From Ignavibacteriales bacterium (GTDB taxonomy: Bacteria; Bacteroidota; Ignavibacteria; UBA10030; UBA6906), in NCBI GenBank assembly GCA_037441705.1, contig JBBIRR010000004.1, forward strand, positions 39,241 through 103,240: a stretch of DNA of 64,000 nucleotides, read 5' to 3'. A program made the translations under genes and the position numbers. The notes under the pieces are model-generated. The model was not told the DNA's origin. It made no database searches and worked only from the letters and a program-made list of their open reading frames with translations. Of this stretch, positions 1 through 64,000 are shown piece after piece; the stretch's first letter is position 1; each line of letters begins with the position of its first letter.

Positions 1-618
1 TTCCTGAGTCGGCTTGCCTCACGATTTCCCGATTCGCTTCGCGTCAGCGGGAGAGTTCTCGTCAATCCGCCGGATGTGTACACCCCCTCGCTTGCGGGAG
101 TGGGAAGTGTCGGCAGCAGAAGCGCCATCAGCGGATCGGTGAGCGTGAGCGTTCCTCTGAACCTCGGTCTCACGAACGGGACTGTACGGGATACGCTCGT
201 CATCGGCGACACGCTGAACAATGGACAGAAAGGATTTACCTTCGACCAATCGACTCTCGATCAGTATAACCGGGGCAAAGTGTACATCGAGCTGGAGAAT
301 GGCTTGCCTGCCGAGCTTGCCGTGAAGGTATCGTTCCTCGGCACATCACGCGCTCACCTGATGACGCTGCCCCAGAACGACGTCCCCATTCGTCTCGCCG
401 GCGCGCAGGTAGATGCAAGCGGCAACGTTCTTGCACCGAGCCGATCCACGACGGTGTTAGACTTGAGCAGGCAGGAACTTGCCAACTACAATCCGGCGGA
501 GTATCTCGCCTACGCTGTTGGTTTGAATACGTCTTCGGGCGGATCAACCGTTCATTTCAAAACGGATAATTACGTCAAGATTCGTGTGTGGACACAACTC
601 TCGGGGAGGATCAGATAA
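1..618 (+). CDS. Hypothetical exported/lipoprotein-like protein, C-terminal part (probably begins upstream of the window)
   Basis: ORF 76..618 is beta-rich and its frame appears open towards the left edge; TAA 616-618 is 1 nt before the next ATG. Confidence 0.6.
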   Translation, partial: FLSRLASRFPDSLRVSGRVLVNPPDVYTPSLAGVGSVGSRSAISGSVSVSVPLNLGLTNGTVRDTLVIGDTLNNGQKGFTFDQSTLDQYNRGKVYIELENGLPAELAVKVSFLGTSRAHLMTLPQNDVPIRLAGAQVDASGNVLAPSRSTTVLDLSRQELANYNPAEYLAYAVGLNTSSGGSTVHFKTDNYVKIRVWTQLSGRIR

Positions 619-619
619 C

Positions 620-2002
620 ATGAGCACACGAATCGTCGGAATGTTCGTTGCGACTGTTTTCATCGCTCACACGGTGTTTGCCGGAGGCGATCGGGTTGAT
701 GTTCGTGGGATGGGGATGGCGCGGACGTCTGCGGCTGCGGCCCGAGGACTTGATGCCGTGGGCGTCAACCCTGCCAATCTTGCGATGAAAGATAACACAC
801 TAACGCTCAGCCTCGCGCCGATAGGCGTGCATGCGGGCAGTGATTTTCTTAGCTACGGACTCTACAACGAGTACTTCACCGGCGTTGAAACGGGAAACGG
901 TCGCGTCGGAAAATATTTGGATGAACCGGACAAGCAGAAAATTCTTGATGCCTTTCGCGGCGGCGTCGGTGAAGTGACGGCCGATGCAGCGTATCGTCTC
1001 GTCGGCCTCACGGTGCAGCTCGAGTCGGTGGGCGGATTCGCCTTTACGATCACGGACAATCTCTCGGGCATTGCGAGAATCCCCAACGACTACGTCCGCT
1101 TCATTCTGTACGGCAACACACCAGGCTCTGTATACGATTTTGGGAGAACGAGTGCGAAGGCTGCATGGCTGAGAGAGTACGCGCTTTCGTTCGGCGGAAC
1201 GATTCCTCATCCTTCCTTCATGCAGTGGCTGTCGCTGGGTGCGGCGATCAAGTTGGTGGAAGGATACGGTTACTATGAGGTGGAACGCTTCAATACATCG
1301 CTGACCACATCGGACAACGGCGTCTTGATCGGGCGCGTGGGATATCTGGCTCGTCTTGCGGGGCTTGACCCGACGCGCGAGGGGAACGGGTTCTCGTGGT
1401 CGCCGTTCGGTCAGCGGGCATACGGACATGGAACAGGTTTCGATATCGGCGTTGCGGGGGGCATTGGCGGCTTCATCACTGTCGGCATGAGCATGACGGA
1501 TATTGGTCAGGTGAACTGGGAGGAGAGCATCGAGGAGACTTACGCGGATACCACGCTTGTGGTGGATGACCCGCGCGAGGTTGAAGATGGGACGATCATC
1601 GAGAACGCGTTGCGGGGGAAGAAACGCGCGGGCACGCCGTTCTCGAGATCGCTGCCCACAACGTTTCGGGCAGGCGCTGCTGTGCAGGTAGAGAAGTTGG
1701 TGGATTGGATGCCGGGTGAGCTGGTGGTTGCTGCCGACTACACCAAAGGCCTTGCTGATGCCCCCGGCACAACGCTGTACGCGCGATTTTCTCTCGGCAT
1801 GGAGTGGAAGCTCCTGCAATTCCTGCCGCTGCGCACGGGCGTCTCGTTTGGCGGTACCGATCGCACGAATGTCGCCTTCGGCTTCGGATTGCACTTCGGT
1901 GTGTTTGATCTCGACCTCGCAACGGAAAACCTCGACCTTCTCTGGGGAGGCGACAGCGTGACGCACGGTTCAGTCGCCATCGGGACGCGATTCAGATTCT
2001 GA
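620..2002 (+). CDS. Outer-membrane beta-barrel protein, DUF5723/FadL-TraF-like
   Basis: ATG 620; signal peptide MSTRIVGMFVATVFIAHTVFA; N-terminal RGMGMA...NPANLA motif; C-terminal FRF. Confidence 0.75.
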   Translation: MSTRIVGMFVATVFIAHTVFAGGDRVDVRGMGMARTSAAAARGLDAVGVNPANLAMKDNTLTLSLAPIGVHAGSDFLSYGLYNEYFTGVETGNGRVGKYLDEPDKQKILDAFRGGVGEVTADAAYRLVGLTVQLESVGGFAFTITDNLSGIARIPNDYVRFILYGNTPGSVYDFGRTSAKAAWLREYALSFGGTIPHPSFMQWLSLGAAIKLVEGYGYYEVERFNTSLTTSDNGVLIGRVGYLARLAGLDPTREGNGFSWSPFGQRAYGHGTGFDIGVAGGIGGFITVGMSMTDIGQVNWEESIEETYADTTLVVDDPREVEDGTIIENALRGKKRAGTPFSRSLPTTFRAGAAVQVEKLVDWMPGELVVAADYTKGLADAPGTTLYARFSLGMEWKLLQFLPLRTGVSFGGTDRTNVAFGFGLHFGVFDLDLATENLDLLWGGDSVTHGSVAIGTRFRF

Positions 2003-2024
2003 TCCTTAGTGGGAGTGATAGAGA

Positions 2025-2060
2025 GAGCGCCCCGGCGCTGTCGTCGGGGCGTTCGTCGTT
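2025..2060 (+). terminator. Possible intrinsic terminator
   Basis: Hairpin GAGCGCCCCGGCG-ctgt-CGTCGGGGCGTTC with a weak U-tract. Confidence 0.4.
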
Positions 2061-2155
2061 TGTGCAAGACGCACACATTGATTTTCCTCCAAATTCATTT
2101 ATATTGCATCCAACCATTCAGCTTTGCCCATCATATCGTCCTGACGCATCTTGCG

Positions 2156-4396
2156 ATGAAGACTACTGCTCCTCTCGATGACGTCTATCGGGTAATTCAC
2201 AATGACCACCACGATCCGTTCCAGGTTCTCGGGATGCATCCGATGACACTCAATGGCAAGCAGTGCGTCGTCGTTCGTGCATTTATTCCCGACGCGGAGT
2301 CGCTCACGGTCATCGAGGTTCCGCCCCCAACAAGCTCAGAGACACAAACAACCGCACAGACGCAGAAGCTGCGCGAATACGCGATGGAGAAGATTCACCC
2401 CGACGGGTTTTTCGAGTGTGTGATCAAGACCCGCAAGAACGTCTTTCCCTATCAGCTCAAGAAGGTAACTGTGCAGGGCGAGATTGCAGTCTTCCACGAC
2501 TCCTACTCGTTCATGCCCACCCTGACGGATTTCGACATCTACCTTTTCAATGCGGGAGACCATCATCGGATTTATGAAAAGCTGGGCGCGCATTATGCGG
2601 AAGTCAATGGCGTGGGCGGCGTGCAGTTTGCCGTATGGGCTCCGGCCGCACGCAGCGTCAGCGTTATCGGCGACTTCAATCGTTGGGATAGACGTTTTCA
2701 CGCCATGCGTGTGTTGGGATCATCGGGCATCTGGGAGATTTTCATACCGGGACTGCCCGAAGGAACGCTCTATAAGTATCACGTGAAGACACAGCAGGGG
2801 TTTGTTCTTGACAAGACCGATCCGTATGGGACGGAAATGGAACTGCGCCCACGAACAGCAGCGCGGGTCAATTTCCTCCAAGGTCATCAATGGCACGATC
2901 AGGAGTGGATGGAGCGCCGCGCCAAGGAGGATCAACTCGGCAAGCCGATGGCCATTTATGAAGTGCATTTAGGCTCATGGAAATTGAAGGAGGGCGGAAG
3001 GTGGATGTCATATCGAGAGTTGGCCGAAGAGCTTGTGCGCTACGTAAGGGAAGCCGGCTACACGCATATCGAACTGATGCCGATCATGGAACATCCTTAC
3101 GATGGTTCGTGGGGCTATCAGGTGACGGGATATTACGCACCGACGAGCCGCTTCGGTTCGCCGCAGGACTTTATGTACTTCGTCGACTACTGCCACCAGA
3201 ATGACATTGGCGTCATTCTCGACTGGGTGCCTGCGCATTTTCCCAAGGACATTCACGCCCTGGGCTTGTTCGACGGCACGCATGTGTACGAGCACGCCGA
3301 CCCGCGCAAGGGCGAACACGTGGATTGGGGGACGTACATCTTCAACTATGGCCGCAATGAAGTGAAGAATTTCCTCGTCGGAAACTCGCTGTTCTGGCTC
3401 GAGAAGTATCACGTTGACGGTCTCCGCATCGACGCGGTTGCCTCGATGCTTTATCTCGACTACTCCCGCAAAGAAGGTGAATGGATTCCCAACCGCTATG
3501 GCGGCAGAGAGAATCTCGAAGCGATCGAATTCATCAAACACATGAATGCCGTAGTGCATCAATACTATCCCGGCGTTCTCATGATCGCGGAGGAGTCAAC
3601 CGCCTGGCCCGGTGTCACGCACGCGCTGGAACACAACGGCCTGGGCTTCGATCTGAAATGGAATATGGGCTGGATGCACGATATGCTGGAGTATTTCTCC
3701 AAAGATCCCATTTACCGCCGGTACCATCACGACAAGCTTACCTTTGCTGCGTGGTATGCCTGGAGCGAGCGGTTTCTCCTGCCGCTCTCCCACGATGAAG
3801 TCGTGCACGGCAAGCGTTCGCTGTTGGACAAGATGCCGGGGGACGTCTGGCAGAAGTTTGCCAACCTGCGCGCGCTGTACGCGCTGATGTATGCCTTTCC
3901 CGGCAAGAAGCTGCTGTTCATGGGGGGTGAGTTTGCGCAGTGGACAGAGTGGAACTTCGAGCGCAGTCTCGACTGGGCGCTGCTTGACTATGAGTACCAT
4001 CGCGGCGTCTTCAAACTTGTTCAGGATTTGAACGCCCTCTACAAAACTCAGGCTGCTCTCCACGCTGTGGACTTTTCCCATGAAGGATTCGAGTGGATTG
4101 ATTTTTCCGACCACGCGAGCAGCATCGTTTCGTTTGAACGCAAAGCAGGCGAGGGCAGTGAAATCGTCATTGCCGTCTTCAACTTTACTCCCGTACCGCG
4201 CTATGGGTATCGCATCGGCGTGCGGCACGAGGGCGTGTACGCTGAGTTACTGAACACCGATGCCCTTGTGTACGGAGGAAGCAACGTCGGTAATGCAGGC
4301 GAGGTTCATGCCGATGCAGTTCCGTGCCACAATCGAAACTATTCGCTTTCGCTGACGCTTCCGCCGTTGGGAGCGTTGTTCCTGAAACGAAGATAG
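2156..4396 (+). CDS. glgB: 1,4-alpha-glucan branching enzyme
   Basis: GH13 motifs [52 protein letters not shown]. Confidence 0.96.
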
Positions 4397-4427
4397 ACTC
4401 TCGGTCGTTCGCAGTAAGGAGTTCGCT

Positions 4428-5336
4428 ATGAAAATTGTTCTTGCCGGAGGCAGTGGATTCATCGGAAGGGGGATCGTGGAAAAGTTCGCGCGGGAGGCAC
4501 ACGGCATCGTGCTTTTGACACGACAGGCTGCACGCGAGCATCCCGAATGGCCCGCCGTGCGATCCGTCCGGTGGGACGCGCGCACGGTCGGCGCGTGGGC
4601 GGCGGAGATCGAGGGCGCCGATGCGGTGCTGAATTTCGCCGGCGAGCCTCTCGACGCGAAACGGTGGACTGCGAAGCAAAAGAAAGTGATTGTATCCAGC
4701 CGGGTCGAGGCGACCCGTGCGCTTGTTGAAGCAATACGTCAGGCGCAGAAGAGACCGCCCGTTCTGGTCAACGCATCGGCTGTCGGCTATTATGGACACG
4801 TCGAGCATGATGAAGTGACGGAGGATCGCGGGCGCGGCGGCGATTTTCTCGCACAGGTCGTGTCGGAATGGGAAAGCGAAGCCGAGAACGCGTCCCAGTT
4901 TGGCGTGCGCGTGGTGTGCCTGCGCATGGGCGTTGTGCTCGCGCGGAACGGCGGCGCGCTCAGGAAGATGGCCTTGCCCTTCAAGTTCTTTGTCGGAGGA
5001 TACCTCGGCACCGGGCGGCAGTGGTTCCCGTGGGTCCATCGCGCCGATGTGGCAAACGCCGTTGACTTTGTAGTGCGAAATCCATCGCTGCGCGGCGCGG
5101 TAAACGTCGTTGCCCCCGAAGCGGTAACGATGAAACAGTTTTGTGATGTGCTCGGAAAGGTGATGGGCCGACCCTCATGGGCACCGGTGCCGGGCGTTGT
5201 GCTCAAGGTAGTGCTGGGCGAGATGGCCGACATGCTGCTGACAGGCCAGCGCGTCGTTCCTGCCAAACTCGACCGTCATGGATACAGGTTTCTTTTCCCA
5301 AAATTAGATGATGCGTTGCGGGATATTTTTTCGTAG
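4428..5336 (+). CDS. TIGR01777-family NAD-dependent epimerase/oxidoreductase
   Basis: GGSGFIG Rossmann motif, NASAVGYYG, G.G.QWFPWVH; RBS TAAGGAG. Confidence 0.9.
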   Translation: MKIVLAGGSGFIGRGIVEKFAREAHGIVLLTRQAAREHPEWPAVRSVRWDARTVGAWAAEIEGADAVLNFAGEPLDAKRWTAKQKKVIVSSRVEATRALVEAIRQAQKRPPVLVNASAVGYYGHVEHDEVTEDRGRGGDFLAQVVSEWESEAENASQFGVRVVCLRMGVVLARNGGALRKMALPFKFFVGGYLGTGRQWFPWVHRADVANAVDFVVRNPSLRGAVNVVAPEAVTMKQFCDVLGKVMGRPSWAPVPGVVLKVVLGEMADMLLTGQRVVPAKLDRHGYRFLFPKLDDALRDIFS

Positions 5337-5400
5337 ATTCATTCCCGACTTCCTCCGAAGCCTGGAAGCCCCCCATTGTTGAATTAACCAAAACGTTCGT

Positions 5401-6258
5401 ATGAGCCGTCTCAAGCTTGCTCTGCTCGTGGTCTTGTCCGCGGCCTCGATTGGCGGTGCAGGCTACATGCTTGGGTACGAGGGCATTCTCTTCGCATTTC
5501 TCCTCTGGCTTGTGCTTGTGGTCGGATTGGTGTGGATTGCAGATAAGTTTGTGCTGAAGCTGTGCAATGCCGAGCTGCTGACGGTGTATCACAGTCCGAT
5601 GATTTTCGAGGCGGTGAAGGAGGTGAGCACGCGGGCCGGGCTGCCGATGCCGGCAGTGTACATGATGCCGGGCGATGCACCCAATCTGTTCTCGGTGGGA
5701 CGCAGCCAACGGCACGCGGGCGTTGTGGTTACCGAAGGGATTCTCAATGCAATGAATGCAGAGGAGTTCAGAAGCGCGATTGCGCATGAGATGGTGCACA
5801 TCTTTCGCAACGACACGCTGCTTGCCTCGCTTGCCGCCACCCTCGCAGGCTTCCTCGGCATGGGTTCGCGCCGGGCACGCCTTGCCGCTTCTGTCCCTTC
5901 CAACGGCAAGAAGAGTCTGTTTGCCTTCCCGGGCATCCTCATCTTCACTGCGCCCGTTGCTGCTCTCATTATTCAATCACTTGTCTCCCCACGAAGGGAA
6001 TTGCGAGCAGATCTTCTTGGCGCAAAACTCATGGGGAACCCCTCGGCAATGGCAAGCGCCATTCGCATCATGGAAAAGAGAAAGCATGCGGTACCGCTTT
6101 CAGTCGCGCCCGCGGTGTCGCACCTGTTCATGGTCAATCCTCTTCCTCACGGACGGGCAGCGCGTATGTTCTCTGTGCACCCGCCGCTGGCGGATCGAGT
6201 TCGAGTGCTTGAAGAGTTGCAGAAGAAATTAGACGCCAATGTACCTACAGCAGCGTAG
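5401..6258 (+). CDS. htpX: M48 zinc metalloprotease HtpX-like
   Basis: TM segments, HEMVH (HExxH), RELRAD, FSVHPP. Confidence 0.8.
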   Translation: MSRLKLALLVVLSAASIGGAGYMLGYEGILFAFLLWLVLVVGLVWIADKFVLKLCNAELLTVYHSPMIFEAVKEVSTRAGLPMPAVYMMPGDAPNLFSVGRSQRHAGVVVTEGILNAMNAEEFRSAIAHEMVHIFRNDTLLASLAATLAGFLGMGSRRARLAASVPSNGKKSLFAFPGILIFTAPVAALIIQSLVSPRRELRADLLGAKLMGNPSAMASAIRIMEKRKHAVPLSVAPAVSHLFMVNPLPHGRAARMFSVHPPLADRVRVLEELQKKLDANVPTAA

Positions 6259-6259
6259 A

Positions 6260-8392
6260 ATGAGCATGAGGATAGCGCAACGTGCAGCGGTGTTTTGTGT
6301 TGCTGTCATTGTGGTGATGGCGGAAGGACACGCACGCGACACAAACACCCGCATTCCCCCCATCATCTTCGTCTCCCGCAACGCTATCGCCGAAGCGCAG
6401 CCGGGCAGCCTTCCCGGCTTCGGACCTGAACATCGCACAGCCGTCGTCGGCGGAAAGCTGATGATGCGGGAGCGTACCGGCAAGCTGCGTGTGCTGGTGG
6501 ACTCAACGAGGCTGATCGATGTAGCCGACCCGTGTGTCTCGTGGGACGGCAGGCGCGTGCTGTTTTCCGGCATTCAGCACCCGGACAGCAACTGGCGGAT
6601 TTTTGAAATCGGTGTGGATGGAAAAAAATTCCGACAGCTCACCTTTTCGGACCGAGCCCTTGACCTCAGCCAATTCGGTGCGGCGGCGCCGCGGTTTCGT
6701 CGCTACGACGACTTCGATCCCTGTTATCTTCCTGATGGAAAGATCGCCTTTGCCAGCACACGCTATCCCTCGCTTGCGATGGTGGCGCCCGTTCGGACGA
6801 GCAACATCTACGTGATGGACGCCGATGGCCGCAACCTTCGCCGCATCACCAGTGAGCGCAACGGCGGCGAAGAGCCGACCGTTGATCCGGTGACGGGACG
6901 GATTGTGTACGCGCGTTGGTGGGCCAACGTTGATCGTCCGAGCAACCTCACGCGCAACAATCTCTCCCGTGAAGACGCCACGGCACTCACCAACGACATC
7001 GGCAACATCTGGCACGCGGTGGCAATCAATCCCGATGGTGATGCGCTGAAGCTCTATGCGGGATTTGCGCGCACGCGCTACGGCACGCAAACCTACAAGC
7101 CCGCCGTGATGAGCAACGGCCGGCTTCTCAGCACATTCTCTCCGAGAACCGCGCTTGTGCCGTCGGGCGGTGGTTCGGGGATCCGATGGTTCAATCCGGG
7201 TGCCGACTACGAGCGTCACATCATCGGCGTGCGTTCGGATGAATCTCTGCGCGCGCAGCCGTTTGCTTCTCCTCCGTATGCTTCTGATCCCGTCGAGTTA
7301 GATGCACGCACCATTCTCTTTGCCTACTCCGGCGACGGAAAAGACTACGGTATCTACGTCTGTTCGCTCGACGGAAAAAACCTTCGGGCGGTGATTGATT
7401 TGCCGGGGACGTTAGAACTTGAGCCGCAGGTCGTCGCTGTCAGGAAGCGTCCACCGGTTGTGGTCGAACAGTTCGTCACGCCCGTGTCCGATCTTCCGCC
7501 GACGGAGGACCCGGAGACATACGCGCGCAACGATTTCTTCCGCTTCGATTGCATGAACATCTTCATTAACGGCAAGGTTGATGAGCCGATGCCCGATGCG
7601 CCCCGCATTGCTCAGGACCTCACCATTCAGTTCTTCATGAATCCGCAGCGTCAGAGCACCGACCGGCCGGATCCTTCTATTCTCCTCAAGACGGCTCCTG
7701 TGTTCTACATGGGCGCTGTGCACGAACATGATGTACCTGCAGAGGTGCCGCTGTTCGAGCAAATCATAGACAAGGATGGAAAGGTGTTGGAGACAACGGA
7801 CGGAAAGTTTGCCCACGTCGCCGGGTTCAACTTCGAGCGTGTCGGCTCGGGAACCAAATGCGCGGGATGCCACATAGGTCACTCGATGCTCGAAGTTCCT
7901 AAGAACGGCGAGATTGCCGAGTGGTTCAACGCCGCTCCTTCGGCCGCTGTGACGGCAAGCTCAGCACTCGGCAGCGGGAATGATAAATTGTTTGCCGCCC
8001 GCAACGTTGTTGATCGCCAGGCTCGCGTGGGCGGTGATGCGGTCGTCTGGGCTGCAGCAGAAGAAAAGGAGCCTTGGGTGGAATTGCGTTGGCACATTCC
8101 CATTGAAGTCCGCGAGTTCGTTCTGTACAACATTCCTCACCGTCCGAGCGAAGGAACGGCGCTGAACGTGCATAATTGCAAAATTTTGTTATATTATCAC
8201 GGCACTGAAATCGCCGCTATCCCTGTGGTTGGTCCACTGAAAACGAGCGGAACAGCGATTTCCGTTCGCCCCACCAAAATCGACGCCGCTAGGATTACGA
8301 TTACGAAGTTCTTTGGAAACATAAGGCACCGCCCCGTCGCGGGTCTTGCTGAAGTTGAGACCATAGCACGACTCTTGCCGATCTCACCATAA
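6260..8392 (+). CDS. Exported HzsA-related protein: TolB/PD40-like beta-propeller, HZS-alpha-like middle domain with CxxCH, C-terminal discoidin-like domain
   Basis: Signal peptide; DPCVSWDG, DDFDPCYLPDGKIAFASTR, IYVMDADG repeats; VPAEVPLFEQIIDKDG...KCAGCH; C-terminal VTASS...NVVD...W...PWVEL. Confidence 0.7.
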   Translation: MSMRIAQRAAVFCVAVIVVMAEGHARDTNTRIPPIIFVSRNAIAEAQPGSLPGFGPEHRTAVVGGKLMMRERTGKLRVLVDSTRLIDVADPCVSWDGRRVLFSGIQHPDSNWRIFEIGVDGKKFRQLTFSDRALDLSQFGAAAPRFRRYDDFDPCYLPDGKIAFASTRYPSLAMVAPVRTSNIYVMDADGRNLRRITSERNGGEEPTVDPVTGRIVYARWWANVDRPSNLTRNNLSREDATALTNDIGNIWHAVAINPDGDALKLYAGFARTRYGTQTYKPAVMSNGRLLSTFSPRTALVPSGGGSGIRWFNPGADYERHIIGVRSDESLRAQPFASPPYASDPVELDARTILFAYSGDGKDYGIYVCSLDGKNLRAVIDLPGTLELEPQVVAVRKRPPVVVEQFVTPVSDLPPTEDPETYARNDFFRFDCMNIFINGKVDEPMPDAPRIAQDLTIQFFMNPQRQSTDRPDPSILLKTAPVFYMGAVHEHDVPAEVPLFEQIIDKDGKVLETTDGKFAHVAGFNFERVGSGTKCAGCHIGHSMLEVPKNGEIAEWFNAAPSAAVTASSALGSGNDKLFAARNVVDRQARVGGDAVVWAAAEEKEPWVELRWHIPIEVREFVLYNIPHRPSEGTALNVHNCKILLYYHGTEIAAIPVVGPLKTSGTAISVRPTKIDAARITITKFFGNIRHRPVAGLAEVETIARLLPISP

Positions 8393-8415
8393 TTCATTCT
8401 ACATAGAGGAGTACA

Positions 8416-11400
8416 ATGAACAAACCCCTTCTGGTTTGCCTGGCGGTATTGTTTGCCCTGACCCAAACGAAGGCAGACGGTTTCTACAGTGTCCATTCGG
8501 CTGATGGTAATGCAGTGTGGGCGGTAGGCAACGGCGGCACGGTGTTTCGTTCGCTCGATGGTGGCGTCACCTGGATGTCCATGGTGCAAGGCAGTTCCGC
8601 CTTCCGCAGCGTCTATGCTTTTGGCAACACGGTCTGGATGGTTGGAGATGAAGGAAAGGTCTACGCGTCGACCGACGGCGGAGCGACCTTCGATCAGAAG
8701 AATCTCGTGGGCACTACGAATCTGATGCGCGTGCTTTTTGTTGATAGCCTTACGGGATGGATCGCAGGCGCAAGCGGCACCCTGCTGAAGACGACCGATG
8801 GCGGGACGCTGTGGTCTCCGGTCTCGCTTGGGACGTCGGAAACGATCACGTCGCTGGTCTTTGTCGACGCGCTCACCGGTTACCTGGGCGGCACGAACGG
8901 CCTGATGATGAAAACGGTGAACGGAGGAACGAGCTGGACGAGTGTCGGCGGTTCGGGTTGGACGAAGACGATTACCGCAATTGCAGCAAGCGGAACAACG
9001 GTGTACGTGACGGGCAAGGACGCCTTCTGCATGAAGAGTAACGACGCAGGCTCGACGTGGCTGCCGCTGAACTTCATGACCGATGCACAGTCCGATGTGA
9101 ATGATGTTTTTGTGAGAAATGCGACGGAGGCGTTCTTCGTCGGCGGAGGCGGCTACATCCGGCAAACCACGAGCGGCGGCGCGTCGTTCGACTGGCGGCG
9201 CCACGGCTTGCATTCTCCTCTGAACGATATTTTCTTCTTCAACAATCAGAAGGGATGGGCATGCGGCGAAAAGACCAACGTCGTTCTCCGCACAACCGAC
9301 GGCGGTACAACGTGGCTCATGCCTCAAGGCACAACCACATCGGCGGTCTGGGTGCAGAAACTTTCCGTCTCCGCAACGGTGCGGGGCAATGCCTTCAGCA
9401 TCAGCGCGTTCAACAAAAACACCATCTACTGCGCGCTGGGAACCAGAGTGTACGTAAGCTACAATCGCGGCGAAACATGGACACAGATTGCCACGATGCC
9501 TTCAGGCGGAACGAAGGTCAATTCGTTTTATGTCTCTCCGAAAGACACCAACCTCTGGGTTGCAGCGTACGGCGCGCCCGATAGAATTGTTCGATCCACC
9601 GACCGCGGTGTCTCGTGGACGGTGACGATGACGCGGGATTTTTCCGAGTACGGCATGCCGCTGGAAATGGATGGCTCGCATCCTGATACGCTCTACTTCG
9701 GTCCTGAGGACGGACGCTTCTATCGTTCGACAGATTTTGGGTCCACGTGGACAGAGGTGAGTGTGCCGGGCTTCCGCAGTCCGTGCGACATTGTTGTTGT
9801 GCGCGATAAGCCTGAAGTCATCTGGGTGGGCGACGGCGTGACGGGAAGCGGTCAAGGACAGATGTTTCGATCGGGCGATGGCGGCCGCACCTTCCAGCTC
9901 ATCTACTCCACAACCGGTTCGGAGATTCCGACGGTCGCCGGCAGCTCGCTCGACAATACGCTCGGCTACGCGACCGCATGGGGTTCCGGCGGAGTGACCA
10001 AAACGGTGGACTTCGGTCTCTCGTGGTCTTCGGTGGCCTCGACCTCGTCAACGTGGGGGGTGGATATTGCCAAGGATGATCCGAATGTGGTGATGTACGG
10101 TGTGTACGGCGGCGCGACGTCGTACCTTTCCTCGAACGCTGGCGCGACGTTTTCGACCTCCTCTCTCTCAGGCTCGAACTACGCCATTCTCGCATACGAC
10201 CGCGGGACGTTTCTCGCGCAGCAAAGCGGTGGAATCTATAAATACACCTTCACCTACACGGTTCCGACGTCATCGCAGCAAGCGCTGAATCTTACCTCTC
10301 CCAATGGAGGAGAGAACTGGTCGTACGGCACAACGCGCAACATCACCTGGACTGCCACGAACGTCGCGAACGTGAAGATCGAATACAAGACTTCGCCAAC
10401 GGCAGCGTGGCAAACGATCATTGCCAGCACGCCTGGGTCGACCGGTTCATATGCCTGGTCTATCCCGAACAGCCCCACGACGAGATCGGAAGAGCAGATC
10501 TCGGATGCCAGTGACGCCAATCCGATCGACAGCAGCGATAATCCGTTCACGATTTCTGTTGCGGCTTTTTCGGCGCAGCCCAATCCGGTGAACTTCGGCA
10601 ATGTTCCTGTGGGTACCCGCGCCAGCCGTACCGTGACCATCTCCAATGCGGGAACGGCTGCACTGGTTGTCACAAGTGTTGTTGCAAGCGATCCGACATT
10701 TGCCGTGAGCAGGAGTTCCTTTACGATTCCGGCAGGCCAGTCGGACACCATCCAACTGCATTTTTCTCCCACCATTGTTGGCAGCATCAGCGGTGAAATG
10801 CAGTTCCATTGCAACGTGCCCGGAAGCCCGATGATCATCAGCGTTTCCGGCAGCGGCACCACGGCGGCAAGTATTTCCGTGATCACGCCGAACGGCGGCG
10901 AAATGTGGCGTGCCGGAACAACAGAAACTATTTCATGGAGCGCGACGGCTCTGACCACCGTAGCCATCTCATACAAGACTTCGCCGACGGCATCGTGGCA
11001 GAACATCGCTCAGGGCGTGCCTGCCTCGTCAGGTTCATACGCATGGCTTGTCCCGAACTCTCCCACGACGCAGGCGCGTGTCATGATCACGGACGAACCG
11101 AGCGGCACGGTGGTGGATTCGAGCGACGCGTTCTTCGCGATTCTCGGTCCCACCTCCGTGACGGAGGGAGGAATTCCGACCAGCTTCGAGTTGAGTCAGA
11201 ACTATCCCAATCCCTTCAATCCCTCGACCGTCATTGCGTATGGTTTGCCGAAAGACGTCATGGTCAGTCTGAAGGTGTATAACATGATCGGTCAGGAGAT
11301 TGCAACGCTTGTGAACGAGCGTCAGCCGGCGGGCCGATACGCCGTTTCGTTCAACACGCAGACGCTGGGGTTCAATCTGTCGAGCGGCATGTACTTCTAT

Positions 11401-11454
11401 CGTCTGCATGCAGGCGAGGTCGTGGAAATTCGCAAGATGATGTTGGTGAAATAA
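8416..11454 (+). CDS. T9SS-secreted BNR/YCF48-like beta-propeller protein with two Ser/Thr-rich Ig-like repeats and a choice-of-anchor D-like domain
   Basis: Many S/T-x-D-G-G-x-T-W Asp-box repeats; two (S/T)PNGGE-W repeats; C-terminal LSQNYPNPFNPST...KMMLVK. Confidence 0.85.
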   Translation: MNKPLLVCLAVLFALTQTKADGFYSVHSADGNAVWAVGNGGTVFRSLDGGVTWMSMVQGSSAFRSVYAFGNTVWMVGDEGKVYASTDGGATFDQKNLVGTTNLMRVLFVDSLTGWIAGASGTLLKTTDGGTLWSPVSLGTSETITSLVFVDALTGYLGGTNGLMMKTVNGGTSWTSVGGSGWTKTITAIAASGTTVYVTGKDAFCMKSNDAGSTWLPLNFMTDAQSDVNDVFVRNATEAFFVGGGGYIRQTTSGGASFDWRRHGLHSPLNDIFFFNNQKGWACGEKTNVVLRTTDGGTTWLMPQGTTTSAVWVQKLSVSATVRGNAFSISAFNKNTIYCALGTRVYVSYNRGETWTQIATMPSGGTKVNSFYVSPKDTNLWVAAYGAPDRIVRSTDRGVSWTVTMTRDFSEYGMPLEMDGSHPDTLYFGPEDGRFYRSTDFGSTWTEVSVPGFRSPCDIVVVRDKPEVIWVGDGVTGSGQGQMFRSGDGGRTFQLIYSTTGSEIPTVAGSSLDNTLGYATAWGSGGVTKTVDFGLSWSSVASTSSTWGVDIAKDDPNVVMYGVYGGATSYLSSNAGATFSTSSLSGSNYAILAYDRGTFLAQQSGGIYKYTFTYTVPTSSQQALNLTSPNGGENWSYGTTRNITWTATNVANVKIEYKTSPTAAWQTIIASTPGSTGSYAWSIPNSPTTRSEEQISDASDANPIDSSDNPFTISVAAFSAQPNPVNFGNVPVGTRASRTVTISNAGTAALVVTSVVASDPTFAVSRSSFTIPAGQSDTIQLHFSPTIVGSISGEMQFHCNVPGSPMIISVSGSGTTAASISVITPNGGEMWRAGTTETISWSATALTTVAISYKTSPTASWQNIAQGVPASSGSYAWLVPNSPTTQARVMITDEPSGTVVDSSDAFFAILGPTSVTEGGIPTSFELSQNYPNPFNPSTVIAYGLPKDVMVSLKVYNMIGQEIATLVNERQPAGRYAVSFNTQTLGFNLSSGMYFYRLHAGEVVEIRKMMLVK

Positions 11455-11467
11455 TCAGTTGTACTCC

Positions 11468-11504
11468 AAAGGGGTCCCGACAGGAATGCCGGGACTCCTT
11501 TTTT
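11468..11504 (+). terminator. Intrinsic terminator
   Basis: GGGGTCCCG/CGGGACTCC stem followed by TTTTTT. Confidence 0.75.
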
Positions 11505-11534
11505 CTTTGCTTTCTATTTTCAGGAGGTATATCA

Positions 11535-12359
11535 GTGACGCGCAAAAAGGTTGGCGTGATTTCCCTTCTCATGCTCGCGGTGTTTTGTGGATTCGAAATC
11601 TATCATCAAACCGGCATGGTGCACGCAACGCGCAAGAACGGGTACGGCTGTCTCTGTCACGGCTTTGACCCTTCGGACAGCGTTCGCGTGTGGATCACCG
11701 GTCCGGATTCGCTCCGCCCGGGTGAACAAGCAACGTACTTCATCAACATTGCGCGGCAGCCAAACATTGCCGCAGGGTTCAATGTTGCGGCGTATCGGGG
11801 ATCGCTCGGCATCGCCGATTCTCAGTGGACGCAATTGCTGACCGAATCGCCGGGGGTTGACAGTCTCGAATTGACGCACACATGGCCCCGGCCGGGTAAC
11901 GGCAGGGATACAATCTCGTGGGCCTTTTTCTACAAAGCCCCGACGACAATCGGCATGATCGATACGCTGTATGCCGTCGGCAACTCCGTGAATCTCGACA
12001 CGCTGCCGGATCCTCCCGGCGATGCGTGGAACTTTAGTCCGAATTTTGCCGTACGCGTTGTACCGTCAACGTCGGTAAACGTGACGGAGACGCCCGGCAC
12101 ATTCCAGTTGTTCCAGAATTATCCGAATCCGTTCAATCCAACCACGACGATTCGGTATGCGCTTGCGTCGAGATCGCGTGTTACGTTGAAGGTGTACAGC
12201 GTCCTTGGGAAAGAAGTCGCGACGCTGGTCAACGACGTGAAGCCGGCCGGCACGCACACCGTTCAGTTTCATGCAGCGAGCTTTTCGAGCGGCATCTACT
12301 TCTATGAATTGAACGTCGGCGATGCCGTCCTGACGAAAAAGATGCTGCTGCTTCGGTGA
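11535..12359 (+). CDS. T9SS-secreted Reeler/choice-of-anchor V-like protein with CxCH motif
   Basis: RBS AGGAGG + GTG; signal peptide; GYGCLCH; ELTH; C-terminal QNYPNPFNPTT...KMLLLR. Confidence 0.75.
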   Translation: MTRKKVGVISLLMLAVFCGFEIYHQTGMVHATRKNGYGCLCHGFDPSDSVRVWITGPDSLRPGEQATYFINIARQPNIAAGFNVAAYRGSLGIADSQWTQLLTESPGVDSLELTHTWPRPGNGRDTISWAFFYKAPTTIGMIDTLYAVGNSVNLDTLPDPPGDAWNFSPNFAVRVVPSTSVNVTETPGTFQLFQNYPNPFNPTTTIRYALASRSRVTLKVYSVLGKEVATLVNDVKPAGTHTVQFHAASFSSGIYFYELNVGDAVLTKKMLLLR

Positions 12360-12390
12360 GTGCTTGCGAAGCCGCGGCGGATGCGTTTCG

Positions 12391-12419
12391 TTGACTTTCA
12401 GATGGCTTTTGGTTACACT
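12391..12419 (+). promoter_or_regulatory. sigma70-type promoter for the S41 peptidase operon
   Basis: TTGACT-N17-TACACT. Confidence 0.6.
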
Positions 12420-12490
12420 CAGATTGAAACGTGTGAGTTGCCGTTGTGGCAGAGTATCGTTTGGATGAGAAAAAATTCATGGGGAGTGTT

Positions 12491-14104
12491 ATGAGGAAGC
12501 GTTTCTCGCTGTTGACCGTGAGTATGCTCGTGGTGGTGAGCCTGCTTGCGGGCTCAGTCCTGAACCGGCTGATCTCGGGTGATACCATCTACGACCAGAT
12601 CAACAAGTTCAAGGACGTGTTGAGCATGGCGCAGAAGGTGTACGTCGAGGATGTTGATACGGGCAAGCTGACGGAGGCGGCGATTCGGGGCATGTTGGGT
12701 GAGCTGGATCCCCATTCGGTGTACATTCCTGCATCCGAGATGCAAAGGATCAAGGAAGATTTTCAGGGAAGTTTCGAAGGCATCGGCATTGAGTTTGCCG
12801 TCTTGAACGACACGCTGGTTGTTGTCACGCCCATTGTCGGCGGACCGAGCGAAGCCCTGGGCATTGAAGCAGGCGACAAGATTGTGAAAATCAACGATAC
12901 GTCCGCCATCGGCATCACGCAGGACATGGTTCCCAAGAAGCTGCGCGGGCCGAAAGGTACCCGCGTGAAGGTCTCGATCTTCCGCGCGGGCATGAAGAAC
13001 TTGCTTGAGTTCGATATCGTGCGCGACAAGATTCCGCTCTACACGGTTGATGCCGCGTTCATGGTGAACGATGAGGTAGGCTACGTCAGCGTGACGCGGT
13101 TTTCGGCAACAACGCACACGGAATTTGTGGATGCTGTTTCCCGACTGAAGAAAGAGGGCATGAAGCGCCTCGTCCTCGATCTGCGCTTCAACGGCGGCGG
13201 CTATCTCGAACAGGCGTTCAAGATGGCGGACGAGTTGTTCCCGCGAGGAAAGAAGATCGTGTACACCAAGGGCCGCCGGCCGGAGTTTAACGAAGAGTAC
13301 GTCTCTTCCGGCTCCGCCCGCTTTGCCGACGTTGCGCTGGTCATTCTCGTCAACAATGCCTCTGCCTCGGCGAGCGAAATTGTTTCCGGTGCAGTGCAGG
13401 ATTGGGACCGCGGGTTGGTCGTCGGCGAAACCACTTTCGGAAAGGGATTGGTCCAGCGGCAGTATGATCTGCCCGACGGCTCCGGGTTCCGCATTACAAC
13501 CGCGCGGTACTACACGCCCAGCGGCCGTCTGATTCAGCGCCCGTTTGACGGCGATCGGAATCGCTATCAGCGCGAAGCCTTTGAGCGGAACGAGGAAGAG
13601 GGGGAGAACCTCACCCATACCGCAGAACAGGATTCATCCAAACCCAAGTTCAAGACTGCCGGTGGGCGAGTGGTGTACGGCGGCGGCGGCATCACCCCGG
13701 ATTACATCGTCAAGGCCGAGCGCCTCGGCGAGTACGCTGCCCAGCTGCGCATGAAGCAGGTCTATCTCGACTTCGCCAACAAGTATCTCGAAGCGAACGG
13801 CACAATGGTGCGGAGGCTGTATCGCGATGCTCGCGAGTTTACGGAGAAGTTTCAGGTTGATGCCTCGATGCTGGAAACCGTGAACGCGATTGCGAAGGCA
13901 AAAGGTGTGCAGTTCAACCAGCAAACGTACGACAAGGATGTGCGCTTTGTGAAGTTGCTGGCAAAGGCGGCGATTGCAAAATCCTTGTGGGGCAACGCGG
14001 GACAGGCGCGCGTGATGTTGCAAGACGACATTCAGTTCAAGAAGGCCATAAGCTTGTTTCCCGAAGCCGAAAAAATCTCGAAGAGTCTGACAAGCTTAAA
14101 GTGA
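12491..14104 (+). CDS. S41 family C-terminal processing peptidase (CtpA/Prc-like)
   Basis: LDPHS, PDZ GIGI, DLRFNGGG, SASASEIVSGAVQD, TFGKG. Confidence 0.92.
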   Translation: MRKRFSLLTVSMLVVVSLLAGSVLNRLISGDTIYDQINKFKDVLSMAQKVYVEDVDTGKLTEAAIRGMLGELDPHSVYIPASEMQRIKEDFQGSFEGIGIEFAVLNDTLVVVTPIVGGPSEALGIEAGDKIVKINDTSAIGITQDMVPKKLRGPKGTRVKVSIFRAGMKNLLEFDIVRDKIPLYTVDAAFMVNDEVGYVSVTRFSATTHTEFVDAVSRLKKEGMKRLVLDLRFNGGGYLEQAFKMADELFPRGKKIVYTKGRRPEFNEEYVSSGSARFADVALVILVNNASASASEIVSGAVQDWDRGLVVGETTFGKGLVQRQYDLPDGSGFRITTARYYTPSGRLIQRPFDGDRNRYQREAFERNEEEGENLTHTAEQDSSKPKFKTAGGRVVYGGGGITPDYIVKAERLGEYAAQLRMKQVYLDFANKYLEANGTMVRRLYRDAREFTEKFQVDASMLETVNAIAKAKGVQFNQQTYDKDVRFVKLLAKAAIAKSLWGNAGQARVMLQDDIQFKKAISLFPEAEKISKSLTSLK

Positions 14105-14952
14105 AGATCCCGTTGCACCTTCTCCCTTCACAGCCGGCCAGAACCTTTCGCGGCAGCGTATGGATGTGCGCTGCCGTTTTTGTGTTGATGCCGTTGCTTC
14201 TTTTTCGCGCCTCGAGCCAACCATCCAACGCCTCGTCGCAAGTTTTTCTCGAAGGCGAAGACCTTATCTACAACGTCCGCTACGGGCCTTTCGATCTCGG
14301 ACAGGTGCGGATCAAGACGGTGGCGAAAGTAGCGAAGAACAGTTCCATCGCCTACCGCGCCATTGCCTACATCGATTCCTACAAGAGCATCCCGTTTGTC
14401 AACCTTCACGCTGTGTTCGAGAGCATAATTGATGCCGGTGTCTTTTCACATTATTTTCTTGGAAAGAGTCGGGATGGCGAATACTGGTCGTTTGGCCGTT
14501 ACTTCTACGATTACAACGCGCAGCGCGCGTATCTCGAATTCGGAGGAAGGGATACGGTCGTCGAGCAGCGCGATACGCTGGCGATCGACGGAAAAACGCA
14601 GGACGGGCTGTCGCTGTTCTTCTATGCGCGCGAACATCTCTTCGCGGGGACGCGCCACCGCATCCCGGCGATTGTCAAAGAGAAGAAGGTGTACACCTTT
14701 ATCGACTTCTACAAAAAGAGAAAGAGCGTGGAGGTGGATTTCATAGACTACCCTGTCGATGTTGTCGGATTTGAAGGGACGATGGAGTTTACCGGCATCT
14801 TTGGACTGACCGGAGATTTCGAGGGCTGGTTCAGCAACGATAGCGCGCGGGTTCCCATCGTTGCGAAGATGAAGGTTATCCTCGGCAGCGTCACGATCGA
14901 GCTGATGAAGTGGACCAGAGCGGGCTGGACACCGCCCCGAGGGCAGGAGTAG
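14101..14952 (+). CDS. DUF3108-like exported protein
   Basis: GTG overlapping the upstream stop; GEDLIYNVRYGPFDLG; WFSND..RVPI; exact start uncertain. Confidence 0.7.
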   Translation: MKIPLHLLPSQPARTFRGSVWMCAAVFVLMPLLLFRASSQPSNASSQVFLEGEDLIYNVRYGPFDLGQVRIKTVAKVAKNSSIAYRAIAYIDSYKSIPFVNLHAVFESIIDAGVFSHYFLGKSRDGEYWSFGRYFYDYNAQRAYLEFGGRDTVVEQRDTLAIDGKTQDGLSLFFYAREHLFAGTRHRIPAIVKEKKVYTFIDFYKKRKSVEVDFIDYPVDVVGFEGTMEFTGIFGLTGDFEGWFSNDSARVPIVAKMKVILGSVTIELMKWTRAGWTPPRGQE

Positions 14953-14955
14953 ATC

Positions 14956-15462
14956 ATGACCGTCATTCCCTATAACGGCGTTTCGCCCTCCATTCATCCG
15001 ACGGCATTTGTTGCCGAAGGTGTACAGCTCATCGGCAGTGTCCGCCTTGCCCAGGAGGCAAGTGTCTGGTTCAACGCCGTCGTGCGGGGCGACATCAACA
15101 GTATCGAAATCGGCGAGCGGACGAATATTCAGGACTGCTCGGTTCTCCACGTGACGCACGAGTTTCCTGTACGGATTGGGAAGGATGTGACGATCGGGCA
15201 TCGGGTGATTGCCCACGGATGCACCATCGGCGATTGCTGTCTCATCGGCATGGGCGCGGTGGTTCTCGATAATGCGCGGATCGAACCATTCTCGCTCGTT
15301 GCTGCGGGTGCTGTGGTGCTGCAGAACTTTGTTGTCCCGGAGGGCATGCTCGCGGCAGGCGTTCCGGCGAAAATCATTCGTCCGCTGACGGCAGAGGAGA
15401 AGCAGCAGATCAAAGAATCGGCGCAGCATTACGTGGAGTACGCGAGAGGATATCGTTCGTGA
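14956..15462 (+). CDS. Gamma carbonic anhydrase family (YrdA-like) hexapeptide-repeat protein
   Basis: VWFNAVVRGD, TNIQD..VLH, TIGH...HGC. Confidence 0.92.
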   Translation: MTVIPYNGVSPSIHPTAFVAEGVQLIGSVRLAQEASVWFNAVVRGDINSIEIGERTNIQDCSVLHVTHEFPVRIGKDVTIGHRVIAHGCTIGDCCLIGMGAVVLDNARIEPFSLVAAGAVVLQNFVVPEGMLAAGVPAKIIRPLTAEEKQQIKESAQHYVEYARGYRS

Positions 15463-16355
15463 AATTGAAGTTTTGGGGAACACGAGGTTCCATTCCGACT
15501 CCCGGCAAGAACACCGTCCGCTACGGCGGCAATACGCCGTGCGTTGAAGTGCGATTGCGCGACAACAGACTGGTTATCTTCGATGCCGGGACGGGAATCC
15601 GTGAGCTGGGGGAAGCGCTTATGGCAAAAGGGGAGTCGGTCAACGCGTACGTCCTGATCGGCCACCCGCACTGGGATCACATCCAGGGATTTCCCTTCTT
15701 CAAGCCGGCATTCATTTCGGGCAACGAGCTGACGGTGATCGGCGCGCAATCGAAGAACGTCACGCTGCGCCAGATGATCGCCGATCAGATGAATAAAATC
15801 TACTTTCCCATTCAGCTCAACGAGCTGAAAGCGAGGATCAACTTCCACCCCGTGCGCGAAGGCAGGATGCAAATCTACGACGCGGAACTCTCTTCGATCT
15901 ACGTCAACCATCCCGCATTTGCTCTTGGCTACCGGCTGGATGTTGCCGGACGTTCGTTGGTGTATATCAGCGACAACGAGCCGTTCGACCGCGAGGTTGC
16001 CCGCTCGCTCAAGAACGTCGAGAAGGTTATTACGGACAAGTACGCCGAGGGCAAGGGCGATCCCAACCAGCGTGTGTTCGACTTCGCGCGCGGTGCGGAT
16101 ATTCTGATTCACGATGCAACCTACACGCCCGAGGAGTATGTGAACCGCGTGGGCTGGGGGCACTCTCACTATCTCTTCACGTTGAAGGTGGCCGCCGAAG
16201 CGCAGGTGAAGAAGCTCATCCTTTTTCATCACGATCCATCACACAGCGACGATAAGATTGATGAGATTGTGGAGACGTGCAAGAAGGAAGTGAAAACGCG
16301 CGGCTATCGGTTCGACTGTCTTGCCGCGGAAGAAGGGATGGAGTTGCAATGGTGA
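15459..16355 (+). CDS. MBL-fold metallo-hydrolase
   Basis: FWGTRGSIP, YGGNTPC, HPHWDHIQG, GWGHS, FHHDP. Confidence 0.9.
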   Translation: MKLKFWGTRGSIPTPGKNTVRYGGNTPCVEVRLRDNRLVIFDAGTGIRELGEALMAKGESVNAYVLIGHPHWDHIQGFPFFKPAFISGNELTVIGAQSKNVTLRQMIADQMNKIYFPIQLNELKARINFHPVREGRMQIYDAELSSIYVNHPAFALGYRLDVAGRSLVYISDNEPFDREVARSLKNVEKVITDKYAEGKGDPNQRVFDFARGADILIHDATYTPEEYVNRVGWGHSHYLFTLKVAAEAQVKKLILFHHDPSHSDDKIDEIVETCKKEVKTRGYRFDCLAAEEGMELQW

Positions 16356-16370
16356 GTGCCGGCACGAGGC

Positions 16371-16399
16371 TTGACTATCACTCGGATGCTCTATATATT
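16371..16399 (+). promoter_or_regulatory. sigma70-type promoter of the cold-shock gene
   Basis: TTGACT-N17-TATATT. Confidence 0.65.
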
Positions 16400-16445
16400 G
16401 GCGCAAGTTCGTTGTTCACCATCATCTCACAAACGCGGAGCCGGA

Positions 16446-16646
16446 ATGGAACGAGGTCGGGTCAAATGGTTTGATGCGAAAAAGGGGTTTGGTTTTATCG
16501 AACGTCAGTCCGGCGGCGATATCTTCTTCCACATCTCCGGCCTGCGCGACAAAGCGCTCACGACGGTGCCGAATGGTGCCGCCGTGGAGTTCGATGTTGT
16601 GGAGGGGAAGAAGGGTCCACAGGCAACGAATGTGACTGTCGTATGA
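16446..16646 (+). CDS. Cold-shock protein
   Basis: GRVKWFDAKKGFGFI, DIFFHIS, GKKGPQATNV. Confidence 0.95.
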   Translation: MERGRVKWFDAKKGFGFIERQSGGDIFFHISGLRDKALTTVPNGAAVEFDVVEGKKGPQATNVTVV

Positions 16647-16670
16647 AGCATCATCACGGCAGAGAGTGAG

Positions 16671-16716
16671 AAACCCCGGATGACCGCGTGTGCAAAGAAT
16701 CATCTCGGGGTTTTGT
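16671..16716 (+). terminator. Possible terminator after csp
   Basis: AAACCCCGGATGA...TCATCTCGGGGTTTT inverted repeat with a large loop. Confidence 0.45.
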
Positions 16717-16737
16717 TATCTTATCCATGAGCGAACC

Positions 16738-17247
16738 ATGTCCTTCACCTTCACGCCGTCCGACTTCAAGAAGATTGGGAAATTGCTGAATGCTGTCCCG
16801 CGTTCGATGGGTTCACACTATCGCTACGACGTGGCGGGGAAAGATCCCCACAGGAAACTTGCGCTGGAAATCTATCCGCAGATCAGAATCGGCAAGGACA
16901 AGGGGAATCTGGTGTCGGTGTACACGGAATCCTCGCACCTGCAGTTGCATTTCTGCTCCGGCTATGTCCTGAGCGAGATGCTGGGAGAAGTGACGTTCGT
17001 CGGCGAGTACAACGGCAAGTTGAGCGGCCTGATTGTTGAACGCGAAGGAGGCTGTTCACTCTATGCCAACGTGGATCGAACATTGTTGTCGGGGGATTTT
17101 ACCCAGCTCGGTCCGGAGGTAATGCTCTCGGGCATTGCGCTTTCGCTCACGGACACGATTCTCGAATCACCGGGTGCACCACGGAAGGTGCAGGAGAGCG
17201 AGCGCAAGAGCGGAAAGATGCGCAAACGCGCGGCAAGGTCGCGTTGA
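16738..17247 (+). CDS. Hypothetical protein, first gene of the ybeY-smg-topA run
   Basis: ATG 16738; its stop overlaps the ybeY start; protein-like composition. Confidence 0.7.
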   Translation: MSFTFTPSDFKKIGKLLNAVPRSMGSHYRYDVAGKDPHRKLALEIYPQIRIGKDKGNLVSVYTESSHLQLHFCSGYVLSEMLGEVTFVGEYNGKLSGLIVEREGGCSLYANVDRTLLSGDFTQLGPEVMLSGIALSLTDTILESPGAPRKVQESERKSGKMRKRAARSR

Positions 17248-17678
17248 TGACGGAGGTAGCCGTTATCAACGCGCATCATCGGTACCGCATACGCCGACGC
17301 ACCGTTGAAGCGTACGTGCGCAAGGTGATGGGAACGAGGAGAGGAAGGATTTCTGTTGTATTCATTGACTCTCGACGGTGCAGGACACTCAACAGACAAT
17401 TCTTGCACCACGATGACGTAACGGATGTAATCACCTTTCCGCTGGAAACCGGGAAGGTGCTGGAAGGGGAGATTTATGTGAATCTCGACCGGGCACGCCA
17501 GCAGGCACGAACCTATCGCGTGAGCGTTGCAGAGGAGACCGCCCGGCTTGTCGTGCACGGCGTTCTTCACCTTCTGGGATATGACGACCGGAGTGCGCAC
17601 GCGGCAAAGCGTATGACCCGCGTGCAGGAACGGCACGTCCGGTTCTGGTTTCCTCACACACAAAGGAACGACACATGA
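17247..17678 (+). CDS. ybeY: rRNA maturation endoribonuclease YbeY
   Basis: TDVITF, GEIYV, HGVLHLLGYDD. Confidence 0.93.
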   Translation: MTEVAVINAHHRYRIRRRTVEAYVRKVMGTRRGRISVVFIDSRRCRTLNRQFLHHDDVTDVITFPLETGKVLEGEIYVNLDRARQQARTYRVSVAEETARLVVHGVLHLLGYDDRSAHAAKRMTRVQERHVRFWFPHTQRNDT

Positions 17679-18130
17679 AAGAACGGGTTGTAGAAATTCT
17701 CATGTACTTGATGTCCGAAATCGAGGCGAACAAGCGCTTGAGCGAGGTGAATCTTGATGACCTCACCAGCCGAGGCTACACGCAGTCGGAAATCAGCGCG
17801 GCATTCAGCTGGCTGTACGACAACATGCCGATGCACGAGGGCAAAGTGGAGCTGCACGCGCGGCCATCGGGCTCCTCGCGCCGCCAGCTTCATCAAGCGG
17901 AAAAGATGCTCCTGACCACCGATGCGCAAGGCTACCTGATGCAGCTCTTCGAACTGGGGTTGCTGGATGCCGCCGACTTCGAACAGGTGATTGAACGGGC
18001 GATGCTCTCGGGATTCGAGAAACTCTCGCTGCAGGAAATTCAGGAACTTGCCGCCGCCGTCATCTTTGCAAAACCGCGGAGAGGCGAGGGAGGGCACTCA
18101 TTGCTTAACAACAACGAGACGATTCATTGA
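17675..18130 (+). CDS. Smg/DUF494 family protein
   Basis: EILMYL, GYTQSEISAAFSWL, EQVIERAM; typical position upstream of topA. Confidence 0.85.
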   Translation: MKERVVEILMYLMSEIEANKRLSEVNLDDLTSRGYTQSEISAAFSWLYDNMPMHEGKVELHARPSGSSRRQLHQAEKMLLTTDAQGYLMQLFELGLLDAADFEQVIERAMLSGFEKLSLQEIQELAAAVIFAKPRRGEGGHSLLNNNETIH

Positions 18131-20520
18131 TGGCGAAGCGAACGGCAAAATCTTCGACTCCCAAACCAACCAACGGCACACCCACGGATGAGGTTGTGAA
18201 ATCGCCCGCGCCCAAACGGCGCAAGCGCGTCGGTCTCCCGGACGATGTGCCCCAGGGGGCAAAGCTCATCGTCGTCGAGTCTCCGTCAAAGGCCAAGACG
18301 ATCAACAAGTATCTGGGAAATGAGTACGTCGTCGAAGCGTCCGTCGGTCACATCAAGAATTTGCCCAAGAGTAAGTTGGGGGTAGATGTCGAGAACGGCT
18401 TTGCACTCTCGTACGAAACCATCAAGGGCAAGGAAGAGGTGATCGAACGACTGCGGCAGCATGCGGCGAAAGCTTCCTCGGTGTATCTTGCCACCGATCC
18501 CGATCGTGAAGGGGAGGCGATTGCCTGGCATCTTGCGAAGGAGATCGAAGAGAAGAATCCGAACATCTACCGCGTCCTGTTTCATGAAATCACCGATCGG
18601 GGAATTGCCGAGGCGATGCAAAACCCGCAGCGCATCAACGAACGGCTTGTGGATTCGCAGCAGGCGCGGCGGGCGATGGACCGCCTGGTCGGCTACAAGG
18701 TAAGTCCCTTCTTGTGGAAGACGTTTTATTACGGCGTCCTCTCCGCAGGCCGCGTGCAGTCCGTTGCCGTGCGTTTGATCTGCGAGCGCGAAGAAGCGAT
18801 CAACTCTTTCATTCCCGAGGAATACTGGTCCATCGTCGGCGAGTTCCGCGTAGGCAGCGGCGATCCGTTCTTTGCCAAACTCTTCAAGGTTGCCGGGGCA
18901 GACCCGAAGATTAGCGACAGAACGACCGCAGAAGGCTATGTGACGGATATCCGCAAGCAGGCCTTTCGCATCGCCGACGTTCAGCGCAAACCCGTCAAGC
19001 GCAATCCTCCGGCGCCGTTCATCACGAGCACATTGCAGCAGGAGGCTGCCCGGCGCTTGCGCTTCAACGCCAAGCGGACGATGATGCTTGCCCAGAAGCT
19101 GTACGAGGGCGTGGACCTCGGCGACGAGGGGCGCGTTGGGTTGATCACGTACATGCGAACGGATTCGACACGCTTGAGTGAAGATGCCGTGCGTGAGGTG
19201 CGGGAGTACATTTTCAGCAATTACGGCAAGGAATACGTCCCCGAAGCACCGCGGCAGTTCAAGAAAGGGAAAAGCTCACAGGATGCACACGAGGCAATCC
19301 GCCCGACGTCGTTGAAGTTCACGCCGAAATTCGTCAAGCGCTTCCTCGAGAAGGACATGTATGAATTGTATGAGCTGATCTGGAACAGGTTTGTTGCCTG
19401 CCAGATGGCTCCAGCCGTGTTCGAGCAAACGACGGTGGATATTCTCGGAGGTGACTATTTGTTCCGCGCGACCGATTCGCTTCCAAAGTTTCGCGGCTTC
19501 CTGCAGGTGTACGACGATGTTGTGGACGAGACGGAGAAGGAGGCTGAGGCGGACGAGGATCCGAAATCAAGTCTGCCGCCAAACCTGAAAGCAGACGAAC
19601 GCGCCGAGCTGACGAATGTGATCCCCAATCAACATTTCACCAAACCGCCGGCTCGCTACACGGACAGCTCATTGATCAAAGAACTGGAAGCGTTAGGCAT
19701 CGGGAGGCCGAGTACCTACGCGCTGATTGTGGATACGATACAGGCACGCAAGTATGTCGAAGCGCGGGACAGGCGGCTGTACCCGACCGAGTTAGGCAAA
19801 GAGGTCAACCGAGTGCTCGTCAAAAGTTTTCCGCACATCATCAATGTGGCTTTCACCGCGAAGATGGAAGATGAGCTTGAGACGATTGCGACGGGCGAGC
19901 GAACGTATCTTCAAGTGATGGAAGATTTCTACCACCCGTTCATCCGCGACGTCGAGCGGGTGGAGAAAACTGCGTCCGTGATCAAGAAGTCGCTGCAGGA
20001 AACAACGGACGAGCTGTGCGAGGTGTGCGGCAAGCCGATGATTATCAAATGGGGCCGTAACGGACGGTTCATGGCCTGCAGCGGGTATCCTGCGTGCAAG
20101 AACACGAAGCCGTTGAAGGAGGAACAGGATGCAACGAAGCACGTCGTTGGCGTGAAGTGTGAAGTGTGCGGTGCCGACATGGTGGTGAAGGGCGGGCGCT
20201 TCGGCGCGTTCCTCGGCTGCTCGAATTATCCGACCTGTACCTACACCCGGCCCATTGGCATCGGCGTGAAGTGCCCCAAGTGTTCCACGGGTGATGTCAT
20301 CGAACGGAAAACGAAACGCAAGCGAACGTTCTACGGCTGTTCTCGGTATCCGGATTGCGATTTCGCATCCTGGGATCGGCCGGTGGCGCGGACGTGCGAC
20401 ACCTGCGGCAACCCGTACATGGTGGTGAAATCAACCCAAACACGTGGCGAGTTTCTGCTGTGCCCCTCCTGCAAGGCGGAAGTTGCCAAGGAAGAAGTGA
20501 GTGCCGAGCTTGCCACGTAA
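18130..20520 (+). CDS. topA: DNA topoisomerase I
   Basis: IVVESPSKAKTI, DPDREGEAI, SAGRVQS, ITYMRTDS, C-terminal Cys4 zinc ribbons. Confidence 0.97.
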   Translation: MAKRTAKSSTPKPTNGTPTDEVVKSPAPKRRKRVGLPDDVPQGAKLIVVESPSKAKTINKYLGNEYVVEASVGHIKNLPKSKLGVDVENGFALSYETIKGKEEVIERLRQHAAKASSVYLATDPDREGEAIAWHLAKEIEEKNPNIYRVLFHEITDRGIAEAMQNPQRINERLVDSQQARRAMDRLVGYKVSPFLWKTFYYGVLSAGRVQSVAVRLICEREEAINSFIPEEYWSIVGEFRVGSGDPFFAKLFKVAGADPKISDRTTAEGYVTDIRKQAFRIADVQRKPVKRNPPAPFITSTLQQEAARRLRFNAKRTMMLAQKLYEGVDLGDEGRVGLITYMRTDSTRLSEDAVREVREYIFSNYGKEYVPEAPRQFKKGKSSQDAHEAIRPTSLKFTPKFVKRFLEKDMYELYELIWNRFVACQMAPAVFEQTTVDILGGDYLFRATDSLPKFRGFLQVYDDVVDETEKEAEADEDPKSSLPPNLKADERAELTNVIPNQHFTKPPARYTDSSLIKELEALGIGRPSTYALIVDTIQARKYVEARDRRLYPTELGKEVNRVLVKSFPHIINVAFTAKMEDELETIATGERTYLQVMEDFYHPFIRDVERVEKTASVIKKSLQETTDELCEVCGKPMIIKWGRNGRFMACSGYPACKNTKPLKEEQDATKHVVGVKCEVCGADMVVKGGRFGAFLGCSNYPTCTYTRPIGIGVKCPKCSTGDVIERKTKRKRTFYGCSRYPDCDFASWDRPVARTCDTCGNPYMVVKSTQTRGEFLLCPSCKAEVAKEEVSAELAT

Positions 20521-20540
20521 TCCAAGGGACACGTGGTGTG

Positions 20541-21452
20541 ATGCGCGACTACATACGGTTATTTTTCCGCTACCTCGGGGGAGAGCGCAATTGCTCGGCT
20601 CATACGCTCGCGTCCTATGAGGATGACCTTGGACAATTCGTCGCATTCCTCTCGCGTACGGATGCCGAAGCCGCCGCCGACGTGCGGAAGATCGATCATC
20701 AGACCATACGCGGCTTTCTCCATCATCTGCTCGAACAGGGCTACTCGCGCCGAAGCATTGCGCGCAAGCTTGCCTGTCTCAAATCGTTCTTCCGGTTTCT
20801 CCGGAGAGGCAACTACATCACGACGAATCCTGCAGCCGCCGTACGTGCACCGAAGCTCGCCAAGGTTCTTCCGACAGTTCTTGCCGAAGACGAGGTTGCG
20901 TTGCTCATGGAGCAGCCCGATCGCTCCACGCCCGAAGGGCTGCGTGACCGTGCCTTGCTCGAGGTTCTCTACGGGACGGGTATACGGCTGGGCGAGCTGA
21001 TCGCGCTGAATTGGAACGACATCAATACGGCGGACGCTACGCTGAAAGTGCACGGCAAGGGGAACAAACAGCGGATTGTTCCGTACGGAAGGAAGGCGAA
21101 GGAGGCCCTGCACGCGTATGCCCGCGTGCGTGCGGCAGTGATCCAACCCGGCTTCAACGATGAAACCGCAGGGGAGGCGGTCTTCATTACCAAACGTGGA
21201 AAGCGTCTCTCTCCCAAAGGGGTGAATGTTCTCATCAACCGCTACATCGGCCGCGTGTCGGAGATCAGCAAGAAAAGCCCGCACGTGTTGCGGCACAGCT
21301 TTGCGACTCACCTGCTCAATCGCGGCGCAGACCTGAAGGCCGTGCAGCAGCTTCTGGGTCACGAACGTCTATCAACCACGCAAATCTACACACACGTCAG
21401 CGTCGAGCGTCTCAAGAAGGTGTATGCTCAAGCGCATCCCAAAGCGTCATAA
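20541..21452 (+). CDS. xerC: Tyrosine recombinase XerC
   Basis: Complete R-K-HxxR-H-Y set: LYGTGIR, GKGNK, HVLRH, LLGH, TTQIY. Confidence 0.85.
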   Translation: MRDYIRLFFRYLGGERNCSAHTLASYEDDLGQFVAFLSRTDAEAAADVRKIDHQTIRGFLHHLLEQGYSRRSIARKLACLKSFFRFLRRGNYITTNPAAAVRAPKLAKVLPTVLAEDEVALLMEQPDRSTPEGLRDRALLEVLYGTGIRLGELIALNWNDINTADATLKVHGKGNKQRIVPYGRKAKEALHAYARVRAAVIQPGFNDETAGEAVFITKRGKRLSPKGVNVLINRYIGRVSEISKKSPHVLRHSFATHLLNRGADLKAVQQLLGHERLSTTQIYTHVSVERLKKVYAQAHPKAS

Positions 21453-21487
21453 TCGATCACCATCAACGTAGGGAAAGGAGAACACCC

Positions 21488-21820
21488 ATGGATATCAATT
21501 TCACTGCACGACGGTTTCGAGCACATCCGGAAATCAAGAGCTACGCCCTTGCTGAAGTCAAAAAGTTAGAACGGCTGTATAACGGGATAGTCAAAGCAGA
21601 CATCATCCTGTTTTATGAGCGCGGAACCAACAGCGTGAAGACGGCTGAAGTAAACCTCCACGTCTACGGTGTTATTCTTACGGCGCGGCAGCGATCGGAT
21701 GATTACGTGAAAGCAATTGATGGCGCAATGGAAAAGTTAGAGGCGCAATTGAAGAAATACAAGTCGAAGTTACGAGAAAAGGACAAGACGAAGGTGCGCC
21801 GCATTCAAGAAAAGGTTTAG
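21488..21820 (+). CDS. hpf: Ribosome hibernation factor HPF/RaiA
   Basis: MDINFTAR...AIDGAMEKLEAQLKKYK; RBS AAAGGAG. Confidence 0.88.
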   Translation: MDINFTARRFRAHPEIKSYALAEVKKLERLYNGIVKADIILFYERGTNSVKTAEVNLHVYGVILTARQRSDDYVKAIDGAMEKLEAQLKKYKSKLREKDKTKVRRIQEKV

Positions 21821-21839
21821 CGGCGCGAAGGAGAAATCT

Positions 21840-22850
21840 GTGAAAATCGACAAGAACCGGGAGACGCGGAAAAAGTTCATCACCGTGCGGCAGTTCTTTG
21901 AAGCCAACCACGAGCGCTTCAAGTTGCACGCGCTCAACGGCGAAAGCGGCTTCGACAACCACATCAAGGACAAAAACCTTCACCGGCCGGGGCTTGCCCT
22001 GGCCGGGTATGTTGATCTCTTTACCTATGATCGAGTTCAGATCATCGGCAACACGGAGGTCAACTATCTCAACTCATTGTCGCCCGAGCAGCGCTTGCGG
22101 GCATTCGCCTCGCTGCTCGAGTTCAAGATACCGTGCATCATTCTTACGAACGACAACAAACTCGAGCAGCGATTGCTGGATGCAGCGGCCGCCAAAGGCA
22201 TCCCGATTTTCGGGACACCGTTTGAAACCACCAAGATCGCGTACTTTGTTGCCGATTTTCTCGACGACCAGTTCGCTCCGCAGATCGTGCTGCACGGTTC
22301 GTTTGTGGACGTCTATGGCGTCGGGGTGCTCTTGATGGGCCGCTCGGGGATAGGTAAGAGTGAGATTGCCCTTGATTTGGTGGAGCGGGGTCACCGCCTT
22401 GTTGCGGACGATGTTGTGAATGTGACGAGGAAAGGCGAGGGGATCCTCATGGGTTCGGGCACGGAACTTGTCAAACATTTCATGGAGATTCGTGGCCTCG
22501 GCCTCATCGACGTGCGAAGCATGTTCGGCATTCGCGCCATTCGCTTTCAAAAGCGCGTGGAGGTCGTCGTCGAGTTGGAAGAGTGGAAACCCAACGAGGA
22601 TTACACGCGGACGGGTCTGGATGATAAACCTGTGAGCATTCTGGACGTGGAACTCCCGCACGTCCGGCTGCCGATTTTCCCCGGCAAGAACGTCACGGTA
22701 ATCACGGAGGTTATCGCACTCAACTACCTTCTGAAACACTACGGGTACGATGCCGCGAAAGAGTTTGCGAAACGTCTCGAGGGGCAGATTGAAGCAAAGC
22801 GGCGCAAAGGGGACAGGGCGATCAACTACTTTGAACACGATTTCGAGTAG
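21840..22850 (+). CDS. hprK: HPr(Ser) kinase/phosphatase
   Basis: RPGLALAGY, GRSGIGKSE, HRLVADD, MEIRGLGLID. Confidence 0.95.
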   Translation: MKIDKNRETRKKFITVRQFFEANHERFKLHALNGESGFDNHIKDKNLHRPGLALAGYVDLFTYDRVQIIGNTEVNYLNSLSPEQRLRAFASLLEFKIPCIILTNDNKLEQRLLDAAAAKGIPIFGTPFETTKIAYFVADFLDDQFAPQIVLHGSFVDVYGVGVLLMGRSGIGKSEIALDLVERGHRLVADDVVNVTRKGEGILMGSGTELVKHFMEIRGLGLIDVRSMFGIRAIRFQKRVEVVVELEEWKPNEDYTRTGLDDKPVSILDVELPHVRLPIFPGKNVTVITEVIALNYLLKHYGYDAAKEFAKRLEGQIEAKRRKGDRAINYFEHDFE

Positions 22851-22925
22851 CGCCTCTACGGGGAACTGCGTAGGGTTTGTCCGATGGCCGGCTTGGTTAA
22901 AAAACTGTAATGCCGGAGAAACTTC

Positions 22926-22954
22926 TTGACAAACGGAGTGAGATTATTTATCAT
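22926..22954 (+). promoter_or_regulatory. Near-consensus sigma70 promoter
   Basis: TTGACA-N17-TATCAT. Confidence 0.7.
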
Positions 22955-23076
22955 TGGTGTGCCCTTTTAGCATCATCCGTCCCGCGTGAGGCTGTTCAGT
23001 TCTCGTTATTGAACCCAAACTCTACTTCAAGAACCAAACAGTAGTTAATTCAGGGGAGACTTGCGAGTCCAGTGTT

Positions 23077-24048
23077 GTGTCACCAGGTGAGGTGAGAGTG
23101 CGAAAAAGACTACGATTCTTCTACTTCTCAGATAAGACCCTGGGCTTCCACGAAGTACGCTACTTCGTCGCGAAGACCGTGGGTTCGGCTCTGGTGTTGA
23201 GCATTGGGATGCTCGGCGCTCTCTTCCTTCTGAACTACGCGCTGGGAGATCCGCTGGGCATGACGAGGTCCTCCGAGCTTGTTGCCGAGAACACCTATCT
23301 CAAAGATCAGATCCGTGAACTGAGTAAGAAGGTTCTGGAGATTCGCAAGAACATCGACGAACTGGCGGAACGGAACAACCAGCTCCGTTTGATGGTGGAT
23401 TTAGGTAAGATTGACGCAGATACCCGGCAGGCGGCCGTCGGCGGTTCTCTGAGCTCCGCGTCGTTTCCGTTTCTGACGCCGGAGGCTGGCGCGCTCCTTG
23501 CCAACTCCAGCGAGTTGCTTTCACAGCTCGAGCGCGAAGTCGAACTGCAAAAAAAGAGCTACGAAGAAATCACGAAGCGGTATGAATACAACAAGACCTT
23601 CTTCATGCACCTTCCTGCAATCAAGCCGTGCGCGGGAGAGTACTCGATTAGAGGTTACGGGATGAGGATTCATCCGGTCCTCGGCGTGTGGCGCATGCAC
23701 GAAGGACTTGATATCATTACCGATGTGGGGACGCCCGTGTATGCGACGGGAGACGGCACCGTGACGTTTGCCGGACGGACCGCCAGCGGCTACGGCGCCG
23801 TGGTGGAGATTAACCATGGCTACGGGTACACGACGCTGTATGCCCACCTGTCGCAGGTGCGTGTCCGCTCGGGTCAGAAGGTCAAACGGGGGGAACTTAT
23901 TGCGCGCTCGGGTCGTTCAGGCTTGGTGAGTGGGCCGCACCTGCATTACGAGGTCCGGCTCAACGGCAGGAAGCTCAACCCCGTGGATCATTTCTTCGAT
24001 GATATCGACGCCGCGAGATATCGTGCCCAGCTCGCGAGCTCACAGTAA
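23077..24048 (+). CDS. M23 family metallopeptidase
   Basis: N-terminal TM + coiled coil; HEGLD, YAHL, GPHLHYEV; start may instead be GTG 23098. Confidence 0.92.
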   Translation: MSPGEVRVRKRLRFFYFSDKTLGFHEVRYFVAKTVGSALVLSIGMLGALFLLNYALGDPLGMTRSSELVAENTYLKDQIRELSKKVLEIRKNIDELAERNNQLRLMVDLGKIDADTRQAAVGGSLSSASFPFLTPEAGALLANSSELLSQLEREVELQKKSYEEITKRYEYNKTFFMHLPAIKPCAGEYSIRGYGMRIHPVLGVWRMHEGLDIITDVGTPVYATGDGTVTFAGRTASGYGAVVEINHGYGYTTLYAHLSQVRVRSGQKVKRGELIARSGRSGLVSGPHLHYEVRLNGRKLNPVDHFFDDIDAARYRAQLASSQ

Positions 24049-24106
24049 GAAAAAAGGGCATCAACGCAATTTGTCGTAACACGCTGAGAAAGGAAGTGAT
24101 ACTACC

Positions 24107-24331
24107 GTGATCTGGACGATGGAACTCGCTTCATATCTGGATGACGCTCCATGGCCCGCCACAAAAGAAGAACTGATTGACTACGCAACACGGACCGGAG
24201 CGCCAACCGAGGTGATCGAGAATCTTCAGGAGCTGGAGGATAGCGACGAGCCATACGAAAGTATGGAAGAAATCTGGCCCGACTATCCGACAGACGAAGA
24301 TTTCTTCTTCGAGGACGAGGGAGAATACTAA
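24107..24331 (+). CDS. DUF2795 family protein
   Basis: WTMELASYLDDAPWPATKEELIDYA...EEIWPDYP. Confidence 0.88.
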   Translation: MIWTMELASYLDDAPWPATKEELIDYATRTGAPTEVIENLQELEDSDEPYESMEEIWPDYPTDEDFFFEDEGEY

Positions 24332-24381
24332 GATCGCCGGCCTCGTTCGCTTCCTTTGATCTACCAGGATGGAATCGTATG

Positions 24382-24411
24382 CCCATTCCGATGAGTCGGG
24401 ATGGGTTTTTT
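24382..24411 (+). terminator. Intrinsic terminator
   Basis: CCCATTCCGA-tgag-TCGGGATGGG followed by TTTTTT. Confidence 0.8.
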
Positions 24412-24430
24412 GTTATAGAATCCGAGCTTC

Positions 24431-26551
24431 ATGTTCCTCGTCCGTGCTCGACATAGGTTTGCGTCGGTCAACGGTGTGTGCCTGCTCGTGTTGATGTTCG
24501 CGGCGGCGGGCCGCAGCGTCGCAGCCAAATCCCCGCAGGGTGAACTTCCGCAGTTCGAGATTCGCGCAATCCGCTTTGAAGGGAACGAAACCTTCAGCAG
24601 CAGCGAACTGCTGCAGGTCATGCAAACGCGGGAAACGCCGGGCTTCTTTGACAAGTTCCTTCATACCACCATCAGCGAACGTCTCGGCCGGAAGAGTGAA
24701 TACTTCAATCCCGCGTTGCTTGGTGACGACCTGGCAAGGATTCGTCTGTTCTATCGAGAGCATGGCTTTCAGGATGCAACCATTGATAGCTCTCTGGCGT
24801 TTTCGTATCGGGATACGTCCGTCGAAGTCACCATTACAATTCAGGAAGGGTATCGCTCGCTGATTGACACGCTGGTGTATAAGGGGATTGTGAACGCGCC
24901 GACGGTTGTGTATGAGGAAATCGCATCCGATCCGCGCATTGTGCAGGGAGATCCGTTTAGCAAGACGTTGCTAGAAGAAGAGGTGAACCGCGTGCTGCGG
25001 ATTGTCCACAACGACGGCTACGCCCGTGCGGCCTTTGCTCGGGATAGTTCGTCGATGACGTACTACACCAGCACGCGCAACTATTCCGTCGTACTCGCCT
25101 TTGCGCTCGGCAAGCGCTACCGCTTTCGCACCATCACGGTTCAGCAGGAACAAGACCCGCGACGCGAGGACATTGATGATGAGGATGTGCTGCATCAGCT
25201 CGATATCAAGCCGGGAGACGTCTATAACCTCGAGAACATCAAGTTCAGCGAGAGAAACTTGAACCGCGTCGGCATCTTCGACCGTGCGTGGATAGAGACA
25301 TACCTCAGTCCCTACGACCATCCCGAGTCAACCGCCGTTGACGGCGTGGTGAAGATTCGCCCGCGCGACCGACACGAGCTTGCGCCCGAGCTTTCGATGA
25401 GCGATGAGAACGGCAACTTCAACCTTGGCGTCGGTCTCGGGTATGCGAGCAGAAACTTTCTGGGCGGGCTGCGCACGGCAACGACGCGTGTACGCTTCCG
25501 CACGGCAACGCTCGGTGAGTTTCCTGATTTTTTCAAACTCGAAACGGACGCCATCGCAAATCTGGACGCGACGTTCGAGTTGCTGCAACCGTACTTCTTC
25601 TCCAACAAGGTCAAAGGCACGTGGTCGCTCTCGTACATCCGTGACAAACAGAAGCTGTATCTCTCTTCCATTTTCCAGAACAAGTTCGCGTTCGGGTTTC
25701 GCTTTGCGGAATTCACCACCGGCTTCCTGGATTGGACGATGCAGTATGTGCAGCTGAGCAGGCGCCCGAATATCCGACCCGATTCCACGGACATCGATAT
25801 TCTCCGGCAGCTGCGTGACCTTGCGGCACAGAAAGAGCAGTTCAACTCAATTCTCTCGTTCACCATCCAGCGTGATAAGACAAACGACATCTTTTCGCCT
25901 TCACGCGGATTCATTCATGCCTGGACCATCGAGGAGTCGGGCCTGCTGCCGCTGTTGTTGAGCAACTGGGGCTGGGTCAAGAAGCCGTTCACGCAGTTCT
26001 ATCGAACAAACCTTGTGGGGCGCTGGTACTTCGACCTCTCGGGGGAGAAGCGGTTTTCGATTTTCGCGCTGAAGTTGAGAGCGGGCTTCGAGGAAAAGTA
26101 CGGACAGAGCCGCAGCGACACTACGCGGGCAATTCCCCAGACGCATCGTTTCTATGCAGGCGGCGGCAGCAGCGTTCGCGGATGGCGCTATCGTGAGTTG
26201 AGCGCCAGCGGCGATCCGCAGCTCGGCGGCAATGTCCTGTTGGAGGGAGCCATGGAACTTCGCACGAACATCCTCCAGGCACTCAGGGATGATTTCTGGG
26301 ATCGCCTCTGGACGGTGCTCTTCATTGACTTCGGAAACGTGTGGGCCGAAGCGAACGATCTGCGACTGCGCGGTGTCGCCGTCGCTGCCGGGTTCGGCTT
26401 GCGGTATGACACGTTCTTCGGGCCGTTTCGCATTGATTACGGCATTCAGGTGCACGATCCGCGAACCAACACCTGGATCACGAAGCGGCGATTCTGGGGT
26501 GACGTGCTGAGAACCGGCGTGATTCATTTTGGGATCGGGCATGCCTTTTAG
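24431..26551 (+). CDS. Omp85 family (BamA/TamA-like) outer-membrane protein
   Basis: POTRA-like IRFEGN; FYAGGGSSVRGW; C-terminal IGHAF. Confidence 0.88.
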   Translation: MFLVRARHRFASVNGVCLLVLMFAAAGRSVAAKSPQGELPQFEIRAIRFEGNETFSSSELLQVMQTRETPGFFDKFLHTTISERLGRKSEYFNPALLGDDLARIRLFYREHGFQDATIDSSLAFSYRDTSVEVTITIQEGYRSLIDTLVYKGIVNAPTVVYEEIASDPRIVQGDPFSKTLLEEEVNRVLRIVHNDGYARAAFARDSSSMTYYTSTRNYSVVLAFALGKRYRFRTITVQQEQDPRREDIDDEDVLHQLDIKPGDVYNLENIKFSERNLNRVGIFDRAWIETYLSPYDHPESTAVDGVVKIRPRDRHELAPELSMSDENGNFNLGVGLGYASRNFLGGLRTATTRVRFRTATLGEFPDFFKLETDAIANLDATFELLQPYFFSNKVKGTWSLSYIRDKQKLYLSSIFQNKFAFGFRFAEFTTGFLDWTMQYVQLSRRPNIRPDSTDIDILRQLRDLAAQKEQFNSILSFTIQRDKTNDIFSPSRGFIHAWTIEESGLLPLLLSNWGWVKKPFTQFYRTNLVGRWYFDLSGEKRFSIFALKLRAGFEEKYGQSRSDTTRAIPQTHRFYAGGGSSVRGWRYRELSASGDPQLGGNVLLEGAMELRTNILQALRDDFWDRLWTVLFIDFGNVWAEANDLRLRGVAVAAGFGLRYDTFFGPFRIDYGIQVHDPRTNTWITKRRFWGDVLRTGVIHFGIGHAF

Positions 26552-26559
26552 GACCGCTC

Positions 26560-27696
26560 ATGTGGCATAGGGTGATAGGTCAACAACGCGTGAAGCATGC
26601 ACTCCTGGCGGCGATGCGTTCGCAGCGCTTGCCGCACGCGTACCTGTTTGTCGGGAACGAAGGTGTGGGCAAGGATGCGATGGCGCTGGAGCTTGCTCGA
26701 GTTCTTCACTGCGAACGCAAAACGGAGGAAGCGTGCGATGCGTGTGCGTCATGCCTCAAAATGAAAACGCTCCAGCATCCCGAGGTTCGCTTCATTACCG
26801 CGTTGCCCGTGGGTAAAGCGGAGACCGCCGAAGACTCGCCCGTGGAAAAGCTTGCACCTGCGGATGTGGAGGTCATCCAGCAGCAATTGCGACTCAAAGG
26901 AGAAAATCCCTACCATCGCATCAGCATTCCGCGGGCAGGCGTTATCAAGATCAACAGCATTCGGGAAGTGCGCCGTCAGGCGGTGATGAGTCATGCGATA
27001 GATGGACGGAAGATCTTCATCATCTCGAATGCCGAGGACATGAGTCCGGAGGCCGCCAACACGATCCTGAAGACGCTGGAAGAACCGGCGCTCGATACGA
27101 TGCTCATCCTGACCACATCGCGCCCGGATGCGCTGCTGAGTACCATCGTGTCCCGATGTCAGGTCGTTCGGTTCGATCCACTGACGGAGACGGACATCCG
27201 CACGGCACTGATGGAGCGCGAAAATGTACCGGAAGACACAGCGGCCCTCGTGGCACGTCTGGCCGGGGGCAGTTATGTGCAGGCGCTCGAGCTGTTAGAG
27301 ACCGATCTGGCTGCAGTGCGGCAGGACGTGGTGTCTTTCATCCGTACGGTGCTTGCCAACAATCGTGTGAACCTTGTTGCCCACATCGAAAAGCTTTCGG
27401 CCGAGAAGGATCGGGATTTTGTTGTGCGCTACTTGCGGCTCATGGCCATCTGGTTCCGCGACGCGTTTGTGCTGGTCAACGGCGGACGCATCATCAACCT
27501 CGATCAGCAAGATGACCTGCAGAAGTTCACGGCGCGGTTTCCCCGCGCGAACCTCCGCGACGTTCTTGCCTCTCTCGATCACGCTATTTCTCTTGTGTAC
27601 AAAAATGGGTACATTCAACTTGTGCTGCTTCAGCTTGCGATAAAGCTTCGGCGCGCCATCCTGGAAACAGCTTCGTACGAGCACACGATTCGATGA
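26560..27696 (+). CDS. holB: DNA polymerase III subunit delta'
   Basis: HAYLFVGNEGVGK, CDACASC, ANTILKTLEEP, TIVSRCQ. Confidence 0.9.
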   Translation: MWHRVIGQQRVKHALLAAMRSQRLPHAYLFVGNEGVGKDAMALELARVLHCERKTEEACDACASCLKMKTLQHPEVRFITALPVGKAETAEDSPVEKLAPADVEVIQQQLRLKGENPYHRISIPRAGVIKINSIREVRRQAVMSHAIDGRKIFIISNAEDMSPEAANTILKTLEEPALDTMLILTTSRPDALLSTIVSRCQVVRFDPLTETDIRTALMERENVPEDTAALVARLAGGSYVQALELLETDLAAVRQDVVSFIRTVLANNRVNLVAHIEKLSAEKDRDFVVRYLRLMAIWFRDAFVLVNGGRIINLDQQDDLQKFTARFPRANLRDVLASLDHAISLVYKNGYIQLVLLQLAIKLRRAILETASYEHTIR

Positions 27697-29762
27697 ATGA
27701 GCGTATTCTGGTTACCGCGGCGCTTCCGTATGCGAACGGCGCGATCCATCTGGGTCATCTTGCCGGGGCATATCTGCCCGCCGATATCTACGTCCGATTT
27801 CAGCGCTTGAAAGGGCGTGACGTCGTGTTCATCTGCGGTTCGGATGAACACGGCGTGCCCATCACCATTACAGCCGAAAAAGAGAAGACAACCCCGCAGG
27901 CGATCGTCGACCGCTATCACGCGATGAACAAAGCTGCCTTCGAACGCTTCGGCATGAGTTTCGACAATTATTCGCGGACATCGCTTCCTCTGCATCATCA
28001 AACGGCGTTGGAATTTTTCCTCGACTTTCATCGGCGGGGGATATTGAAAGAGAAAAAGGAGCAGCAGTTCTTCGACCCGAAGGCGAACATGTTCCTGCCC
28101 GACCGATACGTGGAAGGAACGTGCCCGGTGTGCGGAAGCGATGAAGCACGCGGCGACCAGTGCGAGAAGTGCGGATCGTTTCTGAATCCCACCCAACTCA
28201 TCAATCCGCGCAGCAAAATCTCCGGCGAGCCGCCGGTCTTGCGTGAGACCAACCATCTGTACTTTCCCCTGGGAGCATTCCAACGCAGACTGGAAGCGTA
28301 CATCGCCGAGCGCAACGCGCGAGATGGATGGAAGGATAATGTGCTCAAGTACTGTCAGTCGTGGTTCAAAGAAGGACTGGAGGATCGTGCCGTCACGCGC
28401 GACCTCGATTGGGGCGTCAAGATTCCGCTTCCCGGCTATGAGAGCAAAGTCCTCTACGTGTGGTTCGATGCCGTGTTAGGGTATATTTCGTCGACAAAGG
28501 AATGGGCGCAGCGTCGAGGCGCGCCCGAGCGATGGAAAGACTATTGGTTGGATGAGAAAACGAAATACGTCGCCTTCATTGGCAAGGACAATGTAGTGTT
28601 CCACTGCATTGTCTTTCCGGCCATGCTGATGGCGTGGAACGACTCGCACCAGGAGAAATACGTGCTGCCCGAGAATGTTCCCGCCAATGAGTTTCTGAAC
28701 TTCGAGGGACAGAAGTTCTCCAAGAGTCGCGGCATCGGGATTGACGTGCAGGAGTTTCTCGACCGCTTCCCCGCCGATCCGCTGCGGTACTACTTGACTT
28801 CATCGCTGCCGGAATACCGCGACTCCGACTTCTACTGGCGCGATTTTCAGGCGAAGAACAACAACGAGCTGGCGGACATCCTCGGGAACTTTGTCAACCG
28901 AACGCTGGCGTTCGCGGGACGAACCTTCGGCGGCGTTGTGCCCGAGCGCGGTCCGCTCACGCAGCGTGATAACGAGATGATCGCCGCGCTGAAGAACACG
29001 CCCGACGCGGCGGCGGTTCATTTTGAACATTATCGCTTCCGCGACGGACAGCTCGAAATCATGAATCTGGCCCGAGCCGCCAACAAGTACTTCAACGACA
29101 GCGAACCGTGGAAGACGGCGAAGTCCGACGAGCAGCAATGCGCTACAACCATCAACTTGAGCATTCAGGTTGCCCGCGCGCTGGCGATTCTGATGTCGCC
29201 GATCATTCCCGATGCGTGCGAACGCATCTGGACGATGCTGGGGCTTGAAGGCAGCGCTGCCACCCAGCGGTGGGATAGTGCGGCTGAGCTGACGATTCCC
29301 TCAGGACACAAGCTCGGCGCCCCCAAGATTCTGTTCACCAAAATCGAGGATTATGTGATCGAACAAGCTATCAAAGACACCACCGGGCCGGGCGCTTCCG
29401 GCGGAGGGCAGCCGTCCGCGTCGGCGCAAGAGAAGCCGCTCATTTCCATTGATGACTTCAAAAAGATTGACCTGCGCGTGGCGAAGATTCTCGCGTGCGA
29501 AAAGGTGCCGAAATCGGAAAAACTTCTCAAGCTGCAGGTTGATGTTGGAGGAGAAAAGAGACAAATCGTAGCAGGCATCGCAAAGCATTATGCGCCCGAG
29601 GAGTTGGTGGGAAAGAATGTCGTCGTGGTCTGCAACCTAGAGCCCGCCACGCTGATGGGACACGAGTCACGCGGCATGGTGCTTGCCGCTACGGATAGCG
29701 ATGGGAAGCTGCTGCTTGTTGCCCCGACCGGAGAGATCAGCAGCGGGAGTGTCGTTCGGTAG
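27693..29762 (+). CDS. metG: Methionine--tRNA ligase
   Basis: LPYANGAIHLGH, CPVC...CEKC knuckle, KFSKS, C-terminal tRNA-binding domain. Confidence 0.97.
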   Translation: MNERILVTAALPYANGAIHLGHLAGAYLPADIYVRFQRLKGRDVVFICGSDEHGVPITITAEKEKTTPQAIVDRYHAMNKAAFERFGMSFDNYSRTSLPLHHQTALEFFLDFHRRGILKEKKEQQFFDPKANMFLPDRYVEGTCPVCGSDEARGDQCEKCGSFLNPTQLINPRSKISGEPPVLRETNHLYFPLGAFQRRLEAYIAERNARDGWKDNVLKYCQSWFKEGLEDRAVTRDLDWGVKIPLPGYESKVLYVWFDAVLGYISSTKEWAQRRGAPERWKDYWLDEKTKYVAFIGKDNVVFHCIVFPAMLMAWNDSHQEKYVLPENVPANEFLNFEGQKFSKSRGIGIDVQEFLDRFPADPLRYYLTSSLPEYRDSDFYWRDFQAKNNNELADILGNFVNRTLAFAGRTFGGVVPERGPLTQRDNEMIAALKNTPDAAAVHFEHYRFRDGQLEIMNLARAANKYFNDSEPWKTAKSDEQQCATTINLSIQVARALAILMSPIIPDACERIWTMLGLEGSAATQRWDSAAELTIPSGHKLGAPKILFTKIEDYVIEQAIKDTTGPGASGGGQPSASAQEKPLISIDDFKKIDLRVAKILACEKVPKSEKLLKLQVDVGGEKRQIVAGIAKHYAPEELVGKNVVVVCNLEPATLMGHESRGMVLAATDSDGKLLLVAPTGEISSGSVVR

Positions 29763-29784
29763 AGGCGCTCCGCGTCGTGGGTGT

Positions 29785-30012
29785 TCAGGCTGACGTGTAA
29801 GCGATGAGAATGGGCAGAAGGATGTACGCAGCGATCATTCCTCCGACAATCAAGCCCACCATCGAGCCTGCCGACCAGAGGAACATCTTGAAATCGCCAT
29901 CGCGTTCGCCGGAGACCTTCAATGCTTTGCGAAAACAGAACACGGCAAAGGCGAATGCGCCGAGCGAAAGTGGAGTGAAGATCAGTGTGAGGGCAAGGTC
30001 AAGTTTTCCCAT
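29785..30012 (-). CDS. Small two-TM hypothetical membrane protein (75 aa)
   Basis: MGKLDLALTLIFTPLSLGAFAFAVFCF...MVGLIVGGMIAAYILLPILIAY fills the gap between metG and the hemerythrin gene. Confidence 0.6.
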   Translation of the reverse strand: MGKLDLALTLIFTPLSLGAFAFAVFCFRKALKVSGERDGDFKMFLWSAGSMVGLIVGGMIAAYILLPILIAYTSA

Positions 30013-30074
30013 GGGGGCACGCCTTTCTGCTGATGGAATATATCGAAAAGAAGATTCACCTGTACACGATAACA

Positions 30075-30548
30075 ATGGCGAAGCGGCATCACAGTCTCGT
30101 CCTCCTCTCGCAGGATCATCATCACGGTCTCGCGCTTGCATTGCGACTGCGTCAAGGAAACGAGGCGCTGCTTCATGACGGCTGGACGCATGATCGCGTT
30201 GAACAGGCGCGTCGTGTGCAAGAGTTCTATGAGAGGGAGTTGCGATCACATTTTACGGCGGAAGAAGAAGCGGTGTTTCCCATCCTCAAGGAACACAGTC
30301 CGCGTTCCGGCCCGCTGATCACGACGCTGATTCAGCAGCATCGAGAACTGGAGCGACTCGTCGGCGCGATTGCCCGGGCGAAGCCGAACGACCTGGACGG
30401 GTTGCTGGTGGCGTTGGGCGAGTTGTTGGAACAACACATTCGCCTCGAGGAGCGTGAGTTGTTCGAGCTGTATCAGAGTGACCTTGCGCCGCACGTGATG
30501 GAGGAAGTCGGCAAAGCCGTACGCCGCCTCGTTGCATCTCGACTCTGA
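30075..30548 (+). CDS. Hemerythrin/HHE domain protein
   Basis: KRHHSLVLLSQDHHHGL, HFTAEEEAVFP, QH, HIRLEERELF. Confidence 0.88.
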   Translation: MAKRHHSLVLLSQDHHHGLALALRLRQGNEALLHDGWTHDRVEQARRVQEFYERELRSHFTAEEEAVFPILKEHSPRSGPLITTLIQQHRELERLVGAIARAKPNDLDGLLVALGELLEQHIRLEERELFELYQSDLAPHVMEEVGKAVRRLVASRL

Positions 30549-30560
30549 TCTTTCTATATT
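30532..30560 (+). promoter_or_regulatory. sigma70-type promoter of tRNA-Ala
   Basis: TTGCAT-N17-TATATT, 14 nt upstream of the tRNA. Confidence 0.55.
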
Positions 30561-30574
30561 GGCAATGCCTTGTT

Positions 30575-30647
30575 GGGGCTGTAGCTCAGCTGGGAGAGCG
30601 CGTGAATGGCATTCACGAGGTCAGGGGTTCGATCCCCCTCAGCTCCA
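30575..30647 (+). tRNA. tRNA-Ala(GGC)
   Basis: GGGGCTGTAGCTCAGCTGGGAGAGCG; anticodon arm CGTGA-ATGGCAT-TCACG; GGTTCGATCC; CCA not encoded. Confidence 0.97.
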
Positions 30648-30653
30648 CATCAG

Positions 30654-30679
30654 AAAGGGAAGAGAATCTTCCCTTTTTC
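30654..30679 (+). terminator. Terminator after tRNA-Ala
   Basis: AAAGGGAAGA-gaa-TCTTCCCTTT followed by TT. Confidence 0.6.
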
Positions 30680-30738
30680 ATTTGCCTGAACTCTCGTTTG
30701 AGAGCGATGGAAAGTTTCGTGTACGAGGGAGGCGAGGA

Positions 30739-31155
30739 ATGATAATGCGAAGACTTGCATCAGGAATCGTTGGATTGATGATCATAGCAGGCTGCTCGAA
30801 GGACAGCGGCATTCAAGGTCCCGAAGGCAGCCCTTCGGATGTTGTGTTTCCTGCGTCCAACGTCAGCTACGCGCAACATGTGCAGGTGTTGTTCAACCAG
30901 ACTTGCGCTCTCGTCGGGTGCCACAGTCAGGCCGAACCGGGAGACCAGCTGCGGCTCGACACATACGAGAACCTTCGCTTCGGCGTGCGGGGCATTCCCG
31001 TTGTGATTCCCGGCGATGCCCAAAACAGTCGGCTGGTGATGAAGATCGAAGGGCGTGCCGACGGCGCGCGCATGCCGCTCAACAGAAATCCGCTGAATCA
31101 GAATCAAATCACCGGCATTCGCACGTGGATCAATGAGGGGGCACAGCGCAACTGA
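30739..31155 (+). CDS. Lipoprotein c-type cytochrome (planctomycete cytochrome c-like) with CX4CH
   Basis: Lipobox IAGC; VSYAQHVQVLF, CALVGCH, VIPGDAQNSRL, RMP, IRTWINEGA. Confidence 0.75.
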   Translation: MIMRRLASGIVGLMIIAGCSKDSGIQGPEGSPSDVVFPASNVSYAQHVQVLFNQTCALVGCHSQAEPGDQLRLDTYENLRFGVRGIPVVIPGDAQNSRLVMKIEGRADGARMPLNRNPLNQNQITGIRTWINEGAQRN

Positions 31156-31166
31156 CGCTGTTGCCG

Positions 31167-32048
31167 TTACTGGTCCAGCCTCGTATCCTTCCCCCACAAT
31201 AACTTCGCGCGCAGCACTTCGTAGTACGAGCGGTCGATGCGCTTGATGAGCCGCAGTCTGTGATCGGCTTTCCGCACAAAAATTTCCAGCGGCGGCTCGA
31301 GCACTCCGCACTCCTGGCCATCGGTCGAAAGCAGAACTTCATTCGAGGTCGCGTATGTGACGACGCGAATGCTATCCGTGTCGGGAATGATCAGCGGTCG
31401 GCCGCTGAGCGTGTGCGGCGCAATGGGGGTGATACCGATTACGGCTGCCGTGGGAATCACGATCGGCCCGCCATTCGAGAGCGCGTACGCCGTCGAGCCT
31501 GTGGGCGTCGAGATGATCAGTCCGTCGCCGCGATAGGTAACGGCGAACGTCCCGTTGATGTACGTTTCGATATCAATCACGCGGGCCGAGCGCGATTTAT
31601 CCACCACGACATCATTGACCGCATGCAGTACCTTGCCGGGTAAGGAGGGTGTTGTCGCTTCCAGCAGCAAGCGTTCCTCGATAACGTATCGGCCTGCCAG
31701 GACGCTCTCGAGGGCGTTCTGCAGTTCCTCGGGCGCGAATTCTGCAAGGAAGCCGAGCTTGCCGAGATTCACGCCGAGAATCGGCGTTGCGTTCGATCCG
31801 ACTTCGCGCGCGGCTGAGAGCATCGTTCCATCGCCCCCCAGAGCAATGAGCACATCAACGTCGCGCACGCAAGCCTCACGGCTGCACGCATGAACATTGC
31901 CAAGGCTCATCGCCTTTGCGCTCATCAGGCGCACGATGTCCTGGTCGATCACGAAGTCGGCCTTGTACCGCGTGAGGGTCTCAACAAGAAGGTGGACGAC
32001 GGCCGGCAGACCCTGCTTTGAAGTATTTCCGATGATGCCGAAGCGCAT
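31167..32048 (-). CDS. nadK: NAD(+) kinase
   Basis: LGGDGTML, GVNLGKLGFL, AVND, DGLIISTPTGSTAYALSNGG. Confidence 0.95.
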   Translation of the reverse strand: MRFGIIGNTSKQGLPAVVHLLVETLTRYKADFVIDQDIVRLMSAKAMSLGNVHACSREACVRDVDVLIALGGDGTMLSAAREVGSNATPILGVNLGKLGFLAEFAPEELQNALESVLAGRYVIEERLLLEATTPSLPGKVLHAVNDVVVDKSRSARVIDIETYINGTFAVTYRGDGLIISTPTGSTAYALSNGGPIVIPTAAVIGITPIAPHTLSGRPLIIPDTDSIRVVTYATSNEVLLSTDGQECGVLEPPLEIFVRKADHRLRLIKRIDRSYYEVLRAKLLWGKDTRLDQ

Positions 32049-32374
32049 TAGGTTTGCTGAGATGGTTCGTGTTGGGATGGTTGATCGGTTTTGGTCTGTG
32101 CCGCTTTTTCGTCTTTTGCTTTCTCGTCCACGAAGTTGAGTTTCAACTCGCGCAGCAGCTCGTTGAGGAAACGTTCTTCGTCCTTCGAGAGGTTGCCTTT
32201 CGTTTTCTCCTTCAGCATGTCCAGCATGTCGATGGTTCCCTGCGCGGCCGCAAGGTTCCGCTCGATCTTGCCGGTGATGGTGCTCTTCACCTTCCCGAGG
32301 TGTTCCATACACGCTGCGTGATACATGAATATCATTTGAAGGAAGAGTTGACTGTTCTTGTCTGGCATATCCAT
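32048..32374 (-). CDS. DUF1844 family protein
   Basis: HLGK...NLAAAQGTIDMLDMLKEKTKGNL. Confidence 0.85.
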   Translation of the reverse strand: MDMPDKNSQLFLQMIFMYHAACMEHLGKVKSTITGKIERNLAAAQGTIDMLDMLKEKTKGNLSKDEERFLNELLRELKLNFVDEKAKDEKAAQTKTDQPSQHEPSQQT

Positions 32375-32412
32375 ACGGTGTTCTCCTTTCGAATCACGAA
32401 CGTGTCAACGGA

Positions 32413-33165
32413 TCAGGTTCGTTGCTGCAGTTCCCAGAGTTTTGCATACTTGGTGAAAACGTAGGCGGATGAGACGACGCAGAGGATGAATCCTTGAATG
32501 CCGTCGAGGAATCCGCGTTTGACAACATACATCTTGAAGAAAAGAAATGCCGGACGGAGGAGAATATCAAGCACGGAAAACTTCTTGCCGGCTGCCTGGA
32601 GATCCGCGGCCGCCAGCGACGTATAACGATTGAATTTGTGGAAGTAGTGGTAAAGATTGGGGTCCGTGTAGTGCAGCAGGTCGTTCTTCAGCTCGGCAAT
32701 CGGTCCATCCACCACAAGCTGCTCGTGCACGTTGCGTTCCGTAAATCGGGCGTTGGCTTTGCGGAACAGCCGCGTCACGCGTCCGGGATACCAGCCGCAG
32801 TGTTTGATCCACCTTCCCAGAAAGTACGCGCGGCGCGGAACGGAATAGCCGGCGATTGTCTGGTCGTTCCGGCGGAGGGTGTCTTGCATCTCTGCAGCAA
32901 GGTCGTCCGGCACGCGCTCATCAGCATCGAGCCAGAGAATCCACTCGCCCGTTGCGTATTGGAGGGCGAGATTCTTCGTTGCGCCGTACCCGCGCCATTC
33001 CACGTTCAGCACCTTGTCCGTAAACTGCCGGGCCCGCTCCACCGTTCGGTCGGTACTGCCGGAATCGATGACGAGAATCTCATCTGCCCAGCGCACCGTC
33101 GCGAGACACTCCGCAATGTTGTGCTCTTCGTTGAAGGCAAGCGTTATGACAGACAGTTTAGCCAT
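32413..33165 (-). CDS. GT2 glycosyltransferase (WaaE/KdtX-like LPS core)
   Basis: NEEHNI, DSGSTD, LDADE, GWYP, GFLDG. Confidence 0.9.
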   Translation of the reverse strand: MAKLSVITLAFNEEHNIAECLATVRWADEILVIDSGSTDRTVERARQFTDKVLNVEWRGYGATKNLALQYATGEWILWLDADERVPDDLAAEMQDTLRRNDQTIAGYSVPRRAYFLGRWIKHCGWYPGRVTRLFRKANARFTERNVHEQLVVDGPIAELKNDLLHYTDPNLYHYFHKFNRYTSLAAADLQAAGKKFSVLDILLRPAFLFFKMYVVKRGFLDGIQGFILCVVSSAYVFTKYAKLWELQQRT

Positions 33166-34405
33166 GCTCGTTGGTGGTGATAACGTTGTTTGCTGCAAGC
33201 GCGAAGCCGACAATCGTCCACACAATAATGATAATCTCCGCGTCGCCAAAATTCCATTCGAACAGACCGTTCACATGAAAGCCTGCCAGCACGGCGAGCG
33301 CGCCCAATGCTACCGAGCCTCCAAACCAATCGCCGTGCAAGCGCTTCTCGATCTGCCGTACAACAATCCAAATCGTAACAAACAAAGCAATCAGTACAAC
33401 CAAGCCGATGCTTCCCAGCGTGACCGCCCACATGATCAGATTGTTGTGAAGGTGACCCGCGGGTTTCCAGTCGGGCGGCGCATACATCGGCCACACCTGC
33501 TCGATGCCGATGTCGCCGACGCCCACGATCGGATTGTCGAGGAAGATTCTCACACCCGTCGTCCACATCTGCAGGCGCGAGATATTGTTGTAGTGATAGG
33601 GATTGAACGTGCTGGACATCCGCTCGCGCATTTCGGGTGAGGCGAGCATCACAACAGCGACCACCGTGATGACGAGCGGCAGGAAGAGTTTTTTTGCCCG
33701 AAACGCCCCGATGACCACGGCTCCGGTCAGGAAGCCGAGCCACGAGCTGCGCGTAAACGTGAAGAGCAAATTGATGCCGATCGGAACAAGTGAGGCAAGG
33801 GCAAGCCAGCGTACCTTCGCCGGCGTATGCGGGTGAACCGTGAACGGAAGAAGCAACAACATCCCGATCATCATCATGCCGCCGGCCGTCATGTACATCT
33901 GAAAATCCTGCAGACGGCGCTGGAACATGATGAAGTCCCCGAAGTGAATGACGATGCTGCGCAGGCTCCAGAGCGCGACGAAGAGCAGCGACGTGAGAAA
34001 CGTTCCGTAGAGCAGCCGCAGCAAACGCGGCGAACGAATGCTGGCAACGACGAGATACAACACGGGCAATAGGGTCACCCGCCTGTACATGTACAGCAGC
34101 GATTGGGACGTGTTGTGGGCGAAGATCGTCGCCAGCGCCTCGGCAGCGATGAAGGCGAGAAAGTAGTAATCGAACGGCGTGCGGGGCAGCTCATTCTTGC
34201 GACGAAGAACCATCCTGCCCACCCACAGCAGGGCGGCTGCACCGTAAGCAATATTCATCACCGCAATTGAAAGCGTGCTGCTGAACAGGAATGCCATCAG
34301 GAAAATGATGATCGCCGCATCAATCCCCGACGCGCGCGCAGCATCTACTCCAAACAGGAATTGCTTGAGTCGATCGAACGGTGATGGAGAAGAAGCGCGG
34401 TGCAT
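33158..34405 (-). CDS. O-antigen ligase family protein
   Basis: Multi-TM; TFTRSSWLG, SRLQMW...PIVGVG, HLHNN. Confidence 0.85.
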   Translation of the reverse strand: MHRASSPSPFDRLKQFLFGVDAARASGIDAAIIIFLMAFLFSSTLSIAVMNIAYGAAALLWVGRMVLRRKNELPRTPFDYYFLAFIAAEALATIFAHNTSQSLLYMYRRVTLLPVLYLVVASIRSPRLLRLLYGTFLTSLLFVALWSLRSIVIHFGDFIMFQRRLQDFQMYMTAGGMMMIGMLLLLPFTVHPHTPAKVRWLALASLVPIGINLLFTFTRSSWLGFLTGAVVIGAFRAKKLFLPLVITVVAVVMLASPEMRERMSSTFNPYHYNNISRLQMWTTGVRIFLDNPIVGVGDIGIEQVWPMYAPPDWKPAGHLHNNLIMWAVTLGSIGLVVLIALFVTIWIVVRQIEKRLHGDWFGGSVALGALAVLAGFHVNGLFEWNFGDAEIIIIVWTIVGFALAANNVITTNEHG

Positions 34406-34411
34406 GATTCG

Positions 34412-35290
34412 TTAAAGTCGTTCATGAGACGCGGATATGCCGAACCACCGTTTCAGCCGCTTTGTCAACGGCTGAAAGAACAACACAATGTGCCGCACCC
34501 AGTCCGGCGGCTGCTGCTCGATGTGAGGGTCGAACTCCCACGTTGATGCGGCGATCCGCTCGCGCATAACGGCGGGATGCGTGTCGGTGAAACGCTTGAG
34601 ATGGCCGAGGTCGCTGTAGATGAGTTCACGGGGGCGGGCGACTTTCTTGACGTATTCATCGTCGGCATGAAAGAGCTGATGGAAGCCAATGTTCTTTCGG
34701 TACATCACCTCCGGGGGGCGAACCCATCCGTAGTGGTAGATCTCGGCCTCGATCGGCTTGACGCGCAGCAATGTCCCATCCCGATGCCGGAAGTCCATCC
34801 CATCTCCCCAGGAGATGATGTTGGGATGTCGCTTAATAACGCGAGATTCTCGTACGTACCAGTTGCGAAAGTTGTCCTGATAGTAGTCGTAACTTCCGTA
34901 GAAATGTTTGTACGTGAATTGCAGCGCCTCCACCCTCGGGTTGTGGAAGTACTTCTCCATTGCTGCCCGCACCGTGGGGTAATACTTCTCGTGCAGCACT
35001 TCATCGGCCTGAATGTAGAAACACCAATCGCCCGTGCAGGCTGCAAGGGCGTGATTGGTTTCAACCGAAATGAGCAATCCGCCTTCTCGCAGGGACAGAT
35101 CCCATTCTCGCTCGATGATCTTCAGTTTCGGAGAGCCGATAGCCTTCACCAGCGCAAGCGTCTCATCGTCCGAGCTGCCGACGTTCACCACGAACTCGTC
35201 GCAGAGAGGGAGTATGGATGCAATCGCTTCGGTGAACGGATAACCGTAGATCACGCCGTTTCGGATGATGGAGAATCCGCTGACGCGCAC
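34412..35290 (-). CDS. GT2 glycosyltransferase
   Basis: GTG start; VSGFSIIRN, YIQADEVLHE, IYHYGWVRPP. Confidence 0.88.
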   Translation of the reverse strand: MRVSGFSIIRNGVIYGYPFTEAIASILPLCDEFVVNVGSSDDETLALVKAIGSPKLKIIEREWDLSLREGGLLISVETNHALAACTGDWCFYIQADEVLHEKYYPTVRAAMEKYFHNPRVEALQFTYKHFYGSYDYYQDNFRNWYVRESRVIKRHPNIISWGDGMDFRHRDGTLLRVKPIEAEIYHYGWVRPPEVMYRKNIGFHQLFHADDEYVKKVARPRELIYSDLGHLKRFTDTHPAVMRERIAASTWEFDPHIEQQPPDWVRHIVLFFQPLTKRLKRWFGISASHERL

Positions 35291-35292
35291 GG

Positions 35293-37116
35293 CTACACCT
35301 GAAACTGCAGCTCGTACAGGCGCTTGTACGTGCCGTTATTGTTGGAAAGAAGAGCGGCATGCGTTCCCTCTTCGACGATGCGCCCGCGCTCCATGACGAG
35401 AATGCGATCGGAATGCTGAATGGTCGAGAGGCGGTGAGCGATCACGACGGAGGTGCGGCCGGCGAGTGTGCGCTCGACCGCTTCCTGCACAAGAATCTCC
35501 GACTCTGTATCGAGCGCTGAGGTGGCTTCATCGAAGATGAGGATGGGGGGATTCTTCAGGATGGCCCGCGCGAGAGAGATGCGCTGGCGCTGACCCCCGG
35601 AGAGTTTCGTCCCCCGGTCTCCGATTTTCGTTTCGTAGCCGTTCGGCAGGCGTGTGATGAACTCGTGCGCGTTGGCAATCTTTGCCGCTTCAACAATGCG
35701 TTCGAACGGAATGTCGGAGTGCCCGTACGCAATGTTGTGGCGGACGGTATCGTTGAACAGAATCGTCTCCTGTGTGACGATTCCCATCAGCTTGCGCAGG
35801 GAATCAACCGTAATGTCTTTCAAATCGACGCCGTCGATGGTAATCCTTCCTTCGACGGGGTCGTAGAACCGGGGCAGCAAATCCACCAGCGTAGATTTCC
35901 CGCCGCCGCTGGGTCCGACGATAGCGATCCGCTCGCCCTGCCGGATCGTCAGCGAAACATCGTGCAGCACCATGTCGCCGGTTTCGTACTTGAACCAGAC
36001 ATTCTCGTACCGAATCTCGTCGCGGAATTGTCGGATGGGGCGTGCCGAGGGTGAGCTGATGATTGCCGGCTGTGTGTCCAGAATCTTGAAGACGCGCCCT
36101 GCCGCGCCTATTCCCTCCTGCACGCTGTTGAACGTCTGCCCGAACAACTTGATCGGCGGCAGCATTTGCGAAAGGACAACGACGTAGCCGATCAGCGCGC
36201 TGGAGGTCATACTGCTCGTTCCGCCGATGACTCTGCCCCCGACGAACCACACAATGACGGCAATGGCAATCACGCCGAACATCTCCGAGATAGGCGATGC
36301 GAGATTGCGCCGCCGCTGGATGGTCTTCATGAGTTGTGCGTACCGCGAGGATTCGCCGGCAAAGCGCCGCGTCTCGAACTCCTCCATCCCAAATGCCTTC
36401 ACGATCCGCACGTTTGCCAGAGACTCGTCCAGAACCGAAATCATGTCCGCCATCTTCTCCTGCATGAAGATGGATTGCTTCTTCAACGTGTCGGCAATGC
36501 GGCTGATGATAATGCCGCCGAAAGGAATAATCAGCGCGACGATCACCGTTAGCTGCCAGTCGAGGAGCAGAAGCACGACGGTGGAGAGAATGATCGTAGG
36601 CGGATCGCGAAAGAAGCTGTTGACGACAGCCATCGCCGAGTCGTTCAGGATTCTCACATCGTTGACGACGGTGGCGATGAGATTGCCTTTGCGCTCTTCG
36701 GTGAAGTACGAAAGAGAAAGGTTCTGGAGATGCGCGTACACCTCGTTGCGCAAACTGTGCATGATGCCGTGTTCGATGTCGGCCATCAAGTATTGGTTGA
36801 GGATGGAGAACAGATTCTTCAGCAGAAAGGCGGCAAAGACGGCGACCACGAGAAGCAGCAGGGCCGTGCTTCGATCGTAGCGTGCCACGAGGGCGGCAAG
36901 GCCATGTTTGAGGTATGTGCCGAGATTGAAGACGCTCGTCCCCGCAGGCTCAAGCCGATCCGGACTCGGAGGAGAAAACACGACATCAAGCATCGGAATC
37001 AGGAGAATGTACGAAAGCAGCTCCAGCGGTCGGCTGATCAGCATGCAGAGATTGGCCACAAGGAGTTTGAACCGGTACGGCTTGATATAACGGAGAATCC
37101 GGAGGAAAATCTTCAT
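35293..37116 (-). CDS. MsbA-like ABC exporter (fused TMD-NBD)
   Basis: TMD; GPSGGGKST, LSGGQRQR, DEATSALD; lies in an LPS gene cluster. Confidence 0.9.
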   Translation of the reverse strand: MKIFLRILRYIKPYRFKLLVANLCMLISRPLELLSYILLIPMLDVVFSPPSPDRLEPAGTSVFNLGTYLKHGLAALVARYDRSTALLLLVVAVFAAFLLKNLFSILNQYLMADIEHGIMHSLRNEVYAHLQNLSLSYFTEERKGNLIATVVNDVRILNDSAMAVVNSFFRDPPTIILSTVVLLLLDWQLTVIVALIIPFGGIIISRIADTLKKQSIFMQEKMADMISVLDESLANVRIVKAFGMEEFETRRFAGESSRYAQLMKTIQRRRNLASPISEMFGVIAIAVIVWFVGGRVIGGTSSMTSSALIGYVVVLSQMLPPIKLFGQTFNSVQEGIGAAGRVFKILDTQPAIISSPSARPIRQFRDEIRYENVWFKYETGDMVLHDVSLTIRQGERIAIVGPSGGGKSTLVDLLPRFYDPVEGRITIDGVDLKDITVDSLRKLMGIVTQETILFNDTVRHNIAYGHSDIPFERIVEAAKIANAHEFITRLPNGYETKIGDRGTKLSGGQRQRISLARAILKNPPILIFDEATSALDTESEILVQEAVERTLAGRTSVVIAHRLSTIQHSDRILVMERGRIVEEGTHAALLSNNNGTYKRLYELQFQV

Positions 37117-37125
37117 GCGCTTGGG

Positions 37126-39732
37126 CTACTTGACGACGAGATTGACCAGCTTGTTCTTCACGATGATGCGCTTGACAATCTGCTTGCTATTCAGATGCCG
37201 GCGGACGTTTTCGTCGGCAAGGCAGAGCTTTTCGAGTTCCTCTTCGGGCGTGTCCTTCTGCACGACAATCTTGCCGCGGATCTTGCCGTTCACCTGCAAC
37301 ACGATCTCGACCGTCGTTTCTTCCAGCTTGGCTGGATCGTAGCGAGGCCATTGCTCGTAGGTGATCGTCTCCGTGTGTCCGAACTTCTGCCAGAGTTCTT
37401 CCGCAAGATGCGGAGCGAACGGGGACAGGAGAAGGACGAACGGCTCGAGCAGCGCGCGCGGTTTTGTTTCACTCTTCATCACTTCGTTCACGAAGATCAT
37501 CAATTGTGCGACGGCGGTGTTGAAGCTGAGCCGCTCGATATCTTCTCCCACCTTCTTGACGGTGGCGTGGTAGACGCGTTCAAGCTCCGGGGAAGCCGGC
37601 ACATCCTTGATTGCCGGATCGAGGTTTCCCTCCTCGTCCACGTAGAGCCGCCAGACGCGATTGAGAAAACGAAACACGCCTTCCATGCCGCGGGTACTCC
37701 AGGGCTTCATGTCCTCCAGCGGGCCCATGAACATCTCGAACATGCGCATCGCATCGGCGCCGTACTCCTTCACCACATCATCCGGATTGATGACATTGCC
37801 GAGCGATTTGGACATTTTCTTGGCGTTCTCGCCGAGGATCAGTCCCTGATGGCGCAGCTTCATGAACGGTTCTTTCGTGCTGACGTACCCGAGATCGTAC
37901 AGCACCTTATGCCAGAAGCGTGCGTACATCAGATGCAGCACGGCATGTTCCGCCCCGCCGATGTAAAGGTCCACCGGCATCCAGTAGCGTTCTTTTTCCG
38001 GCGAGAAAATCTCCCGGTGGTTCTTCGGATCGAGATAGCGGAGATAGTACCAGCATGAGCCTGCCCATTGCGGCATCGTGTTGGTCTCGCGGCGTCCTTT
38101 GAGGCCGGTCTCTTTATCTACCACATGCACCCAATCCGTTGCGAGGGCGAGCGGAGATTCGGTCGTTCCGCTCGGTTGAAACTTCTTGAGGTCCGGAAGA
38201 AGCAGCGGCAGCTCGTCTTCCGACAACGCCTTCATCGTTCCATCCTCTAAATGGATGATCGGAATCGGCTCGCCCCAGTAGCGCTGACGCGAGAACAGCC
38301 AATCGCGAAGCTTGTACTGTACTGCAAACTTTCCGATGCCGGTGGATTCCAACCATGCCACAATACGCTTGCGTGCTTCCGCCGGAGTGAGGCCGTTGAG
38401 TGACACCTCATCGTTCGCCGAGTTGACCAGAACGCCGTGTTCGTTGTCGGTGTAGGCCGCTTCGCCGACGTTGCCGCCGGCGACGACTTCGACGATGGGA
38501 AGGTTGTACTTCTTCGCAAACGCGTGGTCACGCTCGTCATGGCCCGGCACCGCCATGATGGCCCCCGTTCCGTAACTCATCAGCACGTAGTCGGCAATCC
38601 AGATGGGGATGTCTTGCTTCGTCGCAGGATTGATGGCATACCCGCCGGTGAAAACGCCGGTCTTCTCCGGCTCGATGCCGCGCTGGAGATCGCTCTTGAG
38701 CTTCGCCTGCGCACGGTACTCCTCGACAAGCCTGCGTTGCGATGGAACAGTAATCGCATCAACCAGGGGATGTTCGGGCGCAAGCACCATGTATGTCGCG
38801 CCGAAGAGCGTGTCGGGACGCGTCGTAAAGACGGTGATCGGCTTTTCGATTCCGTTCACGGCAAAGTCAATCCGTGCGCCCTCGGAGCGGCCGATCCAGT
38901 TCGTCTGTTGTTCGATCGTCGACGCGGGCCAGTCAAGCATCTTGCTGTCTTCCAGGAGCCGTTCAGCGTACGCGGTAATGCGCATCATCCATTGCTTCAT
39001 CGGCCGGCGTTCTACCGTGTAGCCCTTCTCCTCCCATTCTGCAACCTCTTCGTTCGCGAGCACGGTGCCGAGGCCCTCACACCAGTTGACGGGAACTTCG
39101 GCAACGTACGCGAGACGAAAATCTTTGAGAATGTCGTGCTGCTCCACGCGAGTCATCTTCTTCCACTCGTCTGCCGTGAAGCACGCCGCAGTATCGCCGC
39201 GGTAGCGCGTACAATCGATGCGTGAGCATCCGCTCTGCTCAAACTCTCCAATCAGTTCTGCGATCGGCCGGGCCTTGTCCGCGCGGTAGTCGTACCATGC
39301 ATTGTAGATCTTGAGGAAGATCCACTGCGTCCATTTGTAGTAGCCGGGGTCGGTTGTATCCACCTCACGATCCCAATCGTAACTCAGGCCGAGCATCTTG
39401 ATCTGTCGGCGGAAGGTGTTGATGTTCTGCTCCGTGGTAATACGCGGGTGGATGTTGGTCTGCATCGCGTAGCGTTCCGCCGGAAGTCCGAACGCGTCCC
39501 AGCCGATGGGGTGTAGAACGTTGTAGCCCGTCATCCGCTTGTAGCGGGCGTAGATATCCGTGGCAGTGTATCCTTCCGGATGGCCGACATGCAATCCGGC
39601 TCCTGAAGGATAGGGATACATATCCAGGACATAAATTTTTGGTTTGGGAAGAAAGTCCACGCTGCGAAATGTCTTGTGGTCATCCCAATACTGCTGCCAC
39701 TTTGGTTCGATGATGTGAAAAGGATAGGGCAT
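37126..39732 (-). CDS. leuS: Leucine--tRNA ligase
   Basis: [40 protein letters not shown]. Confidence 0.98.
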
Positions 39733-39745
39733 GCGTTGTCGAGTC

Positions 39746-40636
39746 TTATTGCAAATACACCAAAACCGTTTGCATACTTCCGAGCCGCATTCTGTGCCTG
39801 ATCTCGTCGGGCGACGCTCCCGCGTCAGCCATGCGGCGGGCTGCCGTGTGGCGCAACGAAAGCGGCGTAATGTTCCTGCGCTTTATTCCTGCGAGGACAA
39901 GGTGTGTGTTCACCACCTCTCTGATTGCCCGCGGGGAGAGCCGCCTGCCGCGCGTTCTGTTTCCCATACTCAGAAACAACGGCGACATCGGTTCAAGAGG
40001 TTCGGCGTAGTTCTTCTTTCTCCACGCAAGATAGCGTTCAAGGGCCTGAGCCGCGCCCGATGGAACGACGACGCGGGCGTCTTTTGAAACTCTGCCTTTC
40101 CCCTGCACGGCAAGCATCCGATTCGTTCCCTCTTTCAGATAATCTTCGACGTTTAGCCGCGCAAGTTCCGACTCCGACAACCCGCCGTCTACCATGAGCA
40201 TGATGATCGCCGTGTTGCGGGATGTACGCTCGTCCTCCGCCGAGAGCGTCTCCCACAGCCGGCCTACTTCCTCCTGCGACAGGCACGCACGAGTGTGGCG
40301 CTGCGGCCTCTTATGGCCGCCGACCTCTTTGGCCGGGTTCTCTCCAAGGATTCCCTCCTGGACGAGATGCGAGCACAGGCGCCTCACCGCCGTCAGGTAC
40401 GTCGAAACGGATACCGGGGACAGCCGCTTGGTTGATGTGAGATGGCGCTTGTATCGCTCGATGTCCTCGCGCCGAAAGCGGAACGCGCGATCCGTTGCAA
40501 CCCACCGCGAGAATTCATTCAGGCATCGCCGATAGGTGCCGCGTGTCTCGCCGTTGACCAGTGTGCGCAGGAAGCCAACGATCGCTTCCTGCAGCGCGGC
40601 GGGCGAGGGTTGATAGCTCTGTTCTTGAACACTCAT
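39746..40636 (-). CDS. Tyrosine recombinase-like protein with a degenerate active site
   Basis: SAM-like N-domain + catalytic fold; GLSESE, QGKG, PLSLRH, MRLGS...VY. Confidence 0.8.
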
Positions 40637-40657
40637 CGGAATCGAAACACCTGCGCG

Positions 40658-41191
40658 TTACCAGCCCATACGTTGCTTCAACGCAGAAATCTGTGCCCGA
40701 TGATGCTTGCCATGCCATGCATACAAGCCCAGCACACTCTCCAGCGTAAACTCCTTCTGATACTCGGGATGATAGTAGGTACGCCGGAAGTCCTTCTCTG
40801 ACAGAGAATGAAGAAGAACGACCCACCGTTTGTGCAAAGACTCCAGCAGGCGCAGTGAAACGTCAATCGGTGTGCGCTGCGAATCAGTAAGCTCGGCCCA
40901 GAGATTCTCTTTGTACGGCTTGATCACCGGTCGTTCTTCGGTGAGGGAAAGCTTGAAGCGCATGTAGGCGTTCATGTGACTGTCGGGCAGATGATGAACA
41001 ACCTGGCGAACACTCCACCCGCCCTCCCGATAGGGCGTATCGAGCTGCTTCTCGCTCATGCCGGAAACGGTCTCCTCCAATAGATCCGGTAGCGCCGCGA
41101 TTTCTTCGATCCATGCGCTGCGCTGCGCCGCAGAGATGCGTTCCGGTTGAACATACTTGCCGATGGGATAGCGTTGCCGGTCGAGATCCAT
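40658..41191 (-). CDS. YfiT/BstA-like DinB-family thiol (bacillithiol) S-transferase
   Basis: RYPIG, LDTPYREGGWSVRQVVHHLPDSH, YAWHGKHH. Confidence 0.88.
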   Translation of the reverse strand: MDLDRQRYPIGKYVQPERISAAQRSAWIEEIAALPDLLEETVSGMSEKQLDTPYREGGWSVRQVVHHLPDSHMNAYMRFKLSLTEERPVIKPYKENLWAELTDSQRTPIDVSLRLLESLHKRWVVLLHSLSEKDFRRTYYHPEYQKEFTLESVLGLYAWHGKHHRAQISALKQRMGW

Positions 41192-41277
41192 AATCACTGC
41201 CGAGATTGATGCGTGAAGCGAAGAAAATCTATCCAATTGGCGAGAGACAAGCAAGGAAGGGCGGTGAACAGCGCCCA

Positions 41278-43038
41278 TCACGAAGTTCTGTCGGCAACCT
41301 TCAGCACCATCATGGTGATGTCGTCAGATTGCTGAGCCCCGTCGGCGTGCGCAAGGATGTCTTCGTGCAGGCGTTCGAGAATGCACTGCGCCGACTCGCC
41401 GCTGAAACGTCGCAGCGCCGATTCGATTCGTGCTTCGCCGTACTCCTTCGCGTCGCGGCTCATGGCTTCGCTCACGCCATCGGTGAACAGGAACAGGATA
41501 TCGCCCGGCGTCAGCTGCACGGATGCTTCCTCGTAGGGGATCGTCGTTTTCAGCACGCCGAGAATCATGCCGCCTTTGTCGAGACGCTCGAACGACCCGT
41601 CGGCATGCAGCAGATAGGGATAGTTGTGACCCGCATTGACGTACGTCAGCCTCATCGCGGCCGGATCAAGAAACCCCCAGAAGAAGGTGACGAACTTATT
41701 GCCGCCCGTGTTCTCGCACATCAGGTCGTTCACGCGGCCCGTCAATTCGGACAGCGAAAGCTCCAGCGGCACAAGCGCGCGAATGGTTGCCTGGATATTC
41801 GCCATCAGCAACGCTGCGGGCGTACCTTTGCCGGACACATCGCCGATGGCGATCACGTAGCGGTTCGGCGGCGCAGGAATAATGTCGTAGTAATCTCCGC
41901 CGACTTGCTTCGAGGAGATATTCGTTGCTGCGATGTCGATGCCCGGTATCGTGGGCAGCACACTCGGCAGCAGCCCTTTTTGGATTTCTCTGGCGATCAG
42001 CAACTCGTCTTCGAGTTTCTGTTTTTCGATCGCCTCCTTGAACAAGCGCGCGTTTTCCAGCGAGATGATCGCCAGGTTCGCCAGCGAGTTGAGGAATTCA
42101 AAATCCGCTTCGGCGTACGGCTGACCGTTCAGCCGCTCTCCGAGAATCATCAATCCCTTGTTTTCACCCTGGAGGCTCATCGGCACCACCAGCTTCATGT
42201 TCAACGCCGAGAGTACATCTCGTGCATCCTGGACCTGCGCGTGGGTCAGATTGGGTACCAACGTTGCCGTCTTCAGCGGCAGCAGCGTTTTGAGGAGTTC
42301 GGATTGCGGGACGGGGCCATCGACGCGCGAGGCGGCTACACGCACATCAAGCCCGTGCTTCAGGCAAATGATGTAGCGGTTGACGCCCACCTGGCCGAGC
42401 AACGAGAAAACTAACAGCCGAATCAACTTTTCCGCATCTAACAATGCTCCGTACTCTTTGCTCAGATCGAACAGTGTGTTCAGCTCCTGGATTTTCCTGT
42501 CCAGCTTGCGGTTGATCTGCCGGACTTCCTCAACCGTTCTGCTCTTTTCAATGGCAGTTGCCGAAATGTTGGCAAGCGAGCGGAGGTAGGTGATCTCCCG
42601 CGCCTGGAGTTTCTTTCTGGCCAATCGCTCGCCGAACGCTAACAGGCCGATTGGTTTGTCTGCGATGAACATGGGCAGCACCATGCTGACGCCGTTGCGC
42701 TTGAAGAACTTTATCCAGGGATACCGCCCCATGTTCACCTTGTCCACGAAGAACAGCGAAGGCGGGATGCGGTTGATATGCAGCGTGCTTCCGACGATCT
42801 CGTGCGGAAAACCCTTTGCCATCGCAACGCTGAATTCGGTGTCATTCTTTGCGATGAGTACCATTCCTTTGGTGGAGAGAATCTTCCCCATGATCGTGAG
42901 GAGGATATGACTGAAGATGAACTGCGGGTCGAGCGATGAGGTGATGACTTTGCTGAACTCGAAGAGTGCAGCATGCTCAAAGGAGCTGGCATACGATGAG
43001 GAGGTAGAGGGCTTCCGTTTCGTGCGAGAGCGTGGCAT
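41278..43038 (-). CDS. GAF-GAF-PP2C (SpoIIE/RsbU-like) phosphatase
   Basis: Two GAF-like regions; VGGDYYD, GDVSGKG, NAGH, TDGVSE, DDIT. Confidence 0.9.
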   Translation of the reverse strand: MPRSRTKRKPSTSSSYASSFEHAALFEFSKVITSSLDPQFIFSHILLTIMGKILSTKGMVLIAKNDTEFSVAMAKGFPHEIVGSTLHINRIPPSLFFVDKVNMGRYPWIKFFKRNGVSMVLPMFIADKPIGLLAFGERLARKKLQAREITYLRSLANISATAIEKSRTVEEVRQINRKLDRKIQELNTLFDLSKEYGALLDAEKLIRLLVFSLLGQVGVNRYIICLKHGLDVRVAASRVDGPVPQSELLKTLLPLKTATLVPNLTHAQVQDARDVLSALNMKLVVPMSLQGENKGLMILGERLNGQPYAEADFEFLNSLANLAIISLENARLFKEAIEKQKLEDELLIAREIQKGLLPSVLPTIPGIDIAATNISSKQVGGDYYDIIPAPPNRYVIAIGDVSGKGTPAALLMANIQATIRALVPLELSLSELTGRVNDLMCENTGGNKFVTFFWGFLDPAAMRLTYVNAGHNYPYLLHADGSFERLDKGGMILGVLKTTIPYEEASVQLTPGDILFLFTDGVSEAMSRDAKEYGEARIESALRRFSGESAQCILERLHEDILAHADGAQQSDDITMMVLKVADRTS

Positions 43039-43052
43039 GCCCGGTGTGGAAC

Positions 43053-43472
43053 TTAACGGGGGAGATGCTTGACAAGGCGGACGCGATTCTGCTTGCCCGG
43101 CTCGATGTGGTATTCGACCTTATCCATCAACGACTTCATGAGATAGACGCCAAGCCCGCCGCGCTTGTACTTGCTGAGGTAGTCCTTCATGTTCGGCAAT
43201 TGGATTTTCGAGGGATCGAACTGCCGGCCCGTATCAACGATCAAGACTTCGAAGTCGCCGTTCGAGTCCTGCACGGTAATGGTGATCTTCCTCTTGCTGT
43301 CGTAATGGTACGCATGCTTGATGACGTTCGTGCACGCCTCATCAACGGCGAGGGCAATCTTGCTCACCTCTTCATCATCGAACCCTGACGCGTAGGCTGC
43401 CCGGGATACAAAGTCCCGCACGGCAACAAGCTGGTCTGTTCGGCTGTCTATTTTCAGCGTCTGCTTCTTCAC
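43053..43472 (-). CDS. Anti-sigma factor/Ser kinase (RsbW-like)
   Basis: LAVDEACTNVIKHAY, DTG, GGLGVYLM. Confidence 0.9.
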   Translation of the reverse strand: MKKQTLKIDSRTDQLVAVRDFVSRAAYASGFDDEEVSKIALAVDEACTNVIKHAYHYDSKRKITITVQDSNGDFEVLIVDTGRQFDPSKIQLPNMKDYLSKYKRGGLGVYLMKSLMDKVEYHIEPGKQNRVRLVKHLPR

Positions 43473-43490
43473 CGATCTACCGGTACAAGG

Positions 43491-43844
43491 TCATTTCTTG
43501 TCGTTGAACTTTTTGATGGCCTCGGCCTCGTGATCGAAGATTTCGTAGAGAAGGGGAAAGCCCAACAGGTCGAACACATTGTAGACCTTCTTCGACATGT
43601 TCGAGAGCTTGATGTCGCCCGACCGGTTGCGCACGTCCTCGATGAACGCCATGAACACGCCCAGTCCCGCGCTGCTGATGTAGGACAGGTCCCGGCAGTT
43701 GACCACGATCTTTGTTCGGTTTGCTTTCAGCAGTTCCTGGAACGTTTCTTCCAGTTTGGGCGCGGTGTGTGCATCGAGGTATCCTTTCAGCTCGATCACG
43801 CTCACGTTGCTTGCCTCCCGCTGGGCAATTTTGAATTCACTCAT
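43491..43844 (-). CDS. STAS anti-sigma factor antagonist (RsbV-like)
   Basis: GYLDAHTAP, LSYISSAGLGV. Confidence 0.92.
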   Translation of the reverse strand: MSEFKIAQREASNVSVIELKGYLDAHTAPKLEETFQELLKANRTKIVVNCRDLSYISSAGLGVFMAFIEDVRNRSGDIKLSNMSKKVYNVFDLLGFPLLYEIFDHEAEAIKKFNDKK

Positions 43845-43868
43845 GCGTTCGTCCTCCAGAGAAAAATT

Positions 43869-46007
43869 CTATTCGGTATGCGTTGCTTCCCCTAACCACT
43901 TCACTACCACAATCGTTATATCATCGTCGTACTCCGGCTTGTCCGCGTGCGTCTTGACGGACTGCAGAATGTCTTCCATCATAGCCGAAGCGGTTTTGGC
44001 CTGGGCGGCCACTACGGTCTGCAGCAGCCGCTCGTACCCAAATTCATCGTCGCCGCGGCGTGCCTCCGTTACCCCATCGGTGTAGAAGACGCACACGTCT
44101 CCGGGCCGCAGCTGGATGGAGTGTTCCTCCATGCTCGACTCGAATGCTGTGCCCGTTGCAAGGCCCAACCCCATGCCCCCGGGCCGAACGTAGGTTACGT
44201 TGTTTCCCGAGAGATGCAGCATCGGGCAGTGGCCTGCACGCGCCAGGGTGAGCGCGCCGGTGGTCACGTCTATCACCGCGTAAATTAAGCTAACAAAGGA
44301 ATGTTTGTCAATCGAACCCGAGAGCGCTTCGTTCGCTTTCAACATGAAGGCACGCGGCGACGGATACAGGCGGCTGAGCGATTGAAAGATGCCTTTGACT
44401 TCCGACATGTAGAACGCCGCCGAAACGCCTTTGCCCGACACATCGCCGACGACGATACCGAGTTTCCTGCCGTCGAGTTCAACGACATCGTAGTAATCTC
44501 CACCCACCTCGAATGCAGGCATCGAGCTTGCATCAATCTCGAAGGTCGGGTAGCGGGGAAGGGATTGCGGCAGAAGCTTGCGCTGAATTTCCTGTGCAAC
44601 GGTCATCTCGCGCAGGAGCCGCTCCCGCTCAATCGATTTTTGAATCAGGCGCGAGTTCTCGATCGCAATCGTTGCCTGATCGGCAAAGGCGGAAATAACG
44701 TCCACGTCGTCCGAGAAGAAGCCGTACGGTGCCTCCTTCGTGGCATAGAGAATGCCCGTCATGCCAGTGTGAGAGACGAGCGGCACAACGACTAACGATC
44801 CGACCGGGAGGTTCAGCGTGCTGAAGCGGCCGTCTCGTTGAACGTCGTCGACAACGATGGGGGTACGCCGCTCGATGACCTCATCGCGCAGCGTCCGCTC
44901 TCCGGCCGAGAGCAGCGCGTCAATGTCGCTTTCGGCAATGTTCTTCCTGCCCACAAGCAGCACGGCATGATTGCCCACGATGGTCTTGCGAGCGGCGCCG
45001 TGGACTCCATTGATGCCGACCGTTGTCTGCTCACCTTCGGGTTGTAGAAGCTCCAACCAACAGCTATTTGCCTCGCACACCTGGAGCGTCATACTGGTCA
45101 CCGTCTCCACCAGCTGATGAAAATCGAATGCCTGCGTGACGAGCCTGCCGAGCGTGTGCAGCGACGTTACCTCGCTCGATTTTCGCTCGAACGCCTCGGC
45201 CGTGGGCAGATGGAAGAGCGTGCTGATGAAGGCCATCCCGAAATAGATGTTGGCAAAGAGCGTTGTGAGAAACACAAATCGGTTGAGGGGGTAGGAATGA
45301 TACAGCAACGACTTGCCGATGATGCCGCGCTCGGATCCGACCATGACATTCAAGCCCACGAGAACGACGAACAGGATGAAGCCATAGATCAGTCCGAAAA
45401 TCTTTTCTCGCTTTGTCAGATAAACAATCCACGGCAGGCGGAACGAGTTGATCAGGGCAAACAGAATTGCGAAGCCGACGACAATGTTGGTGAGGATGCC
45501 GCTCTCTAAGGGGTCGAGCGGAATGACCGATGCCGAGGCAGCAAACGTGAGGCCCAGAAAAATGGAGAAGTTCCGCTTGGTCTCGCGCTTTGCCTTGAAC
45601 AGCACCAACCCCCGCAGGAGCCTGAAGACCAGGATGACGAACACGCCCAACGCAATGCTGACGAACGTCGCTATGAACAGTTGTCCGTACGTCAGCGGGA
45701 TCAGGGCGTTTTCTTTGACGTCGAAGTTATCGTCGGTGAGTCCGCTGATGGCAACGCAGAAAAGGGTCGCGAAGACGGAGTAGATCATCGCCAGCCCGAC
45801 GCGTTTGATGGGCGTCAGGGAGTGGTGGACTTTTTTCGCTTCGAGGTAGATATACAGCAGGACGAATGCGCCGATGATGAGCAACTCCCGCACAACACCG
45901 AGCCCGGTGATGTTCAGCTCCACGTTCTTGCGGATCACGTCGATGATGAATACGAGCAAGAACGCCAGCAGTGAGCCAAGCAGGTATAGAATGCGACGCA
46001 GCTTCAT
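43869..46007 (-). CDS. Membrane-bound GAF-PP2C phosphatase
   Basis: About 8 N-terminal TM helices, GAF, VGGDYYD, GDVSGKG, TDGVTE, DDIT. Confidence 0.88.
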   Translation of the reverse strand: MKLRRILYLLGSLLAFLLVFIIDVIRKNVELNITGLGVVRELLIIGAFVLLYIYLEAKKVHHSLTPIKRVGLAMIYSVFATLFCVAISGLTDDNFDVKENALIPLTYGQLFIATFVSIALGVFVILVFRLLRGLVLFKAKRETKRNFSIFLGLTFAASASVIPLDPLESGILTNIVVGFAILFALINSFRLPWIVYLTKREKIFGLIYGFILFVVLVGLNVMVGSERGIIGKSLLYHSYPLNRFVFLTTLFANIYFGMAFISTLFHLPTAEAFERKSSEVTSLHTLGRLVTQAFDFHQLVETVTSMTLQVCEANSCWLELLQPEGEQTTVGINGVHGAARKTIVGNHAVLLVGRKNIAESDIDALLSAGERTLRDEVIERRTPIVVDDVQRDGRFSTLNLPVGSLVVVPLVSHTGMTGILYATKEAPYGFFSDDVDVISAFADQATIAIENSRLIQKSIERERLLREMTVAQEIQRKLLPQSLPRYPTFEIDASSMPAFEVGGDYYDVVELDGRKLGIVVGDVSGKGVSAAFYMSEVKGIFQSLSRLYPSPRAFMLKANEALSGSIDKHSFVSLIYAVIDVTTGALTLARAGHCPMLHLSGNNVTYVRPGGMGLGLATGTAFESSMEEHSIQLRPGDVCVFYTDGVTEARRGDDEFGYERLLQTVVAAQAKTASAMMEDILQSVKTHADKPEYDDDITIVVVKWLGEATHTE

Positions 46008-46110
46008 AGCGCTGTACGGAAGTTCTCACGTTCGGGTGGCAACCGGGTCATGAAGTTGTTCGCAAAAGCGGGTTCATTGTTGCAGCAGGCTGGACGGGTA
46101 CGACAGAAGC

Positions 46111-46144
46111 AAAAACGGCGAGCGGAGGAAACCCTCCGTCGCCG
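46111..46144 (-). terminator. Intrinsic terminator of the TPR gene
   Basis: CGGCGA(G)CGGAGG/CCTCCG-TCGCCG stem preceded on + by AAAAA (U-tract on -). Confidence 0.65.
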
Positions 46145-46166
46145 GTGAACGTGAAGTCCCTCTGTC

Positions 46167-46859
46167 CTATGTTGCTGAAAGCTGTGCAATGTAGCGATCT
46201 GCTTCTCGCCCGAACGCCGTTGTCGGATAGTCTTTCTTGAGCTTCTTGTACAGCTCTAACGCTCGTTCCTTCTTTCCTGCCAGCGCGTAGTTACTCGCCG
46301 CGGCATGGAGGTTCTCGGCCGCGTTGACATCCTTCGGATACTTCAGTGCTGCCTTCTCGAAGTTCTCCGCCGCCTTCTCATAGTCCCCCTTAGCTTCGTA
46401 ACATCCGGCAATGCCCGCCAGGCGCGATACCTCGGTGAGCTGATCCGTGGGGGTGAAGTCTTCAAAGAGTGCGAGCGCCTCGTCGTACTTGCCAAGTTCG
46501 AAGTAGGCGCCGGCAAGGTAGAATTTCGCGAGATTGCCGCTCTCCGTCCCGCCGTAATTCTCCACGATGGCTTTCAACCCCATGATGTTGCGTTCCGGAA
46601 GCCCGTCAATGGCGACGCTGTACTGCCCGTTGTCGAAGTACGTGTACACTTTGCCGAGCGCCGCGGTTGCCTTCTCGTTGTTATCGGCTTTGTTCTTTGC
46701 GTAAATAAACGAGCCGATAATGACGGCGGCGACGACACCGAGGGCGATACCAATGTTCTTCTTATGTTGATCGTAGAAGCTCGTTACTTTCGCGACCGTG
46801 GTCAGCAACGCGTCCTGCTTCAGTTCCCGCTTGGTAATCTTTTTCTGTGCTTTCAGCAT
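46167..46859 (-). CDS. Membrane-anchored TPR protein (YfgM-like)
   Basis: RELKQD, single TM, TPR repeats; RBS GGAGG upstream. Confidence 0.8.
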   Translation of the reverse strand: MLKAQKKITKRELKQDALLTTVAKVTSFYDQHKKNIGIALGVVAAVIIGSFIYAKNKADNNEKATAALGKVYTYFDNGQYSVAIDGLPERNIMGLKAIVENYGGTESGNLAKFYLAGAYFELGKYDEALALFEDFTPTDQLTEVSRLAGIAGCYEAKGDYEKAAENFEKAALKYPKDVNAAENLHAAASNYALAGKKERALELYKKLKKDYPTTAFGREADRYIAQLSAT

Positions 46860-46907
46860 ACGATGGGTTGAAACCTCCTGTGTGGAAAAGAAATGATACA
46901 CTGCTTG

Positions 46908-46981
<74 letters not shown>

Positions 46982-47026
46982 AATCAAATGCATCTTAAGG
47001 TATCGAAAAACGGCGTTGCATACAAC

Positions 47027-48709
47027 TCAAATATTGAACGCCCTTTGTCCGTTTGTGGTCCAGCGTTGAGCTGCAGCGGTGAGCGCAAGAACGAGAATGA
47101 GCAGAAGCACGGAGTACGCCGCCGCCGCGCCGAAATTGTACATCCGCATCTGCGCGAGGATTTCGACGGAGATGGGGCGGTTGGCATACGTGTAAAGAAG
47201 GATGGATGAGACGAACTCGCCTAACGCGGCAATCATCACCAACAATCCGCCGGAAACGATACCCGGCCGGATCAGGGGAAGCAGGATGCGGCGAAGGCGG
47301 CGCAGCGCGCCGGCGCTGAAAGTTTCCGCTGCTTCGAGGACGGAGTCGTCTACCTGCTCGAGCGCCGCCGAGGCCGAACGGACGACGAGCGGGAACATTT
47401 TCACGAAGTAGGCAAGGGGAAGAATCGCAAACGTGCCGACCAGAACACGTCCGCCGCCGAAGAGGCTCGGCGTGCTGAACGCGAGAATGAGACTGATCGC
47501 GATAACCGTCCCCGGAACAGCATACGGAAGCGTAGCAATCGTATCGAACAGCAGCCGCCGGCGGCGCAGAATGCCTTTCGTCAGCAGGTAGGCGATGCTC
47601 ACGCCCACGATCACCGTTGCTGCTACGGTGAGCAGACTCATCGCCACGCTATTGAGGATCGGCCGAAACACGGCTTCGTCCGAGAACAGCTTCAGGTAGT
47701 TTTCGAGCGTGTATGTTGTCGGAAGGATTTGCCACGTCCACGATCCTTCCCGCGTGAACGAGATGAGGACGATTGCGACAAGAGGAAGCATTTCGATGAT
47801 GAGGAGAAAAATGCTGACCGTCAGAAGTACACGACGCGACACGGGGCCGAGCCGCAGCGTGCCTGTTCGTGCTGCGCCTTTCGTGCCCCTTCGTGCGGCC
47901 GGTTCCTCGATCATCCATTTCAGTACAATAAAGAAGAGAATCGAGATCAGCGCGAGCACAACGGATACCGCTGCGGCAACATCCACTTCTCCGTTCAGCT
48001 TTGCGTTGTAGATCTGCAGCGTCATGAAGCGTTTCTCTCCGCCAAACAGCAGCGGGGCCGAAAAGCTGGCCATGCTCGTCATGAACGTGAGGATGGAGGC
48101 GCCGAGCAGGGCCGGCTTCACCTCCGGCAGGACGATGCGACGCAGGGTCCTGAACTGCGAACTTCCGAGCGTTTCTGCCGCCTCGAGCAACGAAACGTCG
48201 AGCTGCCGCAGCGCGTTGGCGACAAACAGGTAGAAGTAAACGTAGAACGAATACGTGTGCACGGCGACGATCGCCGGAATGCCTTCGAGCGCGAACGGTG
48301 CCTCACGCATGCCGAGAGCCGCGCGCAGAAGGCGCGGCAGGATGCCGCTTTCACCGAACACGAACAGAAAAGCAATCACCCCCACTAACGGCGGCAGCGC
48401 AAGGGGAATGACCGCAAGCCTTCCCAACACATGGCGCAGCGGAAATGCCCATTGCGTGAAAACCACCGCGAACAGCGTACCGACCACGCAGCTGAAGAGA
48501 ACCGACAGCAGCGCGACAAGCACGGAGTTCACGATCGCTTCCATGCTCGCCGTATTCGAGGGATCGAGGAGGGTTGTGTACACCGTGAGGACGGGCTTGT
48601 CATCTCTGCCTAAACTCTCTCCAACCATCGCGCCGAACGGGTAGAGAACATAGCCCGTGTACACGAACGTCAGCAGAAAAAGAGGCAGGATGGTTCTCCA
48701 GCCACGCAT
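47027..48709 (-). CDS. ABC transporter permease (FbpB/AfuB-like, duplicated)
   Basis: Two EAA motifs (LLEAAETLG, VLEAAETFS); about 12 TMs. Confidence 0.9.
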   Translation of the reverse strand: MRGWRTILPLFLLTFVYTGYVLYPFGAMVGESLGRDDKPVLTVYTTLLDPSNTASMEAIVNSVLVALLSVLFSCVVGTLFAVVFTQWAFPLRHVLGRLAVIPLALPPLVGVIAFLFVFGESGILPRLLRAALGMREAPFALEGIPAIVAVHTYSFYVYFYLFVANALRQLDVSLLEAAETLGSSQFRTLRRIVLPEVKPALLGASILTFMTSMASFSAPLLFGGEKRFMTLQIYNAKLNGEVDVAAAVSVVLALISILFFIVLKWMIEEPAARRGTKGAARTGTLRLGPVSRRVLLTVSIFLLIIEMLPLVAIVLISFTREGSWTWQILPTTYTLENYLKLFSDEAVFRPILNSVAMSLLTVAATVIVGVSIAYLLTKGILRRRRLLFDTIATLPYAVPGTVIAISLILAFSTPSLFGGGRVLVGTFAILPLAYFVKMFPLVVRSASAALEQVDDSVLEAAETFSAGALRRLRRILLPLIRPGIVSGGLLVMIAALGEFVSSILLYTYANRPISVEILAQMRMYNFGAAAAYSVLLLILVLALTAAAQRWTTNGQRAFNI

Positions 48710-48711
48710 CG

Positions 48712-49764
48712 CTACTCCGGTGGAAGAATGCTGCATCGTGACCAATCGAAACGAATGCCGACAGCCGTCCCCGGTGTCATTCGCTCCGTAGCGGTAGAGC
48801 TGATGGCGGTGGCGTTCAGCGTCACGTCGCTTGCTGCGACAACAAACCGTGTGACGAAGCCGAGATACTCACGGTGTTTGACGATGCCCGTGCATTCGTC
48901 CTGGGGTGGCGATGAGAGGAGAATTGCTTCGGGTTTGACCGCCAGTGTTGCGGCGCCGTTGGGGAGATTCGAGAATCCCTCCGGCAGCCGAAGATGCAGC
49001 GCACCGACGCGAAAGACGCGCTGTACCGCATCCACCGTTCCGCCGAGGATGTTGGCATCGCCGAGGAACGCGGCCACGAATGCCGAGCGCGGGGACTCGT
49101 AGATTGCGGACGGCGTGCCGATCTGCTCGATACGTCCTTGCCGCATGACGGCGATCCTGTCCGAAAGGCTCATCGCTTCCGTCTGATCGTGGGTGACGTA
49201 GATGGCGGTGATGTTGAAGCGCCGCTGCAGCGTCCGAATCTCTTCGCGTGTCTTTACGCGCAGCGCAACGTCCAGATTGCTCAGCGGTTCATCGAACAGC
49301 AGAACGGCCGGCTCCACGACAAGCGCGCGGGCAACGGCCACGCGTTGCTGCTCACCGCCGCTCAGGTGCGGCACAGGTGTGTTGGCCTTGTCGGCAAGAT
49401 GAACTGCTTCGAGCATCGCTTCCACGCGGCGGCGCATGTCCGCTTTCGACAGCTTCTTTGTTTCAAGCCCGAACGCGACATTCTCGAACACTGTCATATG
49501 CGGAAACAGGGCGTAATTCTGAAACACCATTCCCACGCCGCGCTCGCGCGGCGGCCGATGCGTTACATCCGCGCCGCCGAGCATGATGCTGCCGGTTGTC
49601 GGCTTTTCGAACCCGGCGATGAGGCGCAGCAAGGTCGTCTTGCCGCAGCCGCTCGGCCCGAGGAGAGAAAAGAATTCGCCCGCGGAGACGTCGAGGCTGA
49701 CCTCACGCACGGCATGAACGGTGCCAAACCTCTTTGAAACGTTGCTGAGCCTGAGAGAAGTCAC
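48712..49764 (-). CDS. ABC transporter ATP-binding protein (PotA/FbpC-like)
   Basis: GPSGCGKTT, FQNYALFPH, LSGGEQQR, DEPLSNLD, TOBE; GTG overlapping the upstream stop. Confidence 0.92.
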   Translation of the reverse strand: MTSLRLSNVSKRFGTVHAVREVSLDVSAGEFFSLLGPSGCGKTTLLRLIAGFEKPTTGSIMLGGADVTHRPPRERGVGMVFQNYALFPHMTVFENVAFGLETKKLSKADMRRRVEAMLEAVHLADKANTPVPHLSGGEQQRVAVARALVVEPAVLLFDEPLSNLDVALRVKTREEIRTLQRRFNITAIYVTHDQTEAMSLSDRIAVMRQGRIEQIGTPSAIYESPRSAFVAAFLGDANILGGTVDAVQRVFRVGALHLRLPEGFSNLPNGAATLAVKPEAILLSSPPQDECTGIVKHREYLGFVTRFVVAASDVTLNATAISSTATERMTPGTAVGIRFDWSRCSILPPE

Positions 49765-50837
49765 GGTTGCCGCAACCGCGTGGGTGATTCGTTGATGGCC
49801 TGGCTGGATCGGCCGCGTCCCTTCACCTCTTCGTCCCAGCGTTTCATCCATTCCCTCTCGTGTGCTTCCAACTCCTCCCAATCCACGTTCATGGGAATGA
49901 TGGTGAGCGATCGGAGCCAATCGGGTAATTTCTCGCGGGGAATGTCCCGGCGTGTCGGGATGCGAAAGAACTCCGCTGCCTGCCGGATCATCGCCTCTTG
50001 CGACGTCACGAACTCATAGAACTGCTCTGCGAGCGGACGATTCTTCGTGCCGCGCACAATGGCGATGCAGTCGGTGATCAGCGGCGTGCCGCTCCTGGGG
50101 ATTGTGAAGCCGAACGGGTAGCCGTTGATGTGTTTCTGAATCAACACGTCCGGCAGATTCCAGAGCGTGACGGCACCCTCTTCGCGCGCGATCTTCAAGT
50201 ACAATTGTGTGGGTTCCGCCGCATAGGTCTTGGTGTTGGCGTCCAGCCCGCGAAGCCACTCGAAGCCGGCGTCCGGGTTGCCCGTTCGCTGCGCCTCGCG
50301 TTGAATCAGCGCACAGAAGATAATCCGCATCGTGCCGGACGCCAACGGGTACCGAATGATGATCTGATCTCTCCAACGGGGTTGCAGCAACTCGTCCCAA
50401 TCCTGTGGCGCTGCTGCCTCCGGCACGAGCCGCGTGTTGTACATGATCACTTCGGGCGTCGTGAACGTCCCATACCAGAATCCGCTCGGACTTTTCATTT
50501 CGGCGGTGACAGCCGTATCCCACGAAGGAACGTAACGCTCGAGGAGACTTTCAGCTTCGGCTCGGGCAAACGCGGTAAGCGGCGCCCCCCACCAGATATC
50601 GGCCTGCGGGTTTGCCCGCTCGGTGCGAATCCGATCATACGCATCCTGCGAACCCATATCCAACCACTGAACGTCAACGTCGTGATGACGCGCCTCGAAC
50701 GCCTTCTCGAACGCGGCAAGCATCTCTTTGCCGTGTGGAGAATACACCACCAGCTTCTTCTTTCCATCGTGCGGCGAACACGACAGCAGCAGGAGGGCAG
50801 ACAGGACAATTGCGAGACTCGACGATCCGGCTCTCAT
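49761..50837 (-). CDS. Extracellular solute-binding lipoprotein (AfuA/FbpA family)
   Basis: Lipobox LLSC; LVVYSPH, ERANPQADIWWG, PLASGT. Confidence 0.88.
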   Translation of the reverse strand: MRAGSSSLAIVLSALLLLSCSPHDGKKKLVVYSPHGKEMLAAFEKAFEARHHDVDVQWLDMGSQDAYDRIRTERANPQADIWWGAPLTAFARAEAESLLERYVPSWDTAVTAEMKSPSGFWYGTFTTPEVIMYNTRLVPEAAAPQDWDELLQPRWRDQIIIRYPLASGTMRIIFCALIQREAQRTGNPDAGFEWLRGLDANTKTYAAEPTQLYLKIAREEGAVTLWNLPDVLIQKHINGYPFGFTIPRSGTPLITDCIAIVRGTKNRPLAEQFYEFVTSQEAMIRQAAEFFRIPTRRDIPREKLPDWLRSLTIIPMNVDWEELEAHEREWMKRWDEEVKGRGRSSQAINESPTRLRQP

Positions 50838-53254
50838 CGTGACGAACGGGAATGTCCTTGATCGCGATAGTTCGGGTAGGAGAGCATATTCACAAAACAT
50901 CGGTACGCCCCCGGGTGACATTCCTTTAATTGTCGGTACCAGACATAGGAGGTGTAGATGTACGATCCCTTGCCGTCGTGGGCGAGCAGATAGCCCGTCG
51001 TGAGGGGAGGTTCGTCGGGATCGCCGGACGCAAGAAGGTGAATGTATTCCGCCGAAACCTTCTCGGGGAAGTACAGACCGCGCTCCTGCATCCATCCTTC
51101 CCAATCGTCGTCGGTGATTTTGTTGGGGGATGTGAAAAGAGGATGATCGGGCAGCAGCATCGTCACGAGGGCCTCTTCGAGCGTGATGCGTTTGCGTCCG
51201 ACGTCGAACGGAAACGGCGCGTACTCCGGCTTCCAGTCTTGATCCTTTTGATACATCACCACAAGATGCCCGCCGTTGCGGACGTACTCGAGGAGACGCT
51301 TGCTGTTTTTCCGTAAGTCTTCCCGCACCATGTAGGCACGGATATCAACCAGAATGGTGTTGAACGACGAGAGATTGCTTTCAAGATCACGCGCAGACAG
51401 CAGCCTGTAGTTCACCCCCAAATCTCGCGCTGCTTCCTCCAACGTGTTGTCGTAGCTCTTGATGATGCCGAGCGTGATGTTCCGATCAACGGCAACATCA
51501 AAGACTCTGACGGTGACGTCCCGCCACGCGTACTCGGACTTGAATCGCAGCGTGTAGTCACCCGGCGTGACGTCTTTTGGCGGTCGGACGAGTAGCGAGT
51601 TGGTGCTGACGCCGTTTTCCTCCGGGATAACAAACGTCGCAGTTTCGGCGATCCAACCCCTGGGCACCTGTACGACGATGCGGCCTGCGGTCTTGCGCGG
51701 CGCGAAGTTCTTTACTTCCACAAAAAACTTCTTTCCCTGCTCAGCATTGGCAGGGGCTATGCGTGCGATCGTGGGCGTTACGCTGATGATTTGATAGGGG
51801 GCGACGTCGAAGGTCGGGCGAACGGTCAGCTGCACATGCCTGCCGCGTACGGCGAATCGCGCCACAAGGGCGACATCGTGCTCGGATTCCAACGGCCTAT
51901 ATTGCGCCACCGCCTTCGGATAGGTAAACGGCGCGTCATCACCGATGATCAGCTCATAGGAACGGCTGAGCTTCTTGCTTCCCGGTTTGAACGGTGAATG
52001 CTCAAGCTCATTCACGGCCCAGCCCTGCGGCGCGACGAACGAAGCTTTGAATGCGGTGATCGGGTAGTCCGGTATATGCAGCGTGAACGTACCTGCCACG
52101 CGCTGGCGCGGGACGACAAGCGTATCGGCCAGTTTCCAGGATGCACTGGCGCGCAGTGAGAGCCGCAGCAGTTCCTCCATCTCGTCACGCCAGTGGTGCG
52201 TGATTCGTTCTGCGAGCGGCGACAACGAAAGCGTGGAGAGGCGATCAAGTTCTTCAAAAACAAACGACGCGATGTCCAGCAGGGAATCGGGAAGAATTCC
52301 CTCGTGGAGTGCTGCAAGTCGCGCGCGCAGCGGCCGCAGCGGGGCGAGCGCAGGATCGTTCCAGAGGTGGATGCCTCCGAAGAAGGTCGTTGTATCGCGT
52401 TCGTAGATGCTGCTGGAACGCACGAGACGGTACAGGCTTTTTCCTTGCGTGAAGGCGCGCAGGCGAGAGCCGTCAAGTCCCTGCGACCGATGCATTGCGA
52501 TTGCCTCCGCTCCCACATCGAGATACGAACGCTTCAGCACCGCATTCGTATCGCCGATGCCGTGGACAACGTCCGGCTGCTGCGTCTCGCGCCGGAAAAT
52601 CCTGAAATAGAGTTTGCGTGGTTGCCACAGCGTGATGCCGGGAAGGCGAAGCTGTTCCGGAAAGATGGAGGAATCCGCTGCCGCATCGAATGCGGCAATC
52701 GCGGTGATCGCCACGGCTTGATGATGCCCGTGACCATCCACCGTGTTATGGTTGGTGAAGAGAATGTCAGGTTTGTATTTGCGGATGACGAACACGAGAC
52801 GGCGCAGCACCTCTGGCGTGCCGCCCCACTTCTTGAACGTTTCCGTAGCCGTCTTGGAGTAGCCGAAGTCATAGAGGTTCAGGAACCGAACGCGCGTGCC
52901 GAGAATTTTCCCGGCAGCTTCGGTCTCGGCGCTTCGCAATGCGCCAAGCTCCTCGTACAGTTCCGTTCCGATCTCGTTCTGGCCTCCTTCGCCGCGGGTA
53001 AAGAGAACCGAGTAGGTGCGCACGCCGTATTTCATGCGGTAGTACGCCAGCGTCGAGCCGTCCTCGTCATCGGGATGCCCCGACAGGTTCATCACCACCC
53101 CATCATTGGTGAGGTCGAGGAATGCCTGATGCAGCGCGACAGCGTCCTGCCCATGCAGCGAACGCGGCGAGACGAGAACGCCTGCCGCAAGCACAACCCG
53201 GCACAGCCTACCGCTGAATGTTCGGAAGAATTTCTTGCAGCCTGACAACATCAA
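50834..53254 (-). CDS. Large exported PIG-L/LmbE family deacetylase with NEW3-like and GATase-like C-terminal domains
   Basis: GHPDDE, TRGEGGQN, DFGYSK, HGHH; exact start uncertain. Confidence 0.85.
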   Translation of the reverse strand: MMLSGCKKFFRTFSGRLCRVVLAAGVLVSPRSLHGQDAVALHQAFLDLTNDGVVMNLSGHPDDEDGSTLAYYRMKYGVRTYSVLFTRGEGGQNEIGTELYEELGALRSAETEAAGKILGTRVRFLNLYDFGYSKTATETFKKWGGTPEVLRRLVFVIRKYKPDILFTNHNTVDGHGHHQAVAITAIAAFDAAADSSIFPEQLRLPGITLWQPRKLYFRIFRRETQQPDVVHGIGDTNAVLKRSYLDVGAEAIAMHRSQGLDGSRLRAFTQGKSLYRLVRSSSIYERDTTTFFGGIHLWNDPALAPLRPLRARLAALHEGILPDSLLDIASFVFEELDRLSTLSLSPLAERITHHWRDEMEELLRLSLRASASWKLADTLVVPRQRVAGTFTLHIPDYPITAFKASFVAPQGWAVNELEHSPFKPGSKKLSRSYELIIGDDAPFTYPKAVAQYRPLESEHDVALVARFAVRGRHVQLTVRPTFDVAPYQIISVTPTIARIAPANAEQGKKFFVEVKNFAPRKTAGRIVVQVPRGWIAETATFVIPEENGVSTNSLLVRPPKDVTPGDYTLRFKSEYAWRDVTVRVFDVAVDRNITLGIIKSYDNTLEEAARDLGVNYRLLSARDLESNLSSFNTILVDIRAYMVREDLRKNSKRLLEYVRNGGHLVVMYQKDQDWKPEYAPFPFDVGRKRITLEEALVTMLLPDHPLFTSPNKITDDDWEGWMQERGLYFPEKVSAEYIHLLASGDPDEPPLTTGYLLAHDGKGSYIYTSYVWYRQLKECHPGAYRCFVNMLSYPNYRDQGHSRSSR

Positions 53255-53855
53255 TCACTCCTTCACGTATAAGTTTTGGTGGATCATGAACAACAGACAC
53301 GACCGTCGAAGGTTTGCTTTCGGGGAGAGTGCCTGCGTCAATATACAGGTCAATCCCTTCGTGCAGCGCGGCCTGTATCTGTTCAACGGTGCGGTGGACC
53401 GGCTCGCCCGAAACGTTGGCGCTTGTTGACGTCAGCGGGCGTGCACAGCGTTCCGCCAGCTTCAGGCAAAATGTGTTGGACGGAATGCGAACACCGACCG
53501 TGCCGCTGGACTGCGTGACTTCGGCCGGGATAATCTCTGAAGAGCGGAACACAATCGTCAACGGACCCGGCCAGAAGGCTCGCATCAAACGCTCCGCCGG
53601 TTCGGGCACGGTCTGCACAATGCGCCGCAGCATCTCCTCCGAATGCACAATCACCAGAACGGGCTTCTCGTCCTTTCGCTTCTTCACGGTGTATACCTTC
53701 CGCACGGCTGCGGCGTTGATGGCATCGGCGCCGATGCCGTAGAGCGTTTCCGTCGGGTACACGATCACGCCCCCACGCGCGATCACCTCGCTTGCCGCGG
53801 CAAGCAGGCTTTCATCGGGATGGTTCTGATCGAGAAGTCTGATGGTTCGACTCAT
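53208..53855 (-). CDS. tsaC: L-threonylcarbamoyladenylate synthase
   Basis: YPTETLYGIG, KKR, FWPGPLT, TSTSANVSG. Confidence 0.93.
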   Translation of the reverse strand: MSRTIRLLDQNHPDESLLAAASEVIARGGVIVYPTETLYGIGADAINAAAVRKVYTVKKRKDEKPVLVIVHSEEMLRRIVQTVPEPAERLMRAFWPGPLTIVFRSSEIIPAEVTQSSGTVGVRIPSNTFCLKLAERCARPLTSTSANVSGEPVHRTVEQIQAALHEGIDLYIDAGTLPESKPSTVVSVVHDPPKLIREGVIDVVRLQEILPNIQR

Positions 53856-54907
53856 TCCACTCCGGCACGTTGAGCCGCAAGAACGTGATGAATGCGCGCG
53901 AGAACCTGCTCAACGGTGATGTTCTTCATGCAATCGAATGTTGTAATGGGACAGCGGTGGCCTCCATGAATGGAACATGGTCTGCACGGCAGTCCGTTGG
54001 TTTGCACCACCTGATCGTGTTCACCCGCGGGAGCGAAGCCGAACTCCGGCACCGTTGCCCCGAAGATTGCCACCACCGGCGTCCGCATTGCAACGGCAAT
54101 GTGCATCGGCGAGCTATCGTTGGTGACGGCAACACGGCAGCGACGGATCAGCTCGGCAGACTGCAGCACCGTCAGCCTGCCCACAGCGTTGAGCACACTC
54201 GTCGGCGCAAGTCCTGCTGCAATCTGCTCGCCCAGCGCTGCGTCGTCTTTCCCTCCAATTAAAACAACAACGAAATCTTCCTCGCTCAATCGTCGCGCAA
54301 GGTCATGATAACGCTCGGGTAGCCACCGCTTTGTCGCCCAGACGGAGCCGGGGGCAAGGGCGATCATGTGTGCGTCGCTCCGAACATTGCTTTCCGCAAG
54401 GAATCTCTCCACGCTCTGCACGTCTTCGCTCGACGGATACAGCGTCGGAAGTTCTTCGGCGGCAGCGGGGATGCCGAGCGGTTCAAGCAAAGAGAGATTG
54501 CGGAGGATTTCGTGTTTCGTCGCGTCGTACCGAACGACATCGGTCAGGAGCAGGCGTCCGGCACTGGTGGAGAACCCGATGCGGCGCGGAATGCCTGCGG
54601 CGTAGCAGAGACTCGCGCTGCGAAGCGAGCGATGGGGGATGAGGGCAACGTCGTACGCGGCGCTGCGCAGTCGACGCGCCAGACGGATTGCCGCGCCGAA
54701 CCCACGCTCCGTGTTCTTCTTGTCGTAGGAGATAACCTCGTGGAGCGATGGATGCTGAGCAAGCACGGCCGCTGCGGAAGGAACTGCAACAATGTCAATC
54801 AAGGCATCTGTCCAGATGCGCTTCAGCCGCTGAACCATCGGCAGCGTCAGGATGACGTCGCCCGTGAAGGCGGTCTGGAACACCAGAATGCGTGAAGGGG
54901 AGGTCAC
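53852..54907 (-). CDS. waaF: LPS heptosyltransferase II (GT9)
   Basis: GDVILTLP, APGSVWATKRW, TNDSSPMHIA, IFGAT; GTG overlapping the upstream stop. Confidence 0.82.
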   Translation of the reverse strand: MTSPSRILVFQTAFTGDVILTLPMVQRLKRIWTDALIDIVAVPSAAAVLAQHPSLHEVISYDKKNTERGFGAAIRLARRLRSAAYDVALIPHRSLRSASLCYAAGIPRRIGFSTSAGRLLLTDVVRYDATKHEILRNLSLLEPLGIPAAAEELPTLYPSSEDVQSVERFLAESNVRSDAHMIALAPGSVWATKRWLPERYHDLARRLSEEDFVVVLIGGKDDAALGEQIAAGLAPTSVLNAVGRLTVLQSAELIRRCRVAVTNDSSPMHIAVAMRTPVVAIFGATVPEFGFAPAGEHDQVVQTNGLPCRPCSIHGGHRCPITTFDCMKNITVEQVLARIHHVLAAQRAGVE

Positions 54908-55818
54908 GACGCCTGCTCCTCCACAGCATGCTGTTGTTCGTAGTACGCCGTATGCTTCCAACGTTTGTGCATCCACAACCAGTGGTCGGGATGCCGGCGA
55001 ATCCATCGTTCAAGGACGGCAACATGCCGGCGCGTCAGCTCGATGATGTTCTCCTCGTTGTACCCGCCGAGGTCGTGCTGAGCGACTTCCTCCAGCGTCA
55101 GCGTGTATGTTCCATCATGCTGGCGGACAAGAAAGCCCATCACGATCGGGGCGCCGGATTTCAGGCTGAACGCAGCGACCCCTCGATGCGTGGCCGCAGG
55201 GCGCCCGAAGAATTCGACGAACACTGCCTCTTTGGGTCCGCTCTGATCCGCGAGCAGGGGGACGATGCGATTCTCGGCGAGGGCTGTCAGCACTCTTCTC
55301 GAGGCGACGCCCATCGGAATCGTGTCGTTCCCGAAGCGCCTGCGGATAGCGTCAATGCGGGCGTCGATTCTTGCATTGCGTTGATGCTGTACCAGCGTCG
55401 CGGCCGGAACGCCGAACTGCAAACTCGAAGCCGTCACGAGAAACTCCCACGCGCCGAAATGTCCTGAAAGAAACAACACGCCCTTCCGGCGCTCGAGCGC
55501 ACTGCGCATCACCTCGGGATTCTGAATGCGGACAAGAGGAATCAACGTCACGGCCGGTTTGTCGCTTGCCCAGAGGAATTCGAGGAGGGCAATGCCGTAG
55601 TTGCGGTAGGCGCCCCGGGCGATGGCACGACGCTCCGCTTCGCTTTTTTCGGGGAACGCATGCCGTAGATTCTCCAGCGTAACCTTCTTGCGGAAGCTGG
55701 TGAAAGAAAAAACGGCATCGCCCAGAAGCGCACCAAGCCGCTCCGCTGTTCGGAACGACAGCAGCCGGGCAATCCGGTGAACAACAGCAAAGAGGAAGTA
55801 TTCGATCGAATCGCGCAT
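54904..55818 (-). CDS. Lipid A late acyltransferase (LpxL/HtrB family)
   Basis: NLRHAFP, GHFGAWE, LLADQ, FFGRPA, WLWMHKRWK. Confidence 0.9.
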   Translation of the reverse strand: MRDSIEYFLFAVVHRIARLLSFRTAERLGALLGDAVFSFTSFRKKVTLENLRHAFPEKSEAERRAIARGAYRNYGIALLEFLWASDKPAVTLIPLVRIQNPEVMRSALERRKGVLFLSGHFGAWEFLVTASSLQFGVPAATLVQHQRNARIDARIDAIRRRFGNDTIPMGVASRRVLTALAENRIVPLLADQSGPKEAVFVEFFGRPAATHRGVAAFSLKSGAPIVMGFLVRQHDGTYTLTLEEVAQHDLGGYNEENIIELTRRHVAVLERWIRRHPDHWLWMHKRWKHTAYYEQQHAVEEQAS

Positions 55819-55961
55819 GGGAAGAAACATCTGACCTAACTTAACCAAATCAACAGGAACAAACAAGAAAGCCCACTTGCGTGATGGTGGTGAGGATGAT
55901 TGAACTTGAACGCAGGAAGAGGATTGTTTACATTGTCCACAGTTCTCACCACGAGGTGCCC

Positions 55962-56222
55962 ATGAGACCCATCGTCGTGTTCGCGCTTGTCGCGTCGTGG
56001 CATTTTCACCAGGGTGCATCCGCACAACCTCAGCTCTGGGACGTCTATTCAGTATCCAAACGGCCCTTCGTGAACGTCACCATCGACCGATTTGAATCGG
56101 ACTCACTTTTCATGAAGGCGATGAACCAGGTGTTTGTGCTTCATCAGGACTCCGTCGAGTACGTGTTGCGAAAGAACAAATCCCAGTTTGCACTCGGCTT
56201 TCTGATCGGGGCGGTTGTTTGA
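55962..56222 (+). pseudogene. Probably truncated exported protein
   Basis: RBS GAGGTG; signal peptide; stops abruptly in hydrophobic FALGFLIGAVV just before a palindrome cluster. Confidence 0.45.
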
Positions 56223-56262
56223 GGGAAGGGTGGGCCACGTGTGCCGCGGCGCCCGGATCAGT

Positions 56263-56350
56263 CCGTCTCTACGCGACGGCCGTTCTGATGCGAATGCCGT
56301 TATCCCGACCTTGAAAGGTCGGGCTATCGTCATGAGGTCACTCCGTGACC
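56263..56350. repeat. REP-like three-hairpin element
   Basis: CCGTC-tctacgc-GACGG (56263-79); CCCGACCT-tgaa-AGGTCGGG (56304-23); GGTCAC-tcc-GTGACC (56336-50). Confidence 0.6.
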
Positions 56351-56422
56351 ACACGATTGCCGAGCGCACAGCATGCAGAAACCGCGTATCGTCAACGGAA
56401 GCATACAGCATTCTTCACATCA

Positions 56423-56505
56423 GGACACGGCGGAGCCGCGGCCCTACACAACACCCTTCGACTCCGTCCTGCCTGAGAAGCGGCGGGACTGCGCTCAGGG
56501 TGACA
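56423..56505. repeat. REP-like palindromes
   Basis: Minus-strand GTAG-foot palindrome GTAGGGCCGCGGCTCCGCCGTGTCC; CCCTTCGACTCC...GCGCTCAGGGTGACA with an internal GTCCTGCC/GGCGGGAC hairpin. Confidence 0.5.
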
Positions 56506-56755
56506 CGAGCGTCCGGAGGTCACGGCTTATGAGCCGCACAACCTGCGCCGTGATGGAAGGGCGGGAATGTGAGCTTGCCGCGGTGCGCCTGACCATGTTG
56601 AATTGATGTAAAGACAAAAAACAGCCGAGGCTTAGCCCAGCACGAAGAACGCACTGAAGTCCGCGACATTCTCGCTGCGAGGTCGCTGCTTTCCAAACTC
56701 TAAGAATCCTTGCACCGTCATTCCTCATTTTCTTGCAATTTACGCTATTTTGGGT

Positions 56756-56771
56756 TGGCATAGGCCTTGAT
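56756..56771 (+). promoter_or_regulatory. Candidate sigma54 (-24/-12) promoter
   Basis: TGGCAT-AGGCC-TTGAT: exact TGGCAC-N5-TTGC spacing with a GA variant at -12; about 45 nt upstream of the porin start. Confidence 0.5.
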
Positions 56772-56817
56772 GCCCTGCTGTTGCATCATTCAACACCCAC
56801 CAAGCAAAGGAGTAACT

Positions 56818-57882
56818 ATGAGGCTTTCTTCACATTTCATCATCGCAGTACTTGTTGCCGTGCTTGGTGTTCAGAGAGCAACCGCCCAGGAAAAGTCCGG
56901 CGGCAAAGTCCACGGCTGCCTGTTCGGCGACTACTTCTACAAGATTGCCGGAGACTCCACCGGCAACGGCTCGCAGTATTCGTCCCTGAAGAAGGATGAG
57001 CAAGCATTTCAGTTCCGCCGATTCTATCTCTACTACGATCATATCTTCAACGAGACGTTCAGCGCACAGTTCTTGTTGGAAGGGAACGACAAGGCTCTCG
57101 AACCGGGTGGAAGGCACGGCGTGTTTGTGAAGACCGCCTATCTCGAATGGAAGGACATCATCCCGATGGGGAATCTCATGATCGGATTGGTCCCGACGCC
57201 GACGTGGAGCTCGCCGGGAAGTGTCGCCGAGAAAATCTGGAACTATCGCTCGATTGAAAAAACGATCGCCGACTTCCGTTGTCTCGGAAGCGCGTCGGAT
57301 ATCGGTGTATCGCTGCGCGGCAATTTCGACGGCGAAGGAAAATTCAACTACGTCGCAATGATCGGCAACGGAACCGGGCAGAAGCCGGAGAACAACAAGT
57401 ACAAGAAGTACTACGCAGGACTCCGAGCCAAACCTGTGAATGAGTTTGTCATCGAAGGATATGTTGACTTCGAACCGGCCGCCGGGGATAAAGACAAAAC
57501 CACGCTGAAAGGCTTCGCCGCCTACCAAACCGAAACATTCACCGCCGGCGTTGAGGTCGTGACGCAGACGCAGAAGAAAGCCGGCGCCGCTGGAGCCGAC
57601 CGCTCGCCGTTCGGCGTCTCGTTCTTCGCGTGGGCGCCGATACCCGGCGTGGACAACCTGAATGCCTTTGCTCGCTATGACTTCTTCAATCCCGATACCA
57701 AAGTCCCGAAAGCCGGCTTCAACGAAAGCTTCATCACCGCCGGTCTCGACTACATGCCCATCAAGAATGTTCACTTCATGCCGAACGTTTGGGTCAACAC
57801 GTTTTCGGATAAGAGTCCGGCAGGTGTGAGTCGCGATGCAGATGTCGTTGCACGACTCACATTCTTCTTTGTCTACAAATAG
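56818..57882 (+). CDS. Outer-membrane porin-like beta-barrel
   Basis: RBS AAAGGAG; signal peptide; FQFRRFYL, FVKTAYLEW, DIGV, amphipathic strands, terminal aromatic strand. Confidence 0.75.
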   Translation: MRLSSHFIIAVLVAVLGVQRATAQEKSGGKVHGCLFGDYFYKIAGDSTGNGSQYSSLKKDEQAFQFRRFYLYYDHIFNETFSAQFLLEGNDKALEPGGRHGVFVKTAYLEWKDIIPMGNLMIGLVPTPTWSSPGSVAEKIWNYRSIEKTIADFRCLGSASDIGVSLRGNFDGEGKFNYVAMIGNGTGQKPENNKYKKYYAGLRAKPVNEFVIEGYVDFEPAAGDKDKTTLKGFAAYQTETFTAGVEVVTQTQKKAGAAGADRSPFGVSFFAWAPIPGVDNLNAFARYDFFNPDTKVPKAGFNESFITAGLDYMPIKNVHFMPNVWVNTFSDKSPAGVSRDADVVARLTFFFVYK

Positions 57883-57896
57883 AAAGGACGAACGCC

Positions 57897-58796
57897 ATGC
57901 AGGATACGGCTGAAAAGAAAAAGTTTTCGCGTCGCGCCTTCTTCAAACACACGACAGGTGTTGCGGCCGGAGCGGTTGCTGCAACAGCGCTGCTGCCTAC
58001 AATCAAGGAAGTGGGAACGCTCGTTGCCGATACGGTCGGCGGCCCTTCGAACAACGACGTGCTCACCATGCACAACGATCTCCAGCGGGCGTTACAGAAA
58101 CCAATGGAGCAGAGAAAGTGGGCGATGGTGATTGACGTCCGCAAGTGTATCGGGTGCAACGCGTGCACCGCCGCGTGTATCGCTGAGAACAATCTGCCCG
58201 TCGGCGTGACGTATCGGACGGTTGCGGAAGTGGAAGACGGCGAGTTCCCAAATGTCCGTCGCTTCTTCATGCCAACCAACTGCATGCAGTGCGAGAACGC
58301 TCCCTGCATCGAAGCAGCGAACAGTGTCATCCCCGGTTCGATGTCACGACGCCCGGACGGCATCGTCGTGATTGACTACAAGAAGATGAAGGGGAAGAAA
58401 GTTTTCGACGCAGCCAGCGCAGCATGTCCGTATCCGAACTCGCTCTGGTATGATGAAGGGAAGAATTACACCGACGGGACGCCTGCTTTGCAGCCGTATG
58501 AAAAGCGGACGTTCAAGGAGTACGGCACGCAATGGACTCGCAAGGACACCAAAGGCGCTACGCGCAAGTGTCACTTCTGCACGCAGCGCATTGATGCCGG
58601 CGAGCTTCCCGCCTGCGTGACAACATGTACGGGTCAGGCGATGCACTTTGGCGACGTGAACGACGACGAGAGTCTCGTCTCCAAATTGCTCAAGCGCAAC
58701 AAGGCGGCACGCCTGAATCTCGCCAGCGGCGCCGAACCGATGATCTACTATCTGGATGACGATCCAGAACAGACATGTATGGTTTGTCATTCATAG
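57897..58796 (+). CDS. Tat-exported DmsB/TtrB-like Fe-S subunit with three clusters and a C-terminal CxxCH
   Basis: SRRAFFK; WAMVIDVRKCIGCNACTAAC; CMQCENAPC; ACPY; KCHFC...PACVTTC; CMVCHS-stop. Confidence 0.85.
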   Translation: MQDTAEKKKFSRRAFFKHTTGVAAGAVAATALLPTIKEVGTLVADTVGGPSNNDVLTMHNDLQRALQKPMEQRKWAMVIDVRKCIGCNACTAACIAENNLPVGVTYRTVAEVEDGEFPNVRRFFMPTNCMQCENAPCIEAANSVIPGSMSRRPDGIVVIDYKKMKGKKVFDAASAACPYPNSLWYDEGKNYTDGTPALQPYEKRTFKEYGTQWTRKDTKGATRKCHFCTQRIDAGELPACVTTCTGQAMHFGDVNDDESLVSKLLKRNKAARLNLASGAEPMIYYLDDDPEQTCMVCHS

Positions 58797-58803
58797 TGGA
58801 GTT

Positions 58804-58859
58804 TGGGCTAAAGCCCATGGATGGTAAAGTTCTTCGTGTCCCCGACCTGAAGGTTGGGG
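58804..58859. repeat. REP-like element
   Basis: TGGGCT-aa-AGCCCA and CCCCGACC-tgaa-GGTTGGGG, related to the 56304 palindrome. Confidence 0.55.
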
Positions 58860-58912
58860 GGAAGAGCCGCAGCTTCAGAGATCAGACGGCTGTTCGCATT
58901 GTGCGGGGGAGT

Positions 58913-59118
58913 CCGAAATCGCTGGCGGTGTGCGGAGGGAAGAATCAATCGAAGCGTTTAAGTTTCGGTGCGATTGCAAGATCGATTCGGATACGGTGTC
59001 CGCGCGGTGCACCGAAACTTTCGGGCAAGTGCGGGGGAGATTGATTCGTGCGTTGCGATTTCGGCGTCCTTTTTCTTTTCGCCCATTTTCTTTTTGGACG
59101 AGCAAAAAGAAAATGGGC
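58913..59118. other. Structured non-coding element (nested long stems plus a terminal 16-bp hairpin)
   Basis: Perfect pairings 58913-22/59055-64, 58942-50/59039-47, 58960-71/59009-20 and 59081-96/59103-18. Confidence 0.65.
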
Positions 59119-59224
59119 ACAGGCAAGAGTGAACTTCCGGTAATCGAGCGGAGTATATCAACGACAGATGTTTTTGTTCCTGTTCAGTCACTATGAGTTT
59201 CCATTACGATAGGAGAACCTGACG

Positions 59225-62200
59225 ATGTCGAACGAAACCGTTATGCCACTCGAGCGCTCCTGCAAAGCGAAAAAGGATTCCGGCACCCGCCGTCGTTTTC
59301 TCAAAAGCTCTGCGTTCCTTGGCGGCAGCGCCGTGTTTCTCAGCCAGTTCGAATGGGCGCAGAACCTTTTCGCTAAAGCACAGGCGGGCACCCTCTCCCC
59401 TGCCGAGGAGTACGAGCTTTCCAAAGCAGAAAACATCCTGCGCTCCGTCTGTCTGCAATGCAACACCGGCTGCGGCATCAAAGTGAAAGTGCTCAACGGC
59501 GTAGCGGTGAAGATCGAAGGCAATCCGTACAGCCCCTGGACGTTTGTTCCGAGCCTGCCGTACACGACTCCGCTGAACGAAACGACGAAGATCAACGGCT
59601 CGCTCTGTCCGAAAGGTCAGGCAGGCATTCAAACGGCATACGATCCGTACCGGCTTGTCAAAGTGCTGAAGCGCGCCGGCAAGCGCGGCGAGAACAAGTG
59701 GAAAACGATTTCGTTCGAGCAAGCGGTCAGCGAGATCGTCACCGGCGGAAAGCTGTTCTCGCACGTCAAGGGAGAGGAGAATCGGCACGTCGAGGGACTG
59801 AAAGATTTGTACGCTCTCAGAGACCCGAAGGTCGCACAGGAGATGGCGTCGGCAATCGCTGAGATTCGAAAAAAGAAAACGCCTGAGGAGAAGAAAGCGG
59901 CCGTCGAAGAGTTCAAGAAGAAGTTTGCCGATCATCTCCACACGCTCATCGACCCGGATCATCCCGATCTCGGTCCGAAGAACAATCAGGTCAGCTTCAT
60001 CTGGGGCAGACTGAAAGCCGGACGGGCGGAGTTCATCAATCGGTTCATTAAGGAGTCGTTCGGCTCGATAAATGCGCATGGCCACACAACGGTATGTCAA
60101 GGGTCGCTCTATTTTACGGGCTACGCGATGAGCAACCAGGTCATCGAGGGCAAGTTTACGGGCGGACAGAAATTCTACTGGCAGGCAGACACGAGCAACG
60201 TGGAATTCCTTTTAGCAATCGGCTCGGCGTACATCGAAGGCGGATACGGTCCAACTCATCATGCCAAGAAGCTGATGAAGAATCTCGTCGAGAAGAAAGT
60301 GAAGATTGCCGTCGTCGACCCACGCTTCTCGAAGATCGCATCGAAAGCCTACAAGTGGGTGCCGATCAAACCGGGCACGGACGGTGCATTCGCTCTGGCA
60401 ATGATTCGCTGGATCATCGAGAACAAACGCTACGATGCGAAGTTCTTGCAGAATGCCAACCGGGCCGCAGCGAACGCCGCCGGCGAGCAGTCGTGGACGA
60501 ACGGCACGTGGTTGGTAAAAGAAGACGGCTCGTTCTTGCGTGCATCGGAGATCAACCTTGCGCCGAAAGAGAAGCGGCAGAGCAAAGACGGCAAAGAATG
60601 GGAGTTCGACGCCTTCGTCGTGATGAAGGACGGCAAGCCGGTTGCGTTCGACCCGAACGACGAGAAGAACGCCGTCACGGGCGACTTGCTCGTCAACACC
60701 GCCGTTGGCGGTATTCCTGTGAAGAGCAGTCTGCAGCTTCTCTCTGAATCCGCCGCACAGCATACGATCGAAGAGTGGGCAGAGATCTGCGGCATCAAGG
60801 CAGACGACATCATCGAGCTTGCGCGCGAGTTCACCTCGCACGGCAAAAAAGCCGTCGCCGATCCGCATCGCGGCGTCTCGCAGCACACGAACGGCTTCTA
60901 CAATGTGCTCGCAGTCTTCTCGCTCAACGCTCTCATCGGCAACTACGATTGGAAGGGCGGCATGATCAAAGTCTCCACCTACGCCATTGACGGCTCGAAG
61001 GAAGGTAATCCGTTCCCCATCGGCAAGATGCATCCGAACAAGATCTCGCCGTTCGGTATCAGCATCATTCGCCACGACGTGAAGTACGAAGAGTCCACCA
61101 TCTTTTCCGGCTATCCTGCGAAGCGCCAGTGGTATCCGTTCTCAAGCGACATCTACGAAGAAATCATTCCCTCGATGGGCGATGCATACCCGTATCCGTC
61201 GAAGATTCTCTTCTCGTACATGGCGGCAGCGCCGTATGCGCTCCCCGGCGGACACACGAACATCGAGATTCTCGTTGACGTGAACAAGATTCCGCTTTAC
61301 GTTGCGAGCGACATCACCATCGGCGAGATGTCCATGTATGCCGATTACATTTTCCCAGACCTCACGTATCTCGAGCGGTGGGAGTTTCACGGCAGTCACC
61401 CGAGCATCCCGCAGAAAGCCCAACCGGTGCGCAACCCCGTCATCGCGCCGATACCGGAAAGCGTGAAGGTTTTCGGCGAGCAACAGCCGATCTCGTTGGA
61501 GACGATGATTCTCGGCATTGCAGAGAAGTTGGGACTGCCCGGCTTCGGCAAGAATGGTCTGGGTGAAGGGATGGACCTTGTGCGGCAGGAAGATTTTTAC
61601 CTGCGGATGGTGGCGAATCTCGCCGCCGGAGACAAACCGGGCGACGAAGTGCCCGATGCGGACGAGTGGGAGTTGCAGCAATTCGAACAGGCACGCCGTC
61701 ACCTGCCGAAGACGGTGTTCGACGTCGAGCGATGGAAGAGAATCGTCGGCGAGCAGTGGTGGAAGAAAGTGGTGTACGTGCTGAATCGCGGCGGTCGTTT
61801 TCAGGATTACGAGAAGGCGTATGATGGTGAGAAGTTCAGAAACAAGTACGGACAGCTCATCAACCTGTATTTGGAGAAACACGCGCACGGCAAGTCGGCA
61901 ATTACCGGTAAGCACTACCCAGGCATTGCGACATACGTTCCGGTTGCCGACGTGATGGGCAATGAAGTGCACGACGAGCGCGAAGGCTTCGATCTGCACA
62001 TGATCACCTTCCGCGACGTTACGCAGACGAAGAGCCGGACCATCACCAACTACTGGTTGAGTGCGATTCGGCCGCAGAACTTCGTACTCGTCAACTCAGC
62101 CGATGCAAGCCGACTCGGTTTGAGTGATGGGGAGAAGGTGAAGTTTGTTTCCAAGACCAACGCCGAGGGAGTGTATGACCTCAAGAACGGTAGGAAGAAA

Positions 62201-62467
62201 CCAATGGTCGGAGAGGTGAAAGTCATCGAGGGAATTCGCCCCGGCATCATCGGTTTTTCACTGGGACACGGCCATTGGGCAAACGGCTCGTCTGATGTAG
62301 TTGTTGATGGAAAGATAATCAAAGGCGATCCACGTCGCGCCACAGGTGTTCACGCGAACGCCGCCATGCGTCTGGATGATTACTTGAAGAACACGTGCCT
62401 GCTCGATCCCGTCGGCGGAAGCGTGTCGTTCTACGATACGAAGGTGAAGCTGGTGAAGGTGGGGTGA
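59225..62467 (+). CDS. Tat-exported Mo/W-bisPGD oxidoreductase catalytic subunit, TtrA/SrdA-like (tetrathionate/selenate reductase clade)
   Basis: RBS AGGAG; TRRRFLK; CLQCNTGC...CPKG; HGHTTVCQGS (Cys ligand); ADYIFPDLTYLERWE; DPVGGSVSFYDTKV. Confidence 0.85.
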   Translation: MSNETVMPLERSCKAKKDSGTRRRFLKSSAFLGGSAVFLSQFEWAQNLFAKAQAGTLSPAEEYELSKAENILRSVCLQCNTGCGIKVKVLNGVAVKIEGNPYSPWTFVPSLPYTTPLNETTKINGSLCPKGQAGIQTAYDPYRLVKVLKRAGKRGENKWKTISFEQAVSEIVTGGKLFSHVKGEENRHVEGLKDLYALRDPKVAQEMASAIAEIRKKKTPEEKKAAVEEFKKKFADHLHTLIDPDHPDLGPKNNQVSFIWGRLKAGRAEFINRFIKESFGSINAHGHTTVCQGSLYFTGYAMSNQVIEGKFTGGQKFYWQADTSNVEFLLAIGSAYIEGGYGPTHHAKKLMKNLVEKKVKIAVVDPRFSKIASKAYKWVPIKPGTDGAFALAMIRWIIENKRYDAKFLQNANRAAANAAGEQSWTNGTWLVKEDGSFLRASEINLAPKEKRQSKDGKEWEFDAFVVMKDGKPVAFDPNDEKNAVTGDLLVNTAVGGIPVKSSLQLLSESAAQHTIEEWAEICGIKADDIIELAREFTSHGKKAVADPHRGVSQHTNGFYNVLAVFSLNALIGNYDWKGGMIKVSTYAIDGSKEGNPFPIGKMHPNKISPFGISIIRHDVKYEESTIFSGYPAKRQWYPFSSDIYEEIIPSMGDAYPYPSKILFSYMAAAPYALPGGHTNIEILVDVNKIPLYVASDITIGEMSMYADYIFPDLTYLERWEFHGSHPSIPQKAQPVRNPVIAPIPESVKVFGEQQPISLETMILGIAEKLGLPGFGKNGLGEGMDLVRQEDFYLRMVANLAAGDKPGDEVPDADEWELQQFEQARRHLPKTVFDVERWKRIVGEQWWKKVVYVLNRGGRFQDYEKAYDGEKFRNKYGQLINLYLEKHAHGKSAITGKHYPGIATYVPVADVMGNEVHDEREGFDLHMITFRDVTQTKSRTITNYWLSAIRPQNFVLVNSADASRLGLSDGEKVKFVSKTNAEGVYDLKNGRKKPMVGEVKVIEGIRPGIIGFSLGHGHWANGSSDVVVDGKIIKGDPRRATGVHANAAMRLDDYLKNTCLLDPVGGSVSFYDTKVKLVKVG

Positions 62468-62559
62468 CGCGCGGGTTCAGCAGGGGGCAGGTGTGAAGAC
62501 ATTGCAAAGTGCCGAGTTGTACGAAGGTTCACAATCCGGTTCGGTGCGATAAGCCCGTG

Positions 62560-64000
62560 TCACCTTTTCAGCTCTGCCATGATCCGGGCAATCTCTTCAC
62601 CTTTTTCCTCAATCAGCGCTAACAACTCCTCCGGCGTGCGCGTGTCTTCGTTGTTCTTGCGGTGGGGGTTGACCGCTTTGAGGTCAAAGTTTTTGGCCTC
62701 GATCTCTTGGCGCGTTACGGTCCAACTGTGCTCGCTGTCGGCGCGCTCCGGCAGCAGGCGGAAGAACTCGTCAAAGTGGGCCAGCGTCAGCGGCGTTTTC
62801 TTGCCCACCTTGATATCCGAAAGATCATAGTACCAGATCCGCTCTGTCGGCTTGCCCTTAGTGAAGAAGAGCAGGTTGGTCTTGACACCGGCGCCGGCGT
62901 TGACGAACGCGCCTGGCGGCAGGCTCACGATGCACCACAGGTCGCAGTCATCCAGCAGTTTGCGTTTGGTCTGCACAAAGGCGGTCTCGTTGGTGCGAAA
63001 GAGCACCCCTTCATCCAGCACGATGCCGCACCGGCCATCCGGCTTGAGGCTGTCTATCACGTGCTGGAGAAAAAGCACCTGCGTGGCGCTCGTCTTGTAG
63101 GCAAAGCGGGTCTGGGCGTCTTTGCCTTCCTTGCCGCCGAAGGGCGGATTCATCAGCACCACGTCGTACAGAGACGGCGCGTCCTGAAACAGCCCACCGT
63201 AGATCTCTGCGCCCGTCAAGGTGTTGCCGTGCCAGATATGCGGCTCGTCGATGCCATGCAACATCAAGTTCGCCAGGGCGATGGGATAGATGGCGTTATC
63301 CTTCTCGCGACCGTAAAAGGTGCGGCGTTTGAGGGTCTCCAATTGTTCGGGCACGGTGATATTTTGGTGTTTATCGCCGGCCATGTGTTCGTAAGCTTGC
63401 GCCAAAAAGCCGCCGGTCCCGCAACCCGGATCATAGACCGTTTCGCCTATCTTCGGGTTGATCACCCGCACCATGGCTCGGATGACCTCGCGCGGTGTGA
63501 AGAACTGGCCTCCGTCGTTGCCCTTTTCGCCCATCTTCAAGAGGAGCCCCTCGTACACCTGCGAGAGGGTAAAGACGTGCGTGGGGTCCACGGACTCGGA
63601 GCTGATCTCGTTGACCTTGTCCAGCACGTCGAGCAGGTTGCGCTCGGTGTCGATGCGCGTGCGCTCGATGCCGGAAAAGATCTCGCTGATGACCTTCTGC
63701 CGCGGCGTGGCGTTGGGGCGGTCTTTGAGGCCCTTGAGATGCGGGATCAACTCGTTGTTGACGAAACTAAAGAATGCGCCCAGGGCGCTGATTTCCATGG
63801 CTTTCCTTTTCGGCTCGTCCGGCGCGGCCCAATCGCACCAGCGATAGGGCGCTTCCAGCGATGGGATGAATTCAGCGCCCACGGCCTCGGCCGCCTCTGC
63901 CTCGTGGGCCTCGCGCTCGTCCAGGATCCGCAAGAACAAGATCCAGGTCAGTTCCGGCACGTATTGCAGCGCACCGGCGCAGTTGGAACGCCGCATAATG
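62560..64000 (-). CDS. hsdM: Type I restriction-modification M subunit (N6-adenine methyltransferase), 5' end outside the window
   Basis: GQFFTPR, YDPGCGTGGF, NPPF. Confidence 0.9.
   Translation of the reverse strand, partial: IMRRSNCAGALQYVPELTWILFLRILDEREAHEAEAAEAVGAEFIPSLEAPYRWCDWAAPDEPKRKAMEISALGAFFSFVNNELIPHLKGLKDRPNATPRQKVISEIFSGIERTRIDTERNLLDVLDKVNEISSESVDPTHVFTLSQVYEGLLLKMGEKGNDGGQFFTPREVIRAMVRVINPKIGETVYDPGCGTGGFLAQAYEHMAGDKHQNITVPEQLETLKRRTFYGREKDNAIYPIALANLMLHGIDEPHIWHGNTLTGAEIYGGLFQDAPSLYDVVLMNPPFGGKEGKDAQTRFAYKTSATQVLFLQHVIDSLKPDGRCGIVLDEGVLFRTNETAFVQTKRKLLDDCDLWCIVSLPPGAFVNAGAGVKTNLLFFTKGKPTERIWYYDLSDIKVGKKTPLTLAHFDEFFRLLPERADSEHSWTVTRQEIEAKNFDLKAVNPHRKNNEDTRTPEELLALIEEKGEEIARIMAELKR

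Follow-up and report, generated by a model that had tools for sequence, protein, structure and literature searches.

ArrAB is a soluble periplasmic heterodimer that has no anchor of its own and is fed by a membrane cytochrome, a design that the enzyme pair described here appears to share. TtrBCA of the Salmonella type, represented here by a PGAP-named copy on a Klebsiella plasmid (L088), combines a Tat-exported Mo-bisPGD subunit, with an FS0 cluster and a cysteine ligand, with a four-cluster iron-sulfur subunit encoded ahead of it and the membrane subunit TtrC. In Shewanella, the extracellular DMSO reductase DmsEFAB, which belongs to a different molybdoenzyme family, is linked to an MtrAB-type conduit, and relatives of our operon likewise place a molybdoenzyme beside a decahaem cytochrome (L006 and L044) and an outer-membrane barrel, although the operon itself has no adjacent conduit genes. 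Catalytic subunits that are related to TtrA but distinct from it have been described in organisms without ArrA as "alternative" arsenate reductases (Anaeromyxobacter sp. PSR-1, Geobacter sp. OR-1, Melioribacter roseus MROS_1076, Limisphaera, and Pyrobaculum PAE1265, compared here by description), and the accessible parts of the published accounts report As(V)-linked expression of such Ttr homologues (PMC11462812, PMC5492636, PMC13608581) and describe TtrC or a small cytochrome as their partner rather than a three-cluster subunit with a CxxCH tail. According to excerpts of two further papers, sulfur disproportionators also have raised levels of Ttr-type proteins when grown with thiosulfate or sulfite (PMC9751629, PMC13490349), the loci concerned being Desulfolithobacter GF1_03930-50 and Dissulfuribacter DITHS69_1081-1084 (porin plus ttrBCA) and DITHS69_0683-0684 (TtrC-less). 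In those excerpts, an OprO/P-like porin is syntenic with the enzyme (PMC13490349), the porin-linked enzyme keeps TtrC, neither cluster loss nor a haem motif in the B subunit is mentioned, and Caldimicrobium and Desulfobulbus are given as genera with "TtrAB lacking TtrC" (PMC9751629); both are among the loci that we surveyed (L019, and L074, L076, L079, and L085).

The window, a 64,000-nucleotide stretch of an Ignavibacteriales genome, carries a complete three-gene operon that encodes, in order, a porin, a Tat-exported Fe-S subunit (B*), and a Tat-exported molybdoenzyme (A) (see the table). An earlier note had read these as three co-oriented exported proteins with no NrfD-type membrane subunit or TorD chaperone between or after them, followed by a convergent hsdM, and each of these points was borne out; the search for nrfD elsewhere that it proposed returned five genes, all on other contigs, and PF02613 (TorD/NarJ) was not found in the genome, which is rated 100% complete. 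Catalytic subunit A has Molybdop_Fe4S4, Molybdopterin, and Molydop_binding domains; R22 and F25 of its twin-arginine motif and the four FS0 cysteines are invariant in 16 family members, as is C291, which aligns with the cysteine of ArrA in SHSSVCAE that we take to bind molybdenum. TtrA is its best NCBIfam model by far (505.5 bits against a cutoff of 1750; PhsA, 216; ArrA, 121 against 1600), although A is only 28.9% identical to the PGAP-named TtrA, which falls outside the family on our tree and, together with the Citrobacter type, forms its sister group. The Ttr-homologue clade to which A belongs is very large and highly conserved (573 genomic matches) and includes Geomonas, Geotalea, and Geobacter proteins; the 10 clusters that were looked up did not contain the PSR-1 and OR-1 accessions. 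Since papers, in the parts available to us, already connect this clade both with sulfur disproportionation and with the respiration of As(V), and report TtrC-less members and porin synteny (PMC9751629, PMC13490349, PMC11462812, PMC5492636, PMC13608581), the system is not undescribed, contrary to what the earlier note had suggested.

Table. Coordinates of the operon and its flanking features in the window
Feature	Position	Strand	Description
Upstream intergenic region	56026..56817	.	792 bp; LPS and housekeeping genes on its far side are divergent from the operon
Porin	56818..57882	+	354 aa; 16-strand outer-membrane porin, OprO/P-related anion-porin family; Sec signal peptide
B*	57897..58796	+	299 aa; Tat-exported Fe-S subunit, Fer4_11 domain
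B* twin-arginine motif	57927..57947	+	S-R-R-A-F-F-K, residues 11-17; UCR_Fe-S_N Tat-signal match
B* CxxCH	58776..58790	+	C294-M-V-C297-H298, haem-c type, one residue before the stop
B-A spacer	58797..59224	.	428 bp; perfect 16-nt inverted repeat at 59081-59118
A	59225..62467	+	1080 aa; Tat-exported molybdopterin catalytic subunit, Ttr-homologue clade
A twin-arginine motif	59285..59305	+	T-R-R-R-F-L-K, residues 21-27
A FS0 [4Fe-4S] motif	59450..59608	+	C76-x2-C79-x3-C83-x44-C128
A C291	60095..60097	+	In HGHTTVCQGS; probable Mo-ligand Cys
72-bp stretch	62390..62461	+	3' end of A; recurs on contig C62 at 94% identity
hsdM	62560..63996	-	Type I R-M methylase (N6_Mtase, 3e-61), incomplete because contig and window both end here

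The remodelled B subunit is the most interesting part of the locus. Its 12 ligand cysteines provide for three [4Fe-4S] clusters (C84/87/90/94, C129/132/137/177, and C225/228/240/244), and a residue-by-residue alignment with PsrB (2vpw_B) shows other residues at the positions of the fourth cysteine in group II and the first three cysteines in group III. The remodelling, which the earlier note left unspecified, is real and consists of the loss of all four cysteines of one cluster and the gain of a tail with CxxCH, the canonical haem-c motif; in FdnH, NarH, and PsrB the fourth cluster faces the membrane anchor. The fold of B* is closest to those of ArrB and PsrB. ArrB of Shewanella sp. ANA-3 (PDB 6CZ7), the best structural and sequence match in the PDB, differs in keeping all four cysteine groups in the alignment and in having no haem tail, and the best NCBIfam model, TtrB, scores far below its cutoff (120.7 bits against 416), as does ArrB (119 against 450). 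The third-best fold match, the small subunit of pyrogallol-phloroglucinol transhydroxylase (PDB 4V4C chain B), is likewise the CISM beta subunit of a soluble enzyme and, we believe, has three rather than four clusters, but it is cytoplasmic and has neither an electron wire to a partner nor a CxxCH tail. Among the 53 B subunits adjoining family A that were compared, 39 carry all four clusters and lack the tail; a terminal CxxCH is present in 12 of the 14 three-cluster subunits versus none of the 39 four-cluster ones, and both three-cluster subunits without it (2 of 53) lie beside multihaem cytochromes. B* is monophyletic (14 of 14 tips; support, 1.0) and spread across phyla, with record titles pointing to Rokubacteria/NC10-like, Armatimonadota-like, and Ignavibacteria-like genomes; its sister is the B subunit of Omnitrophota, in which two of three loci read porin-B-NrfD-A.

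We surveyed the neighbourhoods of 80 family A loci together with the window and, later, further genomes (G loci). The B* relatives have the layout porin-B*-A or B*-A, and none of the B* loci surveyed has a triheme cytochrome c7 gene before B* or an NrfD gene between B* and A; one has a c7 gene after A (L044), and another has a separate FeS-NrfD-TorD module upstream (L011). Cytochrome genes recur beside B*-A: the locus whose A is 89% identical to ours continues with a porin paralogue, an MtrA-like decahaem cytochrome, and 8- and 9-haem cytochromes (L006), L044 reads B*-A-c7-decahaem-MtrB/PioB, and in L012, B* is preceded by CcsA and by three multihaem cytochromes. Of the same kind are L049, with a b561-like cytochrome ahead of B* and a Rieske protein following A, and G046, in which cytochrome c-cytochrome c-EB_dh precedes porin-B*-A. 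The genome itself has 4 CcsA/CcmF-type genes and 18 open reading frames with three or more CxxCH motifs, including a B-like/NrfD/cytochrome cluster on contig C34. These neighbours and the tail of B* fit the proposal of the earlier note that electrons pass to a cytochrome rather than directly to quinone, and the description of A and B* as a soluble, self-contained, anchor-less periplasmic pair is likewise supported.

The porin gene begins at an ATG preceded by AAAGGAG, and the N terminus of the product, MRLSSHFIIAVLVAVLGVQRATA|QE, looks like a signal peptide. The window protein itself has no Pfam or NCBIfam match, but among its 863 homologues, some at 53 to 59% identity carry PF07396, and its AlphaFold2 model (mean pLDDT, 87), which has 16 strands, matches PorB, Omp32, OprP, and OprO; from its modelled size, it would be too small to serve as an MtrB-type sheath. 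A weak sigma54-like match, TGGCAT-N5-TTGAT, to which we attach no significance, lies about 50 nt before the start codon, and copies of a dispersed genomic repeat occur within the upstream intergenic region, beyond which lie Lip_A_acyltrans, Glyco_transf_9, and Sua5 genes. The link between porin and enzyme recurs across lineages, since PorOP-type porins adjoin family A in 8 of the 80 loci as well as in the window and do so in three operon types; TtrBCA of the Salmonella type is not headed by a porin. Some nrfHA and narGH-like loci likewise begin with a relative of the window porin, and orthologues with 61 to 62% identity occur in two genomes in which A was not found (G049 and G057), so the porin is not exclusive to the Ttr-like enzyme.

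We suggest, with a confidence that falls a little short of even, that the operon encodes an enzyme of the Ttr-homologue clade, soluble in the periplasm, that reduces an oxyanion with electrons received from periplasmic cytochromes by way of a haem-c tail, with arsenate as the leading candidate substrate. The anionic substrate would cross the outer membrane through the porin, and A and B*, both with Tat signals, would be exported folded. A would then hold FS0 and a Cys-ligated Mo-bisPGD site, as its motifs predict, and B* three clusters, the one lost probably being the anchor-facing cluster. The tail may be loaded with haem in the periplasm by the cytochrome c maturation system and exchange electrons with c-type cytochromes of the periplasm, which could connect onward to quinol-oxidizing NrfCD/ACIII-type modules or to outer-membrane conduits.

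Two alternatives concern the architecture. That the tail is not a haem site but binds metal, forms a redox-active disulfide, or acts as a docking peptide, with the last [4Fe-4S] cluster passing electrons directly to a cytochrome, seems unlikely to us: the tail is disordered in the AlphaFold2 model (pLDDT, under 50), so the model does not fix it near the vacated cluster site, and in 3 of 20 B* sequences one or both motif cysteines are missing although the histidine is kept, but H298 is invariant in those 20 sequences and C294 is at least 90% conserved, the tail is periplasmic and occurs only where the cluster has been lost, and the two loci without it have extra cytochrome genes adjacent. Attaching haem to a protein that Tat has exported in its folded state would be unusual, and we know of no precedent for it, which also speaks for a tail without haem. 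It is very improbable that the operon is a decaying or truncated ttrBCA-type remnant that lost its anchor, for example, through insertion of an island, and no longer works. The 72-bp stretch is a direct repeat, att-like in character, at the border of an island that was inserted directly at the 3' end of A and of which hsdM, outside the redox operon, is a part; loose ends of public-run contigs at 62390 and 62461 match the C62 copy, and one X1 contig crosses the junction of A with hsdM (62449-62806). The missing TorD-type chaperone and the hairpin-bearing spacer between B* and A, which measures 428 bp against 14 to 81 bp in L006 to L009 and is not this long in any of the close relatives examined, could also be read as signs of decay; the spacer has short matches to two other contigs and no Rfam match, and contigs from public runs of two studies span it (X2 record 9, 58500-62550; X1 record 1, 58641-59324); X1 may represent the sample from which the genome came. 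Against decay, all three reading frames are intact, that of A being preserved to its stop by the island's repeat; A is 83 to 89% identical to its closest relatives and retains all the catalytic motifs that were checked; the same anchor-less layout is found in L006 to L009, G003, G046, and G047; and B* is an old clade across phyla. Through the repeat, the native downstream neighbours of A can be reached on C62, where its 3' end adjoins unrelated sensor kinase and regulator genes, and because the B*-A relatives also have no NrfD or second B gene after A, we reject the suggestion that distal genes were lost.

The soluble cytochrome-fed reductase that we prefer could act on arsenate or on a sulfur oxyanion, and the arsenic link in the genome itself is weak. 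Acr3 occurs in 10 of the 80 loci and LMWP-type ArsC in 4, as in the order c7-B-A-Acr3-ArsC of L076, and a Citrobacter arsenatis plasmid carries arsRDABC beside a Ttr-like BCA operon; among the 15 B* operons of the 80 loci and the window, Acr3 or ArsC lies near L015 only, and the later genome survey added a second B* operon with an arsenic-type gene nearby, porin-B*-A-flavoprotein-LMWPc in a genome of the same genus (G003). No ars genes were found near the window operon, and searches of its genome for Acr3/SBF, ArsB, and a Phosphonate-bd protein found none; the PhnD-like (Phosphonate-bd) sensor of relatives does not point to arsenate, since it is shared with true TtrS. This shared sensor, the missing arsenite pumps, and the TtrA and TtrB model scores, together with the position of true TtrA as part of the sister group, make a soluble Ttr-type reductase of tetrathionate, thiosulfate, polythionate, or sulfite a serious, if rather unlikely, alternative, as do partial accounts of TtrBCA-type proteins specific to thiosulfate disproportionation in Desulfolithobacter (PMC9751629) and of a porin and ttrBCA homologue more abundant with sulfite and H2 in Dissulfuribacter (PMC13490349). 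The low identity of A to TtrA and its score far under the equivalog cutoff tell against this alternative, as do the recurrence of arsenic genes beside family members, the absence of sulfur-trafficking genes next to the annotated B*-A loci, and statements in the available portions of citing papers that the PSR-1 homologue has no tetrathionate reductase activity. We consider it still more doubtful that B*-A works oxidatively, by analogy with Arx versus Arr, as a periplasmic dehydrogenase (of arsenite or thiosulfate, for example) whose haem tail delivers electrons to c-type cytochromes, oxidases, or outer-membrane conduits. The lineages in which B* occurs would suit this possibility, as would class I cytochrome c domains fused to EB_dh (G046, in which cytochrome c-cytochrome c-EB_dh precedes porin-B*-A), a b561-like cytochrome b before B* with a Rieske protein after A (L049), Mtr-type conduits near relatives' loci that can run in either direction, and a c-type haem that could have a higher potential than the cluster it replaced. 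However, A is 55 to 64% identical to NrfD-linked and c7-linked forms, whose partners are typical of reductases and whose loci include Acr3 and ArsC, and As(OH)3, which carries no charge at neutral pH, would not need an anion porin.

In summary, the anchor-less AB pair, its link to the porin, and its probable coupling to cytochromes stand from the earlier interpretation, whereas the undescribed system and the lost distal genes do not. As(V) reduction to As(III) is the leading candidate activity and sulfur oxyanions come second. The B* form itself looks unreported from our literature searches, and because its membrane-facing cluster is gone and a probable haem tail has been added, we suggest that enzymes of this type trade electrons with cytochromes rather than with a quinone-linked anchor.

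Three plus-strand genes encode, in order, a probable OprO/P-related porin (354 aa), a Tat-exported Fe-S subunit with three clusters and a CxxCH tail (B*, 299 aa) and a Tat-exported molybdopterin catalytic subunit (A, 1080 aa), and the locus is a B*-type, porin-headed form of an enzyme kind that is already known. The gene layout confirms the earlier note's description of a porin, a Tat Fe-S protein and a Tat molybdoenzyme with neither NrfD nor TorD in the cluster: no ORF of the quinol-oxidising NrfD/TtrC type was found within 56818-62467 or downstream, and a gene for the TorD chaperone was likewise absent from the cluster. PF02613 was not found in the source genome (G000), which is rated 100% complete. 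The search for nrfD across that genome, which the note had proposed, returned five NrfD genes, all on other contigs (two on C12 and one each on C26, C30 and C34). The genes upstream of the porin lie on the minus strand and are unrelated to it (lipid A acyltransferase, heptosyltransferase, Sua5 and ABC transporter).

Features of the operon, its surroundings and related loci (positions are those of the window unless a genome, contig or locus is named)
Feature	Location	Strand	Remarks
Porin-like gene	56818-57882	+	ATG start, signal peptide
B*, Fe-S subunit	57897-58796	+	Tat motif SRRAFFK
A, molybdopterin subunit	59225-62467	+	Tat motif TRRRFLK
hsdM	adjoins A downstream, convergent	-	cut by contig end
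Putative restriction/defence island, two pieces	62390-64000 and L086 (G000:C62) 12567-17141		direct repeat of 72 bp, 94%
B-A spacer	58797-59224		428 bp
Inverted repeat in B-A spacer	59081-59118		16 nt, 6-nt loop
Dispersed repeat family	56250-56600		upstream of porin
Respiratory cluster	G000:C34:19945-36952
TatA-like ORF	L009, ~5618-5806		Ignavibacteriales relative
Shared 16-residue start	L006, 6473-6520 and 11889-11936		B* gene and decahaem gene
ars and Ttr-like block	L087 (NZ_CP037863.1) 532-10414		Citrobacter arsenatis plasmid
Porin relative with nrfH-nrfA	L096 (G041:C8) 4318-8361
Porin relative with narG/narH-like pair	L091 (G057:C56) 2-8220
L006 neighbours			MtrA-like decahaem + 8- and 9-haem proteins
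L044 neighbours			c7, decahaem, MtrB/PioB
L012 neighbours			CcsA + three multihaem cytochromes
L049 neighbours			cytochrome b561-like, Rieske
G046 neighbours			cytochrome c-cytochrome c-EB_dh protein

The window is positions 39241-103240 of contig C4 in G000, and its end coincides with that of the contig; the note had allowed that a longer operon had lost its distal genes or had them elsewhere. A tblastn search gave one further match of A in its own genome, comprising 37 C-terminal residues on contig C62, and a DNA comparison placed a second copy of window positions 62390-62461 at C62:12638-12567 (72 bp, 94% identity). One flank of the C62 copy carries an Eco57I-type methylase, T5orf172/ResIII and an HsdR_N fragment; the other, co-oriented with the A remnant, carries a Reg_prop/Y_Y_Y sensor kinase, a LuxR-type regulator and T9SS cargo proteins. 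Judged by these sequences, a restriction/defence island has inserted into A at its 3' end, and the att-like duplication left by it preserves the reading frame; the island carries hsdM together with the three restriction-type elements on C62, neither contig piece showing an integrase. The island and its repeat signature imply that the native downstream neighbour of A is the regulator pair and not B plus NrfD. Among close relatives, three loci (L007-L009) have porin-B-A and then unrelated genes, a fourth (L006) has B-A with a porin paralogue and cytochromes behind it, and the same A is present in three further genomes of the order (G047, G003 and G046), with the order porin-B-A read directly in the last two. 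In public DNA runs, contigs from two studies span B, spacer and A, and one contig crosses the A/hsdM junction; the best-matching run may come from the source sample. All these matches are to DNA, no RNA run with the operon being listed. A truncated operon or a misassembly is rejected on the C62 repeat, its flanks, the public contigs and the gene order of relatives, and so is the proposal of lost distal genes, since B*-A relatives have no B and NrfD pair after A and the native neighbours are regulators.

The spacer between B* and A is specific to the source lineage, at 428 bp versus 14-81 bp in relatives. It contains a perfect 16-nt inverted repeat, gives short matches to contigs C15 and C20, was found in contigs of two studies, and may be a small inserted element. 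A dispersed repeat family is represented upstream of the porin, with copies of approximately 50-300 bp at 74-96% identity, often tandem or clustered, on at least 27 contigs of the source genome. No Rfam match was obtained over 55500-64000 at E values up to 0.1, the dispersed repeat included. Sigma70-like sites (2 versus 2.5 expected) and terminator-like structures (9 versus 8.3 expected) occurred at chance level, and a sigma54-type scan upstream of the porin gave weak elements only, the best in the window agreeing at 6 of 11 consensus positions, which were not counted.

The catalytic subunit has the domains of a DMSO-reductase/CISM catalytic subunit, with Molybdopterin (2.5e-14), Molydop_binding (1.7e-8) and Molybdop_Fe4S4 (5e-9) all above the Pfam cut-offs. 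Sixteen sequences all keep the cysteines of the FS0 motif C-x2-C-x3-C-xn-C (C76, C79, C83 and C128) as well as C291, and C291 aligns with the cysteine of ArrA SHSSVCAE, presumably the Mo ligand. The best NCBIfam model is TtrA (NF011567, equivalog), with a score of 505.5 bits that lies below the cut-off of 1750; PhsA scores 216, and both ArrA (121.2, cut-off 1600) and, for B*, ArrB (119 bits, cut-off 450) fall short of the ArrAB equivalogs. A is 28.9% identical to PGAP-named TtrA on plasmids and 34.6% identical to the enzyme of the Citrobacter arsenatis plasmid. A protein search gave 3215 matches in 7999 scored candidates, the 120 matches listed all being at least 61% identical, and a scan of one species-level genome collection gave 573 encoding stretches in 599 pattern matches. 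In the best 80 of these 573 loci, A is 55-89% identical to that of the window, and the taxa represented are Bacteroidota/Ignavibacteriales, Chloroflexota, Rokubacteria/NC10, Omnitrophota, Armatimonadota, Nitrospirota, Desulfobulbaceae, Geobacteraceae and even archaea. In a FastTree phylogeny rooted on the genome's own PsrA-like protein, which left out two loci with an incomplete A (L014 and L043), the A of the window groups tightly with those of 78 loci in a single clade, whose sister comprises true TtrA and the Citrobacter type. Loci from Caldimicrobium, Desulfobulbus and Geobacteraceae, taxa named in the papers on Ttr homologues, encode an A 55-64% identical to ours, and isolate proteins of Geomonas, Geotalea and Geobacter belong to the same family; by these sequence comparisons, A belongs to the Ttr-homologue clade that the literature discusses in connection with sulfur disproportionation and with respiration of As(V). 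WP_059435911.1 and WP_041969781.1, the PSR-1 and OR-1 accessions quoted in PMC11462812, were absent from the ten Geobacteraceae clusters examined.

Much of this is in print. PMC9751629 describes TtrAB lacking TtrC in Caldimicrobium, Desulfobulbus and others, and TtrBCA-type proteins specific to thiosulfate disproportionation, and PMC13490349 reports an OprO/P-like porin in synteny with such an enzyme. Ttr homologues are presented as non-Arr arsenate reductases in PMC11462812, PMC5492636, PMC13608581 and PMC11362583, and the first of these reports that Ttr-homologue transcripts exceed those of arrA in arsenic-releasing paddy soils. The enzyme clade, its TtrC-less members and the porin synteny have each been described, and the locus is thus not undescribed at these levels; the earlier interpretation is partly supported, for the anchor-less form and the porin link, and not supported for the "undescribed system". 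For a three-cluster B with a CxxCH tail, no description was found in the literature searched, where papers that mention both TtrB and CXXCH leave the two terms unconnected.

Four operon types occur in the best 80 loci: B-NrfD-A, which is the ttrBCA order, c7-B-A with a triheme cytochrome gene, B-A alone and porin-B-A. An NrfD gene is present somewhere in 22 of the 80 and a c7 gene in 28, and PorOP-type porins occur in 8, spanning the B-NrfD-A, B-A and porin-B-A types. Apparent NrfD genes after A were rejected in three loci: the 10-TM protein of L076 is Acr3/SBF, and the proteins of L079 and L085 match it by BLAST. A Phosphonate-bd protein is found in 11 of the 80 loci, often with an sCache kinase and a sigma54 regulator, and in L009 this module stands just upstream of porin-B-A. 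A small TatA-like ORF lies there between the sigma54 regulator and the porin gene.

It is the B subunit that sets this locus apart. Aligned with PsrB (2vpw_B), B* keeps three complete Cys groups, while the fourth Cys of group II (CP to AN) and the first three of group III (C-x2-C-x2-C to KGKKVFDAAS) are replaced; the same four Cys are missing by comparison with 39 four-cluster relatives. From the FdnH, NarH and PsrB structures, we take these four residues to be ligands of the distal cluster, the one on the side of the membrane subunit. With the TtrB model, B* scores 120.7 bits against a cut-off of 416 and lies outside the four-cluster TtrB/NrfC type. Its chain ends in TCMVCHS, CMVCH being residues 294-298, so that the CxxCH stands one residue from the stop. 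Among 53 B subunits (the window and 52 loci), counts that cover related sequences and not independent events, 39 are four-cluster forms, none with a CxxCH tail, 12 combine three clusters with a terminal CxxCH, and 2 have three clusters with C-x3-H (L012) or His alone (L044) in its place; the B of L006, outside the gene-caller set, is a thirteenth three-cluster, CxxCH case. All 14 B* sequences fall in one clade of the B tree (support, 1.0), and the cluster loss and tail change therefore arose once; the sister group consists of Omnitrophota B, two of whose three loci read porin-B-NrfD-A. Across 20 B* sequences His298 is invariant, and Cys294 and Met58, the latter in an N-terminal helix particular to B*, are at least 90% conserved. 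Of the best 150 representatives in a 50%-identity library, 4 carry CxxCH at the C-terminal end. Neither a c7 gene before B* nor an NrfD gene between B* and A was seen in the B* loci mapped; L044 has a c7 gene after A, and L011 has a separate FeS-NrfD-TorD module upstream. The AlphaFold2 model of B* (pLDDT, 74) has an ArrB/PsrB-like fold in which residues 295-299 fall below 50 and the tail is unplaced.

The prerequisites for a c-type cytochrome are in place, namely a CxxCH in an exported chain and four Cytochrom_C_asm genes in the genome. We tentatively propose, at somewhat below an even chance, that B* is a novel wiring subunit of molybdoenzymes, in which the anchor-facing [4Fe-4S] cluster was swapped once for a c-haem on the tail, plugging a soluble module into cytochromes or Mtr conduits. 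Haem would be attached to the C-terminal CxxCH after Tat export, with the conserved Met58 possibly serving as sixth ligand, and through the swap a membrane enzyme coupled to quinone would become a soluble module on periplasmic cytochrome networks. As such networks would include Mtr-type outer-membrane conduits, extracellular electron exchange could drive the reduction of arsenate or another oxyanion, or be coupled to it. Cytochrome genes adjoin B*-A in several lineages (see the table). In L006, the closest relative, the decahaem gene stands five kb downstream of the B* gene, and the two products share identical first 16 residues, MKMSEKRDTATGGVKR. The source genome has four CcsA/CcmF-type genes, 18 ORFs with at least three CxxCH motifs and, on contig C34, a large respiratory cluster of 13-, 19-, 6-, 11- and 5-haem cytochromes with a B-like Fe-S protein, NrfD, a Tat Rieske-like protein and cytochrome b; this cluster may be a quinol:cytochrome module able to supply periplasmic enzymes, and together with the maturation genes and multihaem ORFs it indicates that a quinol-fed periplasmic cytochrome pool is available.

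The porin is modelled with 16 strands (AlphaFold2 pLDDT, 87), and its structural matches are anion-selective and general porins, including Omp32, OprP and OprO; a role as an MtrB-like sheath is not favoured at 354 aa and 16 strands. The window porin has no Pfam match at E values up to 0.01, PF07396 (Porin_O_P) included; some homologues at 53-59% identity carry this domain, as do the syntenic porins of L011 (1.7e-29) and L028 (1.4e-18). The porin family is present in 34 of 61 genomes of the order and A in 5, and of six genomes with porin orthologues at 60% identity or more, four contain A. Relatives of the porin stand directly upstream of nrfH-nrfA in one genome and, in another, near a narG/narH-like pair that has Rrf2 and hemerythrin genes alongside. 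The window porin is thus one of a family of putative anion porins found at Ttr-like, nrfHA and narGH-like loci, and its siting, read from gene order, suggests that the order places anion porins at periplasmic anion-reductase operons. The idea of a substrate porin is thereby supported, but not its exclusivity to A, orthologues being present in two genomes in which A was not found.

Arsenate is the leading candidate substrate, and a sulfur oxyanion is a serious rival to it. Links to ars genes speak for arsenate, since Acr3, the arsenite pump, occurs in 10 of the best 80 loci and LMWP-type ArsC in 4 (L076 reads c7-B-A-Acr3-ArsC), a genome of the same genus has LMWPc two genes after A, the Citrobacter arsenatis plasmid carries arsRDABC beside a Ttr-like BCA operon, and the literature treats Ttr homologues as arsenate reductases. 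Against arsenate in the source genome, Acr3/SBF, ArsB and the Phosphonate-bd protein were not found there, and across 15 B* operons (from the 80 loci and the window) Acr3 or ArsC is nearby in L015 only. The PhnD-like/HK/sigma54 module was set aside as an arsenate marker, because true TtrS has the same Phosphonate-bd domain and a PhnD-like sensor therefore does not discriminate between substrates. The Citrobacter arsenatis plasmid is a conjugative IncFII plasmid on which arsRDABC is divergent from a Ttr-like B-(335 aa)-A-(193 aa) operon, with a second ArsC and phosphatases nearby; the block is also matched on other Citrobacter, Salmonella, E. coli and Enterobacter plasmids.

With 573 genomic matches across many phyla of a single species-level collection, the Ttr-homologue clade is very widespread, and the three-cluster B with its predicted haem tail is a mark by which a sub-clade without the quinol-oxidising anchor can be recognised from sequence. 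A practical annotation rule follows: a B subunit with cluster-less group II/III and a terminal CxxCH denotes an anchor-less enzyme, as distinct from a truncated assembly. The recurrence in the order of an OprO/P-type porin heading Ttr-like, nrfHA and narGH-like operons points to substrate-specific entry through the outer membrane. The predicted haem tail of B* is the point of the locus that most deserves work at the bench; should the haem exist, a c-haem attached to a Tat substrate would be an uncommon case, and the enzyme would show how a respiratory molybdoenzyme can exchange its quinone link for cytochrome or extracellular electron pathways.
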